Of a stretch of 64,000 nt of DNA, positions 1-64,000 are shown one piece after another. The notes under the pieces were generated by a model. It was not told the DNA's origin. It saw only the letters and a list, made by a program, of their open reading frames with translations, and made no database searches. How positions within the stretch are numbered: the stretch's first letter is position 1; every line of letters starts with the position of its first letter. Made by a program: the position numbers and the translations under genes. Source of the stretch: a virus; IMG/VR virus record IMGVR_UViG_3300036851_000218, positions 17,402-81,401 of that record; one strand, written 5' to 3'.

Positions 1-2
1 TC

Positions 3-314
3 ACCGTTCTGGACGGCAAAGGCAACAAGATGATCCTGGGTGTCAATCCTAAAAAGGGCATGGTTGATGGTTCGGTTATGATTGAGGGGGGTGAACGCAC
101 GATGACACCCGAAGAGTATGTCGCCTATCTGAAAGACCAACAGATGTTCATTCAGGACGACATGAAAAATCGTATGATGGCTATGTATCTGGTTACTCGT
201 ACTGATGTTCCCGCAACTTTCGAACGACAGTTACCGGCTGGTGCAGCCGAAGGCGCTCAACTGCCTGCCACTACACCTGCGGATACAACGGCTGATTACG
301 ACAATCCGTTTTAA
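3..314 (+). CDS. 5'-truncated protein with acidic/aromatic C-terminal tail, probable single-stranded DNA-binding protein
   Basis: Frame is open from the window start (TVLDGKGNKMILG...). Ends in a low-complexity linker and DYDNPF, like SSB tails. Followed by a hairpin; lies in the replication module. Confidence 0.45.
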   Translation, partial: TVLDGKGNKMILGVNPKKGMVDGSVMIEGGERTMTPEEYVAYLKDQQMFIQDDMKNRMMAMYLVTRTDVPATFERQLPAGAAEGAQLPATTPADTTADYDNPF

Positions 315-319
315 TAATT

Positions 320-349
320 AGAGGGGGCGTAATTGCCCCCGTCTCTTTT
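320..349 (+). terminator. Probable rho-independent terminator
   Basis: GGGGGC-gtaatt-GCCCCC stem followed shortly by TTTT, just after the stop codon. Confidence 0.5.
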
Positions 350-362
350 AATAGGAGGAGCT

Positions 363-665
363 ATGCTGCATGTAATAGCTTTACTCATATCTTTACGCAT
401 CCTATTTCGGTTTCATTTCCGCCGACTTACGGGGAATACATCTAGCTGGACTACAGCGGTGGTGGCTGACCAACTAAACGAACAGGCAGCTAAACTACAA
501 CATCATTCTCCTTATTCTACTATCCGGCGTTTAATATATTATTGGATCATATGGAACTCTCGCGTCGTTCACCCCACCCTTGAAGGTTGGAACACTGCAC
601 AGTGGGTGTTTTGGGCGAACAAATGGTATGCGGAGGTTAAAGCAAATAACAGGGTGGGTTTATGA
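363..665 (+). CDS. Hypothetical protein with hydrophobic N-terminus
   Basis: AGGAGGAG RBS before ATG 363; ATGA overlap with the next gene. Confidence 0.6.
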   Translation: MLHVIALLISLRILFRFHFRRLTGNTSSWTTAVVADQLNEQAAKLQHHSPYSTIRRLIYYWIIWNSRVVHPTLEGWNTAQWVFWANKWYAEVKANNRVGL

Positions 666-1156
666 TTACGATTAATACAATGTTGTCCGGCTCACCTTTA
701 CACGGGGCGGTGACGATAAACGTATTTGGTGACTTTTATGTAGATGATGAAATTAATTTTTACGCAAACTTAACAGGTTCTAATGTAACCTGGGTAGACA
801 GTGAAGTTTATACTGGCTGTGAACTGAGTTCTGATTTTAAATTTCGGGACGGTGAATGGCTGTTAGACGAACTTGGTATCTTTGTTCCATCCACTAACGA
901 CAGGGCGGCATGGAGTCGTCGGATCGACACCCAAGTTATCCGTGATGAGGATATATCAAAGCAAGATCAACGTATAGTCGAACACCTGCTTAAAAGTATC
1001 CGTTCAGCAGGAAGACCGGAAACCTTAAAAAAGTTACGAGATGGGGTTATCAAAGATCGCGTGGATGTTTACGCTAGCCGAATCATCACTCTCGAAAATG
1101 AAATATCAGCGTTAGCACGTAAGCTGACACGGTATCAGGATATGCTTCATGGTTAG
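662..1156 (+). CDS. Hypothetical protein
   Basis: 164-aa ORF overlapping both neighbours by a few bases. Confidence 0.65.
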   Translation: MITINTMLSGSPLHGAVTINVFGDFYVDDEINFYANLTGSNVTWVDSEVYTGCELSSDFKFRDGEWLLDELGIFVPSTNDRAAWSRRIDTQVIRDEDISKQDQRIVEHLLKSIRSAGRPETLKKLRDGVIKDRVDVYASRIITLENEISALARKLTRYQDMLHG

Positions 1157-1844
1157 TAATAATATTGCTCAAATAATCCACATACCAGGAGGTCGAGTTG
1201 CAGCCAATCCGTTTGATTTTTATGACACGCCCAGGCATTTCATATCGGCTGTTCTCGACATACTACCAAGCAGCTTCTCGCCAACGAAGATACTCGATCC
1301 AGGCGCGGGTGGCGGTGGATGGGGATACATGGCGCGTTATAAATGGCCTGCGTCACACATCGAAGGCATTGAAATCCGAGAAGATGTGGTTGCACCACCG
1401 ACGGGTATCTACGACGTTTGGCGCACGATGGATTTCCGCCAATACGTTCCTGATTCGTCGTTCGATCTCGTAGTCGGCAACCCGCCCTACAGTATCGTGG
1501 ACGGTAAGCGGGATAACCTACTTGCAGAAAAGTTTATACGGACTGGTTTAGAAGCGGTTCGGGAAAATGGATTGGTATTCTACCTGCTTAAGACGGTGTT
1601 TCTGGAAGGTTCGGGGCGTGGATTAGGTTTATTCACTGAGATGCCACCCAACTATATGTTCCAGTCTATCAGCCGTATCCCGTTCCGTCCTGACTTGGGT
1701 AACAAAACAAATGCGGTTGCCTACTGCATGATGCTGTGGCAAAAGGGCAACGTAGCGTCGGAAACAAAAATTAGATGGTTTGATTGGCGGTTGGGTGGTA
1801 AGCTAGAGTATGTACGGGACTACCCTGCCTTAGAATTAAAGTAG
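1149..1844 (+). CDS. DNA amino-methyltransferase (N6-adenine/N4-cytosine type)
   Basis: DFYDTP, SAM-binding ILDPGAGGG and catalytic VVGNPPY motifs. Confidence 0.85.
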   Translation: MVSNNIAQIIHIPGGRVAANPFDFYDTPRHFISAVLDILPSSFSPTKILDPGAGGGGWGYMARYKWPASHIEGIEIREDVVAPPTGIYDVWRTMDFRQYVPDSSFDLVVGNPPYSIVDGKRDNLLAEKFIRTGLEAVRENGLVFYLLKTVFLEGSGRGLGLFTEMPPNYMFQSISRIPFRPDLGNKTNAVAYCMMLWQKGNVASETKIRWFDWRLGGKLEYVRDYPALELK

Positions 1845-1850
1845 ATTTAT

Positions 1851-4800
1851 ATGACAAAAATTGGAAATGTCACTGAACTGCTGACATTATGGCCTGATGA
1901 AGTAGTACCTAAAAGGGCAAGAGACGAAGTACACGTTCCTTGCCCTTTCTGCCCTGTTGTAGATCAATCTGATACGTATTATAAAAATGGTGTATCTTTC
2001 GTTGGTGACGACAGGTTTAAAATTTTCTCTGATGGACATGCGTGGTGCAATGTATGCGGTAGGGAAGGACGAGGCCATAATGGTGTTTATTTATTACCTG
2101 AGATAGCCCAACGTCTTGTTTTTGATGTAGCTGCACAATTTGATATTACACCGCTAGAACGAATTGTTGTACCTTTATCCACCATTGGCGAATTTGATCT
2201 GACACTGGCACATGCGTTGGTGCATCGAGATTACTGGTACAAGTTCGGATGGGATGATGTAACGATTGACTACTTCCGCTTGGGTTATTATGAGATGTAC
2301 CACGTGGATGGTCCGGTTCATGTTATCCCGATGGAAGTCAGAACTGATGAGGATGGTTCGGAAGTTAAATGGTTTCTGGAAGGCCGCAACCCCGATCCAC
2401 AGGAGGGTCAAGCCAAGACTAAGCGATTACGCGGATCAAGCCGTAATTATTTCTGGCACATTAACACCGACCCATCTGATAGGATGGTAGTGCTGGTAGA
2501 AGGTGCGAAGGATGCTGTAAGCGCCTATCATCTAGGTTATAAGAACATCGTAGCTAACCTGGGAACAGGCACATGGACGATGCGTAAGACGGCTTTCCTG
2601 AAACGTTTTGGCTATCAGAAATTTATCATCTTTGGGGATAACGATCCGGCGGGACAGGATTTCAGTCTTAAAGGTTATATATGGGCTGACAGATTGGGGC
2701 TTGACACCCAGGTAATTAAGTGGACAGACGACAAACGTGAGAACTACGACCTTACCAATTTACTGGAAGAAAACGGGGTAGAACAAACCCGCTTATACAT
2801 ACAGGATAACCTATATAAACCAAATATATCCCAAGAAGTAACCGCATCCAAACCTGTATTCATCCAAGACTTCCGTGAGGTTGACCCGTTTTACGAGCCT
2901 GAAAAATTAAATCTTATTACGTTAGACGACATTCGTGGTGATGGCGACCTGTCAATGCGCTCCGCTATCCGCCGCTACATAACATCTTATTCATCCCGCA
3001 AACGTAGAGGGCATGGCATCCTGCTGCTGTTAAACGCACCACCTGGGTCGGGTAAAACCCATGTCATGGTAGAGACTGCCGAGCAAGCTGCGTTAGAATC
3101 AATGCGCCGTAAGGCCGAAGAATGGCAAAAACTCACTGAGGATTATAATGACGCACTTAAAGCAATCGACTTGGCAGACGATCCAGAAGAGAAGGATGTT
3201 AACCGCAAGGTTTCAGAAAATATTAAGAGACGCATCGAAGCGTTCTCCCAGGCCGCTGTACTCTGGTCAACTCAATACAAATCGGGATTTGATAACTCGG
3301 TGGATGTCCCTATAGACCACGAATTGTGGTTCGAATTTGAAGCCCGTAACATTAACAACTGTGCTAACTACGAAGTTGCCACAACGTTAGGACAATTTAA
3401 TCACAATGTCGGGGCATATTGTGCCGTTGCTTGCCCTATGCGGGATGCTTGTAAGAAGCGGGGCTACTTAGCCCAGGACACCGAACGTCGCAGCAAGCCG
3501 ATTACGGTGGTACGACACCAGCATTTACGTGACAGTAATATGCTATCAGATTATACTGATCTGGTGTTGATCGATGAGTCGCCACTTGGTATTATCGACA
3601 CACCGATGTACTTTGAACCAGGGGATTTCCGTCCCCACATCTCCGGTTGGGAGATGGAAGTGGCGGATGGCGAAATGGTACACGCAATTAACCTGTTTGA
3701 AAAGGCGCTGCGTTCTGCTATCCAATCCAATTCTGGTGAGCCGCAGCAGTTTGAAAACAAGCTACCTAATGAACGCTACATGATTAGTGGTTCGAAGTTC
3801 CTGGCGCTGATTGATAGCAATCTGAAAGCCAGCAGCAGCGGGGCATTCGATCTGACACGGGTGGCGACTAAAATTGATCCGAAAATTCTGCATGATATTT
3901 ATCAGCCGAGTTTTCTGAATGGTAACATCAATGCTATCCAGCGCCGTTGTATGCCGTTTGTGTTTGATGCCATCCTGAAAGAGTTCGAACATTATAAAGT
4001 CGATCCAGATAATGAATTCCCTTCCGCGCTGCATCTGGTGGCAGGTGTGCTGGAAGTGTACGAGAATGACTCACTTAAGATCAACGCTTCAACGCCTGTG
4101 ATGGTAGCCGATGCAACCGCCGATATGCCTGAACTGTATGCAGGCGCATTCAACCGTGAACTGGACATCTATGCGCCAAAGGTTCGGAATGACAACGCCC
4201 ACATTGTTGTGGTGACAGGTAGTGATTGGACACGGGGAGAATTGGAACGCAAGATGGGCAGGCAGATACGGGATCGTGCCAACCGTAAGGCTGAATTTGT
4301 TCAGAATATGGCAGGTGAGAAATTCTACCTGCATGATATACCTACCAATCCTAATTTATACGATAATAATAGTCTACTAAAGGATTACGCAGATGCTATA
4401 TATTCCCTGGTCGAACATCATTCGTCTGTACTCGTTGTCATCCATAAAAAAGTGCGTGATATTCTTGAAGATGTGTTCCGGTATAAATATCCTGCGGCTA
4501 ATGCTAAAATATCCTGGGGACATTACGGTGCGCTTCGCGGGACTAACCAGTATAAAAGTTGTGATGCAGTGGTCTTACTTGGAGTCTCAAGAATTCCTTA
4601 TGATGTGGTATGGCGAAAAGTACAAGCCTGGGCAAGTCTACTTCAAATTGACACGCCTATTAAGTATCAGTTCGTTTACAAACCCAGGCCGTATCACGGT
4701 CAATATACAGGTCACTCATTCCGAACATTCGAACATCCATTTGCCCAACGCTATGTAGACATGGTGGAAGAGGGCGAAATGATCCAGTCGATGGAACGTA

Positions 4801-5096
4801 TTCGCCCTCATGCAACCACCGATGAGAAACACATTTATATCTTTGCCAGCCGTCCAGTAGGCCAGCATGTGACCACTGTGACGACTAAGACCCAGGTGCT
4901 TAATCTGTTCCGCAGTGACAGCAGCTTGAACCGTGTTAAAGACTATATGAGCAGCTATTATACTGAGTGTGGTAAGTTCCCAACCAAGCGTGAAGTAATG
5001 ACCGCATTAAAGTGCGGCTACGAAACCTACAAAGAAGCTCGATCCTTGACAGAAAATGAATTAGGGATTAGAATAGTCAGACAACGAAGACGATAA
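1851..5096 (+). CDS. Primase-helicase fusion: Zn finger + TOPRIM + SF2-like helicase/origin-binding domain
   Basis: CPFC...CNVC Zn finger; TOPRIM motifs VLVEGAKD and FGDND; Walker A APPGSGKT; Walker B-like VLIDES; ADATA; Cys cluster; late motif QSMERIR. Confidence 0.8.
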   Translation: MTKIGNVTELLTLWPDEVVPKRARDEVHVPCPFCPVVDQSDTYYKNGVSFVGDDRFKIFSDGHAWCNVCGREGRGHNGVYLLPEIAQRLVFDVAAQFDITPLERIVVPLSTIGEFDLTLAHALVHRDYWYKFGWDDVTIDYFRLGYYEMYHVDGPVHVIPMEVRTDEDGSEVKWFLEGRNPDPQEGQAKTKRLRGSSRNYFWHINTDPSDRMVVLVEGAKDAVSAYHLGYKNIVANLGTGTWTMRKTAFLKRFGYQKFIIFGDNDPAGQDFSLKGYIWADRLGLDTQVIKWTDDKRENYDLTNLLEENGVEQTRLYIQDNLYKPNISQEVTASKPVFIQDFREVDPFYEPEKLNLITLDDIRGDGDLSMRSAIRRYITSYSSRKRRGHGILLLLNAPPGSGKTHVMVETAEQAALESMRRKAEEWQKLTEDYNDALKAIDLADDPEEKDVNRKVSENIKRRIEAFSQAAVLWSTQYKSGFDNSVDVPIDHELWFEFEARNINNCANYEVATTLGQFNHNVGAYCAVACPMRDACKKRGYLAQDTERRSKPITVVRHQHLRDSNMLSDYTDLVLIDESPLGIIDTPMYFEPGDFRPHISGWEMEVADGEMVHAINLFEKALRSAIQSNSGEPQQFENKLPNERYMISGSKFLALIDSNLKASSSGAFDLTRVATKIDPKILHDIYQPSFLNGNINAIQRRCMPFVFDAILKEFEHYKVDPDNEFPSALHLVAGVLEVYENDSLKINASTPVMVADATADMPELYAGAFNRELDIYAPKVRNDNAHIVVVTGSDWTRGELERKMGRQIRDRANRKAEFVQNMAGEKFYLHDIPTNPNLYDNNSLLKDYADAIYSLVEHHSSVLVVIHKKVRDILEDVFRYKYPAANAKISWGHYGALRGTNQYKSCDAVVLLGVSRIPYDVVWRKVQAWASLLQIDTPIKYQFVYKPRPYHGQYTGHSFRTFEHPFAQRYVDMVEEGEMIQSMERIRPHATTDEKHIYIFASRPVGQHVTTVTTKTQVLNLFRSDSSLNRVKDYMSSYYTECGKFPTKREVMTALKCGYETYKEARSLTENELGIRIVRQRRR

Positions 5097-5105
5097 GGAG
5101 TTATC

Positions 5106-5375
5106 ATGTTAGTCGATCTAAAATATCAATACAATGTTTATGTGTTCTCTGAATACGACGTTGACCACGAAAATCTTGAAGCCTTTATGCAGTGTTTAGA
5201 TTATGACTCAGTTGAAGATTTCGTCAGCCGAGAAGTCCGTCCGTTTTCCCAGGTGCATATCGTTAATCCAGTAAAATTCCCTGATTTCAAGATTGAGAAA
5301 ATACACGACACGCCACCTACCCATATGCAGTATCCATTATTCAACGGATTTCCAATCGTTTACCTCTATAATTAA
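5106..5375 (+). CDS. Hypothetical protein
   Basis: TAAGGAG RBS; 89-aa ORF in operon. Confidence 0.6.
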   Translation: MLVDLKYQYNVYVFSEYDVDHENLEAFMQCLDYDSVEDFVSREVRPFSQVHIVNPVKFPDFKIEKIHDTPPTHMQYPLFNGFPIVYLYN

Positions 5376-5383
5376 GGACTATA

Positions 5384-5977
5384 ATGTTACCGCCACTCAA
5401 TTCTAGCAAGCAGGATTTGTTCGAAGCAATAGATGGGTTCAGTGATAACGCTAATGTCCTTCGCGTTGGTAGACATATTTACTTCTACGCTGATGTGGAT
5501 ACTGACACCGCTTTAGAGTTAACCAAGTTGTTGCGGGAAGTAGATGGCGAAGTTGAGTGGGATAAAACAGCAGGGGCTTTAAAGCCCATAATCCTACACA
5601 TTCAGTCAAACGGTGGCTACCTATCATCCGCCCTGGCTATAGCTGACATCATTGAGTCCCTTGACACCGCCGTTGTATCAGTCATTGAAGGGTGGGCAGC
5701 TAGTGCATCTACGATCATATCGACAGCCTGCGACAGTCGTAAAATCACCCGCAACTCAATCATGCTCATACATCAGTTCAGTGGATCGTTTTGGGGTACA
5801 TATGAGCAGTTTAAAGACAACCAGAAATTACATGAAATTCAGATTGAGCAATTACGAAACTTTTATAGAGATCACTGTAAACTTGGAAAGAAAAAAATCA
5901 CTGAGATGCTCAAACATGATTACTGGATGAGCAGCAAAGAATCATTAGAACATGGATTTGTAGATGAGGTTGTATAA
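5384..5977 (+). CDS. clpP: ClpP-like serine protease
   Basis: IYFYADVD, LHIQSNGG, AASAST (Ser), MLIHQ (His), HDYW...E..EHGFVDEV (Asp). Confidence 0.85.
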   Translation: MLPPLNSSKQDLFEAIDGFSDNANVLRVGRHIYFYADVDTDTALELTKLLREVDGEVEWDKTAGALKPIILHIQSNGGYLSSALAIADIIESLDTAVVSVIEGWAASASTIISTACDSRKITRNSIMLIHQFSGSFWGTYEQFKDNQKLHEIQIEQLRNFYRDHCKLGKKKITEMLKHDYWMSSKESLEHGFVDEVV

Positions 5978-6234
5978 TGGACAATGAATTCAGAATCACA
6001 ATCGATGTCGGTACAACCGAAGAGGGATTAGTTAAAATTCTGCTAGAGATGTTAAACTTAGTATCACATGAATATATAGATGCTGACGTATATTTTAGTT
6101 GGGCGGGAGATTGGACTGGTAATTTCATAGGAAGTTTTGATTTTATCCACTCAGGCTCAGTTAGAGAGGAAGCCGACGACATACTAAAAACTGCTGATAA
6201 GTGGTTAACAACTAAGTTGTTGGGGGTAACATGA
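5977..6234 (+). CDS. Hypothetical protein
   Basis: TAATG coupling with clpP. Confidence 0.6.
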   Translation: MDNEFRITIDVGTTEEGLVKILLEMLNLVSHEYIDADVYFSWAGDWTGNFIGSFDFIHSGSVREEADDILKTADKWLTTKLLGVT

Positions 6235-6458
6235 AACGTTACGTTGTTCGCTGGTTTAAGAATGGTAAATTAGCTGGCATATTGGGTACAGACGATAAAG
6301 ATGAAGCCCTAAAAGTTGCCGAAGTATACGCCAGTACCCCAGGAGCATCCAGCCTTGTACTTGACAATGTTGAACATAAAGACATAGCCGAATATTGGTA
6401 TGGAAGAGAACCCAATGAAAACATTTCAGAAAGAAAAGTTGGAGATACAGACGTATAA
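6231..6458 (+). CDS. Hypothetical protein
   Basis: ATGA overlap with the upstream gene. Confidence 0.6.
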   Translation: MKRYVVRWFKNGKLAGILGTDDKDEALKVAEVYASTPGASSLVLDNVEHKDIAEYWYGREPNENISERKVGDTDV

Positions 6459-6524
6459 AGTAATAGGATTTGTTATCGTCCTTGTAGTATATTTTCTTAT
6501 TAAATTCTATCGATAGGCGGTAAC

Positions 6525-8483
6525 ATGCCAGTTACATTGCGGGACTACCAAGCGGACACGCTTGATGCTATTCAATTTCAGTGGCAGCGGGGCTACCATT
6601 CAACACTGGCAGAACTCTTCACCAGCGCGGGTAAGACGGTTATCTTTGTTGAATATGTCAAGCGCCACATTAATCTAACCGACAAGCGGGTGTTGGTAAT
6701 GACACCCGCCCATTTGATCTTACAGACCAAGTTACGTTTCTTGCAATTCTATGCTGAGTTTGAGGGCTACACTAACACAGGCATCACTCAACGCCCGACA
6801 TTAGGTGTTGAGATGGCAGAGTTTACAGAACCGCAAGCCCGTTTAGTAATTGGTTCTGTGCCGACAGTGATTGATCGTGTACCAAGTGATTTTGAACTCA
6901 TCACGCCGCAGGATTTAACTGTGTTGCCGGATGGCGGCATCGTTAAAAGTGCAACCAGTAAGCGCAAGGTTCTTATATCCAGGCGAGTAGATGAAATTCT
7001 TCGTTACGGCATGATCGATGAAATCATCTTTGATGAAGCCCATCACGCCGTTGCTCCTGGCGGTTTCTTGCTCATCAATCGGTTGTGGGACATCTGCCGC
7101 GCATTAGACAGACCACTGACCCGACTGATTGGCTTCACTGCTACTGCTTTCCGTGATGACGGAGTAGCATTGTCGAACCTTTTCCAGACAATCTGCATAC
7201 GCCGCAATCAGAAGTGGGCAGAAACACACGGTTTTGTCGCACCGCTGAAAGACCCAATCCGTGTTCATGCACAGATACCGATGGGTAAAGAGGACATCTT
7301 AAAGACCGACAATTGGGCTACCAGCATTGTACAGGCGTGGCAGGAGAAAGGTGAGAACCGACCAACCTTCGCTTACCTGCCCAACGTAGCTGCATCCAGG
7401 GCATTGAATGATGCTTTTCGTGATGCAGGTATAGCCAGCGCCCATGTAGACAGTAACACCACAATCGATATTGATGGCAGCGTACATGACAAAGATTACC
7501 GCGACAACATCTTAAATAAAGTTGTCAAGGGTGAATGTAAAATTGTTAATAATTACGGCGTGTTCCTGGAAGGCACAGATTGCCCACCCGTATCGTGTAT
7601 GATATGGGCGCGAGAAACTGATAACGTCGTCCTGACAACCCAAGCAATCGGTAGAATCATTCGTCTATTTGACGGTAACGACTATCTGCCAGCCAAGCAG
7701 GATGCCCTCATTATCGATGTGACAGCGGGTGACTTAACAGTGTTAACCGCAGGTACATTAGCTGGCTACCGCATCGATCCACTCACAGGTTTGTACCAAC
7801 GGGTGGAAGACGATGAGGCCGAAGTAGAAACACTGGTAGATGGACGCGATATACGGGACACTCAGAAGGGTGTCATAACTTCTTCGGGTTTGATCTACTC
7901 GATTGGCAAACTGATCCGAAAATCGGGTAGTGACTGGTATCATGATGAACGCTTTGATGTTTTATCATTAGGAGTATCTGATAATGAGACACTTATTATT
8001 GTACCTCCCTTTTACACCCTTGCTACCCTTCTCGGTCAGGTACTTTCTGCCATTGAGGAATCACTCGAAACTTCATTCTCGCAAGAAAAGTATAAAGAGT
8101 ATGCCAATGTTGACTTCGCCAAACAAATGTTTGAGAATTACACATTATGGCACTATAAGAAAGGTGAAACCCCGAAAGAATTTGTACACAAAGATGTTTC
8201 CCTTGACCGACTGATGGACTTTGCTGTACCCTATATGAACGACGTAACCGATCTGCGTCAATCGTATGTCAGTAAATCGAGTAGCTGGAAACGCAAACCA
8301 ATGTCAGATGCACAAAAGAAATTCTTGACAAACCTGTGCAACCGACATAGAATGGAAATTGACAGTCATTGGACACAAGGAGATGCCAGCCAGATTATTT
8401 CTCACCTGTTGTCTTTTAATGAAAATGTTCGACTCCGTATCGGTCAGATTTATAAATCTATGCAAAGGTACATAAATGGATAG
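6525..8483 (+). CDS. Superfamily 2 DEAH-box DNA helicase
   Basis: LRDYQ Q-motif, TSAGKT, DEAHH, GFTAT, EGTDCP, QAIGRIIR. Confidence 0.9.
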   Translation: MPVTLRDYQADTLDAIQFQWQRGYHSTLAELFTSAGKTVIFVEYVKRHINLTDKRVLVMTPAHLILQTKLRFLQFYAEFEGYTNTGITQRPTLGVEMAEFTEPQARLVIGSVPTVIDRVPSDFELITPQDLTVLPDGGIVKSATSKRKVLISRRVDEILRYGMIDEIIFDEAHHAVAPGGFLLINRLWDICRALDRPLTRLIGFTATAFRDDGVALSNLFQTICIRRNQKWAETHGFVAPLKDPIRVHAQIPMGKEDILKTDNWATSIVQAWQEKGENRPTFAYLPNVAASRALNDAFRDAGIASAHVDSNTTIDIDGSVHDKDYRDNILNKVVKGECKIVNNYGVFLEGTDCPPVSCMIWARETDNVVLTTQAIGRIIRLFDGNDYLPAKQDALIIDVTAGDLTVLTAGTLAGYRIDPLTGLYQRVEDDEAEVETLVDGRDIRDTQKGVITSSGLIYSIGKLIRKSGSDWYHDERFDVLSLGVSDNETLIIVPPFYTLATLLGQVLSAIEESLETSFSQEKYKEYANVDFAKQMFENYTLWHYKKGETPKEFVHKDVSLDRLMDFAVPYMNDVTDLRQSYVSKSSSWKRKPMSDAQKKFLTNLCNRHRMEIDSHWTQGDASQIISHLLSFNENVRLRIGQIYKSMQRYING

Positions 8484-8489
8484 GATAAT

Positions 8490-9200
8490 ATGAGGTATCT
8501 CGGCGGAAAAAGTCGTTTATCTGGTAGGATTGTGGAACAGCTTGAAAAGCTACGACATCCTAACCAGATATATTTTGAACCCTTTGTAGGCTCGGCGGCT
8601 GTCGTATCTAAAATGGGCGGAATCAGGATAGCTTCGGATATCAATTCAGACTTAATTAGTTTATGGAGAGCCAATCAGACGGGCTATGAATTTCCTGAAT
8701 GCGTAACTAAAGACGAGTACGACAAAGTTAGGAGCAACCCCTCCGTGTTGGACGATACACCCCATCTACGGGCGTTTTACGGAATCTGTTGTTCATTCGG
8801 GGGTAAGTGGTTCGGCGGGTACGCACAAGGGGGCGGGAGGAATTTTGCAGACGAAGCCAAACGCGGTTTGCAGAGAATTAAAACTGAGATTCAAGATGTG
8901 GCGTTCTTATCTAAGGCTTATGATGCGTTCGCACCAAAAGGGATGCTTATCTACTGCGACCCGCCTTATGCCAACACAACTAAATATGATTTTGCGAAAG
9001 ACTTTGACACTTGCAAGTTCTGGAAAACCATGTTAGAGTGGTCAAAAGATAACGTCGTGGTTGTGTCAGAGTACACCTGCCCATTACCCGATACGGAGGT
9101 GCTGGCGGAGTGGGAGACTAAAACGACTGTTTCAAAGAGTCTAAACCTAAATAGCCACCGGATAGATAAACTATTCTTAATAAGGTACATCAATGATTAA
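8490..9200 (+). CDS. dam: Dam-family (D12 class) DNA adenine methyltransferase
   Basis: MRYLGGKS, EPFVGSAAV, SDIN, IYCDPPY. Confidence 0.85.
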   Translation: MRYLGGKSRLSGRIVEQLEKLRHPNQIYFEPFVGSAAVVSKMGGIRIASDINSDLISLWRANQTGYEFPECVTKDEYDKVRSNPSVLDDTPHLRAFYGICCSFGGKWFGGYAQGGGRNFADEAKRGLQRIKTEIQDVAFLSKAYDAFAPKGMLIYCDPPYANTTKYDFAKDFDTCKFWKTMLEWSKDNVVVVSEYTCPLPDTEVLAEWETKTTVSKSLNLNSHRIDKLFLIRYIND

Positions 9201-9423
9201 AATGCAAAAAGTTTTCCTGGCTCTATCTCGCCTACGCATCCCTGATAAAGCCTGTGTGGAAGTAACGGATATAACGGATGGAGTTAGCGTTATCCTTCGG
9301 TTGGGTATAGACCCCATCAATCTGCTTGTACCTGACTACATCTTAAATCTGGATGTGGATCAAATCGTCAATTACATCGGTGCAGAGTGGAATCCACATT
9401 TCCTAAATCGGGGGGGGGAATAA
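9193..9423 (+). CDS. Hypothetical protein
   Basis: 76-aa ORF coupled to neighbours; ends across a G9 tract. Confidence 0.55.
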   Translation: MIKMQKVFLALSRLRIPDKACVEVTDITDGVSVILRLGIDPINLLVPDYILNLDVDQIVNYIGAEWNPHFLNRGGE

Positions 9424-9677
9424 TGTTTAAATTAGCTTCTATCGCAGTGGGTGCAATTGTATATGGCTTTGTGGCCTACGCCTTACTCGCATTTCGATTT
9501 CTACCTCAGTGTGAATCATTCTTAGATGTTATCTATGTTGTCTCGATTACTTTTTCTATGTTTGGTGTTATGCTAACTACAACGGCACTTGGAGTGTCTA
9601 AAATAGAGGAAAAAAATGTACATTACAAATCCCGATCAAGCAAGTTGGCTACTAGAAGTTCCCGCATTCTCGGTTGA
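9423..9677 (+). CDS. Small two-TM membrane protein
   Basis: TAATG coupling; two hydrophobic segments. Confidence 0.55.
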   Translation: MFKLASIAVGAIVYGFVAYALLAFRFLPQCESFLDVIYVVSITFSMFGVMLTTTALGVSKIEEKNVHYKSRSSKLATRSSRILG

Positions 9678-12612
9678 TATTGAAACCGACACAGAGGAAT
9701 CAGGAGATGCTTGGAAAGGTAAACGCGGTCTGTCGTTCGTGTCAGACATCACCTGGGTATCGTTCTACGCCGACGGATTCGCCCCTGTGGTTTTCGATTT
9801 GGCGCACATCAATCCTGAACGACCCGCCATCATTGAATTTATACGAAAAGTTTTTAGCCGATCTGGATATACTGCAATCGCCCACAACGCCGTGTTCGAT
9901 CTGCGGTCACTTGGAGGTCAGTACGGGTTTAAAATCCCGTTAGGTTCTAAGGTGTGGGACACCCTGACCTTTGCCATTCTGCTGCTGATGGGTGAAGATT
10001 TTAAAGGCGACATATCCCTTAAGTCACTGGCAACCCGTTATAGTCTATTCAAAGACGTGGAAGAACTTGAGTTCTTAGAGCGCATGAAGTCCAAGCGGGA
10101 TGCCCTGCATTTGCAGGAGAGTGATGATGTAATGCGTTATGTTGTAGCCGATACCGTCATAACGTGGAGATTGTACGAACTGCAAAAAGCTATTATCGCA
10201 ACTTCACCTGACCCTACCGTTGAACCTTTTTCATCGGTTACGGAGGGGCAGTTTAAAATTGACATCGGCACACGCCAGAACCGACCCCGTTTTCTGTCAA
10301 CTAAACGCTGGACGAACTTACCAGAACTGGTGGAATGGGAACAGCGTATTAGCCGCTGGTGTTGCAACTCAGCCGCACGGGGTATCAAGCTGGATAAGAC
10401 CGCAGTTGCCCGACACCTTAAAATCCTGGCAGATGAATTCCGTGCTGCGCTCGATCAGGTACAGGCGGATGTCGATCAAGCCCTACGTCCCGATAAGTTA
10501 AACCAGTTATCGTTATTAATATATTATAAACGCTTAATGGATCATACCTATCATGGCAAGCCAAGTCCAAGCGTTGCCCGTTGGACATACTTTAAAGCCA
10601 ATGAAGTTTATCCGTTAGAAATACAAGGCTTGTCTATCTATGTTAAGACGGATTACGGCGATCCGCTTGAGATAGCGGATTGGTTGCACAATGCAACGCC
10701 AAAACACAACATCCCGCAGAATGAAATGTACCGTGACAACCCGCCTGTGCTGGATGTAGTGCAGTGGATTGTCGATAATATTATGAGCGAGGACGGTGAA
10801 TGGAACTGTGCCTCAGAGCAGGATGTGTATGAAAAGGCTAAGATCATTTACGAATGGTATGATGCCTTCTTCACCCGCACTACACCGATTGACCCGATGA
10901 AGTTGGCGAACATGAAATTGTTCCAGCCTTTTTATACCTTCATCGTGAAGAACTTTCCGTTCCCCAACAACGAAGATATTGCCCGTCAGCCGTTACTGGT
11001 GACAGACAAGCTGGCGAAGATGGTAGAGGCGGGTGCGGACTTAGATTTTAAAGCCGAAGTTTTTGCCAACTACGGTTGGTCATTCAGCGAAGATGCGATC
11101 CGCACTTACTGGCCTGACCTGAGTGACGAAGACCCGAATTGGACAGATGATCCGTTCGTGATCTTGTTGCAGCATAAAGCTAAGATGAGCCGCATTGATG
11201 AGTTCTACCGCCACACCGAACGGGATGGACGTTTGCACTCGATCATTGCCCGTAAGACACGGACAGGCCGCGCTACGTCGGTAACGATGAACCTGCAAAA
11301 CATCGATGTCAAAACCTATAAGGGTTATCTTGTGCCAGATGATGACACCCGTGTGTTGATCGGGATTGACATCTCGAATGCCGAGAACTGGATTTTGGCT
11401 ATGACCTTTGGCGACAGCGGCTTGGCAGAAGCCTGTGCCAGCGGTGACTTCCACTCGCAGATGACCAGCATTTACTGGCCTGATTTCTACCGCCAGTTGA
11501 TTGCCGAAGAACGGTGGGATGACTTGAAAGCATTACGCCGTAAATCCAAAGCGGTAACGTTCGGTTCAGCATATGGCGCTGGCGCACGGAAGATCAGCCG
11601 CATGATTGGTACGACACCCGAAGAAGCGAAAGTGCTGTTGGCGAACCGCGATAACCGTTTTATGAATTACTCGCAAGGCCGTATCAAACTGACACAGCGT
11701 ATTGAGAAATGCTACCGTGACGGACACCGACCCGCCTTTACTACACTGTGGTCGGGGCGACGGGTAGCCATCCCGATGAAAGAAACCACTCGCCGCTTTA
11801 TGCGGGAAGGTAAGTTCGTGGAAGAACGTCGGGTAGAACTGGCAGCTTATAAAGCCACCAACTACCTGCCACAAGGTGGCGTTGGAGAAATTATCTGGCG
11901 CGGCATTGTCCTGGCGAATGAGCAATTTGAACGGGACGGTATTGATGCCCACATCTGCTTACAGGTGCATGATGAAATCATTGTGGATACACCTGTGGAT
12001 AAAGCCTTTGAAGTGGCATCGATCATTATCAAAATCCTGGCTAGTATCGTGCCGCAGGAATTCATGAACCGGACTGTACCTGCCTGTCGCATCCTGTCTG
12101 CGTTAGGACCTGAGAACGCCAAGAAATGGGGCTTCCAGTATGACCGTGACTACCCGCTGCCCAAGAACAAGTTTGTCAATGAGTGGGGTGTGTTCGATAT
12201 GCCCGAAGGTGAGGTAGAAGCGCCCACGTGGATCGGCCCGTTTCACCAGGGTTATACCCTTGAAAGAGAAATTGCAGCCGCCTATCAAGAGCCGACTGAT
12301 GAGGCCGAAGGGAAAGATACGACTGTAGAGTTAAAGCCTAATGACCAGTGGCGGCAGCTTGAGGACTTGATGACTATTACCCGTCAGACAATGACCGCCT
12401 TAAGTCAGTATCAAAATGTATCGCGGTTGGTGATTGATGGCGAAGATAAAGGGCTGTTCGACTTCGCTAACCGGATGCTTATTCAACAGGACTTAGCCCA
12501 TAAAGGTTATGCCTGCGGGGATGAATACTGGACGGTGTTGAATCAAATCGAACAGCTTGAAGATAATCTAAAACAAATCGTACAATGGAAACAATCAATG
12601 GGGATCAGATAA
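9616..12612 (+). CDS. polA: Family A DNA polymerase with 3'-5' exonuclease
   Basis: Exo motifs VDIETD, HNAVFD, YVVAD; TRTGR..S..NLQN; motif A DISNAE, motif B RRKSKAVTFGSAYG, motif C LQVHDEI. Confidence 0.92.
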   Translation: MYITNPDQASWLLEVPAFSVDIETDTEESGDAWKGKRGLSFVSDITWVSFYADGFAPVVFDLAHINPERPAIIEFIRKVFSRSGYTAIAHNAVFDLRSLGGQYGFKIPLGSKVWDTLTFAILLLMGEDFKGDISLKSLATRYSLFKDVEELEFLERMKSKRDALHLQESDDVMRYVVADTVITWRLYELQKAIIATSPDPTVEPFSSVTEGQFKIDIGTRQNRPRFLSTKRWTNLPELVEWEQRISRWCCNSAARGIKLDKTAVARHLKILADEFRAALDQVQADVDQALRPDKLNQLSLLIYYKRLMDHTYHGKPSPSVARWTYFKANEVYPLEIQGLSIYVKTDYGDPLEIADWLHNATPKHNIPQNEMYRDNPPVLDVVQWIVDNIMSEDGEWNCASEQDVYEKAKIIYEWYDAFFTRTTPIDPMKLANMKLFQPFYTFIVKNFPFPNNEDIARQPLLVTDKLAKMVEAGADLDFKAEVFANYGWSFSEDAIRTYWPDLSDEDPNWTDDPFVILLQHKAKMSRIDEFYRHTERDGRLHSIIARKTRTGRATSVTMNLQNIDVKTYKGYLVPDDDTRVLIGIDISNAENWILAMTFGDSGLAEACASGDFHSQMTSIYWPDFYRQLIAEERWDDLKALRRKSKAVTFGSAYGAGARKISRMIGTTPEEAKVLLANRDNRFMNYSQGRIKLTQRIEKCYRDGHRPAFTTLWSGRRVAIPMKETTRRFMREGKFVEERRVELAAYKATNYLPQGGVGEIIWRGIVLANEQFERDGIDAHICLQVHDEIIVDTPVDKAFEVASIIIKILASIVPQEFMNRTVPACRILSALGPENAKKWGFQYDRDYPLPKNKFVNEWGVFDMPEGEVEAPTWIGPFHQGYTLEREIAAAYQEPTDEAEGKDTTVELKPNDQWRQLEDLMTITRQTMTALSQYQNVSRLVIDGEDKGLFDFANRMLIQQDLAHKGYACGDEYWTVLNQIEQLEDNLKQIVQWKQSMGIR

Positions 12613-12827
12613 TGGCGCAAATGCAAAATACAAATCAACTGTTTTTGAAAACTCAGGTGTGGCGAGAGGGCGGTAAGTGGTATGTTAACTTCACTGCACC
12701 GCGTTGGTTCATTGATGAACTGGAACATGCTACTATCCGTGTAGAGTCGTCCCGTATTCTAGCGGGTGGCACTCAGTTTGATGAGGCTGGATTGCTCATT
12801 AGTTTTAAACCCGAAGAGAAAGATTAG
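12612..12827 (+). CDS. Hypothetical protein
   Basis: TAATG coupling with the polymerase. Confidence 0.6.
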   Translation: MAQMQNTNQLFLKTQVWREGGKWYVNFTAPRWFIDELEHATIRVESSRILAGGTQFDEAGLLISFKPEEKD

Positions 12828-12855
12828 CAATTTCTAAAGTTCCCTGAACAACTCC

Positions 12856-12883
12856 TTGACATTTGTGAATTTTCAGTTAGAAT
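12856..12883 (+). promoter_or_regulatory. Sigma70-type promoter
   Basis: TTGACA-16-TAGAAT in an intergenic gap. Confidence 0.55.
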
Positions 12884-12915
12884 GTAGGTAGTGTTCGGGG
12901 ATATATTATATAAGG

Positions 12916-13146
12916 GTGAATCTAATGAGCGAAGAACAGAAGAAAGTAATTCAGTTAGCGTTGGGGGTCAATTCCGGTAGACTAACACTTCTCGATGATG
13001 ACGACTATCGGGTGTTAGGGTTTGATCCAAATAAAATACGTCGTTACGGTGGTCCTACCATTAATGAGGTTAAAGCAGTCTGTGAGGAAGTCCTGACCGA
13101 CCTACTGGTAACGCTGTGGGAAGATATGTACGAGGCAACAGTATAA
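12916..13146 (+). CDS. Hypothetical protein
   Basis: 76-aa ORF after the promoter; coupled to the next gene. Confidence 0.55.
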   Translation: MNLMSEEQKKVIQLALGVNSGRLTLLDDDDYRVLGFDPNKIRRYGGPTINEVKAVCEEVLTDLLVTLWEDMYEATV

Positions 13147-13628
13147 TGGACAAGCAAAGCCGTCTTTTGAAAGCCCTTTTAATTCAGAAACGAATGGGAG
13201 GCGCAAGGGCGACTTTGCCCACGCCGAACTACTCGCCTAGGGCAACGTGGGTGTCTCACCACCTGCGCCGTAATTACGGTTTGTACAAACATCTGTGGAA
13301 CGACGACACTCCAACCACCGTAGAGAAACATGCGCTTAAGGATATTATTACGTGGCAGAAAGAGGTATATGTCAGCCAGCTAATTGCTTTAAGCGCCTGT
13401 ACGCCTATCGAATTGGAGTCGCTGTTTACAGACCGATCCATTTGCCCCTTCCTGGTTGTGTACGGCAACACAAAAATCCTGTGTGATGGAAATCACCGCT
13501 TCTGGTGGTTGTATAACCTGGGTTACGAAACAGCTTATTTCCACACACTGCACTATGACCCAACCGCACGACCCATTAAAAAAATACAAATACTTGAGAT
13601 GGGGGTTGACAATACGGTGAGAGTGTAA
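13146..13628 (+). CDS. ParB/Srx-like domain protein
   Basis: PFLVV...ILCDGNHRF motif; likely start at the TAATG overlap. Confidence 0.6.
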   Translation: MDKQSRLLKALLIQKRMGGARATLPTPNYSPRATWVSHHLRRNYGLYKHLWNDDTPTTVEKHALKDIITWQKEVYVSQLIALSACTPIELESLFTDRSICPFLVVYGNTKILCDGNHRFWWLYNLGYETAYFHTLHYDPTARPIKKIQILEMGVDNTVRV

Positions 13629-13634
13629 TAGAAT
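13606..13634 (+). promoter_or_regulatory. Sigma70-type promoter
   Basis: TTGACA-17-TAGAAT, 7 bp upstream of ATG 13642 (possible leaderless mRNA). Confidence 0.55.
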
Positions 13635-13641
13635 ATATTAC

Positions 13642-14235
13642 ATGATACCAACACCGGAAGAACCACTTATCTTAATTTACCCTGGTCGCATCCCTGCCAT
13701 GAAAAACTCTATCCAACTGAGCCTGGATAATGAGGGGCATGTGACCAGCGTTGGGAGGAGCAAAGCAGTGCGAATTGCTTTAACGCAATTCGCTGGCAGT
13801 TCCGAACAACAACGTATCCGCCAGGGTTTTGAAGTCATTCCGCTGCCCTGGCGGATTGGGGCGTGGGTGAAACTTGGTTTTTACCTTGCCCCTAAATCAA
13901 AAGCTGTCATCACTAAACAAGATGCAGATAACGCTTACACCACTATTCAGGAAACCTGGGCAGGTGGTGTATGTGAGAATGACCGTCAGGTGTTTGATTT
14001 CCACGTCACTCAAAACCTCATCCGCAATAAAAATTTATTATACTCTGTCGCCTTTGTTTATGCCCTTGACCCTGAGCTACCGTCCCCCACTGATAGTTTT
14101 ATTAAACTATATAATAAGTTTAAGGATATGAAGACATGGCAGTTGAGCCAGCAGGCGTATACGCCGGATCGGGTATTGGAGAAATACAAGGATGTAATGA
14201 TCCAGTCATCTCCCATCAGTATGCCCGAAGGTTAG
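13642..14235 (+). CDS. rusA: RusA-like Holliday junction resolvase
   Basis: PGRIPAMKNS N-terminus; DADN...I.E....G...NDRQV acidic motif pattern. Confidence 0.65.
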   Translation: MIPTPEEPLILIYPGRIPAMKNSIQLSLDNEGHVTSVGRSKAVRIALTQFAGSSEQQRIRQGFEVIPLPWRIGAWVKLGFYLAPKSKAVITKQDADNAYTTIQETWAGGVCENDRQVFDFHVTQNLIRNKNLLYSVAFVYALDPELPSPTDSFIKLYNKFKDMKTWQLSQQAYTPDRVLEKYKDVMIQSSPISMPEG

Positions 14236-15041
14236 CCACCCGCGACGAAGATCGTCAGCAGCCCGAAATCTCACAACTTCCTGACAATTTAAAAGCATCT
14301 CACTTCACATTCTCATATGTACAACCCTCTAACAAAGACCTTATTGACAAAGTTAATGCTTTTATAGTACGATATGAATGGTTGGGAAAACCCTCACTAT
14401 ATGTCACCCACCGCTTCGTCGCAATGTACAAAGATTTGATCGGCGGTGTGGTGACAATGGATATGCCAATCGCCTTTAGTAAGCTGCTTGGTGAGAATAC
14501 ACGAAAAATTGAACGGCTGGTATCCAGGGGTGCAAGCGCATCATGGACACCCAAGAACTTAGCCAGCGCCCATATCATGTGGGCAATCCGTTGGATGGTA
14601 CAGAATACAGACTACAGGATATTCACAGCTTATGCTGATCCAGAAGCCAAAGAACTCGGAACAATTTATCAAGCCTGCAATTTCACCTATCTTGGACAGC
14701 GATACGGAACTACCACCATGCTCCGTGACCCTGCTAATCTTGAACGCGGATGGTTCACTGACCGAACATTACGATCACCATCCTCATTTGCTAGATACGC
14801 TAAAACATTGGGGGTTGATTGGAAACGGGGACAACCCCTCTCTGTTGGACAACGAGATGTATTCAATCAATACGCAAAATTAGTTGAAGCTAAATGTGAA
14901 GTGAAGCGGCAACCCGCTAAACATAAATATATGTACATATTAGGAAAGACGAAAGCTGAAACAAAGAAACTCACTGCCGAATTCCGACGGTTAAATCCTA
15001 AGTTAATAGATTTACCCTATCCGAAAGTAAGAGGCCAGTAA
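14136..15041 (+). CDS. mom: Mom-like GNAT-fold DNA modification protein
   Basis: FIVRYEWLG, IERLVSRG, AYADP...GTIYQACNFTYLG, KHKYMYIL, YPK: motif set typical of the Mu Mom family. Start uncertain (100-bp overlap with the RusA-like gene). Confidence 0.75.
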   Translation: MAVEPAGVYAGSGIGEIQGCNDPVISHQYARRLATRDEDRQQPEISQLPDNLKASHFTFSYVQPSNKDLIDKVNAFIVRYEWLGKPSLYVTHRFVAMYKDLIGGVVTMDMPIAFSKLLGENTRKIERLVSRGASASWTPKNLASAHIMWAIRWMVQNTDYRIFTAYADPEAKELGTIYQACNFTYLGQRYGTTTMLRDPANLERGWFTDRTLRSPSSFARYAKTLGVDWKRGQPLSVGQRDVFNQYAKLVEAKCEVKRQPAKHKYMYILGKTKAETKKLTAEFRRLNPKLIDLPYPKVRGQ

Positions 15042-16213
15042 TGACAAAGAAATCAGCAGAGACTTTTATACCCGAAGAGATTTTAAATGTATTACAAGCA
15101 CTTAAAGCGAAACACAATTGGGTGGATGTATCTCCTTATAACAAATGGCTCAGAGAGAACCGTCCCACCATCCCTAAGAGTACCGTTACCCGCTGGACGC
15201 GCTCGTTCACTACGGGTGCGGCGCATTCTGAGACCCCCACTTGGCACAAACATTACCGTGAAGAGAAGTCACTTGTCCCGTCTCGCTTTTCTGCTCTCAA
15301 AAATGGAGCAATCCAAGCAGCAAGGGCGCAGTGGGAGCGAGATGGACAAATCCGCTACGTAAACATGTCTGATTTTCATCGACCTCTCGGTGACGGGGCG
15401 ATACTCACACTCGGTATGAGGATTGTGAGGGACTTTAAACCCAATGCTTTCCCCTGTTTCACTGATTGGTTTGACATGGATCGCTTTAACCAGCACCCAC
15501 CTAAACCTGGGAGTGCGGGGGTGGAGTTCAGTGACGATCCTGAGAACGAAGAAATTGTAATAGAACGTAAGAACAAATTCAGCGAACTGGAAGCCATGTC
15601 GCTTGAGACCATTAACATGGTTAAGGCGGCTGTCCCTGTTGATTGCGTCCTGCTTAATCTGTGGGGCAATCATGAACAGTGGTTGCTGCGTTCGATGTTA
15701 GGCGAACAAATCGATAGCGAATTTGGCGAATATTATATTGACAAATATTTTCAGTTGTTGTACGATAATGATATATTATGGTGTGAAGGAGAAAAGAACC
15801 ATTGGCTACCACTAACGAAACTTTTTTGGGTCGGTCATGGACACCGTTCCCGCAGCGGCTTTGGAAAGACAGCGCAAGGGTATCTAAACTTACTACGTGC
15901 GACTGCGAGTGTTGCGGTGGGACACACTCACCGACAGGAAGTAGTGTATGTACCTGTGCCATACGACGGGCAACGATTCGCCGCTGTTGCGGGTACTATG
16001 GGGCAAGTACAACCCGTTTATACCAACCGAGAATTTACAGGCCATAGTTGGGGGTTTCAACTGATTGAACACCCATTCCACCATTCCAAAGGCAATCACG
16101 TTGAAGATGTACGGATTAACTATCAGGATGGTTATTACGTCACCCGTGTATTTGGTAAAGAATATTCGGAGCAAGCCACATTCACCTATGACGAATATAT
16201 GGATTTCATCTAA
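15041..16213 (+). CDS. Calcineurin-like metallophosphoesterase
   Basis: SDFH, DWFD, GNHE, GHGH, GHTH motifs. Confidence 0.8.
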   Translation: MTKKSAETFIPEEILNVLQALKAKHNWVDVSPYNKWLRENRPTIPKSTVTRWTRSFTTGAAHSETPTWHKHYREEKSLVPSRFSALKNGAIQAARAQWERDGQIRYVNMSDFHRPLGDGAILTLGMRIVRDFKPNAFPCFTDWFDMDRFNQHPPKPGSAGVEFSDDPENEEIVIERKNKFSELEAMSLETINMVKAAVPVDCVLLNLWGNHEQWLLRSMLGEQIDSEFGEYYIDKYFQLLYDNDILWCEGEKNHWLPLTKLFWVGHGHRSRSGFGKTAQGYLNLLRATASVAVGHTHRQEVVYVPVPYDGQRFAAVAGTMGQVQPVYTNREFTGHSWGFQLIEHPFHHSKGNHVEDVRINYQDGYYVTRVFGKEYSEQATFTYDEYMDFI

Positions 16214-16437
16214 TGAAGCCCAAGATGTTAACCTGGGAACACCGTTATCAAATCTGGCTATTCAACTACATGAACTGCCACGTAGCACCGCCGGAAGTTC
16301 ATCAAAAGTTACATGATCTTGGATGGATTGAACCCCATCCAGACAAACCAAAAGGTCATATTCGTATGACCGTTGAAGGCGCAAAAGCTATACATGCATT
16401 ATGGTTAGGAGAAGTATATGTCAACAAAGACGTTTGA
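16213..16437 (+). CDS. Hypothetical protein, possible winged helix
   Basis: L..LGWI...RMTVEG pattern; TAATG coupling. Confidence 0.55.
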   Translation: MKPKMLTWEHRYQIWLFNYMNCHVAPPEVHQKLHDLGWIEPHPDKPKGHIRMTVEGAKAIHALWLGEVYVNKDV

Positions 16438-16666
16438 GATACGCTTTCCTGACAATGTACTTGACAAAGAACCTGATTTTCTGGATAATGCTTTTCGCAC
16501 AATTCAAGCACAAGGACGGATTGTCCGCATAGAATACCATAAAGTATATTCGTACTGGAAACGTCATAGCGGCTATAGAACATTAGAAACAATGGTGGAC
16601 GAAATACCACTTGTTGAAATAGAAGAACCAATGGGTACTAACAGCATAAGTGTGGAGGTAGTATGA
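16418..16666 (+). CDS. Hypothetical protein
   Basis: AGGAG RBS. Confidence 0.55.
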   Translation: MSTKTFEIRFPDNVLDKEPDFLDNAFRTIQAQGRIVRIEYHKVYSYWKRHSGYRTLETMVDEIPLVEIEEPMGTNSISVEVV

Positions 16667-17043
16667 CAAAGCAGATGCACGACTTGGCTCAGGAAGACAA
16701 ACGCGCTCGTCGGCTAGCTAGACGAACACACGAGGAGCTACAACGTATGGTATCGACCAATAAGCCCGAAGTTGGCGAAGTGTTCCGAGTCATGCCCGAT
16801 GACATTGATGAGTGGATTGTCGTTAATGCTAAGATGGATGGCGGCTCACACGGCGGACGTGGTGGAATGGACAGTGACTACCCCGATGGATGGCATGTGT
16901 TTGCCCGACGGTTAGATGCGGATGGTAACTACGATCCGAAAGGTATTAAGTGGGACTTCTACACCAGTGGATGTTTCAGTAACATGCTTCGTCAAGTGTG
17001 GCTGACAGGTCGCAAGCTAAAAAAGGTGGTTACATTTGAATAA
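16663..17043 (+). CDS. Hypothetical protein
   Basis: GGAGGT RBS; ATGA overlap. Confidence 0.65.
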   Translation: MTKQMHDLAQEDKRARRLARRTHEELQRMVSTNKPEVGEVFRVMPDDIDEWIVVNAKMDGGSHGGRGGMDSDYPDGWHVFARRLDADGNYDPKGIKWDFYTSGCFSNMLRQVWLTGRKLKKVVTFE

Positions 17044-17304
17044 AGACATCTCTCCCTACGTAGCGATATGCGTATGCTTAGTTGCCATTTTTATTGTGTA
17101 CGTTGTGTATAAGTTAGCCAGCGGTTGTTAATGAGTAAGCCCGTTGTGCTGACGGTTTGTTTCCCTGGCAGTTGGGAATCTAACACAGCCTTTATTGACA
17201 CTGCAATTATGATGATCCAAAACCAGGGAACGATCAAACAAATCTATTACGAAGTACACGGCACAGTACATCAATTACAATTTTTTATAAGGAGATTCGA
17301 ATAA

Positions 17305-17757
17305 ATGGATAATCCAAGCGGTTTAGTTATTGCTCTATCTATTCTAGTTATCATTGGTGCAGCTGTGTATGTAGCATTTTTCCGTCTGCCAATGAAAGAT
17401 GTTGATCCCTTTGATCGGGCAGTAGATATTTATAATGCTGCTTTATTTCTAACGCCTAGCAACAAACAGTATTTAGACGATAAACTTATTGTCAACCGAA
17501 ATGTAGACATAGTAAAAATTATATTGCGCGATAAAAACAGCACGGTTGTATTTGAAGCAGGTGACAGTATGAGTGTCCGAGATGTTTATCGAGGGCAATA
17601 CAGCATTCCCACTAACATAAATACTCATCGTCCAGGTCAGTGGGTAGACTACTTACTTGACACCGCCGTACCTACTGTCAAGAAACAACGTCAGGAAGAA
17701 GTTCGTAGAAAACGTCGGGAGGCTAATCCGCCAGTTGATGATCGGGATTTGTTCTAA
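17305..17757 (+). CDS. Membrane-anchored protein (paralog A)
   Basis: N-terminal TM helix; shares motifs with the next gene. Confidence 0.7.
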   Translation: MDNPSGLVIALSILVIIGAAVYVAFFRLPMKDVDPFDRAVDIYNAALFLTPSNKQYLDDKLIVNRNVDIVKIILRDKNSTVVFEAGDSMSVRDVYRGQYSIPTNINTHRPGQWVDYLLDTAVPTVKKQRQEEVRRKRREANPPVDDRDLF

Positions 17758-18257
17758 TGGAACGTATTATTTTAGACGCGCTTCCAAATTTAATAGTAGT
17801 GACATTGTTCCTTCTTATCTCAGTATTAATTATTAAAGGCGTTCATTGGTGGGTATTTCAGCGTACTCTGAAAGAGAAATTCACTCCTACTAAGCAAGTC
17901 AACTTAGATGACCCCAACATAAAAGCCAAAGAAGTATATGGTATGGCTTGGCGACTTGCATGGCAGGACGCGTATGAAGATGATTTCCTAAAGATTGAAA
18001 AAGACGGGGACGATATAACAATTTACCTTAAGGACGGAGAGAAGCGAATAACTGTTCTCAAAACTAATGGTGTGTCTAATATATACAATAATTCAATCGA
18101 ACTGTCCGATCAAGAATTAGTTGAGTTTCATCCAGGGCTTTGGGTAGAACACTTAGTAGAAACTTTTTTAGATTACCATAAAGCCCAGGAAGAAGAAAGA
18201 CGCGCAGCGAAAGCACGGCGCTTTGCCAAGGTCAACGACGCGCATATATTCGATTAA
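17757..18257 (+). CDS. Membrane-anchored protein (paralog B)
   Basis: N-terminal TM helix; HPGLWVEHLVET vs HRPGQWVDYLLDT in paralog A. Confidence 0.7.
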   Translation: MERIILDALPNLIVVTLFLLISVLIIKGVHWWVFQRTLKEKFTPTKQVNLDDPNIKAKEVYGMAWRLAWQDAYEDDFLKIEKDGDDITIYLKDGEKRITVLKTNGVSNIYNNSIELSDQELVEFHPGLWVEHLVETFLDYHKAQEEERRAAKARRFAKVNDAHIFD

Positions 18258-18265
18258 ACAATGTC

Positions 18266-18294
18266 TTGACAATTCCCTTACGCTGTGCTATAAT
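18266..18294 (+). promoter_or_regulatory. Consensus sigma70 promoter
   Basis: TTGACA-17-TATAAT with extended -10 TG. Confidence 0.8.
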
Positions 18295-18324
18295 ATGTTC
18301 ATATAAATTGTCTAAGGAGACGAA

Positions 18325-18840
18325 ATGGTTAGCGAAAACAACGGAAATATTTTCGACCAACTCGGTCAACGTGGTCTGTCAGCCTTTCTGACAGGTTTTA
18401 TTCTGGTAGTATTGTATCTGATCGCGGCTGCAACAGGCCGTAACCCGCTGGAACTTCCAGTAGCCGAAGACGGCGTGACCGTCATCACCCCTGAGTTTAT
18501 CCTCAGTATGCTCGGCCCTGCCGTAATGCTGGTCTACACGCTGGCGAAACTCTTTAAGAGTATTACCACCCGTGTTGCCCTGCAAGCCCTGGCATCGGCT
18601 CAAGCGATTGATCCAGGCAACGTTATCGCACTGCTGAAAATCCGTGAATTCTGGATTACGGTTGTGACGACTGTGTTTGCTGGACTGATGATGTTCAACC
18701 TGCGCTTTTGGGAAGAAGGTCAAGAAGCCACCGTCATTGACGTTATTGTAAATATGATTATGGCATTCATGGCTACCCTGCAAAGCAGCTACTCACAGCG
18801 TCCCGCCGGAGCGACTATCCAGATTGTCGAAGCTGATTAG
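18325..18840 (+). CDS. Four-TM membrane protein, holin-like
   Basis: Four hydrophobic segments; LKIREFW resembles the KSRKFW holin motif; strong RBS. Confidence 0.5.
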   Translation: MVSENNGNIFDQLGQRGLSAFLTGFILVVLYLIAAATGRNPLELPVAEDGVTVITPEFILSMLGPAVMLVYTLAKLFKSITTRVALQALASAQAIDPGNVIALLKIREFWITVVTTVFAGLMMFNLRFWEEGQEATVIDVIVNMIMAFMATLQSSYSQRPAGATIQIVEAD

Positions 18841-18886
18841 TTACTAACAAGTGTTTTACTACTTGATAAGATTATAGGAGAATAAA

Positions 18887-19354
18887 ATGGGAGTTTTAAA
18901 AACGATTCGTGTAACCCCTACCATTACTGCTGGCGCTTACAGCGCGGCGGATGCGGTAGGACAGAGGATGTCCGTGACCCTGCCTTTCGGCGCTCTTGGG
19001 AAATCGGGCTACCTCCGTGCTTTGACGGTCTTCGATAAGGGTAACGTTAAGGCCAATTTGCTTCTGCACCTATTCCGCGACACCTTCACAGGTGCAGTGG
19101 ACAACGCAGCGTTCGCTGCAACCGACGCAGAAGTAGTGGCTAAAGGTGTCGGCATTGTGGACATTGCCGTTGCCGATTACAAGTCGAATGGTACGGTGTA
19201 CGCAGTTGCAACCAAAGCCAATCTTGACATCCCGATCACTTTCCCGCGTAGCAAGTCCACCCTGTACATTCAGTTGCAAGCAGTTGCGACCCCGACCTAC
19301 ATTTCAACGTCTGACTTGACCCTGCTGTTCGCTTTCGAAACAGCAAACGACTAA
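18887..19354 (+). CDS. Probable virion structural protein (beta-rich, Ala/Thr/Val-rich)
   Basis: Composition; AGGAG RBS; last gene before the convergent terminator. Confidence 0.5.
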   Translation: MGVLKTIRVTPTITAGAYSAADAVGQRMSVTLPFGALGKSGYLRALTVFDKGNVKANLLLHLFRDTFTGAVDNAAFAATDAEVVAKGVGIVDIAVADYKSNGTVYAVATKANLDIPITFPRSKSTLYIQLQAVATPTYISTSDLTLLFAFETAND

Positions 19355-19387
19355 TTGTAAACACACTTGTTGGTAAAGCAGTAAAAG

Positions 19388-19413
19388 AAAAGCCACTCAA
19401 TTGAGTGGCTTTT
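19388..19413. terminator. Bidirectional rho-independent terminator
   Basis: Perfect palindrome AAAAGCCACTCAATTGAGTGGCTTTT where the two arms converge. Confidence 0.85.
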
Positions 19414-19420
19414 TTGTTGC

Positions 19421-20293
19421 CTATTTCAACCCATACAAAGTCATTTGTGAACCCCGTCGCCAATTCGTCGTAGATACCCAACTAATTTGTGTGACTGGAT
19501 GAAAAGTGGCTGCAATACACGCTGCCCAGGCTTGGGACAAATTACGGTTGGCTGTCGTGATTGGGGCTGTACCAATAAAACCTAACTTCCGAGTGTATGG
19601 CATAACACCCGCGTATTTATCGACATCGGCTAATGCATAATTAGGGATAAGACCGTACCCCAACATAGATGAACTAACTTGAAACGTTGTTCCTGCCGCT
19701 GGCGTTATAGCTTCATCTATTAAGGATGATTGTCCAGTAACGCCCGTACCTACAACTGCGGCTGCATCGTAGTTGATACGCCCAACATGGTAATTTGCAG
19801 TCGATACGCCATTTAATCGAAGTCCAGCGGCTACCGACACAGCCGCATCCACTAATCTGGCGGAGAAGGTAAAGAACAGATGTTTGTATGTTTGATCGAT
19901 TCCTGAAATCGATAAAGTAGTGCCACCATCGGCCTCCGCATTGAGAACGCTGTCTAAATACACCCAATCAAGTGATCTATCTTTTTCATAGTATGATATA
20001 GGAGTCCCCGTTGACACCCCATCTGCCACATCATCAACGGGCAAAAATACATTCTCTATCGCTTCTGTGTCGGGGTCGAACCAGTAAAAAGTTGATCCAA
20101 CTGACGGAGCATTGGTTGATCCAGTCTGTTCCTCCCAGGCCGCAATCAGTTCAGCAGGCGTAGGCTCAGTGGATTGATACAGTACAATTGCCTGCGTTGA
20201 CTCATCAATCGGTTGTAATACAGCTAGCAGATTTGAAATATACTCACATTGTTCTGAGTATGTTGATTCCCACGTTTGCGTTAAACAAGCCAT
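19421..20293 (-). CDS. Tail-tip/receptor-binding protein, paralog 5
   Basis: Shared N-terminal module (QSTEPT...W...TG...YWFD) plus C-terminal SGIDQTYKHL...LNG...NY...LYG domain. Confidence 0.65.
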   Translation of the reverse strand: MACLTQTWESTYSEQCEYISNLLAVLQPIDESTQAIVLYQSTEPTPAELIAAWEEQTGSTNAPSVGSTFYWFDPDTEAIENVFLPVDDVADGVSTGTPISYYEKDRSLDWVYLDSVLNAEADGGTTLSISGIDQTYKHLFFTFSARLVDAAVSVAAGLRLNGVSTANYHVGRINYDAAAVVGTGVTGQSSLIDEAITPAAGTTFQVSSSMLGYGLIPNYALADVDKYAGVMPYTRKLGFIGTAPITTANRNLSQAWAACIAATFHPVTQISWVSTTNWRRGSQMTLYGLK

Positions 20294-22026
20294 TATTCTT
20301 TATCCCATCTAGGTGTACCTGGAAACCCATACCAGCTAATTTTAGAACCGCTAACAAAGTTACCGAGCGCCCCTGCCAATGTCAATTCAATTTGGTTGAT
20401 TGGATCAAGGCTGTTACGTACACCAACACCACTGATCGTATTGTAGTTGGTTGAAGTAGCCACCGTACCGGCTACCGCCGCACCTTCGAAAATTGCTTGC
20501 TTCACATTGTCGTTGGATTGAATGGCGGGTATCCAAATCATATAATTACAAGTAGATTGTCCAGCTAATTGGTTGCCAGGAAAAGGAATAATGATTCCGC
20601 CGGATGTACCAGGGGCTATTTCATTTCGAGTTAAGCCAGCACCAGCAGCACGGAAATACAGTGTATGGTAATTTGCAGCCGCGCTGTCGCCATTAAACTT
20701 TAAGAAGGCTTGATTTAAAACAGCGGAAGTTGCGCCAACGGCCTCTACAATAATCAGAATATGTTCTATATCTGAGGGGATTGCCAGACCCGATAAAGAC
20801 ACACCTGCGGTTGTACCTGTCAAGTCATCTTGTTGTAACAGTCGGACATTCCCCGCTGGATCAACATACTGACTAACTTGGTAGACCTTTCCAGTGCTTT
20901 CAAAACCATCAGGAGCGACTGATCGCATAGTGATCGGTCCTGACAATGATGACACTACAACCGTTCCAGTCGAATCAACACTTACATTTTGTGCCTCAGT
21001 TGCGCTGCCGCCTATTCTATTAATCCAAGTACGCGCTGCTTCACTTGAATCATTAGGTACAAGGTAGCTATCTACTGCCTCATACCATACACCTTCATCT
21101 GAACCGTCGGGACGAATTCTGTAATTAGAGAAATAAATCCACTCCCCATCAGGACTCCATGTAGGTCCATGAATACCAGTATTAATTCCAGTTACCGTAC
21201 TCAAAGGAGTTTGATTTGCTCCGTTCGAATCCATAATGTAGATAGTACGATTAACTCCTGTACCCGATAGATAACAAATTTTCGTACCATCAGGAGACAA
21301 CTGCGGTAGACGAGAGGTAGCTCCACCACCTGTAGTCGTCAACCGCGTTCTGCCAGTCCCATCATCATTCATGATGGCAATTTCAAAAGTTACACCGTAT
21401 TCATTTGTCTCATATACTATTCGAGTTCCGCGCCAATGGGGAAAGCTGTCATTAAAAGCATCGTTGGTTAGACGAACAACACCTGTACCATCGACGTTCA
21501 TTTTAGCCAATTCATTTCCGCCGAACTCGCTGGTATTGAACACAATCATTGTACCTGCATCATTCCATGCAGGCTCTTTTCGTATGCCCGTAGAAGGTGT
21601 TAAAGCGGTTTCTTCATTAGCCATCATGTCGGTGACAACAAGTGTGTCGAGTGAGCCCGTCAACAACCGTTGGAAAACAACTTTACGGGTTGTCCAATTC
21701 CAATCGGGATCAGCATCAGTGTATCCGAATACCATCACGTTGGATGCTTGATCTTCAACTGTTCGGAAAACTCCACCAATCTGTAGCCGATCCGTGTCGT
21801 ACCACAAAAACTCTACGGATGTGGGGATAGGCAGGACGTTGCCAACCGCTGCTGCCAGCCACGCCGTTTCAAAATCGTCTTGAACAGGTACAGACGATTG
21901 ACGTAAAGTAATTGGATTTGCCCCACATAACTCATTTATGACAACCTGTAATGCGTCAAAAAAGGCTTCTTGGTCAACAGGAGTTTCACTGTAGTCACAA
22001 ATATCAGGTAGATCACTAAATGCCAT
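20293..22026 (-). CDS. Tail-tip protein, paralog 4, with TolB-like (PD40) beta-propeller
   Basis: Repeats PAWNDAGTMIVF, PHWRGTRIVY, PQLSPDGTKICY, PTWSPDGEWIYF between the shared N- and C-terminal modules. Confidence 0.7.
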   Translation of the reverse strand: MAFSDLPDICDYSETPVDQEAFFDALQVVINELCGANPITLRQSSVPVQDDFETAWLAAAVGNVLPIPTSVEFLWYDTDRLQIGGVFRTVEDQASNVMVFGYTDADPDWNWTTRKVVFQRLLTGSLDTLVVTDMMANEETALTPSTGIRKEPAWNDAGTMIVFNTSEFGGNELAKMNVDGTGVVRLTNDAFNDSFPHWRGTRIVYETNEYGVTFEIAIMNDDGTGRTRLTTTGGGATSRLPQLSPDGTKICYLSGTGVNRTIYIMDSNGANQTPLSTVTGINTGIHGPTWSPDGEWIYFSNYRIRPDGSDEGVWYEAVDSYLVPNDSSEAARTWINRIGGSATEAQNVSVDSTGTVVVSSLSGPITMRSVAPDGFESTGKVYQVSQYVDPAGNVRLLQQDDLTGTTAGVSLSGLAIPSDIEHILIIVEAVGATSAVLNQAFLKFNGDSAAANYHTLYFRAAGAGLTRNEIAPGTSGGIIIPFPGNQLAGQSTCNYMIWIPAIQSNDNVKQAIFEGAAVAGTVATSTNYNTISGVGVRNSLDPINQIELTLAGALGNFVSGSKISWYGFPGTPRWDKE

Positions 22027-23036
22027 TATACCAACTCCCCTGTCAACCCTTTAAATAAACCATATACCCACACCGCGCTGTCTAAATTATAACCGCCTGA
22101 ATCTCTACCAACACGAGGCATATCTTCGCGCATAGGGTACTCATCCGATTTCTGACTAGCCGCTTGTTGTAGAAACAGGTTGTTAGCAGCGAAGGTTGCA
22201 CCGAGCGACGATCCAATATGTAATCCACCAGGGGCAAGTGACACATCCGTAGGCGTATGGACACCACCACTGGTTGTAGTTGCCAATCCATAGCGGTGTA
22301 AAAAGATAACACCTTCACTAAATGCACCCGAATATGCAGATGATAAAGTAATATTAGTAGCAATAGCAGATTTCTCAGTGTCGTCATTGACACCCAAATT
22401 GGTAGCGGCATTTGTGACTTCAACATAAAAAGCCTTTTGAGCCGCAATAGAATAGTCTTCTTGCCAATCGTCGATGGGGGCAGTAGATCGAAAGAACAGG
22501 GTTAGATCGCCTGCACTTGTATCAAGCACTCTGATTTTATACATAATCATAAATGATTGTAAACCGAGTTGCGCCCATCGGTATAATTGATTCTTATTAA
22601 ATATTAATGCGACAAAGTTCTTTGATAGATCAACTGGAACAATAGAAATGCTTTCACCGGATAGAGGATGAGTATGGAGATTGGCCTTCCCCAATAATCG
22701 AATTGAAGGACGATCCCAATCGGTATCCAAATACGGGTACACTGTACCACTGGATGCCTGACCCGCTACTAAGTCATTAGTGGTGACAAAGGATTTTGCA
22801 TCCCCCTTAGACCAATCCACCCATATTAACTTTGTGCCAACGGGTATGGGCAATCCCAATCCAGTTTGAGATACGAAAGCCGTCTCCCATTCGCTTTGAG
22901 TCGGTTCAAGTATTTGTCGCAGGAACACCGCTTGTTTCCTGGCCTGTATATTTTGTACACGTTCGAGTAACAGTTTTGCAAATGATCTTTGTTCGATATA
23001 ATTTATAGGCCACTGAGTATCGTATATATCTGCCAT
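22026..23036 (-). CDS. Tail-tip protein, paralog 3
   Basis: RQILEPTQSEWETAFVSQTGLGLPIP module; start placed at the TAATG overlap. Confidence 0.65.
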   Translation of the reverse strand: MADIYDTQWPINYIEQRSFAKLLLERVQNIQARKQAVFLRQILEPTQSEWETAFVSQTGLGLPIPVGTKLIWVDWSKGDAKSFVTTNDLVAGQASSGTVYPYLDTDWDRPSIRLLGKANLHTHPLSGESISIVPVDLSKNFVALIFNKNQLYRWAQLGLQSFMIMYKIRVLDTSAGDLTLFFRSTAPIDDWQEDYSIAAQKAFYVEVTNAATNLGVNDDTEKSAIATNITLSSAYSGAFSEGVIFLHRYGLATTTSGGVHTPTDVSLAPGGLHIGSSLGATFAANNLFLQQAASQKSDEYPMREDMPRVGRDSGGYNLDSAVWVYGLFKGLTGELV

Positions 23037-23797
23037 TATTGCACCATTGCTCGAATTGCGAAAGAAGTGACATTGTTCGCCCCGCCCCAAGCTAAGGTGG
23101 GGGCAGTTCCAGGCGCACCAGCAACTCCGAGTAAAGGTTTAACGGTATGAATACCGGCTGGCATATCTTCCAGAACATAGGATACGCTCTGTAAATTTGT
23201 GATAGGTAGGTTTTCAACCAACCCACCATTGGGGGGAACAGCTTGATACTGACTTCCTAGTTTTACGCCATCTAACATAAAGTCAACACCTGACGCAACA
23301 TTGGTGGTCGTCATAACAAAATTAAAATCTATAAACAGGGTGCAAATCACATCAGTAGTGAAGGTAATCTCAGGCAAGAACGCACCATTGCCCATCAAAC
23401 TAGCTGAGGACGAACGTGCTGTGGCATCATACTCAACATCCGATACAAGGATTGTACCAGGGACATACTCAGCAGTTCGAGACTCAACGGTTGCACTACC
23501 TGTAATCGTTCCGTACTGCCCACCTAATTGACTGTTAGTTGTGTCATACCACAACAGGGTAGCACTAGCAGGTATAGGAAGTGCGAATCCCGTCTGGACA
23601 GTGTAAGCTGCCTCCCATTGACCTTGCGTGGGTTCAGTCGCCTGAGATAGTATGACAACGGAACTCAAGTTCGCCTCAACATACTCGCGCAGTTCATTTA
23701 ATTTGTCCTGCATGGTTTGAATGAATATTTGTTGGTCGAAACAATCGTCAGGCCAAACACCTAAGTCAGTGAAATCAAGAATTGAACATGAAGCCAT
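23036..23797 (-). CDS. Tail-tip protein, paralog 2
   Basis: SQATEPTQGQWEAAYTVQTGFALPIP...LLWYDT module. Confidence 0.65.
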   Translation of the reverse strand: MASCSILDFTDLGVWPDDCFDQQIFIQTMQDKLNELREYVEANLSSVVILSQATEPTQGQWEAAYTVQTGFALPIPASATLLWYDTTNSQLGGQYGTITGSATVESRTAEYVPGTILVSDVEYDATARSSSASLMGNGAFLPEITFTTDVICTLFIDFNFVMTTTNVASGVDFMLDGVKLGSQYQAVPPNGGLVENLPITNLQSVSYVLEDMPAGIHTVKPLLGVAGAPGTAPTLAWGGANNVTSFAIRAMVQ

Positions 23798-24618
23798 TAT
23801 TGTGCTACCTCTAAAGTATAAAAGCCATAAACTAGGCTAGTGAAATGGGAAGGTCTTAATCCAGCAGAAGCGGACAGAGACGCTTGATAATTTAAACCGC
23901 GTACACCCCCACCTGCACCGCCAGGAGAGAACATGCTAACTCTAAGCTGTAGTGTTGATGGGCCTGTCAAAGTTACGGGATGCGTGTGCCGGATGTACTG
24001 AGGTATCCAGTTGGTGGCAAATGTCCCACCTGAAAATTCTCCGTAGCCGTCGGTATTTGCGGCTGTACCAAATTGAGTGTGATGATAATTCTGAGTAACT
24101 ACGCTGCCTAAGACTGAGTACGACCAACGAATGGCGGCTGCGCTATAAAAAGATAAATAGAACCTTAGTCGGGAAGGGATGCTATCTAATAGAGTTCCAT
24201 TTGAAGGGATGAAAGTTGCAATTGTGTCAGCAAAGTTTGAACCAAGCGCCGTGTTTTCATTAGTGATTGCTAAAAAAGGTACTATTGAGTATATTGTTCC
24301 AGGCTGACGAGTGTAAGTGACGGGTACAACCACTCCACTGATAACTGTAAAGCTACCACCAAACCTAGCATTGCTAGTATCGTACCACAACAAACTTGCT
24401 CCGTCTGTAATAGGTAATGTCTTACCTTGACGCAACCACTCCGATTCCCAAAACCCTTGACCTGGAATTGATGGGCTGTAGATTATAATTTGTGGACGGA
24501 TGTTGTCATTAATATCTGTTTGTAAATCAGATATAACTTCCAGATTGTCCGCCATTAACTCCGGTTGTTCATCACAATCGCATGACCAATCTAATACAAT
24601 GGGTGTTTCAATTGCCAT
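23797..24618 (-). CDS. Tail-tip protein, paralog 1
   Basis: PGQGFWESEW...LPITDGASLLWYDT...GG module. Confidence 0.65.
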   Translation of the reverse strand: MAIETPIVLDWSCDCDEQPELMADNLEVISDLQTDINDNIRPQIIIYSPSIPGQGFWESEWLRQGKTLPITDGASLLWYDTSNARFGGSFTVISGVVVPVTYTRQPGTIYSIVPFLAITNENTALGSNFADTIATFIPSNGTLLDSIPSRLRFYLSFYSAAAIRWSYSVLGSVVTQNYHHTQFGTAANTDGYGEFSGGTFATNWIPQYIRHTHPVTLTGPSTLQLRVSMFSPGGAGGGVRGLNYQASLSASAGLRPSHFTSLVYGFYTLEVAQ

Positions 24619-24621
24619 ATT

Positions 24622-26217
24622 TTATATCCACACAATATGGGTAGTCAAGGTTGCACTATAGGCATTGACCCACCCTACGTTTTTTAAGCCGATTTTCATA
24701 ACTGCATCCCCGCCAAAGACAGGATCACTAACTATCTCAGCAATAACTGTCCCGTCAGGTGATGTTCCGTAGGATGCCCCCACTAAATAAACATTAGTTG
24801 CACCCACTGGCGCAGCAGGAAGGTCTATCGTTACTTGCCGAGCCGTTAAACCATTGCTGAGTTCGTCGTCCGCACCCCCACCCGACACATTCGTAACAAT
24901 TGTAGCAAATACAGGTGTAAATGCAGGGGCATAAACCGCACCTGCGGGTGGAGATTCTCGTTTTGTTTCGTCGTACACACTAACAAACAAATCTTCTTGT
25001 TCTACTAAGGTCGCTCCATCTATTAGATCAAATTCCCAAACAGTTTTATCACCTGAAAAGTCAACCGATAAAGCCGTAACTCGAATATCATCATCTATAG
25101 AAGACTCAACAAATTCTACTTCGTCGGTAAACGGATCAATAATTGGTTGGCGATAAGTTGCATGAACGAATACGGTGTCTCCGACATCAACATATAGATT
25201 ATCCCCAATTGCAGACACCGACACTTCTCGAACATTACTAGAATGGTCTTGAAGGAAAGCCACACCCCGCTGGTACAAAGATAGGGCAGCAGCATTGATA
25301 GCTGCTAAAGTTGCATTCCCCGATTCTTTGGGGGGTGTATATTGCGTGTAACGTTCAACAGATTGAGAACCCTCTAAAGCTGACACCGAGTTATTATGGA
25401 TATAATATACATAATTGGCTATTTCGGTAACGATGGGGAAATCAGGATCAGCCGACAATGCGGGGTTCGCCACCAGTGAATCCCTCAAAGTGATAGCGCG
25501 GGTTACGCCCAAGTTGTCTTGGACATCTCCACCAATAACTTCAACTGCATTAATAATATCCGTCAAAGTAACACTTTGGTTTATATCAATGATAGCTCCG
25601 TCGCTCTCTAAGAACTCTTGTACTAACTCCCCATCCGGCGGACGGTGAAGTTCGATACCACTCAGTTCTGAAAATGAGCCAACATCGATAGAATGTTTAC
25701 CTGCAACAAAGCCCCCATAACGGAAGAATACACCTGGGATGCCCTCTATTAAAGTTACAATCTGAGGGAGAAGTCGCTTTTCGGAACGTAGGTCAATCGT
25801 CGTAACTTGAGTAGGATTTTCCAGGGTGTTTATTTTATTTAAACGCCATCCAGCCCGTCGTAACAATTCGCCCAAAATAAGCAGAAGTTCCTTACTCTCG
25901 TAGTAGGCTTGGCTGTAAGCCCTGACAGAGTATAGGTCATCCAATCGACCTCTTCCTTGCAAACTCAAAACCAATTCGTTCTTACTCCATTTTTCTGAAA
26001 ACTGTTGTAAGACTCCTTCAATCAGCAATTCATTATTGTAATAAATTTCAACATTATTGCCTTCGGCTACGCCTTGAACAGCAAGAACATTTTTAGGAAA
26101 CGACCCACTCCACGATGAACTTTGATTTAAAGTCCACTTTATATTAGCCGACAAAGCGGGAGTGTCGGCTATTACGGTGTCTGTATCAACATCTATAAAT
26201 CTAAATCTAACACTCAT
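24622..26217 (-). CDS. Baseplate hub / Tal-like minor tail protein
   Basis: Second gene after the tape measure; W.LN..S N-terminus and VDVGDTVFV..IRV motif of siphovirus hub proteins. Confidence 0.65.
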   Translation of the reverse strand: MSVRFRFIDVDTDTVIADTPALSANIKWTLNQSSSWSGSFPKNVLAVQGVAEGNNVEIYYNNELLIEGVLQQFSEKWSKNELVLSLQGRGRLDDLYSVRAYSQAYYESKELLLILGELLRRAGWRLNKINTLENPTQVTTIDLRSEKRLLPQIVTLIEGIPGVFFRYGGFVAGKHSIDVGSFSELSGIELHRPPDGELVQEFLESDGAIIDINQSVTLTDIINAVEVIGGDVQDNLGVTRAITLRDSLVANPALSADPDFPIVTEIANYVYYIHNNSVSALEGSQSVERYTQYTPPKESGNATLAAINAAALSLYQRGVAFLQDHSSNVREVSVSAIGDNLYVDVGDTVFVHATYRQPIIDPFTDEVEFVESSIDDDIRVTALSVDFSGDKTVWEFDLIDGATLVEQEDLFVSVYDETKRESPPAGAVYAPAFTPVFATIVTNVSGGGADDELSNGLTARQVTIDLPAAPVGATNVYLVGASYGTSPDGTVIAEIVSDPVFGGDAVMKIGLKNVGWVNAYSATLTTHIVWI

Positions 26218-27365
26218 TAGTACAACCCAAAATCATGCAGATAAGCGGCTTCATAATTTAAATCATCAGACAGATATTCTATCTTATTGTAACCACGACC
26301 TGTCTCTCCTGGATACGCACCAGGGTAGCTCCATCGAGGTCTTACGCCAGAAAGGATTTCACCGCCTCGTATGACGAAGCCAGGGAAAGGTGAAGCATAG
26401 CCTGTTACTATCTGGTCAGTTGTCAACAGACCCCCCAAACCTCCATTTATTAAATCTGTATTTAACTGTGCAAGGTCTAAGGTGCTTTCATCGACAAGGT
26501 TTGATTGACTAAAATAGTTATAATTTCTCGTAACTCGCAGGGTGATAGTTCCGGTGAGGTTACTAAAATTTGTGAAGGAGTACACACTATTTGGACTTGC
26601 GCTCCATCTTTCGGGATCGGAATTAAAACTATGTTCTCCAATGGAAACGTAGTCTGACCCAATGCCACCCATTCGTCCATTTGTATATTTCAACCCCCAA
26701 TACGACGGATCGTACTTTGATAATGTTACCCCCCAACGAAAGAAGTAACCCTTACGGTGTAACTCACTCAATCTGTTTGGCAAAATAAATGTATTACTGA
26801 TCGATCCACTTCGGAGTGTAGGAGACAACGGATTGACAATTTTATCTTTTCGATACTCCCACTCCCAAGAATTTAGTGCTTTCCATTTTGTTCCAAGTAC
26901 CATTGATATAGATACAGGGAAAGTTGACGCTGACCAGGGTTTCTTTGAACTATGATATGAGCTATCTTGTGGTAGCTTTGTTATTATACCATAATTTACG
27001 ATCCAGTCAAGAGTGGTATTACAAGCAGAACAACAAGACCCTTCGGGTACATGCTCACATTCTTCATAATGAAACCCAATAACAGGTGTTAGCGGAATAC
27101 CACCCATTGACAGCAAACGATTAAATAGTGCCTGTGCGGATATTTGATCTTCGTCACAAACAAACATACCTTTTAATTCTAATTTTTGTGACTCACTCAA
27201 AGGGCGACCCAAATCGGAGAACAGATGTTCACCAGATGTTTGTGTGAATTCAGTAGTTGGCGCTTTCCACTCACGATTAGCATCCAGACTAACTTCGCCG
27301 CTATCAAAATTTCTAAGATTAAAGAATAGAGGTAAATCCCCTATCTGATAAATCATCAAACCCAT
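26217..27365 (-). CDS. Distal tail (Dit-like) protein
   Basis: Immediately follows the tape measure; call by synteny only. Confidence 0.5.
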   Translation of the reverse strand: MGLMIYQIGDLPLFFNLRNFDSGEVSLDANREWKAPTTEFTQTSGEHLFSDLGRPLSESQKLELKGMFVCDEDQISAQALFNRLLSMGGIPLTPVIGFHYEECEHVPEGSCCSACNTTLDWIVNYGIITKLPQDSSYHSSKKPWSASTFPVSISMVLGTKWKALNSWEWEYRKDKIVNPLSPTLRSGSISNTFILPNRLSELHRKGYFFRWGVTLSKYDPSYWGLKYTNGRMGGIGSDYVSIGEHSFNSDPERWSASPNSVYSFTNFSNLTGTITLRVTRNYNYFSQSNLVDESTLDLAQLNTDLINGGLGGLLTTDQIVTGYASPFPGFVIRGGEILSGVRPRWSYPGAYPGETGRGYNKIEYLSDDLNYEAAYLHDFGLY

Positions 27366-30300
27366 TTAACTTCTCCCCGATGTGCGTAAACGTTCACGTA
27401 TTTTAATGTCTCGGTTGCTTTGTTCTTCACGAACTAGGTCACGAACTTGTGCAGCCAGAACTTCGCCTGGAAGATTGTTACCTTGAATGGTTATGTTAAT
27501 ATCGCCCTCTTGTATGCTGAATGAATTGCTTCCACTGCCAATTGCTCCATTTGGAACATTTTGTGTGGCTGGAATACCGCCGAAAGTTGGAATACCAGCG
27601 GTTGGTAATGCAGGACGAACCGCACCCCCACCAGGAGATAGTAAGAAAGCGCGTCCATTTTGGAATAGAATTTCTGGTTCGTTCTTTTCCAAAATTTCAA
27701 AGATGCCTGGGAAGACAGGTCCGCCCTCAGCGAGTCCGCCAGCAACACCAGTACCACTGCCGCCTCCTACATCCGATGCGCCGACTGTTGCCAGCTTGCC
27801 CAACACTTCATCCAGTATCACCCTCAAACCTTTTAGTTTGCCGATGACGACTTCCAGACTACGTGCAATCGATGTGCTGCTGTTCATAAAAGCAGTCTGT
27901 AGCAGAACCAGTTGGGCGCTGACTAAAGGATTTATCAACGTTAACGTTGACAGAATTGCACGTAATCCGTCCGGTATCCGACGCAAGCCACCGTTAATGG
28001 TGTTAAGCGAGTTTGTCAGGAAATCGTTTAAGGTTGTCCAGACGGTTTGTATATTAGTAGTTTCAGTTGTGAATGTGCCAGATGTAGTTGTGACAGTCGT
28101 GCTTAATAAATTCAAATTAGTGATGTTGTCATTAATCTTGGTAGCGAATTCATCAAAGGATGTCTTAGCGATTAAAATATTATCATTCAAAGTTTGGAAG
28201 TTTAGAACAAGCGCATCAACGTCCTCTTCGCTTTCAATGCCCACAAAGGTAGGAGCAAGTGGAATTTCAGGGGTGATGGGTTCACTCCCGCCTGCCCCCG
28301 CAATAGCTTCTTCTGCCTTCGTAATAAAGTCATCCTTAGTTTGCGTTGGGTCAGAGAAGATCAAGAACGGGCTGACAGGGACAGTCGGAGTTAGAGGAGC
28401 TTGTTCAGGGCCGAGTATAGCTGCTTCAAGTCCAGAAGTGAAGTCTGCACCACCGCCTTTATTTCCTGGAACGATTTCAACATCGGGGTCAACAATTAAT
28501 GTTTGATCCTGTAGAGCCGCACCCTCATCTACCAATGCTTGATACTTGGCAACAATATCGTTAATTTGCTTGATAGCTGCTTCACGTTGTTCTGCCGATA
28601 GTTGTCCTTCACCACCAAGCGGCAACAAGTTTAAGATGTTAAGGGCTTCATCACTTGGCAGCGTACCCGCTTGCACTTCGGTGACAATAGCCCCGATGAT
28701 AGCGTTGGCTTGGTCTTGCGTTATAATCCGCTGATCGCCTGGGGCAGCTAACAACGCACCGATTTCAGTAAAGAAACGGTTCTTCAATTCTTGATCGCCG
28801 GACAAAACAATGTTCTTAGCAAAATCGTCAACCGAGCCGGACAGGTCAAGTTGACCTAAGACTTTTCCAAACTCGGTTGTATCAATGAATTGCGTTTCGT
28901 CTACTAAGGACGTTTGTAAAGCCGATAAAATCAAGCCTGCGTTTTTACGAGAGAACCGATCCAAATCATCCTGGGAGATGGTTGAGTCACCGACGGCTGC
29001 ACTCAGGTTATCAATACTAAAGGTCTTTGGATCAAATACGGCTGCGGCTTTGAAGAATGGATCATCTTCGGGGTTAGTGCTGCCGATAGTGCGGATACGT
29101 GCGGCTGCATCCGACACTGCAAGTTCGATGTCAGCCCCTAAGATATTCAATTTCAATCCCAAGTCGTTAAATACTTGCGTAAAGAAGGTTGACAGGCTTT
29201 GGCCTACCGCGATAAAGGACGATTTAACTGTGAACACAAGTTGTCCCAGGATTAGTATAAATTCATCTTTGGTTTTACCTGCAATCTCAGTAATGCCGAA
29301 GAACTCAGCAATGGTAAACACTGCGTCTAATACTGTTGACCCAATGAAATCAATGATACTTGAGAATATCCCGCCTAGACTGTCGAAGGTGGCAGTCAAA
29401 TCCAGAGAGATGATCGATCCAATAAGCGAAATGATATTAAAGAATACATCAAACAACTTATCTGCATTGTTAATAGCAGATGCGATTGCCAGTAAGATAA
29501 TTCCAATCGGAACAACTGTACCTGCTAAGAATTTAGCAAAGCTGCCAAGTGCTGTAGCTAATACCGTTACTTTACTAGCCAGCGCACCCGCACCTGCGGC
29601 TGCTGCTCCGCCTCCCACTCCTGCCAACGTACCGATAAAACTGACAACTGTACCAATGCCTGCTAATATAGCTTGACCATTGTACAGAGCTAGTGCAACA
29701 GCTATCGCTGTGAACACTACTGCAATCTTATCTTTCTTCTCCTGTGGCAGTTCAGCGAAAGATTGTACCGCTTTTATGAACAGAATTACGGGGGAGAATA
29801 TGATTGTGCCAATTACCGAAATGAACGGTGTGGCAATCTGTATAACTCGATCAATAGTGTCTCGAATGCCTTCAATTACGCCTTTGACACCGTTAATAAA
29901 GTTAATAATTCCATTGCCCACATTCACCAGTAATGTGTCAACACCACCAGCTAGTTTCTCAACAGTGGATCGAACATCGGCTTCGGTTTGTCCAAAGATT
30001 GTATCGATACCAAACAACCCTAATATGTCAAAAGTGATACCCGTTGCAACAGATAACCCGAAATCTACCAGTTTGCCAGCCGCCGATGCAACATCCAAAT
30101 CAAGCAATGAGTCGATTGCATCCACTAAAATAGCGCCGTTTTCAGCTATGTTTTTAATGGTTAATACAATTGAAGCCAGCCCACCAAATCGTAGCAGGGA
30201 AGATACAACACTGCTTATGCCTGCGGCTACCGCCGGATTGAGTAGAACCAGTGTCCCACCAATACCTGCAATTGCAGCAGCAATAATACCGATCTTATTA

Positions 30301-33300
30301 CTGTCTAGTTCTGATAGCGCCTGAATGAAATCACCAATTCCAGCTAATGGTGCAGTTAAAGTTTCCAGGCCAAGTGAAACCAAGTTGCTAACGAAGTCGA
30401 ATATACCTTGCAACACGTCCTGGAAAGTAGCTACGTTTTCTGAGCCTTCTGATAATGTATTACCAGAGAAGATGTCAACAACGGTTTGTATCGCTTCTCC
30501 TATTTTAGAGAAGATCGTACCGATGTTGTCAAAGATGGTCGTTTCATTATCGTTCAGGAAGAAATCGCGGATGTTATCAATCGCTCCCTGGAAGGCGGTC
30601 TTTAATGTCTCCTCCGCGTTGGTTGTATCCAGATTAAGCAGATCACCGATGGTCAAGAAACCATCCATCACTGCATCCGCAAGACCCTGTAGAATGTCAG
30701 TAGCAATACCAGCAAACTTAGCAGCGGGGTTGTCACCTAAGAATTCGCTTATAGCTGTGCCAACACCATTTAAAATTGTTTGGCCTAGAGAAGTAAAGCT
30801 ATCAAATCCGAGTAGTCCGGCTATACCATCTAACGCAAAACTCAACAGTCCGCTTATCACTTCGGCAAGCTGTTGGATTATATTGGCGTTAGGGGTTAAT
30901 TTAATATCGAAAACGTTGGCTAGTAAGTCTTGGATGACTTTGCCGATTGTTTCTCCGATGTTTCCCGCTTGATCTAAAGCGCCGGAGAAATCTCCTGCAA
31001 ACAATAATCGGAAGAATTCTGCAAATTGAGATACCAAATTACCGACGAAATCAAATATAGACTTGAAATCGATTGATCGGATCAAGTCTCTTAATGGTAG
31101 AATGATGTTGTCGCTTAAGAACTTTAAGCCAGCCGACAATGTGTTCAGAACATTTGTAACAACGTCCAGCAAGTTAAACTCAGCTATGGCTTGCCCCCCA
31201 CCTGGGAATAGGGCTGCGAACAAATCGCCAAACAAACCAACTACGTTACTGACTAAATTGCCAAGCGTTTCAACGAACAGAATGATTGGTTCGACACCTG
31301 ATCCGAAAGACTTACGGATTGCAGTAGCTAGATCATCACCTGCCAGTAAATTAAACAGCGTGTCTACTATACCACCGAAGAGGCCAGTGAGTACCCGTTC
31401 GACTTCGCGGAATACGTCACCAATTTCAGTCAAGCCCAGGAAGTCGAACAACGCTGTAGCCAGTTTTCCAGGTGTGAACAGGAAACTGAATAAACTCGTC
31501 AGGAAACTGCTGATGCCTTCACGGTTGTTGAGTATTAAAGTCTTTACGCCTTCAATAGCTCTGCCGATTAAGGAAGCAATTGCTTCACCGATCTTACCAG
31601 CGTCTAATAGTTTTATTTCATTGACCAGATCAACCCCAAACAAACCCTGAATAGTTTGCAGAGCCAATGATCCAATCTTAGAGAAACCAGCCGTCAAGGA
31701 TTGTTGGGCAAAAGCCAGGGCTTGATCGATCCCACCACCGCTTGTTAAGATAGTGAAGAAGCCAGCGGCGGCATTACCGATTTGAGTGAACGCACCTTTT
31801 AACTGATTTAACCCGCTGCGGAGATTCCCAAACAGAACTCTGACGTTATCGCCTGTCGCTTCAAGTCCTGATTTATCTAACAGGAATTTAATCAAGGGGT
31901 TGGCAGCAAAACTGTCTGCGCTCGTTTGACTTAGAATACCGTTCTGGAAGAAGCCAGCGAACAGGCTAATTGCACTGCCCACTCTGTTCAAGTTAGCTGC
32001 AAAAGTTTTAGCAGGGGCGGCTAAGCCATTAAAAATATTACTAAACGTTTGACCAACTGACTCTAAACTGGCATCCCCACCACCAAACACGATACCAAGT
32101 AAATTACTGATAGACGTAGCGACGTTACCAACAGCAGAAAACACTAGCCCCAATGAGTCTTTCAAAGCGGTAAGAGCATCGGATGCTCCACCTACATTAG
32201 TAGAGAATATTTTTATTAAAGATCGGAAACCGGAAGCCAGTGCCGTCAAGATCAACACTAGAGGACCGGCAATCACAGCGAAAGCTGCTAAGCCCCCTAG
32301 AAACGCCAAGAAGCTACCGAGGGCAGTTGCCAATATCGACAAAACTCCGGTAAATGTTAATAGCGGAGTCACAACCCCTAAGATAGCCGCACCGAATGTT
32401 ATGAACCCACCTGTTATAACTAACGCCGTTCCAAGTATAGATGCCAAAGCTGCACCGAATGTAGCAGCGGTAGCAGCGGTAGCCAACAGTTCACCGTCAA
32501 TGGTTAATAGGGTATTAACAAACGCCAACATAACATTTGCTAGGGGACGGAAAATCGTATCAATCAGGGGCAGGAATACGTTCTTTAATAGTGTTTCAAA
32601 CGAACCCTTAATCTGGTCAACCGTAGCGCCGAACGTATCTAATAATTGCTGCGCTCGTTCGGCAGCAGTGGGGAAACGTCCAGTCTCATCAATGAAGTTT
32701 TGGATAGCGTCTGTACCTTCACCAATCAGAATGGCAGCACCTTGCTGACCAAATGTTCCAAAGATTGTCTGTATGGCTTCAAAATTTTGTTGCTGTGTAC
32801 GTGTAATTTCTAATGTAATTCGTTCTGCTTCGGATTGGCTTCCTGTAATTTCAGCAATGACAGCAGCGGCGTTGGCTTGAACCTGTGTTAGTTCACCAAC
32901 TTTTGCGTTAGCCTTATCTGTATTGAGTGCGCCAGTTACTAGGCCGTCGTTGTACTGAATAATCTGAGCCGACGCTTTAGCATAGGCTTTAGTGGCTGCG
33001 TCCAGCCGAGTAGATTGTTCGTCGGTCAAATTGCTAGTGCTGATTGTTACTGTTTTAGTTTCAGTAAACGATTTGTTTATATCGTTAATAATATCATTTA
33101 AGCTGCGGAAGTTTCCTTGCTGGTCAACTAGCGAAACACCTAGTTCGTTCAACTTACCTTTGACGGCTTCCGTTGGGCGAGTTAAATTAGACAGCAAAGA
33201 ACGTAATTGTGTTCCGGCCTCTGCACCGCGAATTCCACGATCTTCAAATAAACCAAGGACAGCTACCGTCTCTTCCATTGTCAAGCCAAATTGTGTCGCC

Positions 33301-35303
33301 AGAGGACCGACATTGGCTAACCCCGCACCCAGGCTCTCAACTGATGCAGTAGAGTTGTCCGCCGCAGCCGATAAGATGTCTGCTACAACTGCGGTATTAT
33401 CAAAGCTAGAGACCACACCTTCACGAAGTTCCGCAAATGAAGAAACTGCCTGGATAACGATACGACTGATATTTTGAATGTCTCCGCTTTCGCTTAAAGC
33501 CGTCAGATCAGCAATCGGAGACACTGCACCTTGAAGGTCGCCAACACCCAATCCTGCTTTTTGCAAATCAATGATGGCTTTTAAGGCTTCGTTAGCCGAC
33601 AGCGGGTATTTGATACCGATAGCATCTGACAAATCCAGGACGGTCTTTAATTGATCCTCTGACAAATCACCGAACACTTGTGCGCGGTTAGCCAGATCAT
33701 CGAATTCCGTCGCTATAGCGAAACCTTGTGACCCCGTTATTGCATCCAAGCCAAAGCTATTAATCAGGTTCGTCCCGAAACCTGTCAAAGACGATCCAAT
33801 ACCTTTAATCTTGGTTACTAAGTTATTCAGAATTTGAGTAACGCGGGTATCGATTGTAACAAAAGTTTGGATGAAACTAGAGGAGAATTTAGCTAACAAC
33901 ACCGCCGGATTTAAATCGCCCAGGAATACCCTAGCGATAGTTTTAGCGATTTGTATTTTAAAGAATTCGTCTAGTAGGCTTCTACCGAAATGCGTACCGA
34001 TGCCACCACCAGCTTTACCCGCTTGTTGTTTTAGCGCGTCGAACCCTTGAGAACTAAATATTTGTCCTAAACCTTTAAGTGCATCCGCAGCATTCTTATT
34101 TACTTTCAAGCCGCTGAGTTCTTTAAAGGCTCGGATAACGTTCCGTAAACTCTCAACCGTTTTATTACTAATCCCGCCGCTAGCTTTTTCATCATCTATT
34201 TCTGACAGAGATCGGAAGATAGCACCTACGCCTTGAAAGGCTTCGCCCACGCCACCTAAATTAGCACCTCTAATTCCTTTTAGTTGTCGTAGAATATCAA
34301 CTACAAACTTAACTCGATCCGATAAGACTTTCGTTATTGATTTTGATTTTCCAACATTCTTTATATCGATGCCCTTAAATACTGCATCGAACAAAGATGC
34401 TACACCAGAGAACGCAGTACCCAACGCTTTTAGTTTTTCCGTATTACCTGCGAACCGACTAAGAACGTTGAAACCTAAAACCAAACCAGTCAACAGCGCG
34501 GCTAGCTTCTTTGAGTTACCGACATCTATCTTGTCGATATGTCGGAATAGGCCGGACATACCGATACCCAGGCGTTCCAACGTTAGTGACAACTCTCGAA
34601 TAGTGTTGTTACCAGGAAGTCTTTTAGAGATTGCACCAACTAAACCAAGTACCGTTTGTAAGCTGAGTAGGAACGCCCCTAGTTTTGCCGATGATCCGAG
34701 TTTAACTTTACTCAGGCTGTCGAACAACTTTTTAATACCTGCTCCAAGACTACCGATAGCTTTGACAACAGGGGTGACATCTTCAATGGTGCTAAAACGC
34801 GAAAGCTGCGTTAAGCCAGATAATATCTTAGCGAAGTTTGCTTCTTGGACACTGGCAGAACTTAACTTAGAGAATGCTTCCCCTAATTTGGTAAGATTCT
34901 TAATAACTTTACCGACATCTGGCAGCTTACTGCTATCAGACAGAATCGAAAGCGCCTTTGCAATATTATTGAAAGGCTTAATATCAATCGCAGACATTTT
35001 CGCTAGCGCAGCCGATAGCTCAGTGAAGCCTTGGACTGTAGAAGATTTAAAATTAAGCTGCGACAGCTTTTCCAGATTTTCAATTAACTTAGCTATCTGA
35101 TTAATTTTAGCACGGCTAATGACATCCAGCAGCTTGGTTAAATTATCTACACCGTCAAACTTAAATTCAATCTTGGCTGAACGTTTACGAAGTATTTCAG
35201 TTGTGTTTGAAACTTTTGTTAGGCGGGTATCAATCTGCTCGATAACACCGAGGAGTCGTTTAAAGACTTTATCATCAAGCGTTAACTCTGTCTTTTGAGG
35301 CAT
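27366..35303 (-). CDS. Tail tape measure protein (TP901-type core)
   Basis: 2645 aa, helical, Ala/Gly/Leu-rich; GIRGAEAGTQLRSLL..L..PT and LGVSLVDQQGNFRSL motifs. Confidence 0.93.
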   Translation of the reverse strand: MPQKTELTLDDKVFKRLLGVIEQIDTRLTKVSNTTEILRKRSAKIEFKFDGVDNLTKLLDVISRAKINQIAKLIENLEKLSQLNFKSSTVQGFTELSAALAKMSAIDIKPFNNIAKALSILSDSSKLPDVGKVIKNLTKLGEAFSKLSSASVQEANFAKILSGLTQLSRFSTIEDVTPVVKAIGSLGAGIKKLFDSLSKVKLGSSAKLGAFLLSLQTVLGLVGAISKRLPGNNTIRELSLTLERLGIGMSGLFRHIDKIDVGNSKKLAALLTGLVLGFNVLSRFAGNTEKLKALGTAFSGVASLFDAVFKGIDIKNVGKSKSITKVLSDRVKFVVDILRQLKGIRGANLGGVGEAFQGVGAIFRSLSEIDDEKASGGISNKTVESLRNVIRAFKELSGLKVNKNAADALKGLGQIFSSQGFDALKQQAGKAGGGIGTHFGRSLLDEFFKIQIAKTIARVFLGDLNPAVLLAKFSSSFIQTFVTIDTRVTQILNNLVTKIKGIGSSLTGFGTNLINSFGLDAITGSQGFAIATEFDDLANRAQVFGDLSEDQLKTVLDLSDAIGIKYPLSANEALKAIIDLQKAGLGVGDLQGAVSPIADLTALSESGDIQNISRIVIQAVSSFAELREGVVSSFDNTAVVADILSAAADNSTASVESLGAGLANVGPLATQFGLTMEETVAVLGLFEDRGIRGAEAGTQLRSLLSNLTRPTEAVKGKLNELGVSLVDQQGNFRSLNDIINDINKSFTETKTVTISTSNLTDEQSTRLDAATKAYAKASAQIIQYNDGLVTGALNTDKANAKVGELTQVQANAAAVIAEITGSQSEAERITLEITRTQQQNFEAIQTIFGTFGQQGAAILIGEGTDAIQNFIDETGRFPTAAERAQQLLDTFGATVDQIKGSFETLLKNVFLPLIDTIFRPLANVMLAFVNTLLTIDGELLATAATAATFGAALASILGTALVITGGFITFGAAILGVVTPLLTFTGVLSILATALGSFLAFLGGLAAFAVIAGPLVLILTALASGFRSLIKIFSTNVGGASDALTALKDSLGLVFSAVGNVATSISNLLGIVFGGGDASLESVGQTFSNIFNGLAAPAKTFAANLNRVGSAISLFAGFFQNGILSQTSADSFAANPLIKFLLDKSGLEATGDNVRVLFGNLRSGLNQLKGAFTQIGNAAAGFFTILTSGGGIDQALAFAQQSLTAGFSKIGSLALQTIQGLFGVDLVNEIKLLDAGKIGEAIASLIGRAIEGVKTLILNNREGISSFLTSLFSFLFTPGKLATALFDFLGLTEIGDVFREVERVLTGLFGGIVDTLFNLLAGDDLATAIRKSFGSGVEPIILFVETLGNLVSNVVGLFGDLFAALFPGGGQAIAEFNLLDVVTNVLNTLSAGLKFLSDNIILPLRDLIRSIDFKSIFDFVGNLVSQFAEFFRLLFAGDFSGALDQAGNIGETIGKVIQDLLANVFDIKLTPNANIIQQLAEVISGLLSFALDGIAGLLGFDSFTSLGQTILNGVGTAISEFLGDNPAAKFAGIATDILQGLADAVMDGFLTIGDLLNLDTTNAEETLKTAFQGAIDNIRDFFLNDNETTIFDNIGTIFSKIGEAIQTVVDIFSGNTLSEGSENVATFQDVLQGIFDFVSNLVSLGLETLTAPLAGIGDFIQALSELDSNKIGIIAAAIAGIGGTLVLLNPAVAAGISSVVSSLLRFGGLASIVLTIKNIAENGAILVDAIDSLLDLDVASAAGKLVDFGLSVATGITFDILGLFGIDTIFGQTEADVRSTVEKLAGGVDTLLVNVGNGIINFINGVKGVIEGIRDTIDRVIQIATPFISVIGTIIFSPVILFIKAVQSFAELPQEKKDKIAVVFTAIAVALALYNGQAILAGIGTVVSFIGTLAGVGGGAAAAGAGALASKVTVLATALGSFAKFLAGTVVPIGIILLAIASAINNADKLFDVFFNIISLIGSIISLDLTATFDSLGGIFSSIIDFIGSTVLDAVFTIAEFFGITEIAGKTKDEFILILGQLVFTVKSSFIAVGQSLSTFFTQVFNDLGLKLNILGADIELAVSDAAARIRTIGSTNPEDDPFFKAAAVFDPKTFSIDNLSAAVGDSTISQDDLDRFSRKNAGLILSALQTSLVDETQFIDTTEFGKVLGQLDLSGSVDDFAKNIVLSGDQELKNRFFTEIGALLAAPGDQRIITQDQANAIIGAIVTEVQAGTLPSDEALNILNLLPLGGEGQLSAEQREAAIKQINDIVAKYQALVDEGAALQDQTLIVDPDVEIVPGNKGGGADFTSGLEAAILGPEQAPLTPTVPVSPFLIFSDPTQTKDDFITKAEEAIAGAGGSEPITPEIPLAPTFVGIESEEDVDALVLNFQTLNDNILIAKTSFDEFATKINDNITNLNLLSTTVTTTSGTFTTETTNIQTVWTTLNDFLTNSLNTINGGLRRIPDGLRAILSTLTLINPLVSAQLVLLQTAFMNSSTSIARSLEVVIGKLKGLRVILDEVLGKLATVGASDVGGGSGTGVAGGLAEGGPVFPGIFEILEKNEPEILFQNGRAFLLSPGGGAVRPALPTAGIPTFGGIPATQNVPNGAIGSGSNSFSIQEGDINITIQGNNLPGEVLAAQVRDLVREEQSNRDIKIRERLRTSGRS

Positions 35304-35857
35304 TATTGTTGATCCGTTGTTACAATGACAGCAAGACCTTCTTCATTGATTCTCTCTTGGGCGCGGCGGAGTATTTCTTTCGTGAAATTCCTGGGTTCAA
35401 TTCCCCTGCCGATAAAAGGTCTATAAATTACATCTTCGTTAGACCCCGCCATATTAATTTCTGGACTGCCAGGGCGAGTCATAGGGGTATTTCCGTAATC
35501 AGGTCGTCGGGGAAGATGGATAGGCCATGCTTTCAGTCCGTAATCACTAGCTGCACCGAGAGCATCCATTCCCTCATTCAAAACGTGGAATACCAAATTG
35601 CCACCTTCTCCCTCTTTAGGGACTTGTACGGTGGCTTTATAAACATAGCCGTTGCGAGTTCGTTCAGTTCGCTCTGTCTCAGCCGTGCCTAGAATACCCG
35701 TTATACCTGCACCCGCAGCTTCGTTGAATAATTTTTCGTACTCTTCTTCAACAATCTCCGCAGCACGTTGTACAGCCTCTTCAAAGCTGGCTTGTACGTA
35801 ACCCCGCATGAATTCAATTGCACGTTTTCGATCTTTCAGAATATCAATCTTAGCCAC
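35303..35857 (-). CDS. Putative neck/tail-completion protein (HK97 gp10-like)
   Basis: FHVLNEG and GIEPRNF motifs resemble the HK97-gp10 pattern. Confidence 0.45.
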   Translation of the reverse strand: MAKIDILKDRKRAIEFMRGYVQASFEEAVQRAAEIVEEEYEKLFNEAAGAGITGILGTAETERTERTRNGYVYKATVQVPKEGEGGNLVFHVLNEGMDALGAASDYGLKAWPIHLPRRPDYGNTPMTRPGSPEINMAGSNEDVIYRPFIGRGIEPRNFTKEILRRAQERINEEGLAVIVTTDQQ

Positions 35858-36326
35858 TGTGCCGATTCTCCATAGCTTTCACTTTTTGTTTCTGCAAAGA
35901 GTCATGTCGGCCTAGAATTTCTACGATATTCTCAAGATAGCTGTGGGCAATTAGTTTAGCGCGGGTGTGGATTGGCAGGGCTTGAAAAGCATCAAAATCT
36001 TTCCAGTCACCTGCCTTTTTAACAATGGATATGACGTTGTATTCGTCGGGGTATTCTTCTACAATGGACGAACCAAGCAACTCTTCTTTATACCGCTTGG
36101 CTCTATCATCGGTATTACTCAGTAGTTTCGACAGCTTCTCCCACCGGAGTAAGATCGACGCTTTGAATTTTACCCTTCTTCCGCTTAGTGGGTCGGTCTC
36201 CGTCACTGTCGTCAAGGGGGATAACTTTTCCATGTACATCTCCACCAGTTGACTCAGGTGGAAATCCGGTACGCGAATCTTTATCGCCGTCCCCCACTTC
36301 TGACACCAGTTTGGCGAAAGCATCAT
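35850..36326 (-). CDS. Tail assembly chaperone, second (gpT-like) ORF
   Basis: Overlaps the upstream chaperone by ~210 bp; W..F..LP..R motif; true start may be 36239/36233 or reached by frameshift. Confidence 0.55.
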   Translation of the reverse strand: MMLSPNWCQKWGTAIKIRVPDFHLSQLVEMYMEKLSPLTTVTETDPLSGRRVKFKASILLRWEKLSKLLSNTDDRAKRYKEELLGSSIVEEYPDEYNVISIVKKAGDWKDFDAFQALPIHTRAKLIAHSYLENIVEILGRHDSLQKQKVKAMENRHSG

Positions 36327-36828
36327 TAATGCGGCTCATCACCTGTTGCTGCAACATAGGGTCAGAGTCTAAGTAATCCATAATCTGTTTTAAACGATAT
36401 TCTGTTTGATTGTTTAGATCATGAACCGGATCAGGGATAATTGTAATACCGCGTGGTACGCGCTGCGGTTCATAGGGGGTTGGTACATTGGTGAATTCAT
36501 TATTCTCCAACAGAGCCAAAATCCAACCATGCTTTTGGGCTTCATATGCCCACTTCTCATAGTACGAAACTGCTTTGCGAATTACTTCGTTACCGTCTTG
36601 TATACGAAACACATTTGCAACCAACAGCGCAATACGATCCGTAACCGGAATGCTGTTGATATTAAAGGGGATATTGCGAGAAGTATGGAGTGCCGACACA
36701 TACTGGTCAGCAAAGTCGCGGGTATCTTTGTCAAAGAGGATATGTAAGCGAGGAGGGAACATGCCTTCGGGGGCATCTACCCATTCATCAACAATCTTAG
36801 TAACTTCGGGCTTTGTATTTGCAACCAT
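36115..36828 (-). CDS. Tail assembly chaperone (gpG-like)
   Basis: Lies between tail tube and tape measure; overlapping-ORF pair. Confidence 0.55.
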   Translation of the reverse strand: MVANTKPEVTKIVDEWVDAPEGMFPPRLHILFDKDTRDFADQYVSALHTSRNIPFNINSIPVTDRIALLVANVFRIQDGNEVIRKAVSYYEKWAYEAQKHGWILALLENNEFTNVPTPYEPQRVPRGITIIPDPVHDLNNQTEYRLKQIMDYLDSDPMLQQQVMSRINDAFAKLVSEVGDGDKDSRTGFPPESTGGDVHGKVIPLDDSDGDRPTKRKKGKIQSVDLTPVGEAVETTE

Positions 36829-36867
36829 CTTATTTATTAACCTTTAAGTGGAATAATGATTGGTCAT

Positions 36868-36896
36868 ACTATATCACGAAATAAGGATTTTGTCAA
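36868..36896 (-). promoter_or_regulatory. Sigma70-type promoter for the chaperone/tape measure/tail-tip genes
   Basis: TTGACA-17-TATAGT on the minus strand with extended -10 TG. Confidence 0.65.
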
Positions 36897-36902
36897 GAGG
36901 AA

Positions 36903-36928
36903 ATAAAAGAGACACCCGAAGGTGTCCC
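36903..36928 (-). terminator. Terminator after the tail tube gene
   Basis: GACACC-TTCG-GGTGTC stem-loop followed by a T-rich run on the minus strand. Confidence 0.7.
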
Positions 36929-36954
36929 CCTTATCTAGTTATTATAGATTAATA

Positions 36955-38448
36955 TTAGGCGTTGGGGTAGAACGGTTTACCGAACACCACTTCGCCGTCA
37001 TCAGTCGTAGCCAGGAAGATGTTGAAGTCATCGTCCACATTCATGGTCACGCTGGTGTAGTTGCCCGTAACGGCCTGACCGTTTTCCAGGGTGATAGTGC
37101 TGAATACGAAGTCGGTGAACAAGTCACGTTTGTGCAAACCGTCAACCGTAGCCACGACTGCACGATGTTCATTACCAGCAATACCAACAATCGCTGCCGA
37201 TCCAGGTATCCCTGGTTCAGTCCAGGTAGCTCCACCGTCCAGGCTTTCAGCGTAGTAGCCAGCCGCGCCACCCACAGCAAGGTGGTCTTTGTTGAATACG
37301 TTTACCGCATTCAGTGCGCCAGGAGCGCCTGGGAGATTGGCACTAATGTCAACCACCTGTACTGCGCTACCGACAAAGCGACCTTTCAGCAACGTACCGG
37401 CTTCGCCAACAACATAGAAGTTGTCGCCTTCGGTGTCCGAAGCAACGGCGGTAAAAGCCGCAGCCGCAGGGAAGGCCGAAGAAGTAACTGTCGTCCACGA
37501 TGTACCATTGTCTTCCGACACATACATTACCGGAGCGCCTGCGGCAGTGCCACCGACGGCGATAATGCTGTTGCCAAAATACTTGATACCGAAAATCGGA
37601 GCAACCACGCCTGCAACAGCAGTGAAGGATGCGCCACGATCCTGGGATACACGCAGCGTACCAGCCGTACCAGTGGCAACGGGGGCATCTGATGTACCAG
37701 CGACAATGACATCATCACGGGTCGCAACCGCATACGCGAAATCGGTAGCAGTGCCACCAATTGTCAACGTGGTTGGTGCAGAACCGAAGCGGTCATCTGT
37801 CAGCAAACCTTCGGGGACAGCCGTGCCGTCGCCACCCGTAACTACGATGTCGAGAGCAATGCCCTCATTACATCCTGGGCAGTCAACAGTCATGAACGCC
37901 GAAGCATACAACTGCTGTACCGGAGTTTCGCCGTTGGTGTAGATAATTTCGTATCCCTGCGCCCATAGGCGCAGTTTTTCGGAAATCGTCAGCACCGATG
38001 TTGACGAGATGATATTTTCATCATCAATCGTCACCAAGTCCCCTTCTTCAACTGGCTCATCCAACAGGCCATCGGGGAAGATGTCTGCATGGTTGTAGCG
38101 AGTTTCAGCAGGGCATAGATACTTCATGTAGAACGTGCGGCGGCAGTTGCGTTTCAACGCAAGCTGCTGAGCCGGAGTCCACAAAGCACCCGCAGGGAAG
38201 CCGATTGTGTAGGTACGGCTGCGCACTTCGGCAGCACGTTTAACCTTAACAACGGTTTTGATACGTCCGCCGCGCAGTTCAACGCGGGTAACAGTCAGAG
38301 CGTCACTTGAATCGGCGCTTGGGCTTGTTACGGCGTGTCCTAGCAGGGAGACGGGGGTGCTAATAGGGGTGTCACCAGCCATCATGAACAGATAGTCTTT
38401 ACTGTCAATACCTTCGGCTGGACCCCAAAATGCGGGAAGATTAGCCAT
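36955..38448 (-). CDS. Major tail (tube) protein with C-terminal Asp-box beta-propeller
   Basis: Position upstream of the chaperones, followed by a terminator; SQDRGASF, SEDNGTSW, SLDGGATW Asp-boxes. Confidence 0.6.
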   Translation of the reverse strand: MANLPAFWGPAEGIDSKDYLFMMAGDTPISTPVSLLGHAVTSPSADSSDALTVTRVELRGGRIKTVVKVKRAAEVRSRTYTIGFPAGALWTPAQQLALKRNCRRTFYMKYLCPAETRYNHADIFPDGLLDEPVEEGDLVTIDDENIISSTSVLTISEKLRLWAQGYEIIYTNGETPVQQLYASAFMTVDCPGCNEGIALDIVVTGGDGTAVPEGLLTDDRFGSAPTTLTIGGTATDFAYAVATRDDVIVAGTSDAPVATGTAGTLRVSQDRGASFTAVAGVVAPIFGIKYFGNSIIAVGGTAAGAPVMYVSEDNGTSWTTVTSSAFPAAAAFTAVASDTEGDNFYVVGEAGTLLKGRFVGSAVQVVDISANLPGAPGALNAVNVFNKDHLAVGGAAGYYAESLDGGATWTEPGIPGSAAIVGIAGNEHRAVVATVDGLHKRDLFTDFVFSTITLENGQAVTGNYTSVTMNVDDDFNIFLATTDDGEVVFGKPFYPNA

Positions 38449-38463
38449 TTGTTACCTCCACAG

Positions 38464-39096
38464 TTATGGCAATTTATACGGATATGCGCTACTAAATAAG
38501 TTGCGCCGTACCGCACTGTCATTCAAATCTTCTGGTTGCAAGGCCCCCGCCTTCCAGAATGACCGCAGTGCGTTTTGTCGAACAGTCTCGATGTCTGGAT
38601 ACAGAAATTCCAACTCCTTCGACCAATCGTAAACAGAACACGCCTTTTCTAACTCTACCAATTGTTCAGCCCTAGTATTCTCAACCTTAGATGTCTCAAC
38701 CAGATAGGCACTAACCGGAGCATCAAGTGTTACCACAAGATAGGCTTCCTTCCCGTCGCATTGATAAACTACGGGGCTTACTAATTTAACGGGGGTCTTT
38801 GGACCGCCGATGGTTGACGATTTATCTTCCTGAGCAATTTGATCTTTAGAGCGTGGATCAGGAAGTCCCTGCTGCGACTTATTGAGAGCCGCTACCTCTT
38901 CATTCAAATAAAACTTCTCTTCTGACTGAGTTTCAGCCATGCTGCCTTCAAAGTTTGAAGCGCCGTCAGTGGCATTGAATGCTTTTTCAGTTGCCTCTCC
39001 AAATTCGTTTGTCGCTTTGTCAGCAGCTTTATCTACATCCGAGTTTGAATTCGAACGTCCAAAAAAACCACTATTGCTACTTTCTTTCTTTGACAT
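38464..39096 (-). CDS. Hypothetical protein with disordered N-terminus
   Basis: AGGAG RBS; 210 aa. Confidence 0.65.
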   Translation of the reverse strand: MSKKESSNSGFFGRSNSNSDVDKAADKATNEFGEATEKAFNATDGASNFEGSMAETQSEEKFYLNEEVAALNKSQQGLPDPRSKDQIAQEDKSSTIGGPKTPVKLVSPVVYQCDGKEAYLVVTLDAPVSAYLVETSKVENTRAEQLVELEKACSVYDWSKELEFLYPDIETVRQNALRSFWKAGALQPEDLNDSAVRRNLFSSAYPYKLP

Positions 39097-39106
39097 TTTT
39101 ATTCTC

Positions 39107-39262
39107 CTATTCCAATCGCAGATCGAACAATAACGCGATACCAGCTACGAAAGCCAGAAATGCTGTGACTGCCGGAGGAATTACAATTCCAGCTAATCCA
39201 GCAGAAGCGATAGCGAATACTATCAAAAACAAGGCCAGGAGTATCTTTGCAAGTTTAGTCAT
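39107..39262 (-). CDS. Small two-TM membrane protein (51 aa, absent from the ORF track)
   Basis: MTKLAKILLALFLIVFAIASAGLAGIVIPPAVTAFLAFVAGIALLFDLRLE; AGGAG RBS; fills the gap between neighbours. Confidence 0.7.
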   Translation of the reverse strand: MTKLAKILLALFLIVFAIASAGLAGIVIPPAVTAFLAFVAGIALLFDLRLE

Positions 39263-39271
39263 CTTCATCTC

Positions 39272-40678
39272 CTATACTAATGCGAACTTATGTTTCGGAA
39301 CTTTCGAGATAATGTCTGCGTAGGCTTGTTGACCACGCAAATCACCATATCTAAATTGATTGGTTACTGTACCTGTGAGTTGGTTGATGCTGGTTCTACC
39401 ATACATTTCCTGCTGGTAATAAATGAACCCGCGTTTTTCTTTACCGTCGTCCAAGAAACAACCACAATCAATAACGGGCAAATCCGCCGCAGTGCGAAAC
39501 ACAATGGCTCGGATAACCTGACTGACAGCTTTTTGTAGTCTCTCAGATAAATAATTAGGGTTGGTTTTATATTTGAAAGTTAGTTTAAAATCGTGGCAAT
39601 TATCGGGAGACAGGCAGCTACATTCACTTGGAACGAGTACCCCTTCATCGTCAAACTTGCCATCGATGCAAAAGCTGACTACGCCATTGGCGGCATCGAC
39701 AATCTTGGTTGTCACCTGATATGTGCCGCTGTCGCAGCAGCAATCAGAGCAATCTTCACAGACGCATGACTTGGTTAACAAACCTTTGGATTCTACTTCG
39801 GTCAAACAGCGAAATTCTATCGTCTCTAGTAACTTATAAAATTCTCCATTAACCAAATTAGTAGTGTTGTTGTAAAATGCAGGATTGACAAGGCTATAGC
39901 TGTAAAGCCAATAGCGGCGAAATCCGCTACCAAGTACCTCATACGGTTTGGCCTGTGGAATAATCTGGTTTGTGCCTGGGTAGACTGGGTATAATTCTCC
40001 ATCGTCACATTCATCCGTTTCTGGATCAATGTCCACGAACACATATTTTACATGCTGTACATTTACTTGATCGGCAATGTTGTAAGCAATGGTATCGTTA
40101 TCTAAGGTCACAATCCAATCAGAACCCGATTTGCGGGGTTTTACGGTGTCATCGATGGAGTATGTACCATTATCGCTATTACGTCGCAAAATGATATTGA
40201 GAGGATTGTCTACGAGGCTGTCTGGAATTGTTACTTCGGGTTTTCCAAGAACAATATTGACCGTTGCGTTTAAAAGGACGAATGGACTAATCGCCACTGC
40301 ATTTAAACCTGTCACCGTATTCCATTGCGGTTCGACATCCACCGCTTCTATCCCAGGCCATGTGCGCCGACGGGCATCAAAAGGGAAATCCATTTCACGG
40401 GTGTGGTAACGAGTCGATACGTTGTAGCCAAGAAAGTTCTCAGCTTCGTCGGTAACACTTCGTAACGTTGTCCAGAGAGCGTCACGAAGGCAGTGATTAA
40501 TTGTAAAGTCTGACCAGTCTTGTTCATTCGCTTCGCCCGTTAAGACCCCATACAGGCGACCAAAATAATTCGTGTTCGAAGAGAACCGACCATAGGTAAC
40601 GGGTAGCATATTTATAAGATTGTAAACTTCATCGTCTGTCATGTTGGGGTCAAAAACAGCGGGGTTTACGATACTCAT
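39272..40678 (-). CDS. Putative head-to-tail adaptor, Cys-rich
   Basis: Between head and tail genes; EAENFLGY motif and Cys clusters; start at the TAATG overlap. Confidence 0.5.
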   Translation of the reverse strand: MSIVNPAVFDPNMTDDEVYNLINMLPVTYGRFSSNTNYFGRLYGVLTGEANEQDWSDFTINHCLRDALWTTLRSVTDEAENFLGYNVSTRYHTREMDFPFDARRRTWPGIEAVDVEPQWNTVTGLNAVAISPFVLLNATVNIVLGKPEVTIPDSLVDNPLNIILRRNSDNGTYSIDDTVKPRKSGSDWIVTLDNDTIAYNIADQVNVQHVKYVFVDIDPETDECDDGELYPVYPGTNQIIPQAKPYEVLGSGFRRYWLYSYSLVNPAFYNNTTNLVNGEFYKLLETIEFRCLTEVESKGLLTKSCVCEDCSDCCCDSGTYQVTTKIVDAANGVVSFCIDGKFDDEGVLVPSECSCLSPDNCHDFKLTFKYKTNPNYLSERLQKAVSQVIRAIVFRTAADLPVIDCGCFLDDGKEKRGFIYYQQEMYGRTSINQLTGTVTNQFRYGDLRGQQAYADIISKVPKHKFALV

Positions 40679-40914
40679 TAACTGGCCTCTTTTACTGCCG
40701 TGACCGACGGTGACTTTTCTCCGAGAGGGGTAACAGTGACACCTTGCGAACGCCAATAATTAATATTTTCTACGGAGGCTAGAACAGGAACAATATGGGC
40801 GGGGTACGCTTTATTGTCCAGACCAAGTAAAGACTCGGAGCAATCAGAGCATGTCACCAGGATATGACTCAATGTTCCCGTAGTTCTCTTTTTCTTCTGA
40901 CCGCACTTGCACAT
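40678..40914 (-). CDS. Small Cys-rich protein
   Basis: MCKCGQKKK...CSDC. Confidence 0.55.
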   Translation of the reverse strand: MCKCGQKKKRTTGTLSHILVTCSDCSESLLGLDNKAYPAHIVPVLASVENINYWRSQGVTVTPLGEKSPSVTAVKEAS

Positions 40915-41296
40915 AGTCCACCACGATATTTAAAATAGCACTCACAGCAGTGATAGCGAAGTGAGTAACGAACAGATTGAAAAGTCCTTTAGTTTTACCT
41001 GTAACCAGCATATACGCTGTGAACGGTAAGGTTATCCAGAAAGATAAACAAGTCGGGCAAGACCACCGTTCCATTTTCCGTTCGTCAATGATCCACGTAT
41101 CATCGTGTATCGAGTAAGGGTTTAATGTAAATCTGCGTACCCAATCAAATAAGGTGACAGGTTGTACATGGCCTGTAGCTTCTCGGTAGGTTGATTTTTC
41201 AGTAGATGGGAACGGACCGTAATGGGACTCTTTTTCTTGATACAGGAGAATTTTCGTCAGATAAAATACAGCCAAGCAAACTTTTATAAGTAACAT
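40844..41296 (-). CDS. Membrane protein, DUF1360-like
   Basis: SCPTCLSFW motif with flanking TM helices. Confidence 0.55.
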   Translation of the reverse strand: MLLIKVCLAVFYLTKILLYQEKESHYGPFPSTEKSTYREATGHVQPVTLFDWVRRFTLNPYSIHDDTWIIDERKMERWSCPTCLSFWITLPFTAYMLVTGKTKGLFNLFVTHFAITAVSAILNIVVDYVQVRSEEKENYGNIESYPGDML

Positions 41297-41303
41297 GATT
41301 GAA

Positions 41304-41325
41304 GGGGCAAGATTGCTCCCGCCCC
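41304..41325 (-). terminator. Stem-loop after the PKD protein gene
   Basis: GGGGCGGGA-GCAA-TCTTGCCCC hairpin; weak U tract. Confidence 0.45.
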
Positions 41326-41335
41326 AACCTTTCTA

Positions 41336-41989
41336 TTACGCACCTGCAACCAGGGCAGTTTGGGTGTAGAAACGAACACCAGCGCGACCTACGATAATTT
41401 GAGTAATCGTGAAAGTAGCATTGGTATCATAGACATGAGCGCCTGGGACTTCTCCCACGCTGTACTCACCGTCACCCCAATCCCAAACCCAAGCCAGGAT
41501 GTCGCCAGTCGATGTATCCGTCACAACGATAGACGGGTCGCCAGCGATATTGACCGTGAAGCCACCTACCAGATCAATCGCGGCGGCGGGATCGTCGTCG
41601 TAATTAGTCTGTTGAGCGACAATGGGACGGATAACGCGCAGCAGATCGATGATAAACTGCCATTCGGTATCGGCGTAGGGCGGTCCTGCGTATGACTTAG
41701 CATACATAGCCGCAGCCAAAACCGCACCATACACGGGACGCATCTGAGCGTTCACACCGCGAACTGCGTGTTGCGATTCCAGGATTTTGGTAACAAGCTG
41801 AGTGTCAACCAGTTCATCGTAAGTCAGATAAACGGTTTCACTGAGCGCCGACGTAAACTCAATTTTGATATTGCTGTTGGGCGTAGGAAATGTTTCCACG
41901 TCCGAAACGCGGGTAAGCGGGCCGTAAGGCGCAACGACTGCTGCGGCTGCGGCATCCACTTGGGCGTTTGTTTTTGTTGCTAAGGCCAT
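41336..41989 (-). CDS. Virion decoration protein with PKD (Ig-like) domain
   Basis: TDTSTG...WVWDWGDG...HVY....FTITQ PKD signature. Confidence 0.7.
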   Translation of the reverse strand: MALATKTNAQVDAAAAAVVAPYGPLTRVSDVETFPTPNSNIKIEFTSALSETVYLTYDELVDTQLVTKILESQHAVRGVNAQMRPVYGAVLAAAMYAKSYAGPPYADTEWQFIIDLLRVIRPIVAQQTNYDDDPAAAIDLVGGFTVNIAGDPSIVVTDTSTGDILAWVWDWGDGEYSVGEVPGAHVYDTNATFTITQIIVGRAGVRFYTQTALVAGA

Positions 41990-42001
41990 TTATGTCTCTC
42001 C

Positions 42002-42619
42002 TTATTTTCCTTTAGGGGCGATAATTTCATCTACGAGTTCTTTATCGCGTGGGGGTCGTCCAGGCTTATTTTTGGGCGACTCCGTCTCTTTCTCTACTGG
42101 CTTATCAGAGTTGTCTTCGGCTGGCTCAGCTACAAGTTGTGGTTTAGATTTAGCGTCAGCTACATCTGCATCCGAAACCGGAATGTAAGACACCGCAAGA
42201 TCGGCGGAAGCGCGTTTAGCTTCTAAAGCAGCTTCCAACTCAGAGATCGACATTTCAGCCACAACTGCTTCTTTGCTTGGCTGTCCTGCCAATGCTAGGG
42301 CTTGTTCTAAGGTCATCCGTGCGGACACAGATTTAGCCCGTCCTTGTTCTGCCAACTTGCGTACCTGAGCGCCAATCTGAGCGTCCAGAGTGAATGTCTC
42401 AAAGAAACCTTCATTCCGGCGGTACACACGGGACTTGTCGATGATAGCTTTAGCGTCGTGTTCATTGACCATCATAACGCCACCGATTTTCAAGTGACCT
42501 TTTTCATCACGCTCCGGCTGATAAATCCGGCTTTTGACATTGAAAGTCAATGATTTTGTTGGGTGATAATGGATACCAATAAAGTACAACGGTATCATCC
42601 GTTCTGTTTTTTCTGCCAT
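42002..42619 (-). CDS. Hypothetical protein
   Basis: AAGGAG RBS; C-terminal KPGRPP low-complexity tail. Confidence 0.65.
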   Translation of the reverse strand: MAEKTERMIPLYFIGIHYHPTKSLTFNVKSRIYQPERDEKGHLKIGGVMMVNEHDAKAIIDKSRVYRRNEGFFETFTLDAQIGAQVRKLAEQGRAKSVSARMTLEQALALAGQPSKEAVVAEMSISELEAALEAKRASADLAVSYIPVSDADVADAKSKPQLVAEPAEDNSDKPVEKETESPKNKPGRPPRDKELVDEIIAPKGK

Positions 42620-42677
42620 TGAATAACTTACTCCTTTAAGTATATGTTATGCCAGATTTCATATGTCTAGCATAACA

Positions 42678-42706
42678 TATTATACACTATATTCTATCTT
42701 TTGTAA
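42678..42706 (-). promoter_or_regulatory. Sigma70-type promoter adjoining an inverted repeat (42642-42680)
   Basis: TTTACA-17-TATAAT; ATATGTTATGC...GCATAACATAT stem. Confidence 0.55.
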
Positions 42707-42716
42707 ATAGCGAGTA

Positions 42717-44141
42717 TTACAGCGGCGTTAGCAGCGGTGTACCGCTACCACCCTGAATACCGTCATAAGCGTAGAAATCTGGCGACCAGAAGTTCGCGCC
42801 TTCATTTTCCGCCGACAGCAGGGTAGCTACTGCAACGTTGTTGATACGAGCCTGGAACGGCTGTGCGTAGGAGGCCAAGCGACCACGCGCCTCAGCATAG
42901 TATTGGAAGCACTTGTTGTTTTCCATCAGCCAGCCAGCACGGACGAGGCCACCATTGACGGTGAACACATCTTCTGTACCGTTGGTTGGGTAATCCAGAG
43001 CGCCCCAATTGACGTACTGTTGTTCCAGCAGGGTGATGCCATTAGCACGGCGGGTCAGGATAAAGATGTCACCGGCTACGCCGCCAGCTTCTTCGTCCGT
43101 ACCTGGGTTGATGGTGGCATTGTTGCCCATATTTTCGTCAGGGACAACCGCAATCGGCGTACCGTCAACGTCAATGAAGCCGTATCCGATTCCACCTTGC
43201 ATAATCCGGCTGCGTTCCGCCAAGAAATCACGGTAGGTCATCTGACCAGCGAAGTTGTTGGTCACAAAGCCGACGTTCCCGCCCGAAGCGTGAGCATCAG
43301 CAATGTAGCTCCACATACCCGCAGGCATAACCACAACCATGTCGTTCTGAGCAACGCCCCAACGACGAGCCTGCAAACGAGCGCGCAGTTTACGAACCAC
43401 TGCACGGATCAATGTCAGGATAGCCACCGGATCAGTAACACCAGCACCATTCACAACCAGCGGGTTAGCCCAATGTGGAACGCCAGGACCGACCAAGTGA
43501 GACTGAACATATCCTGGGGCAATAACGGTATCCAGACCGTCGTACTCCATAACAGAGTTTGAACGATCACCGTTAACAATCAGGTAGTTCATGTGCTGCT
43601 GCATAACCATCAACGCACGGGCAACAGCCCAATCTGCGTCATTGTCGAGAACTGCGCCCAAGCTGTTACCGCGAACGGTGTAGATGGGTGAATTCTCATA
43701 GTCGCGCATTCCGAAGTCATCAACATGGAGTTTCGGGCTGGTAAAGCTCCACTGGCCTTCCTCGGTCTGGTATTCGAAACCTGACCAAACAGCCGAAGGA
43801 CCGTAACCGCATTCCGAAATGTCGATGGTGCGCAGGTATTCCGCATAGGTGTCTGAACCGTCAAACCCTTCGGGAGCAACCCATTCCAGGTGGGCTACCG
43901 TCGGGAAACGGAAATCAACAGCACGGGTGGGAATCCACTGCAACAGGGGTGAGCCTGTATCGACTGCCATGCTGATAATATCATCAGCGATAAGCGAAAA
44001 CGGGCCGTTCTGATACAGAAGGCCGGATGTTGGGTGATCTCCTTGCAGGGTATCTTTAGCGTGAAATGCAAGTTTAGCCTTGATTTCGTCTACCGACACA
44101 CCAGCTTTATCAGCCAACATTTTTAAATACTGTTCATTCAT
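42717..44141 (-). CDS. Major capsid protein
   Basis: 474 aa directly after the protease/scaffold gene; IVNGD...EYDGL and VDGTPIAVVPD motifs consistent with the HK97 fold. Confidence 0.8.
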   Translation of the reverse strand: MNEQYLKMLADKAGVSVDEIKAKLAFHAKDTLQGDHPTSGLLYQNGPFSLIADDIISMAVDTGSPLLQWIPTRAVDFRFPTVAHLEWVAPEGFDGSDTYAEYLRTIDISECGYGPSAVWSGFEYQTEEGQWSFTSPKLHVDDFGMRDYENSPIYTVRGNSLGAVLDNDADWAVARALMVMQQHMNYLIVNGDRSNSVMEYDGLDTVIAPGYVQSHLVGPGVPHWANPLVVNGAGVTDPVAILTLIRAVVRKLRARLQARRWGVAQNDMVVVMPAGMWSYIADAHASGGNVGFVTNNFAGQMTYRDFLAERSRIMQGGIGYGFIDVDGTPIAVVPDENMGNNATINPGTDEEAGGVAGDIFILTRRANGITLLEQQYVNWGALDYPTNGTEDVFTVNGGLVRAGWLMENNKCFQYYAEARGRLASYAQPFQARINNVAVATLLSAENEGANFWSPDFYAYDGIQGGSGTPLLTPL

Positions 44142-44147
44142 TTTTAA

Positions 44148-45131
44148 TTAGCTCCTTTTCCCTGGTGCATGTGCAGGGACACCACTTTTAGTTCTGCGGA
44201 TATTCCGTGCATCTTCTTCCGCGTCACGCTCTTCCTCAGTCTGACGGGCAAGGTCGTCGGCAATAACTTGGGCTTCGATTTTCAGCTTAGCCGCTACGTG
44301 GGTTGAAAATGATTTCAAACCGTTATTGACATTGGCAATACCAGTAGCCAATACACGATGTTCCTCCACCGATTTAGCCTGATTGTCTGTAACCAGCGCA
44401 GTCAGGGTAGCAACTTCGGCTTTCAAGGCTTTCACCAAGTCCAAAACTGCTTTGATTTCACCGGACAGACCTTCGCTAACCAACTCTTCCTGGTCAGCTT
44501 CACCTTCATTGAACAGTTCATCGATGTCACCTGAATTGTCAGCACCGATCAGTTCTTCCAGTGACGGAAGTTCTTCTTCGGTGTTTTCCTGATTTTCACC
44601 CAGGTCTTCATCTTCGAGTTTAAAGTTCTTCATAACTTCTGCTACCGCCTTTGGGTTAGCGGGAGTAGTCGTCAACGAGATTTCCGCTGGCATCCATTGT
44701 TTAATGAGGCCAGTTGCTCCGTCGATTTCTACTGCCGTTTGAACAGGTTGCGAACTTGCACCTAGCAGATTTTTCTCTGCCAACGCTGCCAACATATCGT
44801 GGTAGCGATAGGCGCGGCGCACTTCAATATCCCACAACTGACCATCATCCGTATCCTGGTAGAATTTAGCATAGCCTAACAGTTTCTTTCCTACCCGATC
44901 ATTCAGAGCATGGTCGTAGAAAGCGTAAATTGTGTCAACCACAACTTCACCGTTTTCATTCTTACCATAGTCAGTCGCAGACTTATCAAAGCGTTCACCT
45001 TGCAAGTCCACACCCCCTAAGTAATCCGGCCCACCATAAGGAATGCCTACGACACGAAACGTTGTAGCGTCATCGGTCTGTTTGACAATCTTGGCATTGG
45101 GCGTAAAGATTCTAGGAAGTGTTTCTTTCAT
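44148..45131 (-). CDS. Prohead maturation protease fused to a scaffold-like region
   Basis: DLQGERF, FYDH, LGASS, EISLTTTPANP; acidic and coiled-coil C-terminal half. Confidence 0.85.
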   Translation of the reverse strand: MKETLPRIFTPNAKIVKQTDDATTFRVVGIPYGGPDYLGGVDLQGERFDKSATDYGKNENGEVVVDTIYAFYDHALNDRVGKKLLGYAKFYQDTDDGQLWDIEVRRAYRYHDMLAALAEKNLLGASSQPVQTAVEIDGATGLIKQWMPAEISLTTTPANPKAVAEVMKNFKLEDEDLGENQENTEEELPSLEELIGADNSGDIDELFNEGEADQEELVSEGLSGEIKAVLDLVKALKAEVATLTALVTDNQAKSVEEHRVLATGIANVNNGLKSFSTHVAAKLKIEAQVIADDLARQTEEERDAEEDARNIRRTKSGVPAHAPGKRS

Positions 45132-45178
45132 TTACCGATCCTTTCTTAATTTGAACTATTAACAAGCCCCGTAGCTTG

Positions 45179-46963
45179 TTACACAGGAGTGAGTTTATCT
45201 GCCATGAAATCGCAAATTGTCTGCTCGTCAAGGGTTAGCGGCTGATCGGATACGACCTTATTTAGTGCCGTTTCTATTTGGTCAGGGGTATACAACGGCA
45301 TTTCCCCACTGTATTGTGCGATCAGTTCTCTTTTGAAACCAAAAAAGTTTTTTAGGGTATTACGATTATTCAGTTGTACTTGAGCATTTGCGGCTTCGTA
45401 GGCATCTTCATCACTGACTTGGGGTTCATCTTCGACCTCCATCTTAGATAATTTTTCATTTAGAATAGCTTTATAGGTGGTAAAGACTTTAAATCGGCGT
45501 TCCCGTATGTTTCCATGACTATCGACTGATACTTCATCGTAATCTGGTACGGGTTCGGAATATGCGGATTTCGATGGCGATTCTTGCGGGGGCTGAGAAC
45601 CGTTCTCTATTTCCTCACCTTCCTTGGGGACAGGGAATACAGCTAGGCTTTCTGCACTAGCCATATCCGAAGTGCCTGTACCTGTGGCAATCAATTCCAG
45701 GTCATTTGGTAGCACATGGATCGACTGCATCCAGGACAGGAGGGCTTCTAAACTCAATCCGGCTTGAAATACGGTGGCGACTTTTTCGAGCGCCTCGGTT
45801 GTCAACTTGAGGACTTGGGCGTTGGCAACCATACTGCTGGTATCGACTTCTTCAATAAAATTGAATTGAAGTCGGCTGCGTCCACTGGAAAACGGTTTGA
45901 GGATGCCGGATTGGTTAATTTGCCGTTCTTCACTGCGGACGTATGAGGATGGCCCTTTTTGCAACTGTCGCTGTTCCTGAATTTCTTCAAGGGCGCGGTT
46001 CGTTGTTCTTTCGGAGTTCCAGAAATGCCGGAGAGATAACCCCAACGCGGCTGAAATCTGGTTCACATAATCGAACACAAATTCTTCGCGTTCAAAGCCT
46101 TCCGGTATTTTAGAAAGTCCGAGCGTTGTGATTTGATCTTCAACGCTAGTGCCAGTCAGGTTGTTCATTTCTACAATCGGGATACCGACTTTTGAGGGGT
46201 CTTCTCCTGAGTGGAGAGCAATTTGGGTCAGCACAGCCTCTTCAATCGAGGCGGCTAAGTCGGAACTTCCAACGATGATAATATCGCGGATACGTCTGCC
46301 ATCAGTAGATGCCATATCGTGTTCGCGGATTAACCAAGCAAGGTTGGCGGTTGGCATAACGTAGGCTATCGGGGAAATAAATAAGCCTGAACCACCGAGG
46401 GGCAGAGTGTGGTTTAAATACACATCTCCCGCCCTGAACTTACGCATGTCACCCGTATACGTCCAAACCTTATCCGTCGGACGAACTTCACCATTACGCT
46501 CTGGACGGGTGAATTGCAACATAGTGGGGTCAAGATATTCCAGGAAACCATTCGGTTCAGCCTTGGTTTTACCCGTTACTGTGAATGATGTTCTACCCAC
46601 TACTGTGAAGTCTAAAGAACGTCGTTTGAGGAATTCTTCAAATCCGTACTGTGGCAATCCGGTAGTTACATCAACTACTTTAGCGCGGTTTAACCAGTCA
46701 ACTGCCCGTTTAGCGGGTAAAGGTTTACCAACTATCTGCCACTCACGACCTGAACTTAATTGTTGAAATATTTGAATAGCCCCAGGCAGAATGGGCATTT
46801 TCCAAATCTGAACATCACGAAGATTTTGCGCGTAGGCTAACATCTGAGATGGAGCAATACGGCGAGGACCACCAGGCCATATTATAGACTTTCCCATGAT
46901 GTCCATACTTTTACGTAAGGCGACAGATTTTATGTTGTCGTCACCAAGTAATTTACTGTGCAT
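45179..46963 (-). CDS. Portal protein
   Basis: 594 aa upstream of the protease; LEYLDP, ISPI, QISAALGL motifs. Confidence 0.75.
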   Translation of the reverse strand: MHSKLLGDDNIKSVALRKSMDIMGKSIIWPGGPRRIAPSQMLAYAQNLRDVQIWKMPILPGAIQIFQQLSSGREWQIVGKPLPAKRAVDWLNRAKVVDVTTGLPQYGFEEFLKRRSLDFTVVGRTSFTVTGKTKAEPNGFLEYLDPTMLQFTRPERNGEVRPTDKVWTYTGDMRKFRAGDVYLNHTLPLGGSGLFISPIAYVMPTANLAWLIREHDMASTDGRRIRDIIIVGSSDLAASIEEAVLTQIALHSGEDPSKVGIPIVEMNNLTGTSVEDQITTLGLSKIPEGFEREEFVFDYVNQISAALGLSLRHFWNSERTTNRALEEIQEQRQLQKGPSSYVRSEERQINQSGILKPFSSGRSRLQFNFIEEVDTSSMVANAQVLKLTTEALEKVATVFQAGLSLEALLSWMQSIHVLPNDLELIATGTGTSDMASAESLAVFPVPKEGEEIENGSQPPQESPSKSAYSEPVPDYDEVSVDSHGNIRERRFKVFTTYKAILNEKLSKMEVEDEPQVSDEDAYEAANAQVQLNNRNTLKNFFGFKRELIAQYSGEMPLYTPDQIETALNKVVSDQPLTLDEQTICDFMADKLTPV

Positions 46964-48320
46964 TTGTAATCCAGTCCGCTAAATGACGAATTAAATCCGA
47001 TAGCCAATAAAGAGTAGCAGCTACCGCTTCTCTGGCAGTCACGGGGATATGAGGCGGCGGAACGGGGTAAGTAAACTCAGACGTTGGGGGCGGGTCAAAT
47101 CCGATAACATCCCGACGAGAATAACCGAATATGCTTGTACCGGAAGCAGATTTTATCGGATACCAATCGCCAAACTCATCGTCATCGATGTAGAGAACCG
47201 GCTGACCGTCTCGAACTGCCCCGACAACACTAGATGTGATGCTTCGGGATGCCCGAACATGTACCGCAGCATTGGATCGAACAATACCTTTCAGCCAACG
47301 AGGATCACGGGGATCAGGGTAGACCTCTGGTACGGGATCGGGTGGGGGTGGTGGATTAGTAGGGGCGCTTGTCGATTCCAACCGCTTGTGAAGTCCGAAG
47401 GCTTTGGACAGATCAAATGCAGGCCAATTGTCATCGTCGCTCCATGCGAAGAAGAGTAAGGCTTCAACATCGGTATACAGAACTGTTTCAGCCCATTTCG
47501 CTTGGAAATATAAAGCATCTTGTGCATCCTCCCATTGTGGAAACCAGCGCAGCCATTGATTGACTAAAGTACGCCACCCATTAATAGACACATACGGATG
47601 CGTTTTGACCAGATTGTTGAGCCAATTACCGATGTCACCCAGGAAATCAAAACCCCACTCTGTTATAATAATACGTGGCTTGGGGATGTTGTTTTTACTG
47701 CAATAATCCAATACAAACTTATATCGCCCCATATGGAAGCGAGTTATATTGGATGCGTTCATAGGCCAGTTTTCAACAGGAATGAAATTGGGCTTAACTT
47801 TGTCAATAACCTGATCGGGTGTCCCACCGATTAAGCCGCTGGTAATAACTCCACCTGCATATTCATGTAGACCAATAACAAACAAGTTTCGGTACAATGC
47901 AGCCAGTTCGAAAATACGTTTACAGCGGAACAGTTGTTCGGGAGAGGGATACCCGACACTAAAATTCAAAACTACTAGGTGAACATTGCGGTTAACGCAT
48001 AACTCCATTAACTCAACATGCCACTTAACAAGTTCATCACTTAGCCCAGGTTCATTTGACGTATACAGATAAACGCCGTTAGCAGCTAAGTGCTGACGTT
48101 TATCAAGCCACTGAGTGGGAGTTTCTTTTAGCCAAATCTCTTCATCGGGGTAGTCACGAACAATCACAACACATCTAGGGAAACGCGCTTTAAATTGTTG
48201 CGCTATTTCACCTTGAAAGCTGTAAAACAACATAGCCGACGGATTGAGTCGGCTTGAATGGTCAAATAATGTATTTTTATCTCTGGTGGAAAGGACGTTG
48301 TAACCGATTTTACTTTGCAT
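46953..48320 (-). CDS. Endolysin-like clan GH-A glycoside hydrolase + Pro linker + SH3b domain
   Basis: SNEP acid/base, GLHEY, IIITEWG nucleophile; PPPPPDP linker; VHVR..S....VVG...W...GY SH3b pattern. Confidence 0.7.
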   Translation of the reverse strand: MQSKIGYNVLSTRDKNTLFDHSSRLNPSAMLFYSFQGEIAQQFKARFPRCVVIVRDYPDEEIWLKETPTQWLDKRQHLAANGVYLYTSNEPGLSDELVKWHVELMELCVNRNVHLVVLNFSVGYPSPEQLFRCKRIFELAALYRNLFVIGLHEYAGGVITSGLIGGTPDQVIDKVKPNFIPVENWPMNASNITRFHMGRYKFVLDYCSKNNIPKPRIIITEWGFDFLGDIGNWLNNLVKTHPYVSINGWRTLVNQWLRWFPQWEDAQDALYFQAKWAETVLYTDVEALLFFAWSDDDNWPAFDLSKAFGLHKRLESTSAPTNPPPPPDPVPEVYPDPRDPRWLKGIVRSNAAVHVRASRSITSSVVGAVRDGQPVLYIDDDEFGDWYPIKSASGTSIFGYSRRDVIGFDPPPTSEFTYPVPPPHIPVTAREAVAATLYWLSDLIRHLADWITNAQ

Positions 48321-48630
48321 TCACAGGCTCGGTAATAGTAAACATTTGCTCAAAGGGGATTAATAAAGACACCCAACCATGACAACCTCTTTCGGTTGTA
48401 GATTGTATCCACACCCATTCGTATTTACGCATTAGATCGTAGGTACGGGTTTGTGGATAAAGCCAAACCTCTTCACCTTCATCCACCTTAAATACAATAT
48501 CATAACCAACCCCGCGACCATAGCGAACATTGGATTGTCCCCGCGCAGGGTGGATAACTGCCCGAACCGGATTAGCACGTAAGCCATGATCGGGCGGATA
48601 GAATACGGGTGAATTAGCTTGTAGACTCAA
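48310..48630 (-). CDS. Stand-alone SH3b-like protein
   Basis: NVRYGRGVGYDIV...YEWVWI...GWVS. Confidence 0.7.
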   Translation of the reverse strand: MSLQANSPVFYPPDHGLRANPVRAVIHPARGQSNVRYGRGVGYDIVFKVDEGEEVWLYPQTRTYDLMRKYEWVWIQSTTERGCHGWVSLLIPFEQMFTITEPVNAK

Positions 48631-49423
48631 CTTTGGACATCTCCGATGTACTTGTTTTGTTTAGTATGAAATCACCGACATCACGAAAGGTAACAATCAC
48701 GCGGGTAACTTTGTGATTCTCCAAACTGACGACAGGTTCAGCGTCGATAAGCAACCAGATTACCGCAGAGTCAGCCGTTCGCTTCACGCCCAACAAATTT
48801 TGTCGGGAGGGCATTGCGGTCTGTAGTGCAAATACGGTGGGGATTTCACCTGGGGGTACAGCAGAGCCATCAGAAAACATAAACCAACCAATTCGGTCAG
48901 CCAATGTCGAATTTATAATATCTTCGGCCTTAGCCCCCAATATAGCCAGCGCGTCTTTATTACAGGACGTAATTCGACCTTCGGGGTTGATAACCAGAAC
49001 ACCTTTTCGCAAAGATGCCAGATCACGGGAATTCAGAGCATCGATAATAGCGGTCTGCGTATTTGTCAATTGACCGGAGATAGCCGTTACCTGCTGACCA
49101 AGTGCCGCCGTCAACGACGTTGCCAAATTATTAAAATCTGCACCAAAGCGTTCGAACAGCGTATTTTGACTTTCATTAGAAGCTGTAACCGATTCGGCTG
49201 TGACCTTCATAGCGTCGGTGGCTTCTGCCATCTTGTCACCCAACGATATGGCTTTGGATGTCAGTTCAAAAGACTTTTCATCTTTATCCATCGTTCGATC
49301 AAGGAACTTGCTAAAAGAACGAAGCCCCTGCCAAAACAGGAAACAGATGAACAAACATACCACACCAATACCGATTTTATCGCCGTTTGCGATAATAGCT
49401 TCTACGATCTTCGTTAAATCCAT
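48614..49423 (-). CDS. Holin-like single-TM protein with coiled coil and C-terminal PAS domain
   Basis: TM helix at ~aa 17-34, helical linker, PAS signature GVLVINPEGRITSCN..A..ILG...EDII...IWLLIDAEPV...VIVTFRDV. Confidence 0.75.
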   Translation of the reverse strand: MDLTKIVEAIIANGDKIGIGVVCLFICFLFWQGLRSFSKFLDRTMDKDEKSFELTSKAISLGDKMAEATDAMKVTAESVTASNESQNTLFERFGADFNNLATSLTAALGQQVTAISGQLTNTQTAIIDALNSRDLASLRKGVLVINPEGRITSCNKDALAILGAKAEDIINSTLADRIGWFMFSDGSAVPPGEIPTVFALQTAMPSRQNLLGVKRTADSAVIWLLIDAEPVVSLENHKVTRVIVTFRDVGDFILNKTSTSEMSKVESTS

Positions 49424-49443
49424 GTGTTCTTATCTCCTATGGT

Positions 49444-49472
49444 ATTATACCACAATATGTTCTATTTGTAAA
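49444..49472 (-). promoter_or_regulatory. Sigma70-type promoter of the lysis cassette
   Basis: TTTACA-17-TATAAT with extended -10 TG, followed by an AGGAG RBS. Confidence 0.7.
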
Positions 49473-49489
49473 GGACTTACATTTCAAAA

Positions 49490-51100
49490 CTATAACAAAT
49501 AGGGGCTTTTGATCCGGCGGACTGTCGAACCTTGTATAGAAGCCCCTAAATGTTGGACGACGATAGCTACAGCGTCTAAGCAGTCATCATGACGTGCTAC
49601 ACCGAAGTTCATAGCTTCGGATGCGAAGAAACGATATGCGTCACAGTCTTTGTTAAAGAACACACGGCCTGTATTACATAGTCTGGCTAAGTTTTCAGTA
49701 CGGTGGCCTTTGTCACCAATCGGCGGGATAGGGTTAATCGGTAGATGTGGGTATTTGTCAGATATAGTAAATTTCATTACGGTCTGGAAAGCGACTTTCT
49801 CGATTAAGACTTGGTTGACTTTACCCCATTTATTCGCTACGTTATTTACAAACCCTGCCATCTGTTCGACAGTCTGTTCGGGGGTAGTTTTGATACGTAG
49901 CATGTCCAAAATAAATAAGTTTCGATCTTTGTCTGCGCCGACAGCAGCGAATACCGTAAAGTCTGCGTCGGATTTAATAGAGATGGCGAAGTCTGTACCA
50001 ACATGGATTGATACCAGATCGTCCGGTTTAAGTGTTTCGGGTAGGGGCTTCATTAAGCCGTCGGGCAGAAACTTGGCATTGACAAACGCCGTTGGGTCAT
50101 TTAAATACATGACTTTGAACAACGTATCGTTGTCCATTTCAACCCGTTTGCGTTCCAGCTTCTCAACAGGCCAGTATTCAGGCCAGTAAGACATCGGTGT
50201 ACCATCGGGCGCATAACGCAGGGCGGAGATTTCAATGGTGTGCCAGGATGGATTATTTTTTAATTTTTCAGGTACGTCTTCGGGCATCCAGCGCGTACCA
50301 ATATTAATAACCTTAGCCTCTTCTTTAACGCATGGAATAAGTGTGCGGATAAGATACTCGTAAACTTCATCTTGCAGTTCGGCTTTCAGGTAGGCTTCGT
50401 CAATAATGTCGTCCAGAACCATCAGGCCAGAAATACGTCTACCAATAATGCCTTTACCGCCCGAACCGGACACATACAGGGTCGGGTCTTTCAGTGAACC
50501 GTGACGGGTCAGGATCGAACGCCACGCATTGTAGGACAATGACTTGGCTTTCATGGTTTTAGGATCAAACAGACCGTCGGCATAGATGGAGAATTCCTGG
50601 ATGGTGTTGCGCTGGCGTTCATCGACCTTAATCCAGGGGAATACGTTGTGGAAACGGGTGTTATCGCGGAAAATACCGCGAATCATCTCAAGACGGGCTT
50701 CGGCTTGCTTAGCGGACACCGAAATAATGACATTCGATGTCAGGGGGAAACGGGCAATAAACCAAGCCATCGAATACATTGAAATGGTGGTTTTAGCACT
50801 ATCGCGGGGTGCGATAATGTTCAAACGGAACTTATTATCTTTTTTACCCTGTTCGGAAAAGTCAAAGATCGACTGCATCCACAGGCGGTGGTGTTTGGCT
50901 GGCGCTAAACCCGTTACGTACTCAATAAAGAAAGCCGGATCAACCCGACTTTTATCAATCCACCACTTTTCCGCCCGAAGTACCGTTACAAAACGTTTTT
51001 CACGGGGTCTTCCAGTTGAAGGGTCTAATGGAACAGCAGGAATAGGGGGTTCACCAACATACGGGGTCTTTGCGTCAGACGGGCTAAGTATCTTCGTCAT
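49490..51100 (-). CDS. terL: Terminase large subunit
   Basis: APRDSAKT Walker A, GRRISGLMVLDD Walker B, IGTRW, GTDFA...DFT, HDDCLDA nuclease motif. Confidence 0.93.
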   Translation of the reverse strand: MTKILSPSDAKTPYVGEPPIPAVPLDPSTGRPREKRFVTVLRAEKWWIDKSRVDPAFFIEYVTGLAPAKHHRLWMQSIFDFSEQGKKDNKFRLNIIAPRDSAKTTISMYSMAWFIARFPLTSNVIISVSAKQAEARLEMIRGIFRDNTRFHNVFPWIKVDERQRNTIQEFSIYADGLFDPKTMKAKSLSYNAWRSILTRHGSLKDPTLYVSGSGGKGIIGRRISGLMVLDDIIDEAYLKAELQDEVYEYLIRTLIPCVKEEAKVINIGTRWMPEDVPEKLKNNPSWHTIEISALRYAPDGTPMSYWPEYWPVEKLERKRVEMDNDTLFKVMYLNDPTAFVNAKFLPDGLMKPLPETLKPDDLVSIHVGTDFAISIKSDADFTVFAAVGADKDRNLFILDMLRIKTTPEQTVEQMAGFVNNVANKWGKVNQVLIEKVAFQTVMKFTISDKYPHLPINPIPPIGDKGHRTENLARLCNTGRVFFNKDCDAYRFFASEAMNFGVARHDDCLDAVAIVVQHLGASIQGSTVRRIKSPYLL

Positions 51101-51686
51101 TGGAGAGGTCTAATTTCTCAAGCTGCTTCTCGACAGCTTCAATACGTGAGGCCATACCGCCTTCTGACGGCAATTTGATGGGGGAAGCGGCATAAATATC
51201 TTCTAGCTGGATCGTCTCGCCCGACATCCAATCTTCTTGGAGGTTTTCGAGTGCCGTAGCATAGTGAGGGCTGTTTCCAGTGATCGTTTGTTCGAATTTT
51301 TCGACTTCGATAGTTATGGCTTCGCTGTTATCTTGTTGGGGACGAATGGTTTTTGCCCATTCAATTTCGAGTTTGGTTATATCGGTGAGGGCTTTGATTG
51401 CGCGGAGGTCGCCGTTTGCTACAGCAGGCCAGATTTGTTTGAGGGCAAATTCGAGACGGCCTACGTTGATGAGCGCCATGTTTTCCGTTAATTCCATCAT
51501 GCGGAAGCTGAAATCACTTTTCTGGTTGTTTAAGTGATACTCAACATTTTGGCGGGTTACACCCAGGGCTTCGGCTATTTCCGAAGTAGGCATCCCGCCA
51601 AGATACATATCAAGAATGTCGTTTACGGTCTTTACGCGCTCCAACGCCTGTCGGTCTTCGTTTGCTTTTTGGTGTTGAACGGGCAT
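51084..51686 (-). CDS. terS: Terminase small subunit (HTH)
   Basis: GMPTSEIAEALGVTRQNV HTH; directly upstream of terL; AAGGA RBS at start 51686. Confidence 0.7.
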   Translation of the reverse strand: MPVQHQKANEDRQALERVKTVNDILDMYLGGMPTSEIAEALGVTRQNVEYHLNNQKSDFSFRMMELTENMALINVGRLEFALKQIWPAVANGDLRAIKALTDITKLEIEWAKTIRPQQDNSEAITIEVEKFEQTITGNSPHYATALENLQEDWMSGETIQLEDIYAASPIKLPSEGGMASRIEAVEKQLEKLDLSNDEDT

Positions 51687-51969
51687 ATTGTTTCCTTGTG
51701 GACATGTATACTTCGAGGGCGATTGCGCCCCGAACGGTGAAATCTGCCTGTCCATCGGGGGTAAAGTACATACACCCTTTGCGCACCAGCCAGTAGATTT
51801 TATACTTATCGCGGAGATCACCTTTTTCTACATGGTACATGAGTTTCTGTGCCTTGTAGCTAACAGGTTCATCCAGTTCGGCTTGCATTTCCTGAATCGG
51901 ATTAGCGGGGGTTACTTCGGGGATAGATTTGAGTCCTTCAATTTGTTCGTCAGTGAAATCGTGGCTCAT
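51610..51969 (-). CDS. Hypothetical protein
   Basis: 119-aa ORF, TAATG-coupled. Confidence 0.55.
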   Translation of the reverse strand: MSHDFTDEQIEGLKSIPEVTPANPIQEMQAELDEPVSYKAQKLMYHVEKGDLRDKYKIYWLVRKGCMYFTPDGQADFTVRGAIALEVYMSTRKQYARSTPKSKRRPTGVGARKDRKRHS

Positions 51970-52397
51970 TAAATAGCATCCTCTGTGTAAACATCGATTA
52001 AACGTAAAGTCGCTTTAGATACGCGGTGCGCCAGCTTTTGGTAGGGCAGCGATACAACATTGCCCAGGCTGGTGCGCCAATTAGTCGGTTGGTTGCTGTT
52101 CCCTGGTCGCGGGCCGAGCCATTCGATGCCCCATTCCGCCGCCAATTCGTGGTAGGCCGACTCTTTCAAAACCATATTGGTTTGACAGATGCAGCCATGC
52201 TCTTTCAGATAAACAGCGCGGTAAGTTTTGTAATGTTCCTTGTTACAACCTGGATTATTACACACCCACCACGTTTTATCAAAAACCGACATGGGGGCGA
52301 CTTTGCCAGTGAAAGTCAACCCCCGCGATTGCGCCAGTTCTTCATATTCTTGCGTATTCTTAGAACTTCTACCCATTCTTCTCTCGCATCCATTCAA
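51969..52397 (-). CDS. Two-repeat zinc-ribbon-like DNA-binding protein
   Basis: Duplicated Y.ELA...G..(F/W).G..P......T.W unit with Cys/His residues. Confidence 0.55.
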   Translation of the reverse strand: MNGCERRMGRSSKNTQEYEELAQSRGLTFTGKVAPMSVFDKTWWVCNNPGCNKEHYKTYRAVYLKEHGCICQTNMVLKESAYHELAAEWGIEWLGPRPGNSNQPTNWRTSLGNVVSLPYQKLAHRVSKATLRLIDVYTEDAI

Positions 52398-52647
52398 TCC
52401 CTGCTGGATTGCGGCGGCTGTGGGCTATCTGATATAATTTTATCCACACGCTTAACTCAGGTGCGCCAACTTCGAGCAGGTGCTTAATTTCATTCAAATA
52501 AATCAAACGAGACAACTTATCATCGGGAAACAGGACTTTCAAGTTCGCTAGTATAACCTCTGATTCATCGTCATCGAAAAGAAAGTTGTCGGCTACGGTC
52601 TCCGCGCTAGGCCATACTTTATAAAAGGTATGATTATGATCCTGCAT
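52369..52647 (-). CDS. Hypothetical protein, first gene of the leftward arm
   Basis: Follows a consensus promoter. Confidence 0.55.
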   Translation of the reverse strand: MQDHNHTFYKVWPSAETVADNFLFDDDESEVILANLKVLFPDDKLSRLIYLNEIKHLLEVGAPELSVWIKLYQIAHSRRNPAGIEWMREKNG

Positions 52648-52685
52648 CTTCCCTACTTAAATATACTTGTAAATAATTATGTCAG

Positions 52686-52714
52686 ATTATATCACAATTT
52701 AACATCCATGTCAA
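52686..52714 (-). promoter_or_regulatory. Consensus sigma70 promoter for the packaging/structural arm
   Basis: TTGACA-17-TATAAT on the minus strand. Confidence 0.8.
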
Positions 52715-52870
52715 GAGCCGACTCACCCCTTTCATACACCGTCTGCACAATTTCCCTACAATGTCCTGACATCTTATATACAGAGCTTATACCATGCCGC
52801 TATAAGGGCGGACGAAGTGGATGCAGTGCGATAGCATTGTGGTGAATTGTCAAGAAATTGTTAAGATTGT

Positions 52871-53082
52871 CGCGGGGATCGTGGTAAATATAAGCAGGAA
52901 AAGCCCAAAAGAACAATTGATCTATTAATATCCCTATTAACTTATGGTCTCGAAAAACATAATATATTATTAAGTGATTCGAGACCATAAGTTAATAGGG
53001 ATATTAATAGCTATTTCAAACACGTGTACTACATATATGTTTACATATGCACTTGGTCAGTTTGAAGACTAACGGCATTAGT
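52871..53082 (-). repeat. Long imperfect inverted repeat, copy 1 (contains a 33-bp perfect hairpin, 52922-53010)
   Basis: Reverse complement aligns to 57139-57354; 55-bp identical core at 52943-52997. Confidence 0.9.
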
Positions 53083-53289
53083 TATTAAATAAATTTAACA
53101 ATTGACTACCTTATATGATGTTTAGCTATGCTAATTATATTATATACTACATCTTTACAATTTCTTGACAATTCCATTAATAATTAGGCTCAACCGCCCT
53201 ACCCTGCTGCTGTTTTAGTACCATTTGTCACCCTGCACGGGGAACATTTATCCGTATGGGAATAAACCCTGAATAGTGGGGCAGGGGTA

Positions 53290-53318
53290 TTGACTTGTAC
53301 ATATATGTGTGATATAAT
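53290..53318 (+). promoter_or_regulatory. Sigma70-type promoter
   Basis: TTGACT-17-TATAAT. Confidence 0.75.
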
Positions 53319-53356
53319 GTTACTAACTTACTAGCTATTAATTAAAGGCGAACATA

Positions 53357-53602
53357 ATGCCTGATGATACTACACAGACTGAGGTTATATATCCTACTTC
53401 ATTTACTGATCTTAAAATTGGACGGAAGTTTCATGCCGTCAATCTGCGTCTGAACCGCGACCTGCCAGTAGAACGACAAATATCGGATTGGATTCGTCAA
53501 GATTTAGCGGATGGGGTGAACCTGTCCAAAAAGATTAAGATTCTTTTGTACGCCCATTATTTGGAGAAGTTACAAGTTGAGACTGCAACCGAAGGAGACT
53601 GA
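53357..53602 (+). CDS. Putative ribbon-helix-helix DNA-binding protein
   Basis: Alternating strand AVNLRLN followed by two amphipathic helices (QISDWIRQ; NLSKKIKILL). Confidence 0.45.
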   Translation: MPDDTTQTEVIYPTSFTDLKIGRKFHAVNLRLNRDLPVERQISDWIRQDLADGVNLSKKIKILLYAHYLEKLQVETATEGD

Positions 53603-53840
53603 GTTGATTATCCCCACCATTTTAAAGCCGCCGGAGTTGGCTGCTATCCGTGAACGAGTACAGGAATTGATTATTTTCTGGTCAAAATATTATATGTTTG
53701 AAACAATTGCCGACATGCCGCAGTACGTGCAGGATGCTGCTGCGCTGCTCGGACATATTGACGCGCTTGAAATCGACAAGGAGCAACCTAATGGAAGTAA
53801 CGTACCTGGACAAGAAATACCCGCTGGCTCTGACAGTTGA
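53577..53840 (+). CDS. Hypothetical protein
   Basis: ORF in operon; start uncertain. Confidence 0.5.
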   Translation: MRLQPKETELIIPTILKPPELAAIRERVQELIIFWSKYYMFETIADMPQYVQDAAALLGHIDALEIDKEQPNGSNVPGQEIPAGSDS

Positions 53841-54135
53841 CGAATATAACTGCTATCAATTTGTCACTAAGGCGGATGATGGCAGAATATTTTACAGTAT
53901 TAAGTACCGACCTATTTTCCGCTATGGGTCTATCCTACCTGCTAGACCCCATATCGAATTTATTTACGAAACACAAGTCACGGTCAAAGCCAATAACGGT
54001 TTGCAGGTTCACCGCAAAACCCAGGATTTAATCCGACTTTTTGAAATGGTTCGTATGCACAATTTATTTGTACAGTCTGTATTTCAGGAGGGCAAAGATG
54101 TCACTGACATTCGATCAGACGTTCCTACAGATTGA
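53791..54135 (+). CDS. Hypothetical protein
   Basis: AAGGAG RBS before ATG 53791. Confidence 0.6.
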   Translation: MEVTYLDKKYPLALTVDEYNCYQFVTKADDGRIFYSIKYRPIFRYGSILPARPHIEFIYETQVTVKANNGLQVHRKTQDLIRLFEMVRMHNLFVQSVFQEGKDVTDIRSDVPTD

Positions 54136-54313
54136 CGATCAGACTACCATTCGTGCTAATTCCATCATCCGAGTTTATCAAGGTGAAGAAAAGTACGTAG
54201 ACCGAAAGTATATCGTGATTACGCAATCGGATGGAACAAAATACACTATAGGCGACGAAGATAAAATGAAAAATTTTTTATTATTTTTCGCTCCATTCGT
54301 GATAGCTATCTGA
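54098..54313 (+). CDS. Hypothetical protein
   Basis: AGGAGG RBS before ATG 54098. Confidence 0.6.
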   Translation: MSLTFDQTFLQIDDQTTIRANSIIRVYQGEEKYVDRKYIVITQSDGTKYTIGDEDKMKNFLLFFAPFVIAI

Positions 54314-54571
54314 AATTTTTTATATATTCGAAGAAGGTGCTTAACGGGATTCCGGAGGGGGCCTTCTGAAGTTATAAGATATTTTTCGATAAGATATGTT
54401 AGTACAAACTATATTTACATCTTCGATCACATCGTTTAATAACATATTCACTTACACTTTCATCTACAATGTAATCACATTTTATAATACACACTATGCA
54501 AAAGAAAACACTACTATATAGTAGTGCTGTATATTATACTATGTGGTATACGCTATATGCGTATTATGATT

Positions 54572-54766
54572 CTATAGTGCTAGTACGTTGCGGATATGTT
54601 CTTTCATGTAGAGTCGTAACTCACTAGGGTTAATGGGACTCATGCCGTTATGTTCGGCTATCTTGTTTTCAATCAATGCCGTTACTTGTTCACTGCTAGC
54701 GCCATTGCGTATTGCAACGATGATAGGCGTACACATGAGGCAGATTGCAGTTTGTAAGTAGGTCAT
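54572..54766 (-). CDS. Hypothetical protein
   Basis: AGGAG RBS before ATG 54766. Confidence 0.55.
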   Translation of the reverse strand: MTYLQTAICLMCTPIIVAIRNGASSEQVTALIENKIAEHNGMSPINPSELRLYMKEHIRNVLAL

Positions 54767-54831
54767 AATATAGTCTCCTGTAGTATATGCCCCTATACGG
54801 TATTGCATAGGGGCTATTCAATTGTAGAGTC

Positions 54832-55626
54832 TTACTTTTGCAGTAAGGCTAGAATTTGAGCGAGTCCGCTTTCGAGTCCGGCGACTCGTTCTTCAACGGT
54901 TGCGGGAGTCGTCGGCTCAACTTTTGCCGATGCTTTCGCCTTGCGTGTTTTCTTTTCGCTAGCGATAGGCGCAACCGATTCAGCTTTCGGAGTTTCTACC
55001 ATGATTGCGTTGAATGAGTTGTCTGATACAAACTTGACCACGCTCATTGTAAACGTGCCGATTTTAAATTGTTGACCAACGTACTTAATTGACTTAACGC
55101 CTAGTGGCATGACGTTGATTCGATATGAGCCATCGGTTAACCGTTTAACTACTTTGTAGTTTCCACCCTCAAACTTGAAAGTAGTATTATCATTCAACGT
55201 TTCCGGTTTGCCGTATGGCGCAACCTTGCTGGATGTTTTCGCCGGAGTCGGTTCTGGCGTGTTGTCTGATTCGTACTCATCGCGTTTAGCTTGTACTGCC
55301 GCTTTCGCTAATTCTGTGCTAGCCTTATCCCCCATATTCGAGTCCATACCTTGCTGGTATGTTGTGGTGAATAGGTCAGCACATTCTGCTTCAAGTTCGA
55401 ATAGTTTGATTAATTCTGCTTTCGGCATAGTCGCAGCATGTTTACGCGCCAGTGTAGCGCACAACTTATACCCCCAGTGTTTACCGAACGAACGATAGAG
55501 TCCCTTGTCGGTTATGTCCTCACCCATAAGGGTTAGTGCAATAGCGGTCTTAGCGCCATTACCCAATTTTAGAACGTTGATAAATTCCGACAGGCTTTTT
55601 GCGTTGGTCGCCACCGATGAAACCAT
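54832..55626 (-). CDS. Lys/Ala/Thr-rich early protein with C-terminal coiled coil
   Basis: TAAGGAG RBS; 264 aa; followed by a hairpin near 54789-54814. Confidence 0.75.
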   Translation of the reverse strand: MVSSVATNAKSLSEFINVLKLGNGAKTAIALTLMGEDITDKGLYRSFGKHWGYKLCATLARKHAATMPKAELIKLFELEAECADLFTTTYQQGMDSNMGDKASTELAKAAVQAKRDEYESDNTPEPTPAKTSSKVAPYGKPETLNDNTTFKFEGGNYKVVKRLTDGSYRINVMPLGVKSIKYVGQQFKIGTFTMSVVKFVSDNSFNAIMVETPKAESVAPIASEKKTRKAKASAKVEPTTPATVEERVAGLESGLAQILALLQK

Positions 55627-55695
55627 TGATACAAGACTCCTTATAGAATTTGTGTAAACGTTGTAACGATATTGTACAACGTAGGGATACCGAAT

Positions 55696-56100
55696 TTAGT
55701 ATGATGCTTCGGGATTAACCGGAAACAATGCTGACATCAGATATACAATGTATGCTGCAACGATGAGTCGCGCTACGATGAGTCTAATTGTGCGGACGGC
55801 GTTCAGGACATGATAGCGGATAACGATTCCGCGATACCAGACTCGAACCTTAACCGGAATAACGATTAAGGTTACTTGGTGCTTAACGCTTGCCAGCATA
55901 CGGCGTACACGTGCTACAATCTGGCGCACAACGTACAGTGTCGCCATGATTTTAACGGCGGTATGAACTACCTTAACCGTTTCGTCTGAGTAGTTTTCGT
56001 TTACATATACCTTGCGCGTGTTTTGTTTGGCGCGTTGGTCGTAACGATAGTTCAAAACGAGTCCGGTGATTTTCGCTTGTAGTTTCTTGATGGGGTTCAT
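55696..56100 (-). CDS. Basic/hydrophobic hypothetical protein
   Basis: AGGAG RBS; first gene after a consensus promoter. Confidence 0.65.
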   Translation of the reverse strand: MNPIKKLQAKITGLVLNYRYDQRAKQNTRKVYVNENYSDETVKVVHTAVKIMATLYVVRQIVARVRRMLASVKHQVTLIVIPVKVRVWYRGIVIRYHVLNAVRTIRLIVARLIVAAYIVYLMSALFPVNPEASY

Positions 56101-56163
56101 TAGATTTTCTCCTGATTAGAATTTGCTAGTCGGTTTGTTGCTGCCGTCTCTTGGCTTATTTAT

Positions 56164-56193
56164 ATTATATACCCTATCGGCAAACCGTGTCAA
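56164..56193 (-). promoter_or_regulatory. Sigma70 promoter (leftward)
   Basis: TTGACA-18-TATAAT. Confidence 0.7.
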
Positions 56194-56668
56194 GCATTTG
56201 TAAAGATTTCCTAGACAAATCTTTACAATTCCCTGACAACCTTTCCCGTGAGTGTTGGCGGAGTCTTGTCGTTTGTCGGCAATAGCTTGACATGGGGAGT
56301 CGTCCTACCGTAGACTCTTGGGTAGGGCAAGAACTGCCGTTCACATATACCGCATACGTACATATAAGGAGTCCGACCATGCACCAGGAAGAGTTTGTTA
56401 TTAATACATTATATGTCTATAAGGAATGGAATTAGCAGCGCCGAATAACTTATCAGTTTATAACACATCGTCCTGAATCCGCCGGTGCGTGGGAAAAAAA
56501 CTAGGCGCGTTTTTAGGGAAAAAGTGAGGTAAAAAACCTATCAAAAACTATCAATTATAGACACTATGTCTACTATCTTACACGATGTCCATAAAGTTGT
56601 GACAAAAAATGTCACAAAAATGTAAGCGAAATTGTGGCCTGACCCTGTAAATCTAAGGAGAAAAAATC

Positions 56669-56857
56669 ATGCTCTATATACCTGCAAATAAACTCGATCC
56701 GGTTGAATGGCTTATCTGTGACCTTAAGTGGGCGTTGATAGGGCGGATCAACGAAGAAATTCATCTGTGCGCTGTACAGGAAAAAGATTACAGCGATTTA
56801 ACAGACATGAAACAAGCGGTATATAAATTGGCAAAACCGTTCGCAACCCTTAATTAA
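56669..56857 (+). CDS. Hypothetical protein
   Basis: TAAGGAG RBS. Confidence 0.6.
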   Translation: MLYIPANKLDPVEWLICDLKWALIGRINEEIHLCAVQEKDYSDLTDMKQAVYKLAKPFATLN

Positions 56858-56952
56858 ATGTCCAAATGTTCGGACATTTGACATCAGCAAACTAACAGTT
56901 TATAGACACGGTGTCTACTAACGTACACTATGTACATAAGGAGTCCAGTATC

Positions 56953-57084
56953 ATGACCAAAAATTCCCCTACAAACAACAGCAGCGAATTGACCAAACAT
57001 GAATGGTTGCGCCAGCAAGTACGTGATGAAGTACGTAAAGCCATCCGATCTGGCAAACTGACGAAAAGACGGATTGTTAAATAA
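56953..57084 (+). CDS. Small basic protein (43 aa, absent from the ORF track)
   Basis: TAAGGAG RBS; MTKNSPTNNSSELTKHEWLRQQVRDEVRKAIRSGKLTKRRIVK. Confidence 0.55.
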   Translation: MTKNSPTNNSSELTKHEWLRQQVRDEVRKAIRSGKLTKRRIVK

Positions 57085-57138
57085 ATTTAACACGATTGTT
57101 AAATCGGCTTAACAATTGAAAATTCAATTCGGACAAAG

Positions 57139-57354
57139 CTAACATCATTAGCCTTCAAATCGGTCATGCTCATGTGTTTACATATATGTAATACATATGC
57201 TTGAAATACCTATTAGCAGTCATATTAACTTATGGTCTCGAATCACTTAATAATATATTATGTTTTTCGAGACCATAGTGTCATAGAACGTACTAATAGA
57301 ACAAGATTGACACCTATGGCTTTCCCTGCTATAATCTTTACCATGATCCCCGCG
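57139..57354 (+). repeat. Long imperfect inverted repeat, copy 2
   Basis: 55-bp core at 57223-57277 is the exact reverse complement of 52943-52997. Confidence 0.9.
57307..57335 (+). promoter_or_regulatory. Consensus sigma70 promoter for the rightward early genes
   Basis: TTGACA-17-TATAAT with extended -10 TG. Confidence 0.8.
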
Positions 57355-57425
57355 CCACATCGTCCTGACATTGCATCGACACCCTAAGCACACTGTATAT
57401 AAATCGTCTATAAGGAGTAAATAAC

Positions 57426-57743
57426 ATGAACGAAGTAAAATTGGCCTATTCCGACACTATGCTGGTGATGTATCAGGTGGATATTGGTGATTCATCTTTT
57501 CACGATATATGGGGTCATGTACCCCCACATCCTAGCGGCTTCTCAGCCTTTCATGACAATGCCGACCAGTTAATCGCTGCTGTGTCAGAATATCGTCAGC
57601 AAGTTGTGGTTGAGCAAGAACTCTATAACAACAACACCAGTATCAAGATCATGATGCGCCCGATGGATGCCGACGATGATCGGGTGTTCTATTACATCGT
57701 GACACCCACCGCTATCGTCCAAGTGATTGAATTGCCCGAATAA
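57426..57743 (+). CDS. Hypothetical early protein
   Basis: TAAGGAG RBS. Confidence 0.65.
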   Translation: MNEVKLAYSDTMLVMYQVDIGDSSFHDIWGHVPPHPSGFSAFHDNADQLIAAVSEYRQQVVVEQELYNNNTSIKIMMRPMDADDDRVFYYIVTPTAIVQVIELPE

Positions 57744-57759
57744 AAAAGGAGAATCTGCT

Positions 57760-58185
57760 ATGTCTACCTACAAAATCCAACGCAGTGACGGCACTATTTT
57801 GCACATCTTTGAGTCAGCCACCTGGAAAGATGCTATGCTGTATTACCAGACATGGCATATGCAAAACGGTATGCCTACTAATACTACCATGTTTGAAACC
57901 AGGGATGAATTGCTTCAAGTGGTACAACCACTGAAATCCTATCTGGTATACAGGGGCGCTGCCGGTGATAACATGCCCGATATGTCGCCTTGGAAAGTTG
58001 TTGTGGCAGAATCACCCAATCATGTGATCGGGCTTTTACATCAGCGTAATTTAATTCCTGATGTTCCTGCTAAAGCCAAAGCCTACAAGCACACTAAGTC
58101 CAGCGAATACTGGAACTTTCAGGGCGAAGGACTTAAATCCCGCCACTATGAAATCCGCGAGATCGACATCATCCAACCCGATTAG
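57760..58185 (+). CDS. Hypothetical early protein
   Basis: AAGGAG RBS before ATG 57760. Confidence 0.65.
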   Translation: MSTYKIQRSDGTILHIFESATWKDAMLYYQTWHMQNGMPTNTTMFETRDELLQVVQPLKSYLVYRGAAGDNMPDMSPWKVVVAESPNHVIGLLHQRNLIPDVPAKAKAYKHTKSSEYWNFQGEGLKSRHYEIREIDIIQPD

Positions 58186-58296
58186 AAAGGCATAACATGA
58201 AAGGACAAAAAGACGGGGTAGCAATTGCGGTGATTGTATCATTCGTTGCTACTATTCTTCTCTATCTCGCTCAACATTGTATTTGAAAGGCCTAAT

Positions 58297-58473
58297 ATGT
58301 ATACCGATTCTCAATTGTTCGCATTGACTGTTATGTTAGTATCAGCATTCGTTCTCTTCTGGTTGACAGGCCGCACAGTCCGTCAAGCTATCGAGCAGCG
58401 TTCACTCGCTTTAATCAGCATTGCTGTAGTCCTGGCATTCCTGGCCTGCTGGCTCATGCTTATCCCCATCTAA
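58297..58473 (+). CDS. Small two-TM membrane protein
   Basis: GAAAGG RBS; two hydrophobic helices. Confidence 0.55.
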   Translation: MYTDSQLFALTVMLVSAFVLFWLTGRTVRQAIEQRSLALISIAVVLAFLACWLMLIPI

Positions 58474-58515
58474 CGTCCGCATCTATAAATCTAAATCACA
58501 TAAGGAGTCCCCACC

Positions 58516-58869
58516 ATGAAACGTAAAGACAAAGCCGCTATTGGTGCTATGCACACAGTCAAGACCATGAATGAGACTGCGCTTGAAATTGCGCGGGAAG
58601 CCAAGAAAAAAGCAGTAGAGGCTTATAACAAAGCCCTGACCAACTCCAATGGCAATATCAGCCGCCGCACTAAAAAATACATTAAAGCCCGTGCTGCACT
58701 ACTGCGTGCCATTGACCTGGAATTGTACGCCTTTAAGATCAATTCGGTCAAATACCCTGACCTGAAAGAAGTCTTTTGGGCTGACTTTTCCGCCATCCGC
58801 AAAGCGCCGGTTGATGCCTATATCCCCTGGCGTGAAACCCACCTGATCGAGTACAGCCTCACGCAGTAG
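58516..58869 (+). CDS. Hypothetical basic protein
   Basis: TAAGGAG RBS. Confidence 0.65.
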   Translation: MKRKDKAAIGAMHTVKTMNETALEIAREAKKKAVEAYNKALTNSNGNISRRTKKYIKARAALLRAIDLELYAFKINSVKYPDLKEVFWADFSAIRKAPVDAYIPWRETHLIEYSLTQ

Positions 58870-58964
58870 CAAATTCTTGACAATTTCGGGTCGGTTGTGG
58901 TACAGTGATTGTTGACTTCCCCAACCGACCCATTTCGTTTACGGTACATATAAGGACAAATCTA

Positions 58965-59318
58965 ATGGCACAACAACTTGTTCACATGCTCGAAATTCAA
59001 GTGTTTGGTGATACCCAAACTCAGCCTGTCGGCGCTCGTATCGTTCCACGCGATACTGACATTCGTATTGCCGAAACCCAAATGCTGTGTGAGAAGTTCT
59101 TGCTCTCACAAACATGGCTCAAAGACATGGAGCGTTACAACCACATGGTATTTGTTTGGGACGATGATCCTAACCTGGACGAACGTTTTCGCTCTAACGG
59201 GCGACATGGGCGTTTATTTACTTTCCCGAAATCTGAACCGCTGCCTGCCGAAATTAACTGGATTGATCTGGCTGGTTTCTGCGACCTGTTCATCACCACG
59301 CTTAAGGTGATCGAATAA
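58965..59318 (+). CDS. Hypothetical protein
   Basis: TAAGGA RBS before ATG 58965. Confidence 0.6.
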   Translation: MAQQLVHMLEIQVFGDTQTQPVGARIVPRDTDIRIAETQMLCEKFLLSQTWLKDMERYNHMVFVWDDDPNLDERFRSNGRHGRLFTFPKSEPLPAEINWIDLAGFCDLFITTLKVIE

Positions 59319-59593
59319 TGTTAACCACTACTGATTGGTGTGTTATGGCTGTTATTGCTGGCGAAGCGATTGAAAAAACCATTGTTGACCTAGCTTTACA
59401 ATACCCGCCCGATACTGATGAGACGATTATGAATATCGCTATTTACCAGAATGAATTTGAAACCGCTGCTAAAATCAATTCGGGTCGCGGTATGGCAGCA
59501 GAATTTGACAGTTATTGTGTGTTTGGTAATACTACATCGTTCGTGTATGAGACGCTTGATGGCACGTGGAAGGACATATACAAACATGATTGA
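59318..59593 (+). CDS. Hypothetical protein
   Basis: TAATG coupling. Confidence 0.6.
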   Translation: MLTTTDWCVMAVIAGEAIEKTIVDLALQYPPDTDETIMNIAIYQNEFETAAKINSGRGMAAEFDSYCVFGNTTSFVYETLDGTWKDIYKHD

Positions 59594-60110
59594 AATCGTT
59601 GTTATTACCGAAACCGATAATGGTTTTAGTGACAGCAGTTTTCACAAAATTTCTATAGCTGACGATGAAGAATCCGCCCGTAAATGGATTTTAGAACGTT
59701 ACCAGGATGATCGTGGCTTTGAACCGGCGGGTAAATATGACAAACCTATTCACGGGGCAAAACAAGTTTGCAAAACCTGTCAGGATATGTGGGTGGAGCA
59801 TTATTGCATCCGTGAAGCGATTGATGTGCCGCATATTCGTCTCATTCCAACGGCGATTCATACTTACCGAGTAGATGTATACCCCGAAAATTCTACTCTT
59901 TTAATATATCGCCATGAGATAAAAGCCCGTTACCTGGATCGGGCAAAAGACTTAGCCCAACGAGAATTATACCAATATAGAGTGTTTGCCAATCGCGGCA
60001 GCAAATGGCACATTAAAAACGGCAAACGCACTATTGACGGAGTTGATCGTAAAGCCGATATGCCCGTATCTATCGTCTTGACTGACATTACGGAGTCTGA
60101 ACATGAGTAG
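59586..60110 (+). CDS. Hypothetical protein
   Basis: AAGGA RBS before ATG 59586. Confidence 0.6.
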   Translation: MIEIVVITETDNGFSDSSFHKISIADDEESARKWILERYQDDRGFEPAGKYDKPIHGAKQVCKTCQDMWVEHYCIREAIDVPHIRLIPTAIHTYRVDVYPENSTLLIYRHEIKARYLDRAKDLAQRELYQYRVFANRGSKWHIKNGKRTIDGVDRKADMPVSIVLTDITESEHE

Positions 60111-60432
60111 CGAATGGCAATTACTCTATTATCGTCAAGACACCTATGAAGATCAGATGCAGATTAATGCAGACCTGTTAGGTGACGATCTGCGGCTTGG
60201 GGAAGTAATGGGGTCAAATGTAGCTTTCCGCGTTATTCCACCCGATGAGTCCGAACAAACTCTGTGGGTGTGTTGGGCGGTAGAACGTGCTGGTCATGAC
60301 CTCTTCAAGATTGCTAATTTTTGCTATCACGTCGATAACGGTGACATCTTATTCCTCCATTCGTGGCATATTAACTACGACACCTATATGGCCTTTCGTG
60401 CATTGTTTTCTGGTGATCCTATCGAATTTTAA
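60103..60432 (+). CDS. Hypothetical protein
   Basis: GGAG RBS. Confidence 0.6.
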   Translation: MSSEWQLLYYRQDTYEDQMQINADLLGDDLRLGEVMGSNVAFRVIPPDESEQTLWVCWAVERAGHDLFKIANFCYHVDNGDILFLHSWHINYDTYMAFRALFSGDPIEF

Positions 60433-60440
60433 GGGGCGCT

Positions 60441-60716
60441 ATGGCACATTTCAATCAATCGTTTTATTTTCAAGTGTCGGACGCTTTCAAACAGAAACCT
60501 GATTGGAAACTAACGCCTGTCGGTAAGGCATTGGGCGACAATCGTTGGCTGCTTAAGCGTGAAGTGTCGGTTAAAGACGACCCTGAGCGTGGTTCGTTAT
60601 GCCTCTGTATTACATTTGACGGTTTCCCACCCCGTACCCGTAGTATTCAGGTGGGTAGCCGTACTTTACAACGTTCGATTGATGCGGGAGAAATCACCAC
60701 ATCTATTAGGGAGTAA
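60441..60716 (+). CDS. Hypothetical protein
   Basis: AAGGGG RBS. Confidence 0.6.
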   Translation: MAHFNQSFYFQVSDAFKQKPDWKLTPVGKALGDNRWLLKREVSVKDDPERGSLCLCITFDGFPPRTRSIQVGSRTLQRSIDAGEITTSIRE

Positions 60717-60723
60717 TACCACA

Positions 60724-61119
60724 ATGGCTATAAAAGCTGGTTCGATCTATGAATTTCGTGAAACCGATGACAGTTATGGACTGGTGTTTGAACCGTCAAC
60801 TGATGACTCAGGCACTTTTAGTGTTATCGCAGAAGGTGATACCGACTACAAATTCACTTTCGACATCCATACTATCGATCACATGATACATACCTTACGG
60901 GTAATAAAATCCCAACTGCAAAAGAAAATCACGATTGACGAATTGTGGAGTAATCCAGCCCATTACTTTACAAACTATCTGGTGTTTTTGAATGACCGTC
61001 GGATCGAAACGATTATGAATAAGAGTGCAGATTCTCGCCCCTCTTTCGTAGTGCGTTTTCGAAACGGCAGTATACAGCATGTTGAGCCGACTTGGTTGGT
61101 TGTGTTGGAGAAGAAATAA
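60724..61119 (+). CDS. Hypothetical protein
   Basis: GGGAG RBS before ATG 60724. Confidence 0.6.
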   Translation: MAIKAGSIYEFRETDDSYGLVFEPSTDDSGTFSVIAEGDTDYKFTFDIHTIDHMIHTLRVIKSQLQKKITIDELWSNPAHYFTNYLVFLNDRRIETIMNKSADSRPSFVVRFRNGSIQHVEPTWLVVLEKK

Positions 61120-61463
61120 TGGGCGGTTCAACTTATACGGTCAATTATCGTGTTGAAGGTGAAAAAGAAGATCGGGTGAGCAAATTGATGTCGATCTTAA
61201 ATATAACACGCGGATCGACCAGTAGTGGTGTTCGTAGCTGGAACGGTATAGCAAAAATCGGCGGCTCAGTTTACCGTGCTTTAGCCTACGGTGAAGTGCC
61301 AGTATCTTGGATATTGCTACATCAGGTTAAAGCTAACGACATCTTGATTGACGAAGTATACGCAGACATCAACCGCGCTTTAGGTTCAGGTGACGGTGAT
61401 GAAGTAATTGAACATTTGCAGATTGCCCGTCGGCGTATTCGGCGTTTTAAACATGACAAGTAA
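61119..61463 (+). CDS. Hypothetical protein
   Basis: TAATG coupling. Confidence 0.6.
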   Translation: MGGSTYTVNYRVEGEKEDRVSKLMSILNITRGSTSSGVRSWNGIAKIGGSVYRALAYGEVPVSWILLHQVKANDILIDEVYADINRALGSGDGDEVIEHLQIARRRIRRFKHDK

Positions 61464-61734
61464 AGCTGCCATCCTGTTCGTTATTATGCCAGGGGTGTAT
61501 AATGATTATACGCCTATTTCCCCCATCCATCTGACCGGACTACCGATTGAGAAAATTCAGGAGAAAACCGAACAACTGCTAGCCGAAGATATAATCGGAC
61601 GTATTGATGAATTAGTCGGTAAGAAAGATGTGTGGTTTATCTGGCTGGCAAACGATATGGGTGTGGTGCATATTGAAACCGCACCCCACGTGATTAAAGC
61701 CTACGGTTTTAATGTAAAGTACGAACCTATCTAA
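61453..61734 (+). CDS. Hypothetical protein
   Basis: Short overlap with the upstream gene. Confidence 0.55.
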   Translation: MTSKAAILFVIMPGVYNDYTPISPIHLTGLPIEKIQEKTEQLLAEDIIGRIDELVGKKDVWFIWLANDMGVVHIETAPHVIKAYGFNVKYEPI

Positions 61735-61817
61735 AATCGCATTAGCAATCCCTTGACAGCCTAGACGGTTTCGTGCTAGGCTATTTTCGTTCCCCCAAAA
61801 CACAAGGATCATAACAA

Positions 61818-62138
61818 ATGTCTGACAAACGACATATCGTTATAGTTGACATAACGACTAAAAAGATGGTAATATACAATAACGGTCAAGTGTTTCTTAA
61901 TGCAGAAGATGCACGGAAACACTTTGATAATTTGCACTCAGATTATCCGCTGAGTAAATATAACTATCTAACAATACCCGTCGAAGCAGAAAAATGTGAT
62001 GGTGAACCGTTCGGTGAAGGTCGTGATTTACATATAGCCAAACATACATTTATGGGAGGAAAAGAAAGAAAATGCGTACAAAGGTATTTGACAATATCGA
62101 ACTTGCTAAAGCAATCGGCTTCAATGCGGTCAACTTAA
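61818..62138 (+). CDS. Hypothetical protein
   Basis: AAGGA RBS. Confidence 0.55.
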   Translation: MSDKRHIVIVDITTKKMVIYNNGQVFLNAEDARKHFDNLHSDYPLSKYNYLTIPVEAEKCDGEPFGEGRDLHIAKHTFMGGKERKCVQRYLTISNLLKQSASMRST

Positions 62139-62458
62139 CGCCATCTCGCCCTATGTATGAACAACATTGGGTTTTAGTGGGGTTTAATGGTAAGTCCTGC
62201 ATCTATGGTAAACTGATTGCTGATGAAAAAGCTAAATCCGTTACGGGTTGGTCGCATAACCAAACTGAAAGTTTGCTGTGGAAAAACCACGTACCTGATT
62301 TCTTCACCGATGGTACAGCCGCTATGTATCTATTTGAACGTGCGTTAACTTACAACCAACGCATGGATTATGTTCGTGATACCGATACTTGGACACCTAG
62401 AGCAATAACTGAATATGTTATTGATTGCTTAGAGAAAGAAGGTAAATATGACTATTAA
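62072..62458 (+). CDS. Hypothetical protein
   Basis: GGAGG upstream; 128 aa. Confidence 0.6.
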   Translation: MRTKVFDNIELAKAIGFNAVNLTPSRPMYEQHWVLVGFNGKSCIYGKLIADEKAKSVTGWSHNQTESLLWKNHVPDFFTDGTAAMYLFERALTYNQRMDYVRDTDTWTPRAITEYVIDCLEKEGKYDY

Positions 62459-62753
62459 AGTCGCTGAAAGGAAATCATTTGACGGTGAGTTTGACTTCCT
62501 GGTGAAGCCGTCTGCTGATCTTAAATGGTTTGATATTATGGACTCCAACAAAGTGTGGGGTAAATATGTCAACACACAGCTATCATGGAGCGAAGAAGTA
62601 TTTGATTTCGGCAGTAAAAAGTTCTGTTTATTTGTGTGGTGGACTACACCTTATGATCCATTTACACGGGACAGAGTACATTCCTTATTAAAGAATATGT
62701 TATGGTCTACAATGGGTGTCGCAAACGATAAAAAAGTCGTAGGTTATAACTAA
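62448..62753 (+). CDS. Hypothetical protein
   Basis: GAAGG RBS. Confidence 0.6.
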   Translation: MTIKVAERKSFDGEFDFLVKPSADLKWFDIMDSNKVWGKYVNTQLSWSEEVFDFGSKKFCLFVWWTTPYDPFTRDRVHSLLKNMLWSTMGVANDKKVVGYN

Positions 62754-62802
62754 AAGTCAAGCCCCAATATCTATCAAAACCTATCAATCTAAGGAGAAAA
62801 TC

Positions 62803-63312
62803 ATGTTTATTCAGTACGCAGATGAAGAATCGCAAGAAGATGCAGAACGCAAAGTCGGTTTATATCGTGATCTGGCTCAGGCAATTCGCACAATTGCGAA
62901 TACTGGTATTCCGCAGCGTGTCAAAGGTTACATGACTGTAATTGACAGCGACGAATCTGCATACCTACCCCACATCTTAGAGTGCTGCGTGTTAGGTGCT
63001 ATCTATTTGGATTCGGCAACCGATATGATGCTGGAATTGCTAGCCTCAAATGCTGGTCGGGATTTGATGATTTTACAGCATTTAAACTATTGGTGTCCAT
63101 ACAAGGAAATTCTGACATTGCCTAATCGTTTACCACAGCGGTTCTGGCCTAAACGTATTAGTCCGCTTGTACCACATCTGAATGAGTGTCTGGTATATAT
63201 GAATGATGAGATGCGCCTGTCATTCTACGAAATCGCAGATGTATTGGAAAATCCATACGGGTTCATTGACTCAGATAAACCAGAACTTGACACGACGGAT
63301 TATTCACGCTGA
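62803..63312 (+). CDS. Hypothetical phage protein (CCVLG...ND....SFYEIAD motif)
   Basis: TAAGGAG RBS; motif pattern recurrent in small phage proteins. Confidence 0.65.
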   Translation: MFIQYADEESQEDAERKVGLYRDLAQAIRTIANTGIPQRVKGYMTVIDSDESAYLPHILECCVLGAIYLDSATDMMLELLASNAGRDLMILQHLNYWCPYKEILTLPNRLPQRFWPKRISPLVPHLNECLVYMNDEMRLSFYEIADVLENPYGFIDSDKPELDTTDYSR

Positions 63313-63551
63313 TGTACATCCACGAATTGCAGGACTTAGAAGTCTGTGGTTATACTCCTGCCATTGGTGATATTGTTGCCATTGACCAAGATGGCGAAGA
63401 ATTGTATTATGGCAGAATATTAGAAGATCGCGGACACCCTGGCGAACGTATTCGTGTGATTGTACTTGATACTGCGCAGGGGGTACAACACATTATGCTG
63501 CCATTTCTGCTTAACCCCGATAATCGTATAACGATAGAGGTAATAACATAG
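63312..63551 (+). CDS. Hypothetical protein
   Basis: TGATG coupling. Confidence 0.6.
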   Translation: MYIHELQDLEVCGYTPAIGDIVAIDQDGEELYYGRILEDRGHPGERIRVIVLDTAQGVQHIMLPFLLNPDNRITIEVIT

Positions 63552-63847
63552 TGGCAACTTTATTAACGGCCTCTAGTTTTCAAGAGGCTTGGGACTTAAT
63601 ACCCCGCAATGACGGGGTGCAATTTGTTGGTGTGTGGATTACACCCGCTGCCAGCATTAATCAAACATTTCAGGCCGAACTTACTAGCGGTCAGTTTTTC
63701 TATCTGGACTACCCCGACCAATTAAAATTCACCGCAACTTTAAAGTACGGTGAGCAATATTTCTACGGCTACAGCGACTTACCTGCGAAGGCGTTGCTAA
63801 ATGCTATTTTCAGTTACCAAGAATCGGATATATCACCGAAAGGCTAA
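63551..63847 (+). CDS. Hypothetical protein
   Basis: GAGGT RBS, GTG start. Confidence 0.55.
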   Translation: MATLLTASSFQEAWDLIPRNDGVQFVGVWITPAASINQTFQAELTSGQFFYLDYPDQLKFTATLKYGEQYFYGYSDLPAKALLNAIFSYQESDISPKG

Positions 63848-64000
63848 TATGCGTCCTCTAATTCGTATGGACTTCGATATTATTCTATTCGACAACTTGT
63901 GTTCTTTTTCATATAACCGCATATCAAATGAGGCAATTGTATTATCTAAAGATGCTATTGTAGCGCATGGTGCTATGAATCTGTTAGATGATTCTAGTTT

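Follow-up and report, generated by a model that had tools for sequence, protein, structure and literature searches.

The window analysed here, a stretch of 64,000 nucleotides, belongs to the 81.4-kb genome of a tailed phage from a soil metagenome. Its minus strand carries an ORF for a 269-aa membrane protein with a PAS domain (48614..49423 including the stop codon), which begins with ATG and has a GGAGA ribosome-binding site, as read from the sequence, at 49433-49437, 9 nt 5' of the start codon. Because this ORF has Pfam matches, relatives and a third-position bias, it is a real gene, and a chance ORF was ruled out on the same grounds. Directly upstream, on the same strand, lies the gene for the large terminase subunit (49490..51100; phrog_38, E 6.3e-64), whose product matches GenBank phages at 21-24% identity only (tblastn). 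Downstream, again on the minus strand, follow the genes for a 106-aa stand-alone SH3b-like protein (48310..48630, TTG start at 48630) and a 455-aa enzyme (46953..48320), and then a 594-aa ORF where a portal gene would be expected (45179..46963), which gave no family match in Pfam or PHROGs and no PDB match and is a portal candidate by position only. The three genes for the PAS protein, the SH3b-like protein and the enzyme sit between the terminase gene and the head genes.

The sequence-only reading had described the PAS gene as the first of a chain of overlapping genes with a promoter of its own, and both statements held. If the TTG at 48630 is the start codon, the PAS gene and the 106-aa ORF overlap by 17 nt; overlaps of 11 nt join the 106-aa ORF to the 455-aa ORF and the latter to the next ORF. 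The 66-nt gap between the terminase and PAS genes contains a near-consensus sigma-70-type promoter-like site on the minus strand at 49472..49444 (TTTACA-17-TATAAT with TGn before the -10 hexamer, 11/12 matches), whose first base, 49472, is the end coordinate which that reading had given for its feature. Across the 81.4-kb genome, 18 promoter-like sites with at least 11/12 matches were found, against 1.9 ± 1.3 in 100 first-order Markov simulations, a number beyond chance, and the strands of these sites agree with the gene blocks they precede. Since the three-gene unit overlaps the next ORF, the promoter of the PAS gene also serves the head genes, one promoter being common to all.

Comparison with related-phage contigs shows that the PAS gene is under purifying selection: in contigs from a second run (X2), for which 40 of 251 differences were listed, 18 of the 21 differences listed at 48754-48875 fall on third codon positions.

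Architecture and predicted topology of the PAS protein

Hydropathy, Pfam and the structural model bore out the architecture proposed earlier, i.e. one N-terminal transmembrane (TM) helix, a charged helical linker and a PAS domain without any output domain. The TM helix (residues 16-34, minus strand 49322..49378) is the sole hydrophobic segment, with a Kyte-Doolittle mean of 1.96, and is followed by RSFSKFLDRTMDKDEK. It is preceded by the motif NGDKIGIG; K16, I19 and G20 are invariant in all six members of the family. A cleavable signal peptide was ruled out, the N-region being acidic with a single K. The charged linker (residues 35-134, 49022..49321) is the least conserved part; it is helical in the AlphaFold2 model (about residues 35-130), though at low confidence, with pLDDT below 50.

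The PAS domain (residues 135-250, 48674..49021) was recognised by Pfam, by the family profile and by Foldseek. In Pfam, PF13426 (PAS_9) scored 32.5 bits against a cut-off of 27 over residues 141-249, PF00989 (PAS) 29.4 bits against 22.6, and PAS_4 reached its cut-off of 23.1 bits exactly. The model of residues 140-248 has strands at 140-145, 150-154, 210-213, 222-232 and 239-248 with helices between them, at a confidence that is moderate only (block-mean pLDDT of about 40-85). Foldseek returned 149 PDB matches at E<=0.001, and the rows listed come from PAS or LOV domains in sensors (WalK, EcDOS, LOV), the top row being the TM-to-PAS part of the WalK sensor; the C-terminal domain thus matches PAS/LOV folds, as the sequence-only reading had expected. 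By sequence, the PDB gave weak matches to the N-terminal part of the PAS domain only (CitA, E 0.017), and a search with A1 found none. The protein ends 19 residues past the PAS domain, and Pfam found PAS families only, with no kinase, GGDEF or other output domain; HisKA/DHp and HATPase_c, by which a sensor histidine kinase would be recognised, are absent.

The orientation of the protein in the membrane can be predicted from charge. Fifteen residues precede the TM helix, and there is one K/R before it and four after it. Because K/R are fewer in the N flank (0-2) than in the C flank (3-6) in 6/6 family members, the charge bias favours, as a prediction and not a mapping, an N-out/C-in topology. 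Class III holins (T4 T, PF11031), of which N-in/C-out and a periplasmic globular domain would be expected, do not fit this prediction and gave no Pfam match.

The opposite orientation, N-in/C-out, would place both the coiled linker and the PAS domain outside, on the pattern of i-spanins and T4 holin T; it appears very improbable to us. In i-spanins, long charged helices come after a TM helix at the N-terminus, and the gene lies next to that of a lysin; the PAS protein, too, has an N-terminal TM helix and long charged helices and adjoins a lysin-like gene, and for such proteins charge bias predicts topology only weakly. However, the bias points to C-in in every member, the PAS domain resembles those of cytoplasmic multi-PAS proteins, no lipoprotein partner was seen, the next ORF being without an N-terminal lipobox, and PHROGs gave no spanin profile match.

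Relatives of the PAS protein

The PAS domain has abundant distant relatives. The family profile matched 7752 proteins at E<=1e-3, of which 512 passed E<=1e-10; the matching regions are PAS domains within long sensor proteins. All 12 top hits that were scanned, out of 150 listed, are PAS proteins; nine are histidine kinases with HATPase_c and one has GGDEF and EAL. To judge from these sequences, the nearest relatives of the PAS domain lie inside cytoplasmic sensors with several PAS domains.

The membrane protein family as a whole is tiny. Searches of 5.8 and 1.84 billion proteins yielded five full-length relatives. Of two metagenome scans, the first was empty and the second gave only a 1067-base fragment, L002. 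None of the IMG/VR scans with the PAS protein, alignment A2, P0044, P0121, P0172 and the large terminase subunit yielded a relative, and GenBank phages (tblastn) had no match to the PAS protein, the 455-aa enzyme or the 594-aa ORF. Two sets of candidates were discarded: an IMG/VR match to P0004 (L008), situated where a 555-aa ORF ends in the midst of tail-like genes, was judged spurious, and matches in three MAGs from the alignment A2 scan (L005-L007) are generic PAS matches at 27-28% identity and not family members.

Among the six members, mean pairwise identity is 0.44 for the motif and TM helix, 0.40 for the PAS domain and 0.22 for the linker. Because the motif and TM region is conserved as much as the PAS domain, the alignment suggests that the membrane end does more than anchor the protein. 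The helix just before the PAS core (TQTAIIDALNSRDLA) is identical in the three close members; a helix in this position is a usual PAS dimer contact.

These relationships raise the possibility that the protein is a decoy or modulator: a sensor input half without a kinase that, by pairing with the PAS or TM part of a sensor kinase or cyclase of the host, would stop or redirect a host response late in infection, its neighbours being merely co-transcribed. The PAS domain matches those of cellular multi-PAS sensors with whole-protein scores as strong as E 7.9e-29, from up to four matching stretches in each sensor, and kinases prevail among the top hits scanned. The phage protein also shares with the input half of WalK-like sensor kinases the fold and the order of TM helix, linker and cytoplasmic PAS domain, the last being homologous to those of multi-PAS kinases, although it differs from these kinases in having neither DHp/HisKA nor HATPase_c, a single TM helix and no extracytoplasmic sensor loop. 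The WalK part at the top of the Foldseek matches and the identical helix before the PAS core are further points in favour of a decoy, and there is a precedent, since certain phage peptides are known to attach to a diguanylate cyclase of the host at its membrane part (PMC8085984). Nevertheless, we regard this explanation as unlikely. A decoy would not require a conserved extracytoplasmic motif and TM helix, its frame would not be expected to overlap, contig after contig, those of the SH3b-like protein and the enzyme, the PAS gene is predicted to be expressed with the head genes and not in an early block, and no host target can be named.

The neighbouring enzyme and the lysis question

The gene order around the PAS gene is conserved. 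Fragment L002 has the same three genes in the same order, with overlaps of 8 nt and 11 nt, and P0002, P0201 and P0154, relatives of the three proteins, each lie on a single 4073-base contig, probably one and the same, as their equal size implies. The linkage to putative lysis genes, which the sequence-only reading had put forward as a check, is therefore seen in L002 and probably in the 4073-base contig; the context was visible for L002 alone among the PAS relatives, and not for P0004, P0044 and P0121, the three most distant members.

The 106-aa SH3b-like protein has a copy in L002 at 51% identity and three relatives in all, forming a family of four; its Atlas features reach 0.95 to SH3_3 clusters, which serves as a lead only. 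A complex prediction for residues 40-269 of the PAS protein (A2) with the 106-aa protein (A4), run without controls, scored 0.00 and speaks neither for nor against an association.

The 455-aa enzyme consists of a clan GH-A (beta/alpha)8 barrel (residues 1-321), an SH3b-like region (about 343-409) and a C-terminal helix (429-454), in a model with a pLDDT of 85.6. Its fold is closest to GH5 endoglucanases (Cel5A: Z 15.6, rmsd 3.4, 232 residues aligned), followed within 1 Z by GH2, GH17, GH39 and PslG; the GH2 matches are glucuronidases. It has the marks of clan GH-A, which are, besides the barrel, two Glu residues, one following strand 4 (NEP) and the other on strand 7. In 41 enzyme sequences, N89-E90 and E221 (ITEWG) show little or no variation. 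SH3_3 scored 20.6 bits, under the Pfam cut-off. The catalytic part had no Pfam match and could not be assigned to a CAZy family, neither Pfam nor PHROGs gave the enzyme a lysin match, and a PDB sequence search with it had no match. The enzyme belongs to an uncharacterised clan GH-A family with SH3b modules and no Pfam model, which counts 44 relatives as compared with five for the PAS protein and three for the SH3b-like protein. The fold matches listed are glycanases and not muramidases, although an unlisted endolysin family may still match. Since we know of no peptidoglycan-cleaving endolysin of clan GH-A, the enzyme may depolymerise an exopolysaccharide or a wall polysaccharide instead of being an endolysin. 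By eye and without a predictor, its N-terminus reads as lacking a signal peptide.

The three-gene unit had been named a lysis cassette. The adjoining SH3b-like and glycosidase genes agree with that name, which remains plausible, but it is weakened because the enzyme lies outside known endolysin families and the unit is placed between terminase and head genes, a position that is not that of a classical lysis cassette. The PAS protein is the only TM protein of the unit. The other ORFs of the 81-kb genome contained no holin, endolysin or spanin in a scan of 90 ORFs with Pfam at E<=0.01 and of 63 ORFs with PHROGs (8 at E<=0.01 and 55 at E<=0.001). Further membrane-protein ORFs lie on the plus strand at 17305-17757, 17757-18257 and 18325-18840, and a 53-aa ORF with two TM helices lies at 39107-39268; a real holin could be among them.

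The proposed likeness of the PAS protein to BhlA/UviB holins found support in no profile. Neither the whole protein, nor residues 1-135, nor any of the six members had a holin match in Pfam or PHROGs, PHROGs gave the PAS protein no match of the lysis category, and Holin_BhlA/UviB (PF10960) did not match the whole protein at E<=0.1 or residues 1-135 at E<=10. ESM Atlas scores for residues 1-135 were at most 0.79, which is noise level, and the only BhlA trace among them, not significant, was row 20 (0.77), a cluster with the family in 10% of its members. BhlA/UviB holins, a single TM helix with a short charged tail, are well under 100 aa, whereas the PAS protein has 269 aa and a folded C-terminal domain.

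A distant phage contig, L004, carries a homologue of the enzyme at 37% identity, preceded through an ATGA overlap by a one-TM helical protein and followed by a multi-TM ORF. This homologue comes after tail-fibre-like genes and adjoins membrane proteins, as is often the case for lysis genes. The one-TM protein is not a homologue of the PAS protein: the profile-profile probability against A2 was 0.1%, i.e. no relation.

The unit may have no part in lysis at all. The enzyme and the SH3b-like protein would then degrade or bind envelope polysaccharide (capsule, sheath or biofilm matrix), and the PAS protein, as an accessory sensor or adaptor, would control them or determine their location, or would serve another late function, with no permeabilisation of the membrane. 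This would suit an enzyme fold that resembles PslG (a biofilm exopolysaccharide hydrolase), CcsZ (a cellulose-synthase subunit) and GH5/GH26 glycanases, the place of the unit among packaging and head genes, and the missing holin signature in Pfam and PHROGs. The enzyme family is, besides, about ten times as large as the PAS family, so the PAS protein could be an optional add-on, and given the counts of relatives the enzyme is not generally in need of a PAS partner. Against this, an enzyme that lacks a signal peptide must still cross the membrane, lysins typically have SH3b modules and a binding subunit encoded by a gene of its own, and the homologue in L004 has the surroundings described above. 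On balance we consider a role outside lysis rather doubtful.

Proposed role and known systems

From these results, we tentatively propose, at somewhat less than even chance, that the PAS protein is a lysis-control membrane protein of the LysF1b kind, predicted to be N-out/C-in, to which a cytoplasmic PAS sensor has been added. Its short N-terminal tail would lie outside, and one helix would cross the membrane, leaving helical linker and PAS domain in the cytoplasm. The protein would be made from its own sigma-70 promoter together with the SH3b-like protein and the GH-A/SH3b glycosidase, which, because it appears to lack a signal peptide, would reach the cell envelope only after a breach of the membrane. 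The conserved motif and TM helix would take part in permeabilisation, alone or with another membrane protein, as in LysF1b-type proteins, and the PAS domain would set its time through the linker, on a cue from the cytoplasm that might be a ligand, the redox state or the energy state. We infer that the membrane segment would itself be the output of the protein, an idea that gains some weight because the motif and TM helix are conserved as much as the PAS domain.

A stronger form of the proposal would unite sensor and hole-former in one chain. The NGDKIGIG motif and the TM helix would oligomerise, and the PAS domain, on sensing a metabolite, cofactor, redox or energy state, would hold the helices apart or join them through the linker, with release of the enzyme and burst only in a given state of the host. 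We think it improbable that the protein is such a PAS-gated holin, of which we found no description in the literature.

Lysis timing sets burst size and is thereby a main fitness trait of phages, and few ways are known of tuning it to outside information, i.e. T4 lysis inhibition and switches at the level of transcription such as VqmA of VP882. If the lysis-control proposal is true, a membrane lysis protein with its own cytoplasmic PAS domain would provide a direct post-translational link from host physiology to the moment of lysis, and the protein, as a compact membrane switch gated by a ligand or by redox state, might also serve as a tool. Should the enzyme prove an endolysin, it would be, to our knowledge, the first of clan GH-A; this uncharacterised family matters whatever the function of the PAS protein proves to be.

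Signal-responsive timing of lysis is known from phage T4, in which holin T is delayed by the antiholin RI (lysis inhibition). Like the PAS protein, T has one TM helix and a large soluble domain, which in T receives the lysis-delaying signal; it differs in that it is N-in/C-out, its soluble domain is periplasmic and not PAS, and the signal comes through a separate protein (topology and size from the available text of PMC9671378). VqmA of vibriophage VP882 is likewise a phage-encoded PAS receptor, which binds a host small molecule and decides the time of host killing, according to the accessible sections of PMC8284805 and PMC12802170; in contrast to the PAS protein, it is a soluble transcription factor with DNA binding as its output, acts in the lysogeny-lysis switch, and is neither a membrane protein nor a neighbour of lysins.

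The nearest likeness, one of architecture, is to LysF1b-type proteins (those of Girr and NormanBulbieJr and the one-TM proteins of Gordonia phages); deletion of LysF1b leads to lysis defects, as reported in PMC13056207 and PMC9671378. They and the PAS protein have in common one TM helix at the N-terminus, a tail outside that is very short, a predicted N-out/C-in topology and a cytoplasmic bulk. LysF1b-type genes lie beside lysin genes, and the PAS gene lies directly before the SH3b-like gene and that of the GH-A/SH3b enzyme, a putative lysin. The same predicted topology, with 52-115 cytoplasmic residues, is given for ten lysis-cassette proteins of Gordonia phages in PMC9671378. LysF1b-type genes are found in arrays with those of multi-TM proteins, whereas the PAS gene is not. 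According to the same text, LysF1b-type proteins are 79-145 aa long, with charged, unstructured cytoplasmic tails and no sensor, whereas the PAS protein, with 269 aa, is about twice as long and has a folded PAS domain.

PAS protein architecture and family

The virus record is 81.4 kb long and rated 99% complete, the window being its final 64 kb; the sole sequencing run containing the whole stretch, possibly its source, is labelled soil metagenome. The PAS protein is a 269-aa ORF (48614-49423, minus strand). The sequence-only reading had described it as an N-terminal transmembrane (TM) helix with a PAS domain and no output domain, and this was confirmed: a hydropathy scan showed a single membrane segment (residues 16-34) with charged residues after it, and Pfam detected PAS_9 at residues 141-249 (32.5 bits, cut-off 27), PAS (29.4 bits, cut-off 22.6) and PAS_4, exactly at its cut-off, with no output domain. 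The AlphaFold2 model, built from three sequences only, was poor (mean pLDDT 54). Its PAS part contained the expected strands (block-mean pLDDT roughly 60-85, two blocks at 40-52), and helices 16-44, 51-81 and 88-130 were modelled for the linker at low confidence. Foldseek gave 149 PDB matches at E ≤ 0.001; all those listed came from sensor proteins (PAS or LOV domains), led by WalK over its TM-to-PAS part. The PAS fold is thus borne out, at low to moderate model confidence.

Searching 5.8 billion proteins with a word index returned two full-length relatives (52% and 49% identity). In a profile search against 1.84 billion representative sequences, 7752 proteins reached E ≤ 1e-3 and just 2 reached E ≤ 1e-30; four of the 150 matches listed were full-length (P0003, P0004, P0044 and P0121) and the remainder were single PAS domains within long proteins. 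Of 12 top hits scanned, nine were histidine kinases, one was a GGDEF-EAL protein and two had PAS domains only. That the PAS protein is a decoy of host sensor proteins, a reading that may be compared with the phage peptides binding YfiN in PMC8085984, seems unlikely to us.

All parts of this architecture are present in the six family members (256-303 aa, the PAS protein included). Their alignment has twelve invariant columns, among them K16, I19 and G20, which fall in the motif NGDKIGIG where the membrane helix begins; mean pairwise identity was 0.44 for motif and helix, 0.40 for the PAS domain and 0.22 for the linker. Related-phage contigs from a second run, belonging to another study, covered the PAS gene at ~89% identity. 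Codon positions were counted on the best-supported 40 of 251 differences between these contigs and the window: third positions held 18 of the 21 listed at 48754-48875, in the PAS gene, and six of the seven listed in the neighbouring enzyme gene. Judged from its sequence, the PAS ORF is a real, constrained gene. Over 44000-52800 the contigs were mostly 90-99% identical (5 of 24 records below 90%), covering the capsid, head, enzyme, SH3b-like, PAS and terminase genes, with an in-frame 3-nt insertion behind 48335.

Promoter and operon

A sigma-70-type promoter-like site (TTTACA-17-TATAAT with TGn, 11/12 matches; 49472-49444, minus strand) occupies the 66-nt gap behind the large terminase gene, and GGAGA lies 9 nt upstream of the PAS-gene ATG. 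Across the whole genome, 18 sites with at least 11/12 matches were observed versus 1.9 ± 1.3 in simulations, four of them perfect; sites on either strand fall within gene blocks of that strand, each agreeing in strand with the genes after it. Owing to this excess and strand agreement, the promoter proposed for the PAS gene is credible. Other near-consensus examples in the window are 52714-52686, 42707-42679 and 36896-36868 (minus strand) and 53290-53318, 18266-18294 and 57307-57335 (plus strand). Early and late operons alike appear to be driven by host sigma-70-type promoters, and the site at 49472-49444 is one of several dividing the late region.

The tight packing noticed earlier also held: the PAS gene overlaps the gene of a 106-aa protein (48310-48630, minus strand) by 17 nt, which overlaps that of a 455-aa enzyme (46953-48320, minus strand) by 11 nt, and this in turn a 594-aa ORF by 11 nt. 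Given these overlaps, the promoter would also serve the downstream head genes, namely an ORF resembling a protease or scaffold (44148-45131; PHROG hits weak) and, at the place of a capsid gene, a 474-aa ORF; the 594-aa ORF had no family or PDB match confirming it as portal. In addition to this weak candidate in the head module, the genome encodes a ClpP-type protease (5384-5977, plus strand; Pfam E 3.4e-24; matching the PHROG 'head maturation protease') within the plus-strand replication block, distant from the head genes. This block also holds genes for an Eco57I/MTS-like methyltransferase (1149-1844), a D12 adenine methyltransferase (8490-9200) and a Mom-like protein (14136-15041), all on the plus strand.

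Neighbouring proteins and gene order in relatives

The 106-aa protein has three relatives and no Pfam match; language-model features placed it at 0.95-0.96 to viral ~100-aa clusters and SH3_3 clusters, a lead towards the SH3b-like nature suggested earlier. For the 455-aa enzyme 44 relatives were found, and in none of them does the catalytic part belong to a Pfam family. Its model was good (pLDDT 85.6), with residues 1-321 forming a clan GH-A (beta/alpha)8 barrel. Foldseek ranked PslG, mannanases, glucuronidases and CcsZ best; VIA-align gave Z 15.6 to GH5 endoglucanases (rmsd 3.4, 232 aligned), with GH17, GH2, GH39 and PslG no more than one Z unit behind. The residues N89-E90 and E221 are conserved across 41 sequences. 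After the barrel come an SH3b-like domain (SH3_3, 20.6 bits, below the Pfam cut-off) and a modelled C-terminal helix. With its relatives the enzyme forms an uncharacterised family of clan GH-A, which has conserved NEP and TEWG glutamates and no Pfam model. C-terminal modules vary across this family, often looking like SH3b, and for one relative the named source is an Anaerolineaceae MAG.

On this model the enzyme is a putative modular, wall-directed glycosidase, predicted from its N-terminus to lack a signal peptide, and its modelled fold is, by the matches listed, of glycanase type and not that of known endolysin families. The fold weakens the expectation of a lysis cassette. The PAS protein could instead serve as sensor or adaptor to a unit for polysaccharide degradation rather than lysis, which we think improbable.

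The three-gene order was read directly for one PAS-protein relative: L002, a metagenome fragment of 1067 bases, carries in succession the last 58 residues of that relative, a 106-aa-gene copy (51% identical) and the first part of an enzyme homologue, adjacent genes overlapping by 8 and 11 nt. For each of the three proteins a relative is recorded on a contig 4073 bases long, and the equal sizes by themselves suggest a third instance. In L004, a distant viral contig of 55.9 kb, an enzyme homologue (695 aa, 37% identical) lies behind tail-fibre-like genes. Directly before it, with an ATGA overlap, stands a protein of 234 aa that has a single membrane helix and an extended helical stretch and showed no homology to the PAS protein (hhalign probability 0.1%); the enzyme is followed by two ORFs of 192 and 201 aa, the second of them multi-TM. 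This four-gene run (5297-9195) looks like a lysis module built on the same enzyme family. A one-TM helical protein right before this enzyme is therefore seen again with an unrelated sequence, a pattern often met among holin-type genes.

Predicted topology, possible lysis control and known systems

Holin, antiholin and spanin profiles of Pfam and PHROGs matched neither the PAS protein, nor its first 135 residues, nor any family member, and an Atlas search with residues 1-135 scored ≤0.79; the BhlA/UviB likeness proposed earlier thus fails as a claim of membership. The lysis interpretation is partly supported. All six family members have 0-2 K/R before the helix versus 3-6 after it, and this charge bias, with the cytoplasmic PAS type, points to a predicted N-out/C-in topology; a periplasmic or spanin-like arrangement is very improbable.

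Our tentative reading, held at somewhat below even probability, is that the PAS protein takes part in lysis control at the membrane and carries its own cytoplasmic PAS sensor; its being the hole-former itself accounts for about half of this probability. This reading is weakened by the placement of the three-gene unit among head genes and by other unannotated membrane ORFs elsewhere. Three consecutive ORFs of 150-171 aa (17305-17757, 17757-18257 and 18325-18840, plus strand), each with one N-terminal membrane helix and no family match, might act in lysis or exclusion instead; they close the plus-strand block, a perfect promoter preceding the third. A 53-aa ORF with two membrane helices (39107-39268, minus strand), between structural genes, is holin-like in size and shape and had no family match. 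Several hydrophobic segments also occur in the 2645-aa tape-measure-like protein (27366-35303, minus strand; PhageMin_Tail, E 1.3e-35).

Among the titles and opening abstract lines listed for phage work on PAS domains, holins, antiholins and lysis, we found no PAS-bearing holin or antiholin, the nearest case being VqmA of phage VP882, a soluble PAS transcription factor. The T4 holin T has the topology opposite to that predicted here. According to PMC13056207, deletion of LysF1b-type one-TM proteins causes severe lysis defects. Gordonia phage lysis cassettes, as described in PMC9671378, include ten one-TM proteins with the same predicted topology and 52-115 cytoplasmic residues, always beside multi-TM proteins. 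The PAS protein resembles such one-TM lysis-cassette proteins in predicted topology and, if the neighbouring enzyme is a lysin, in position, but differs from them in its extra ~100 residues of modelled helices and its PAS domain.
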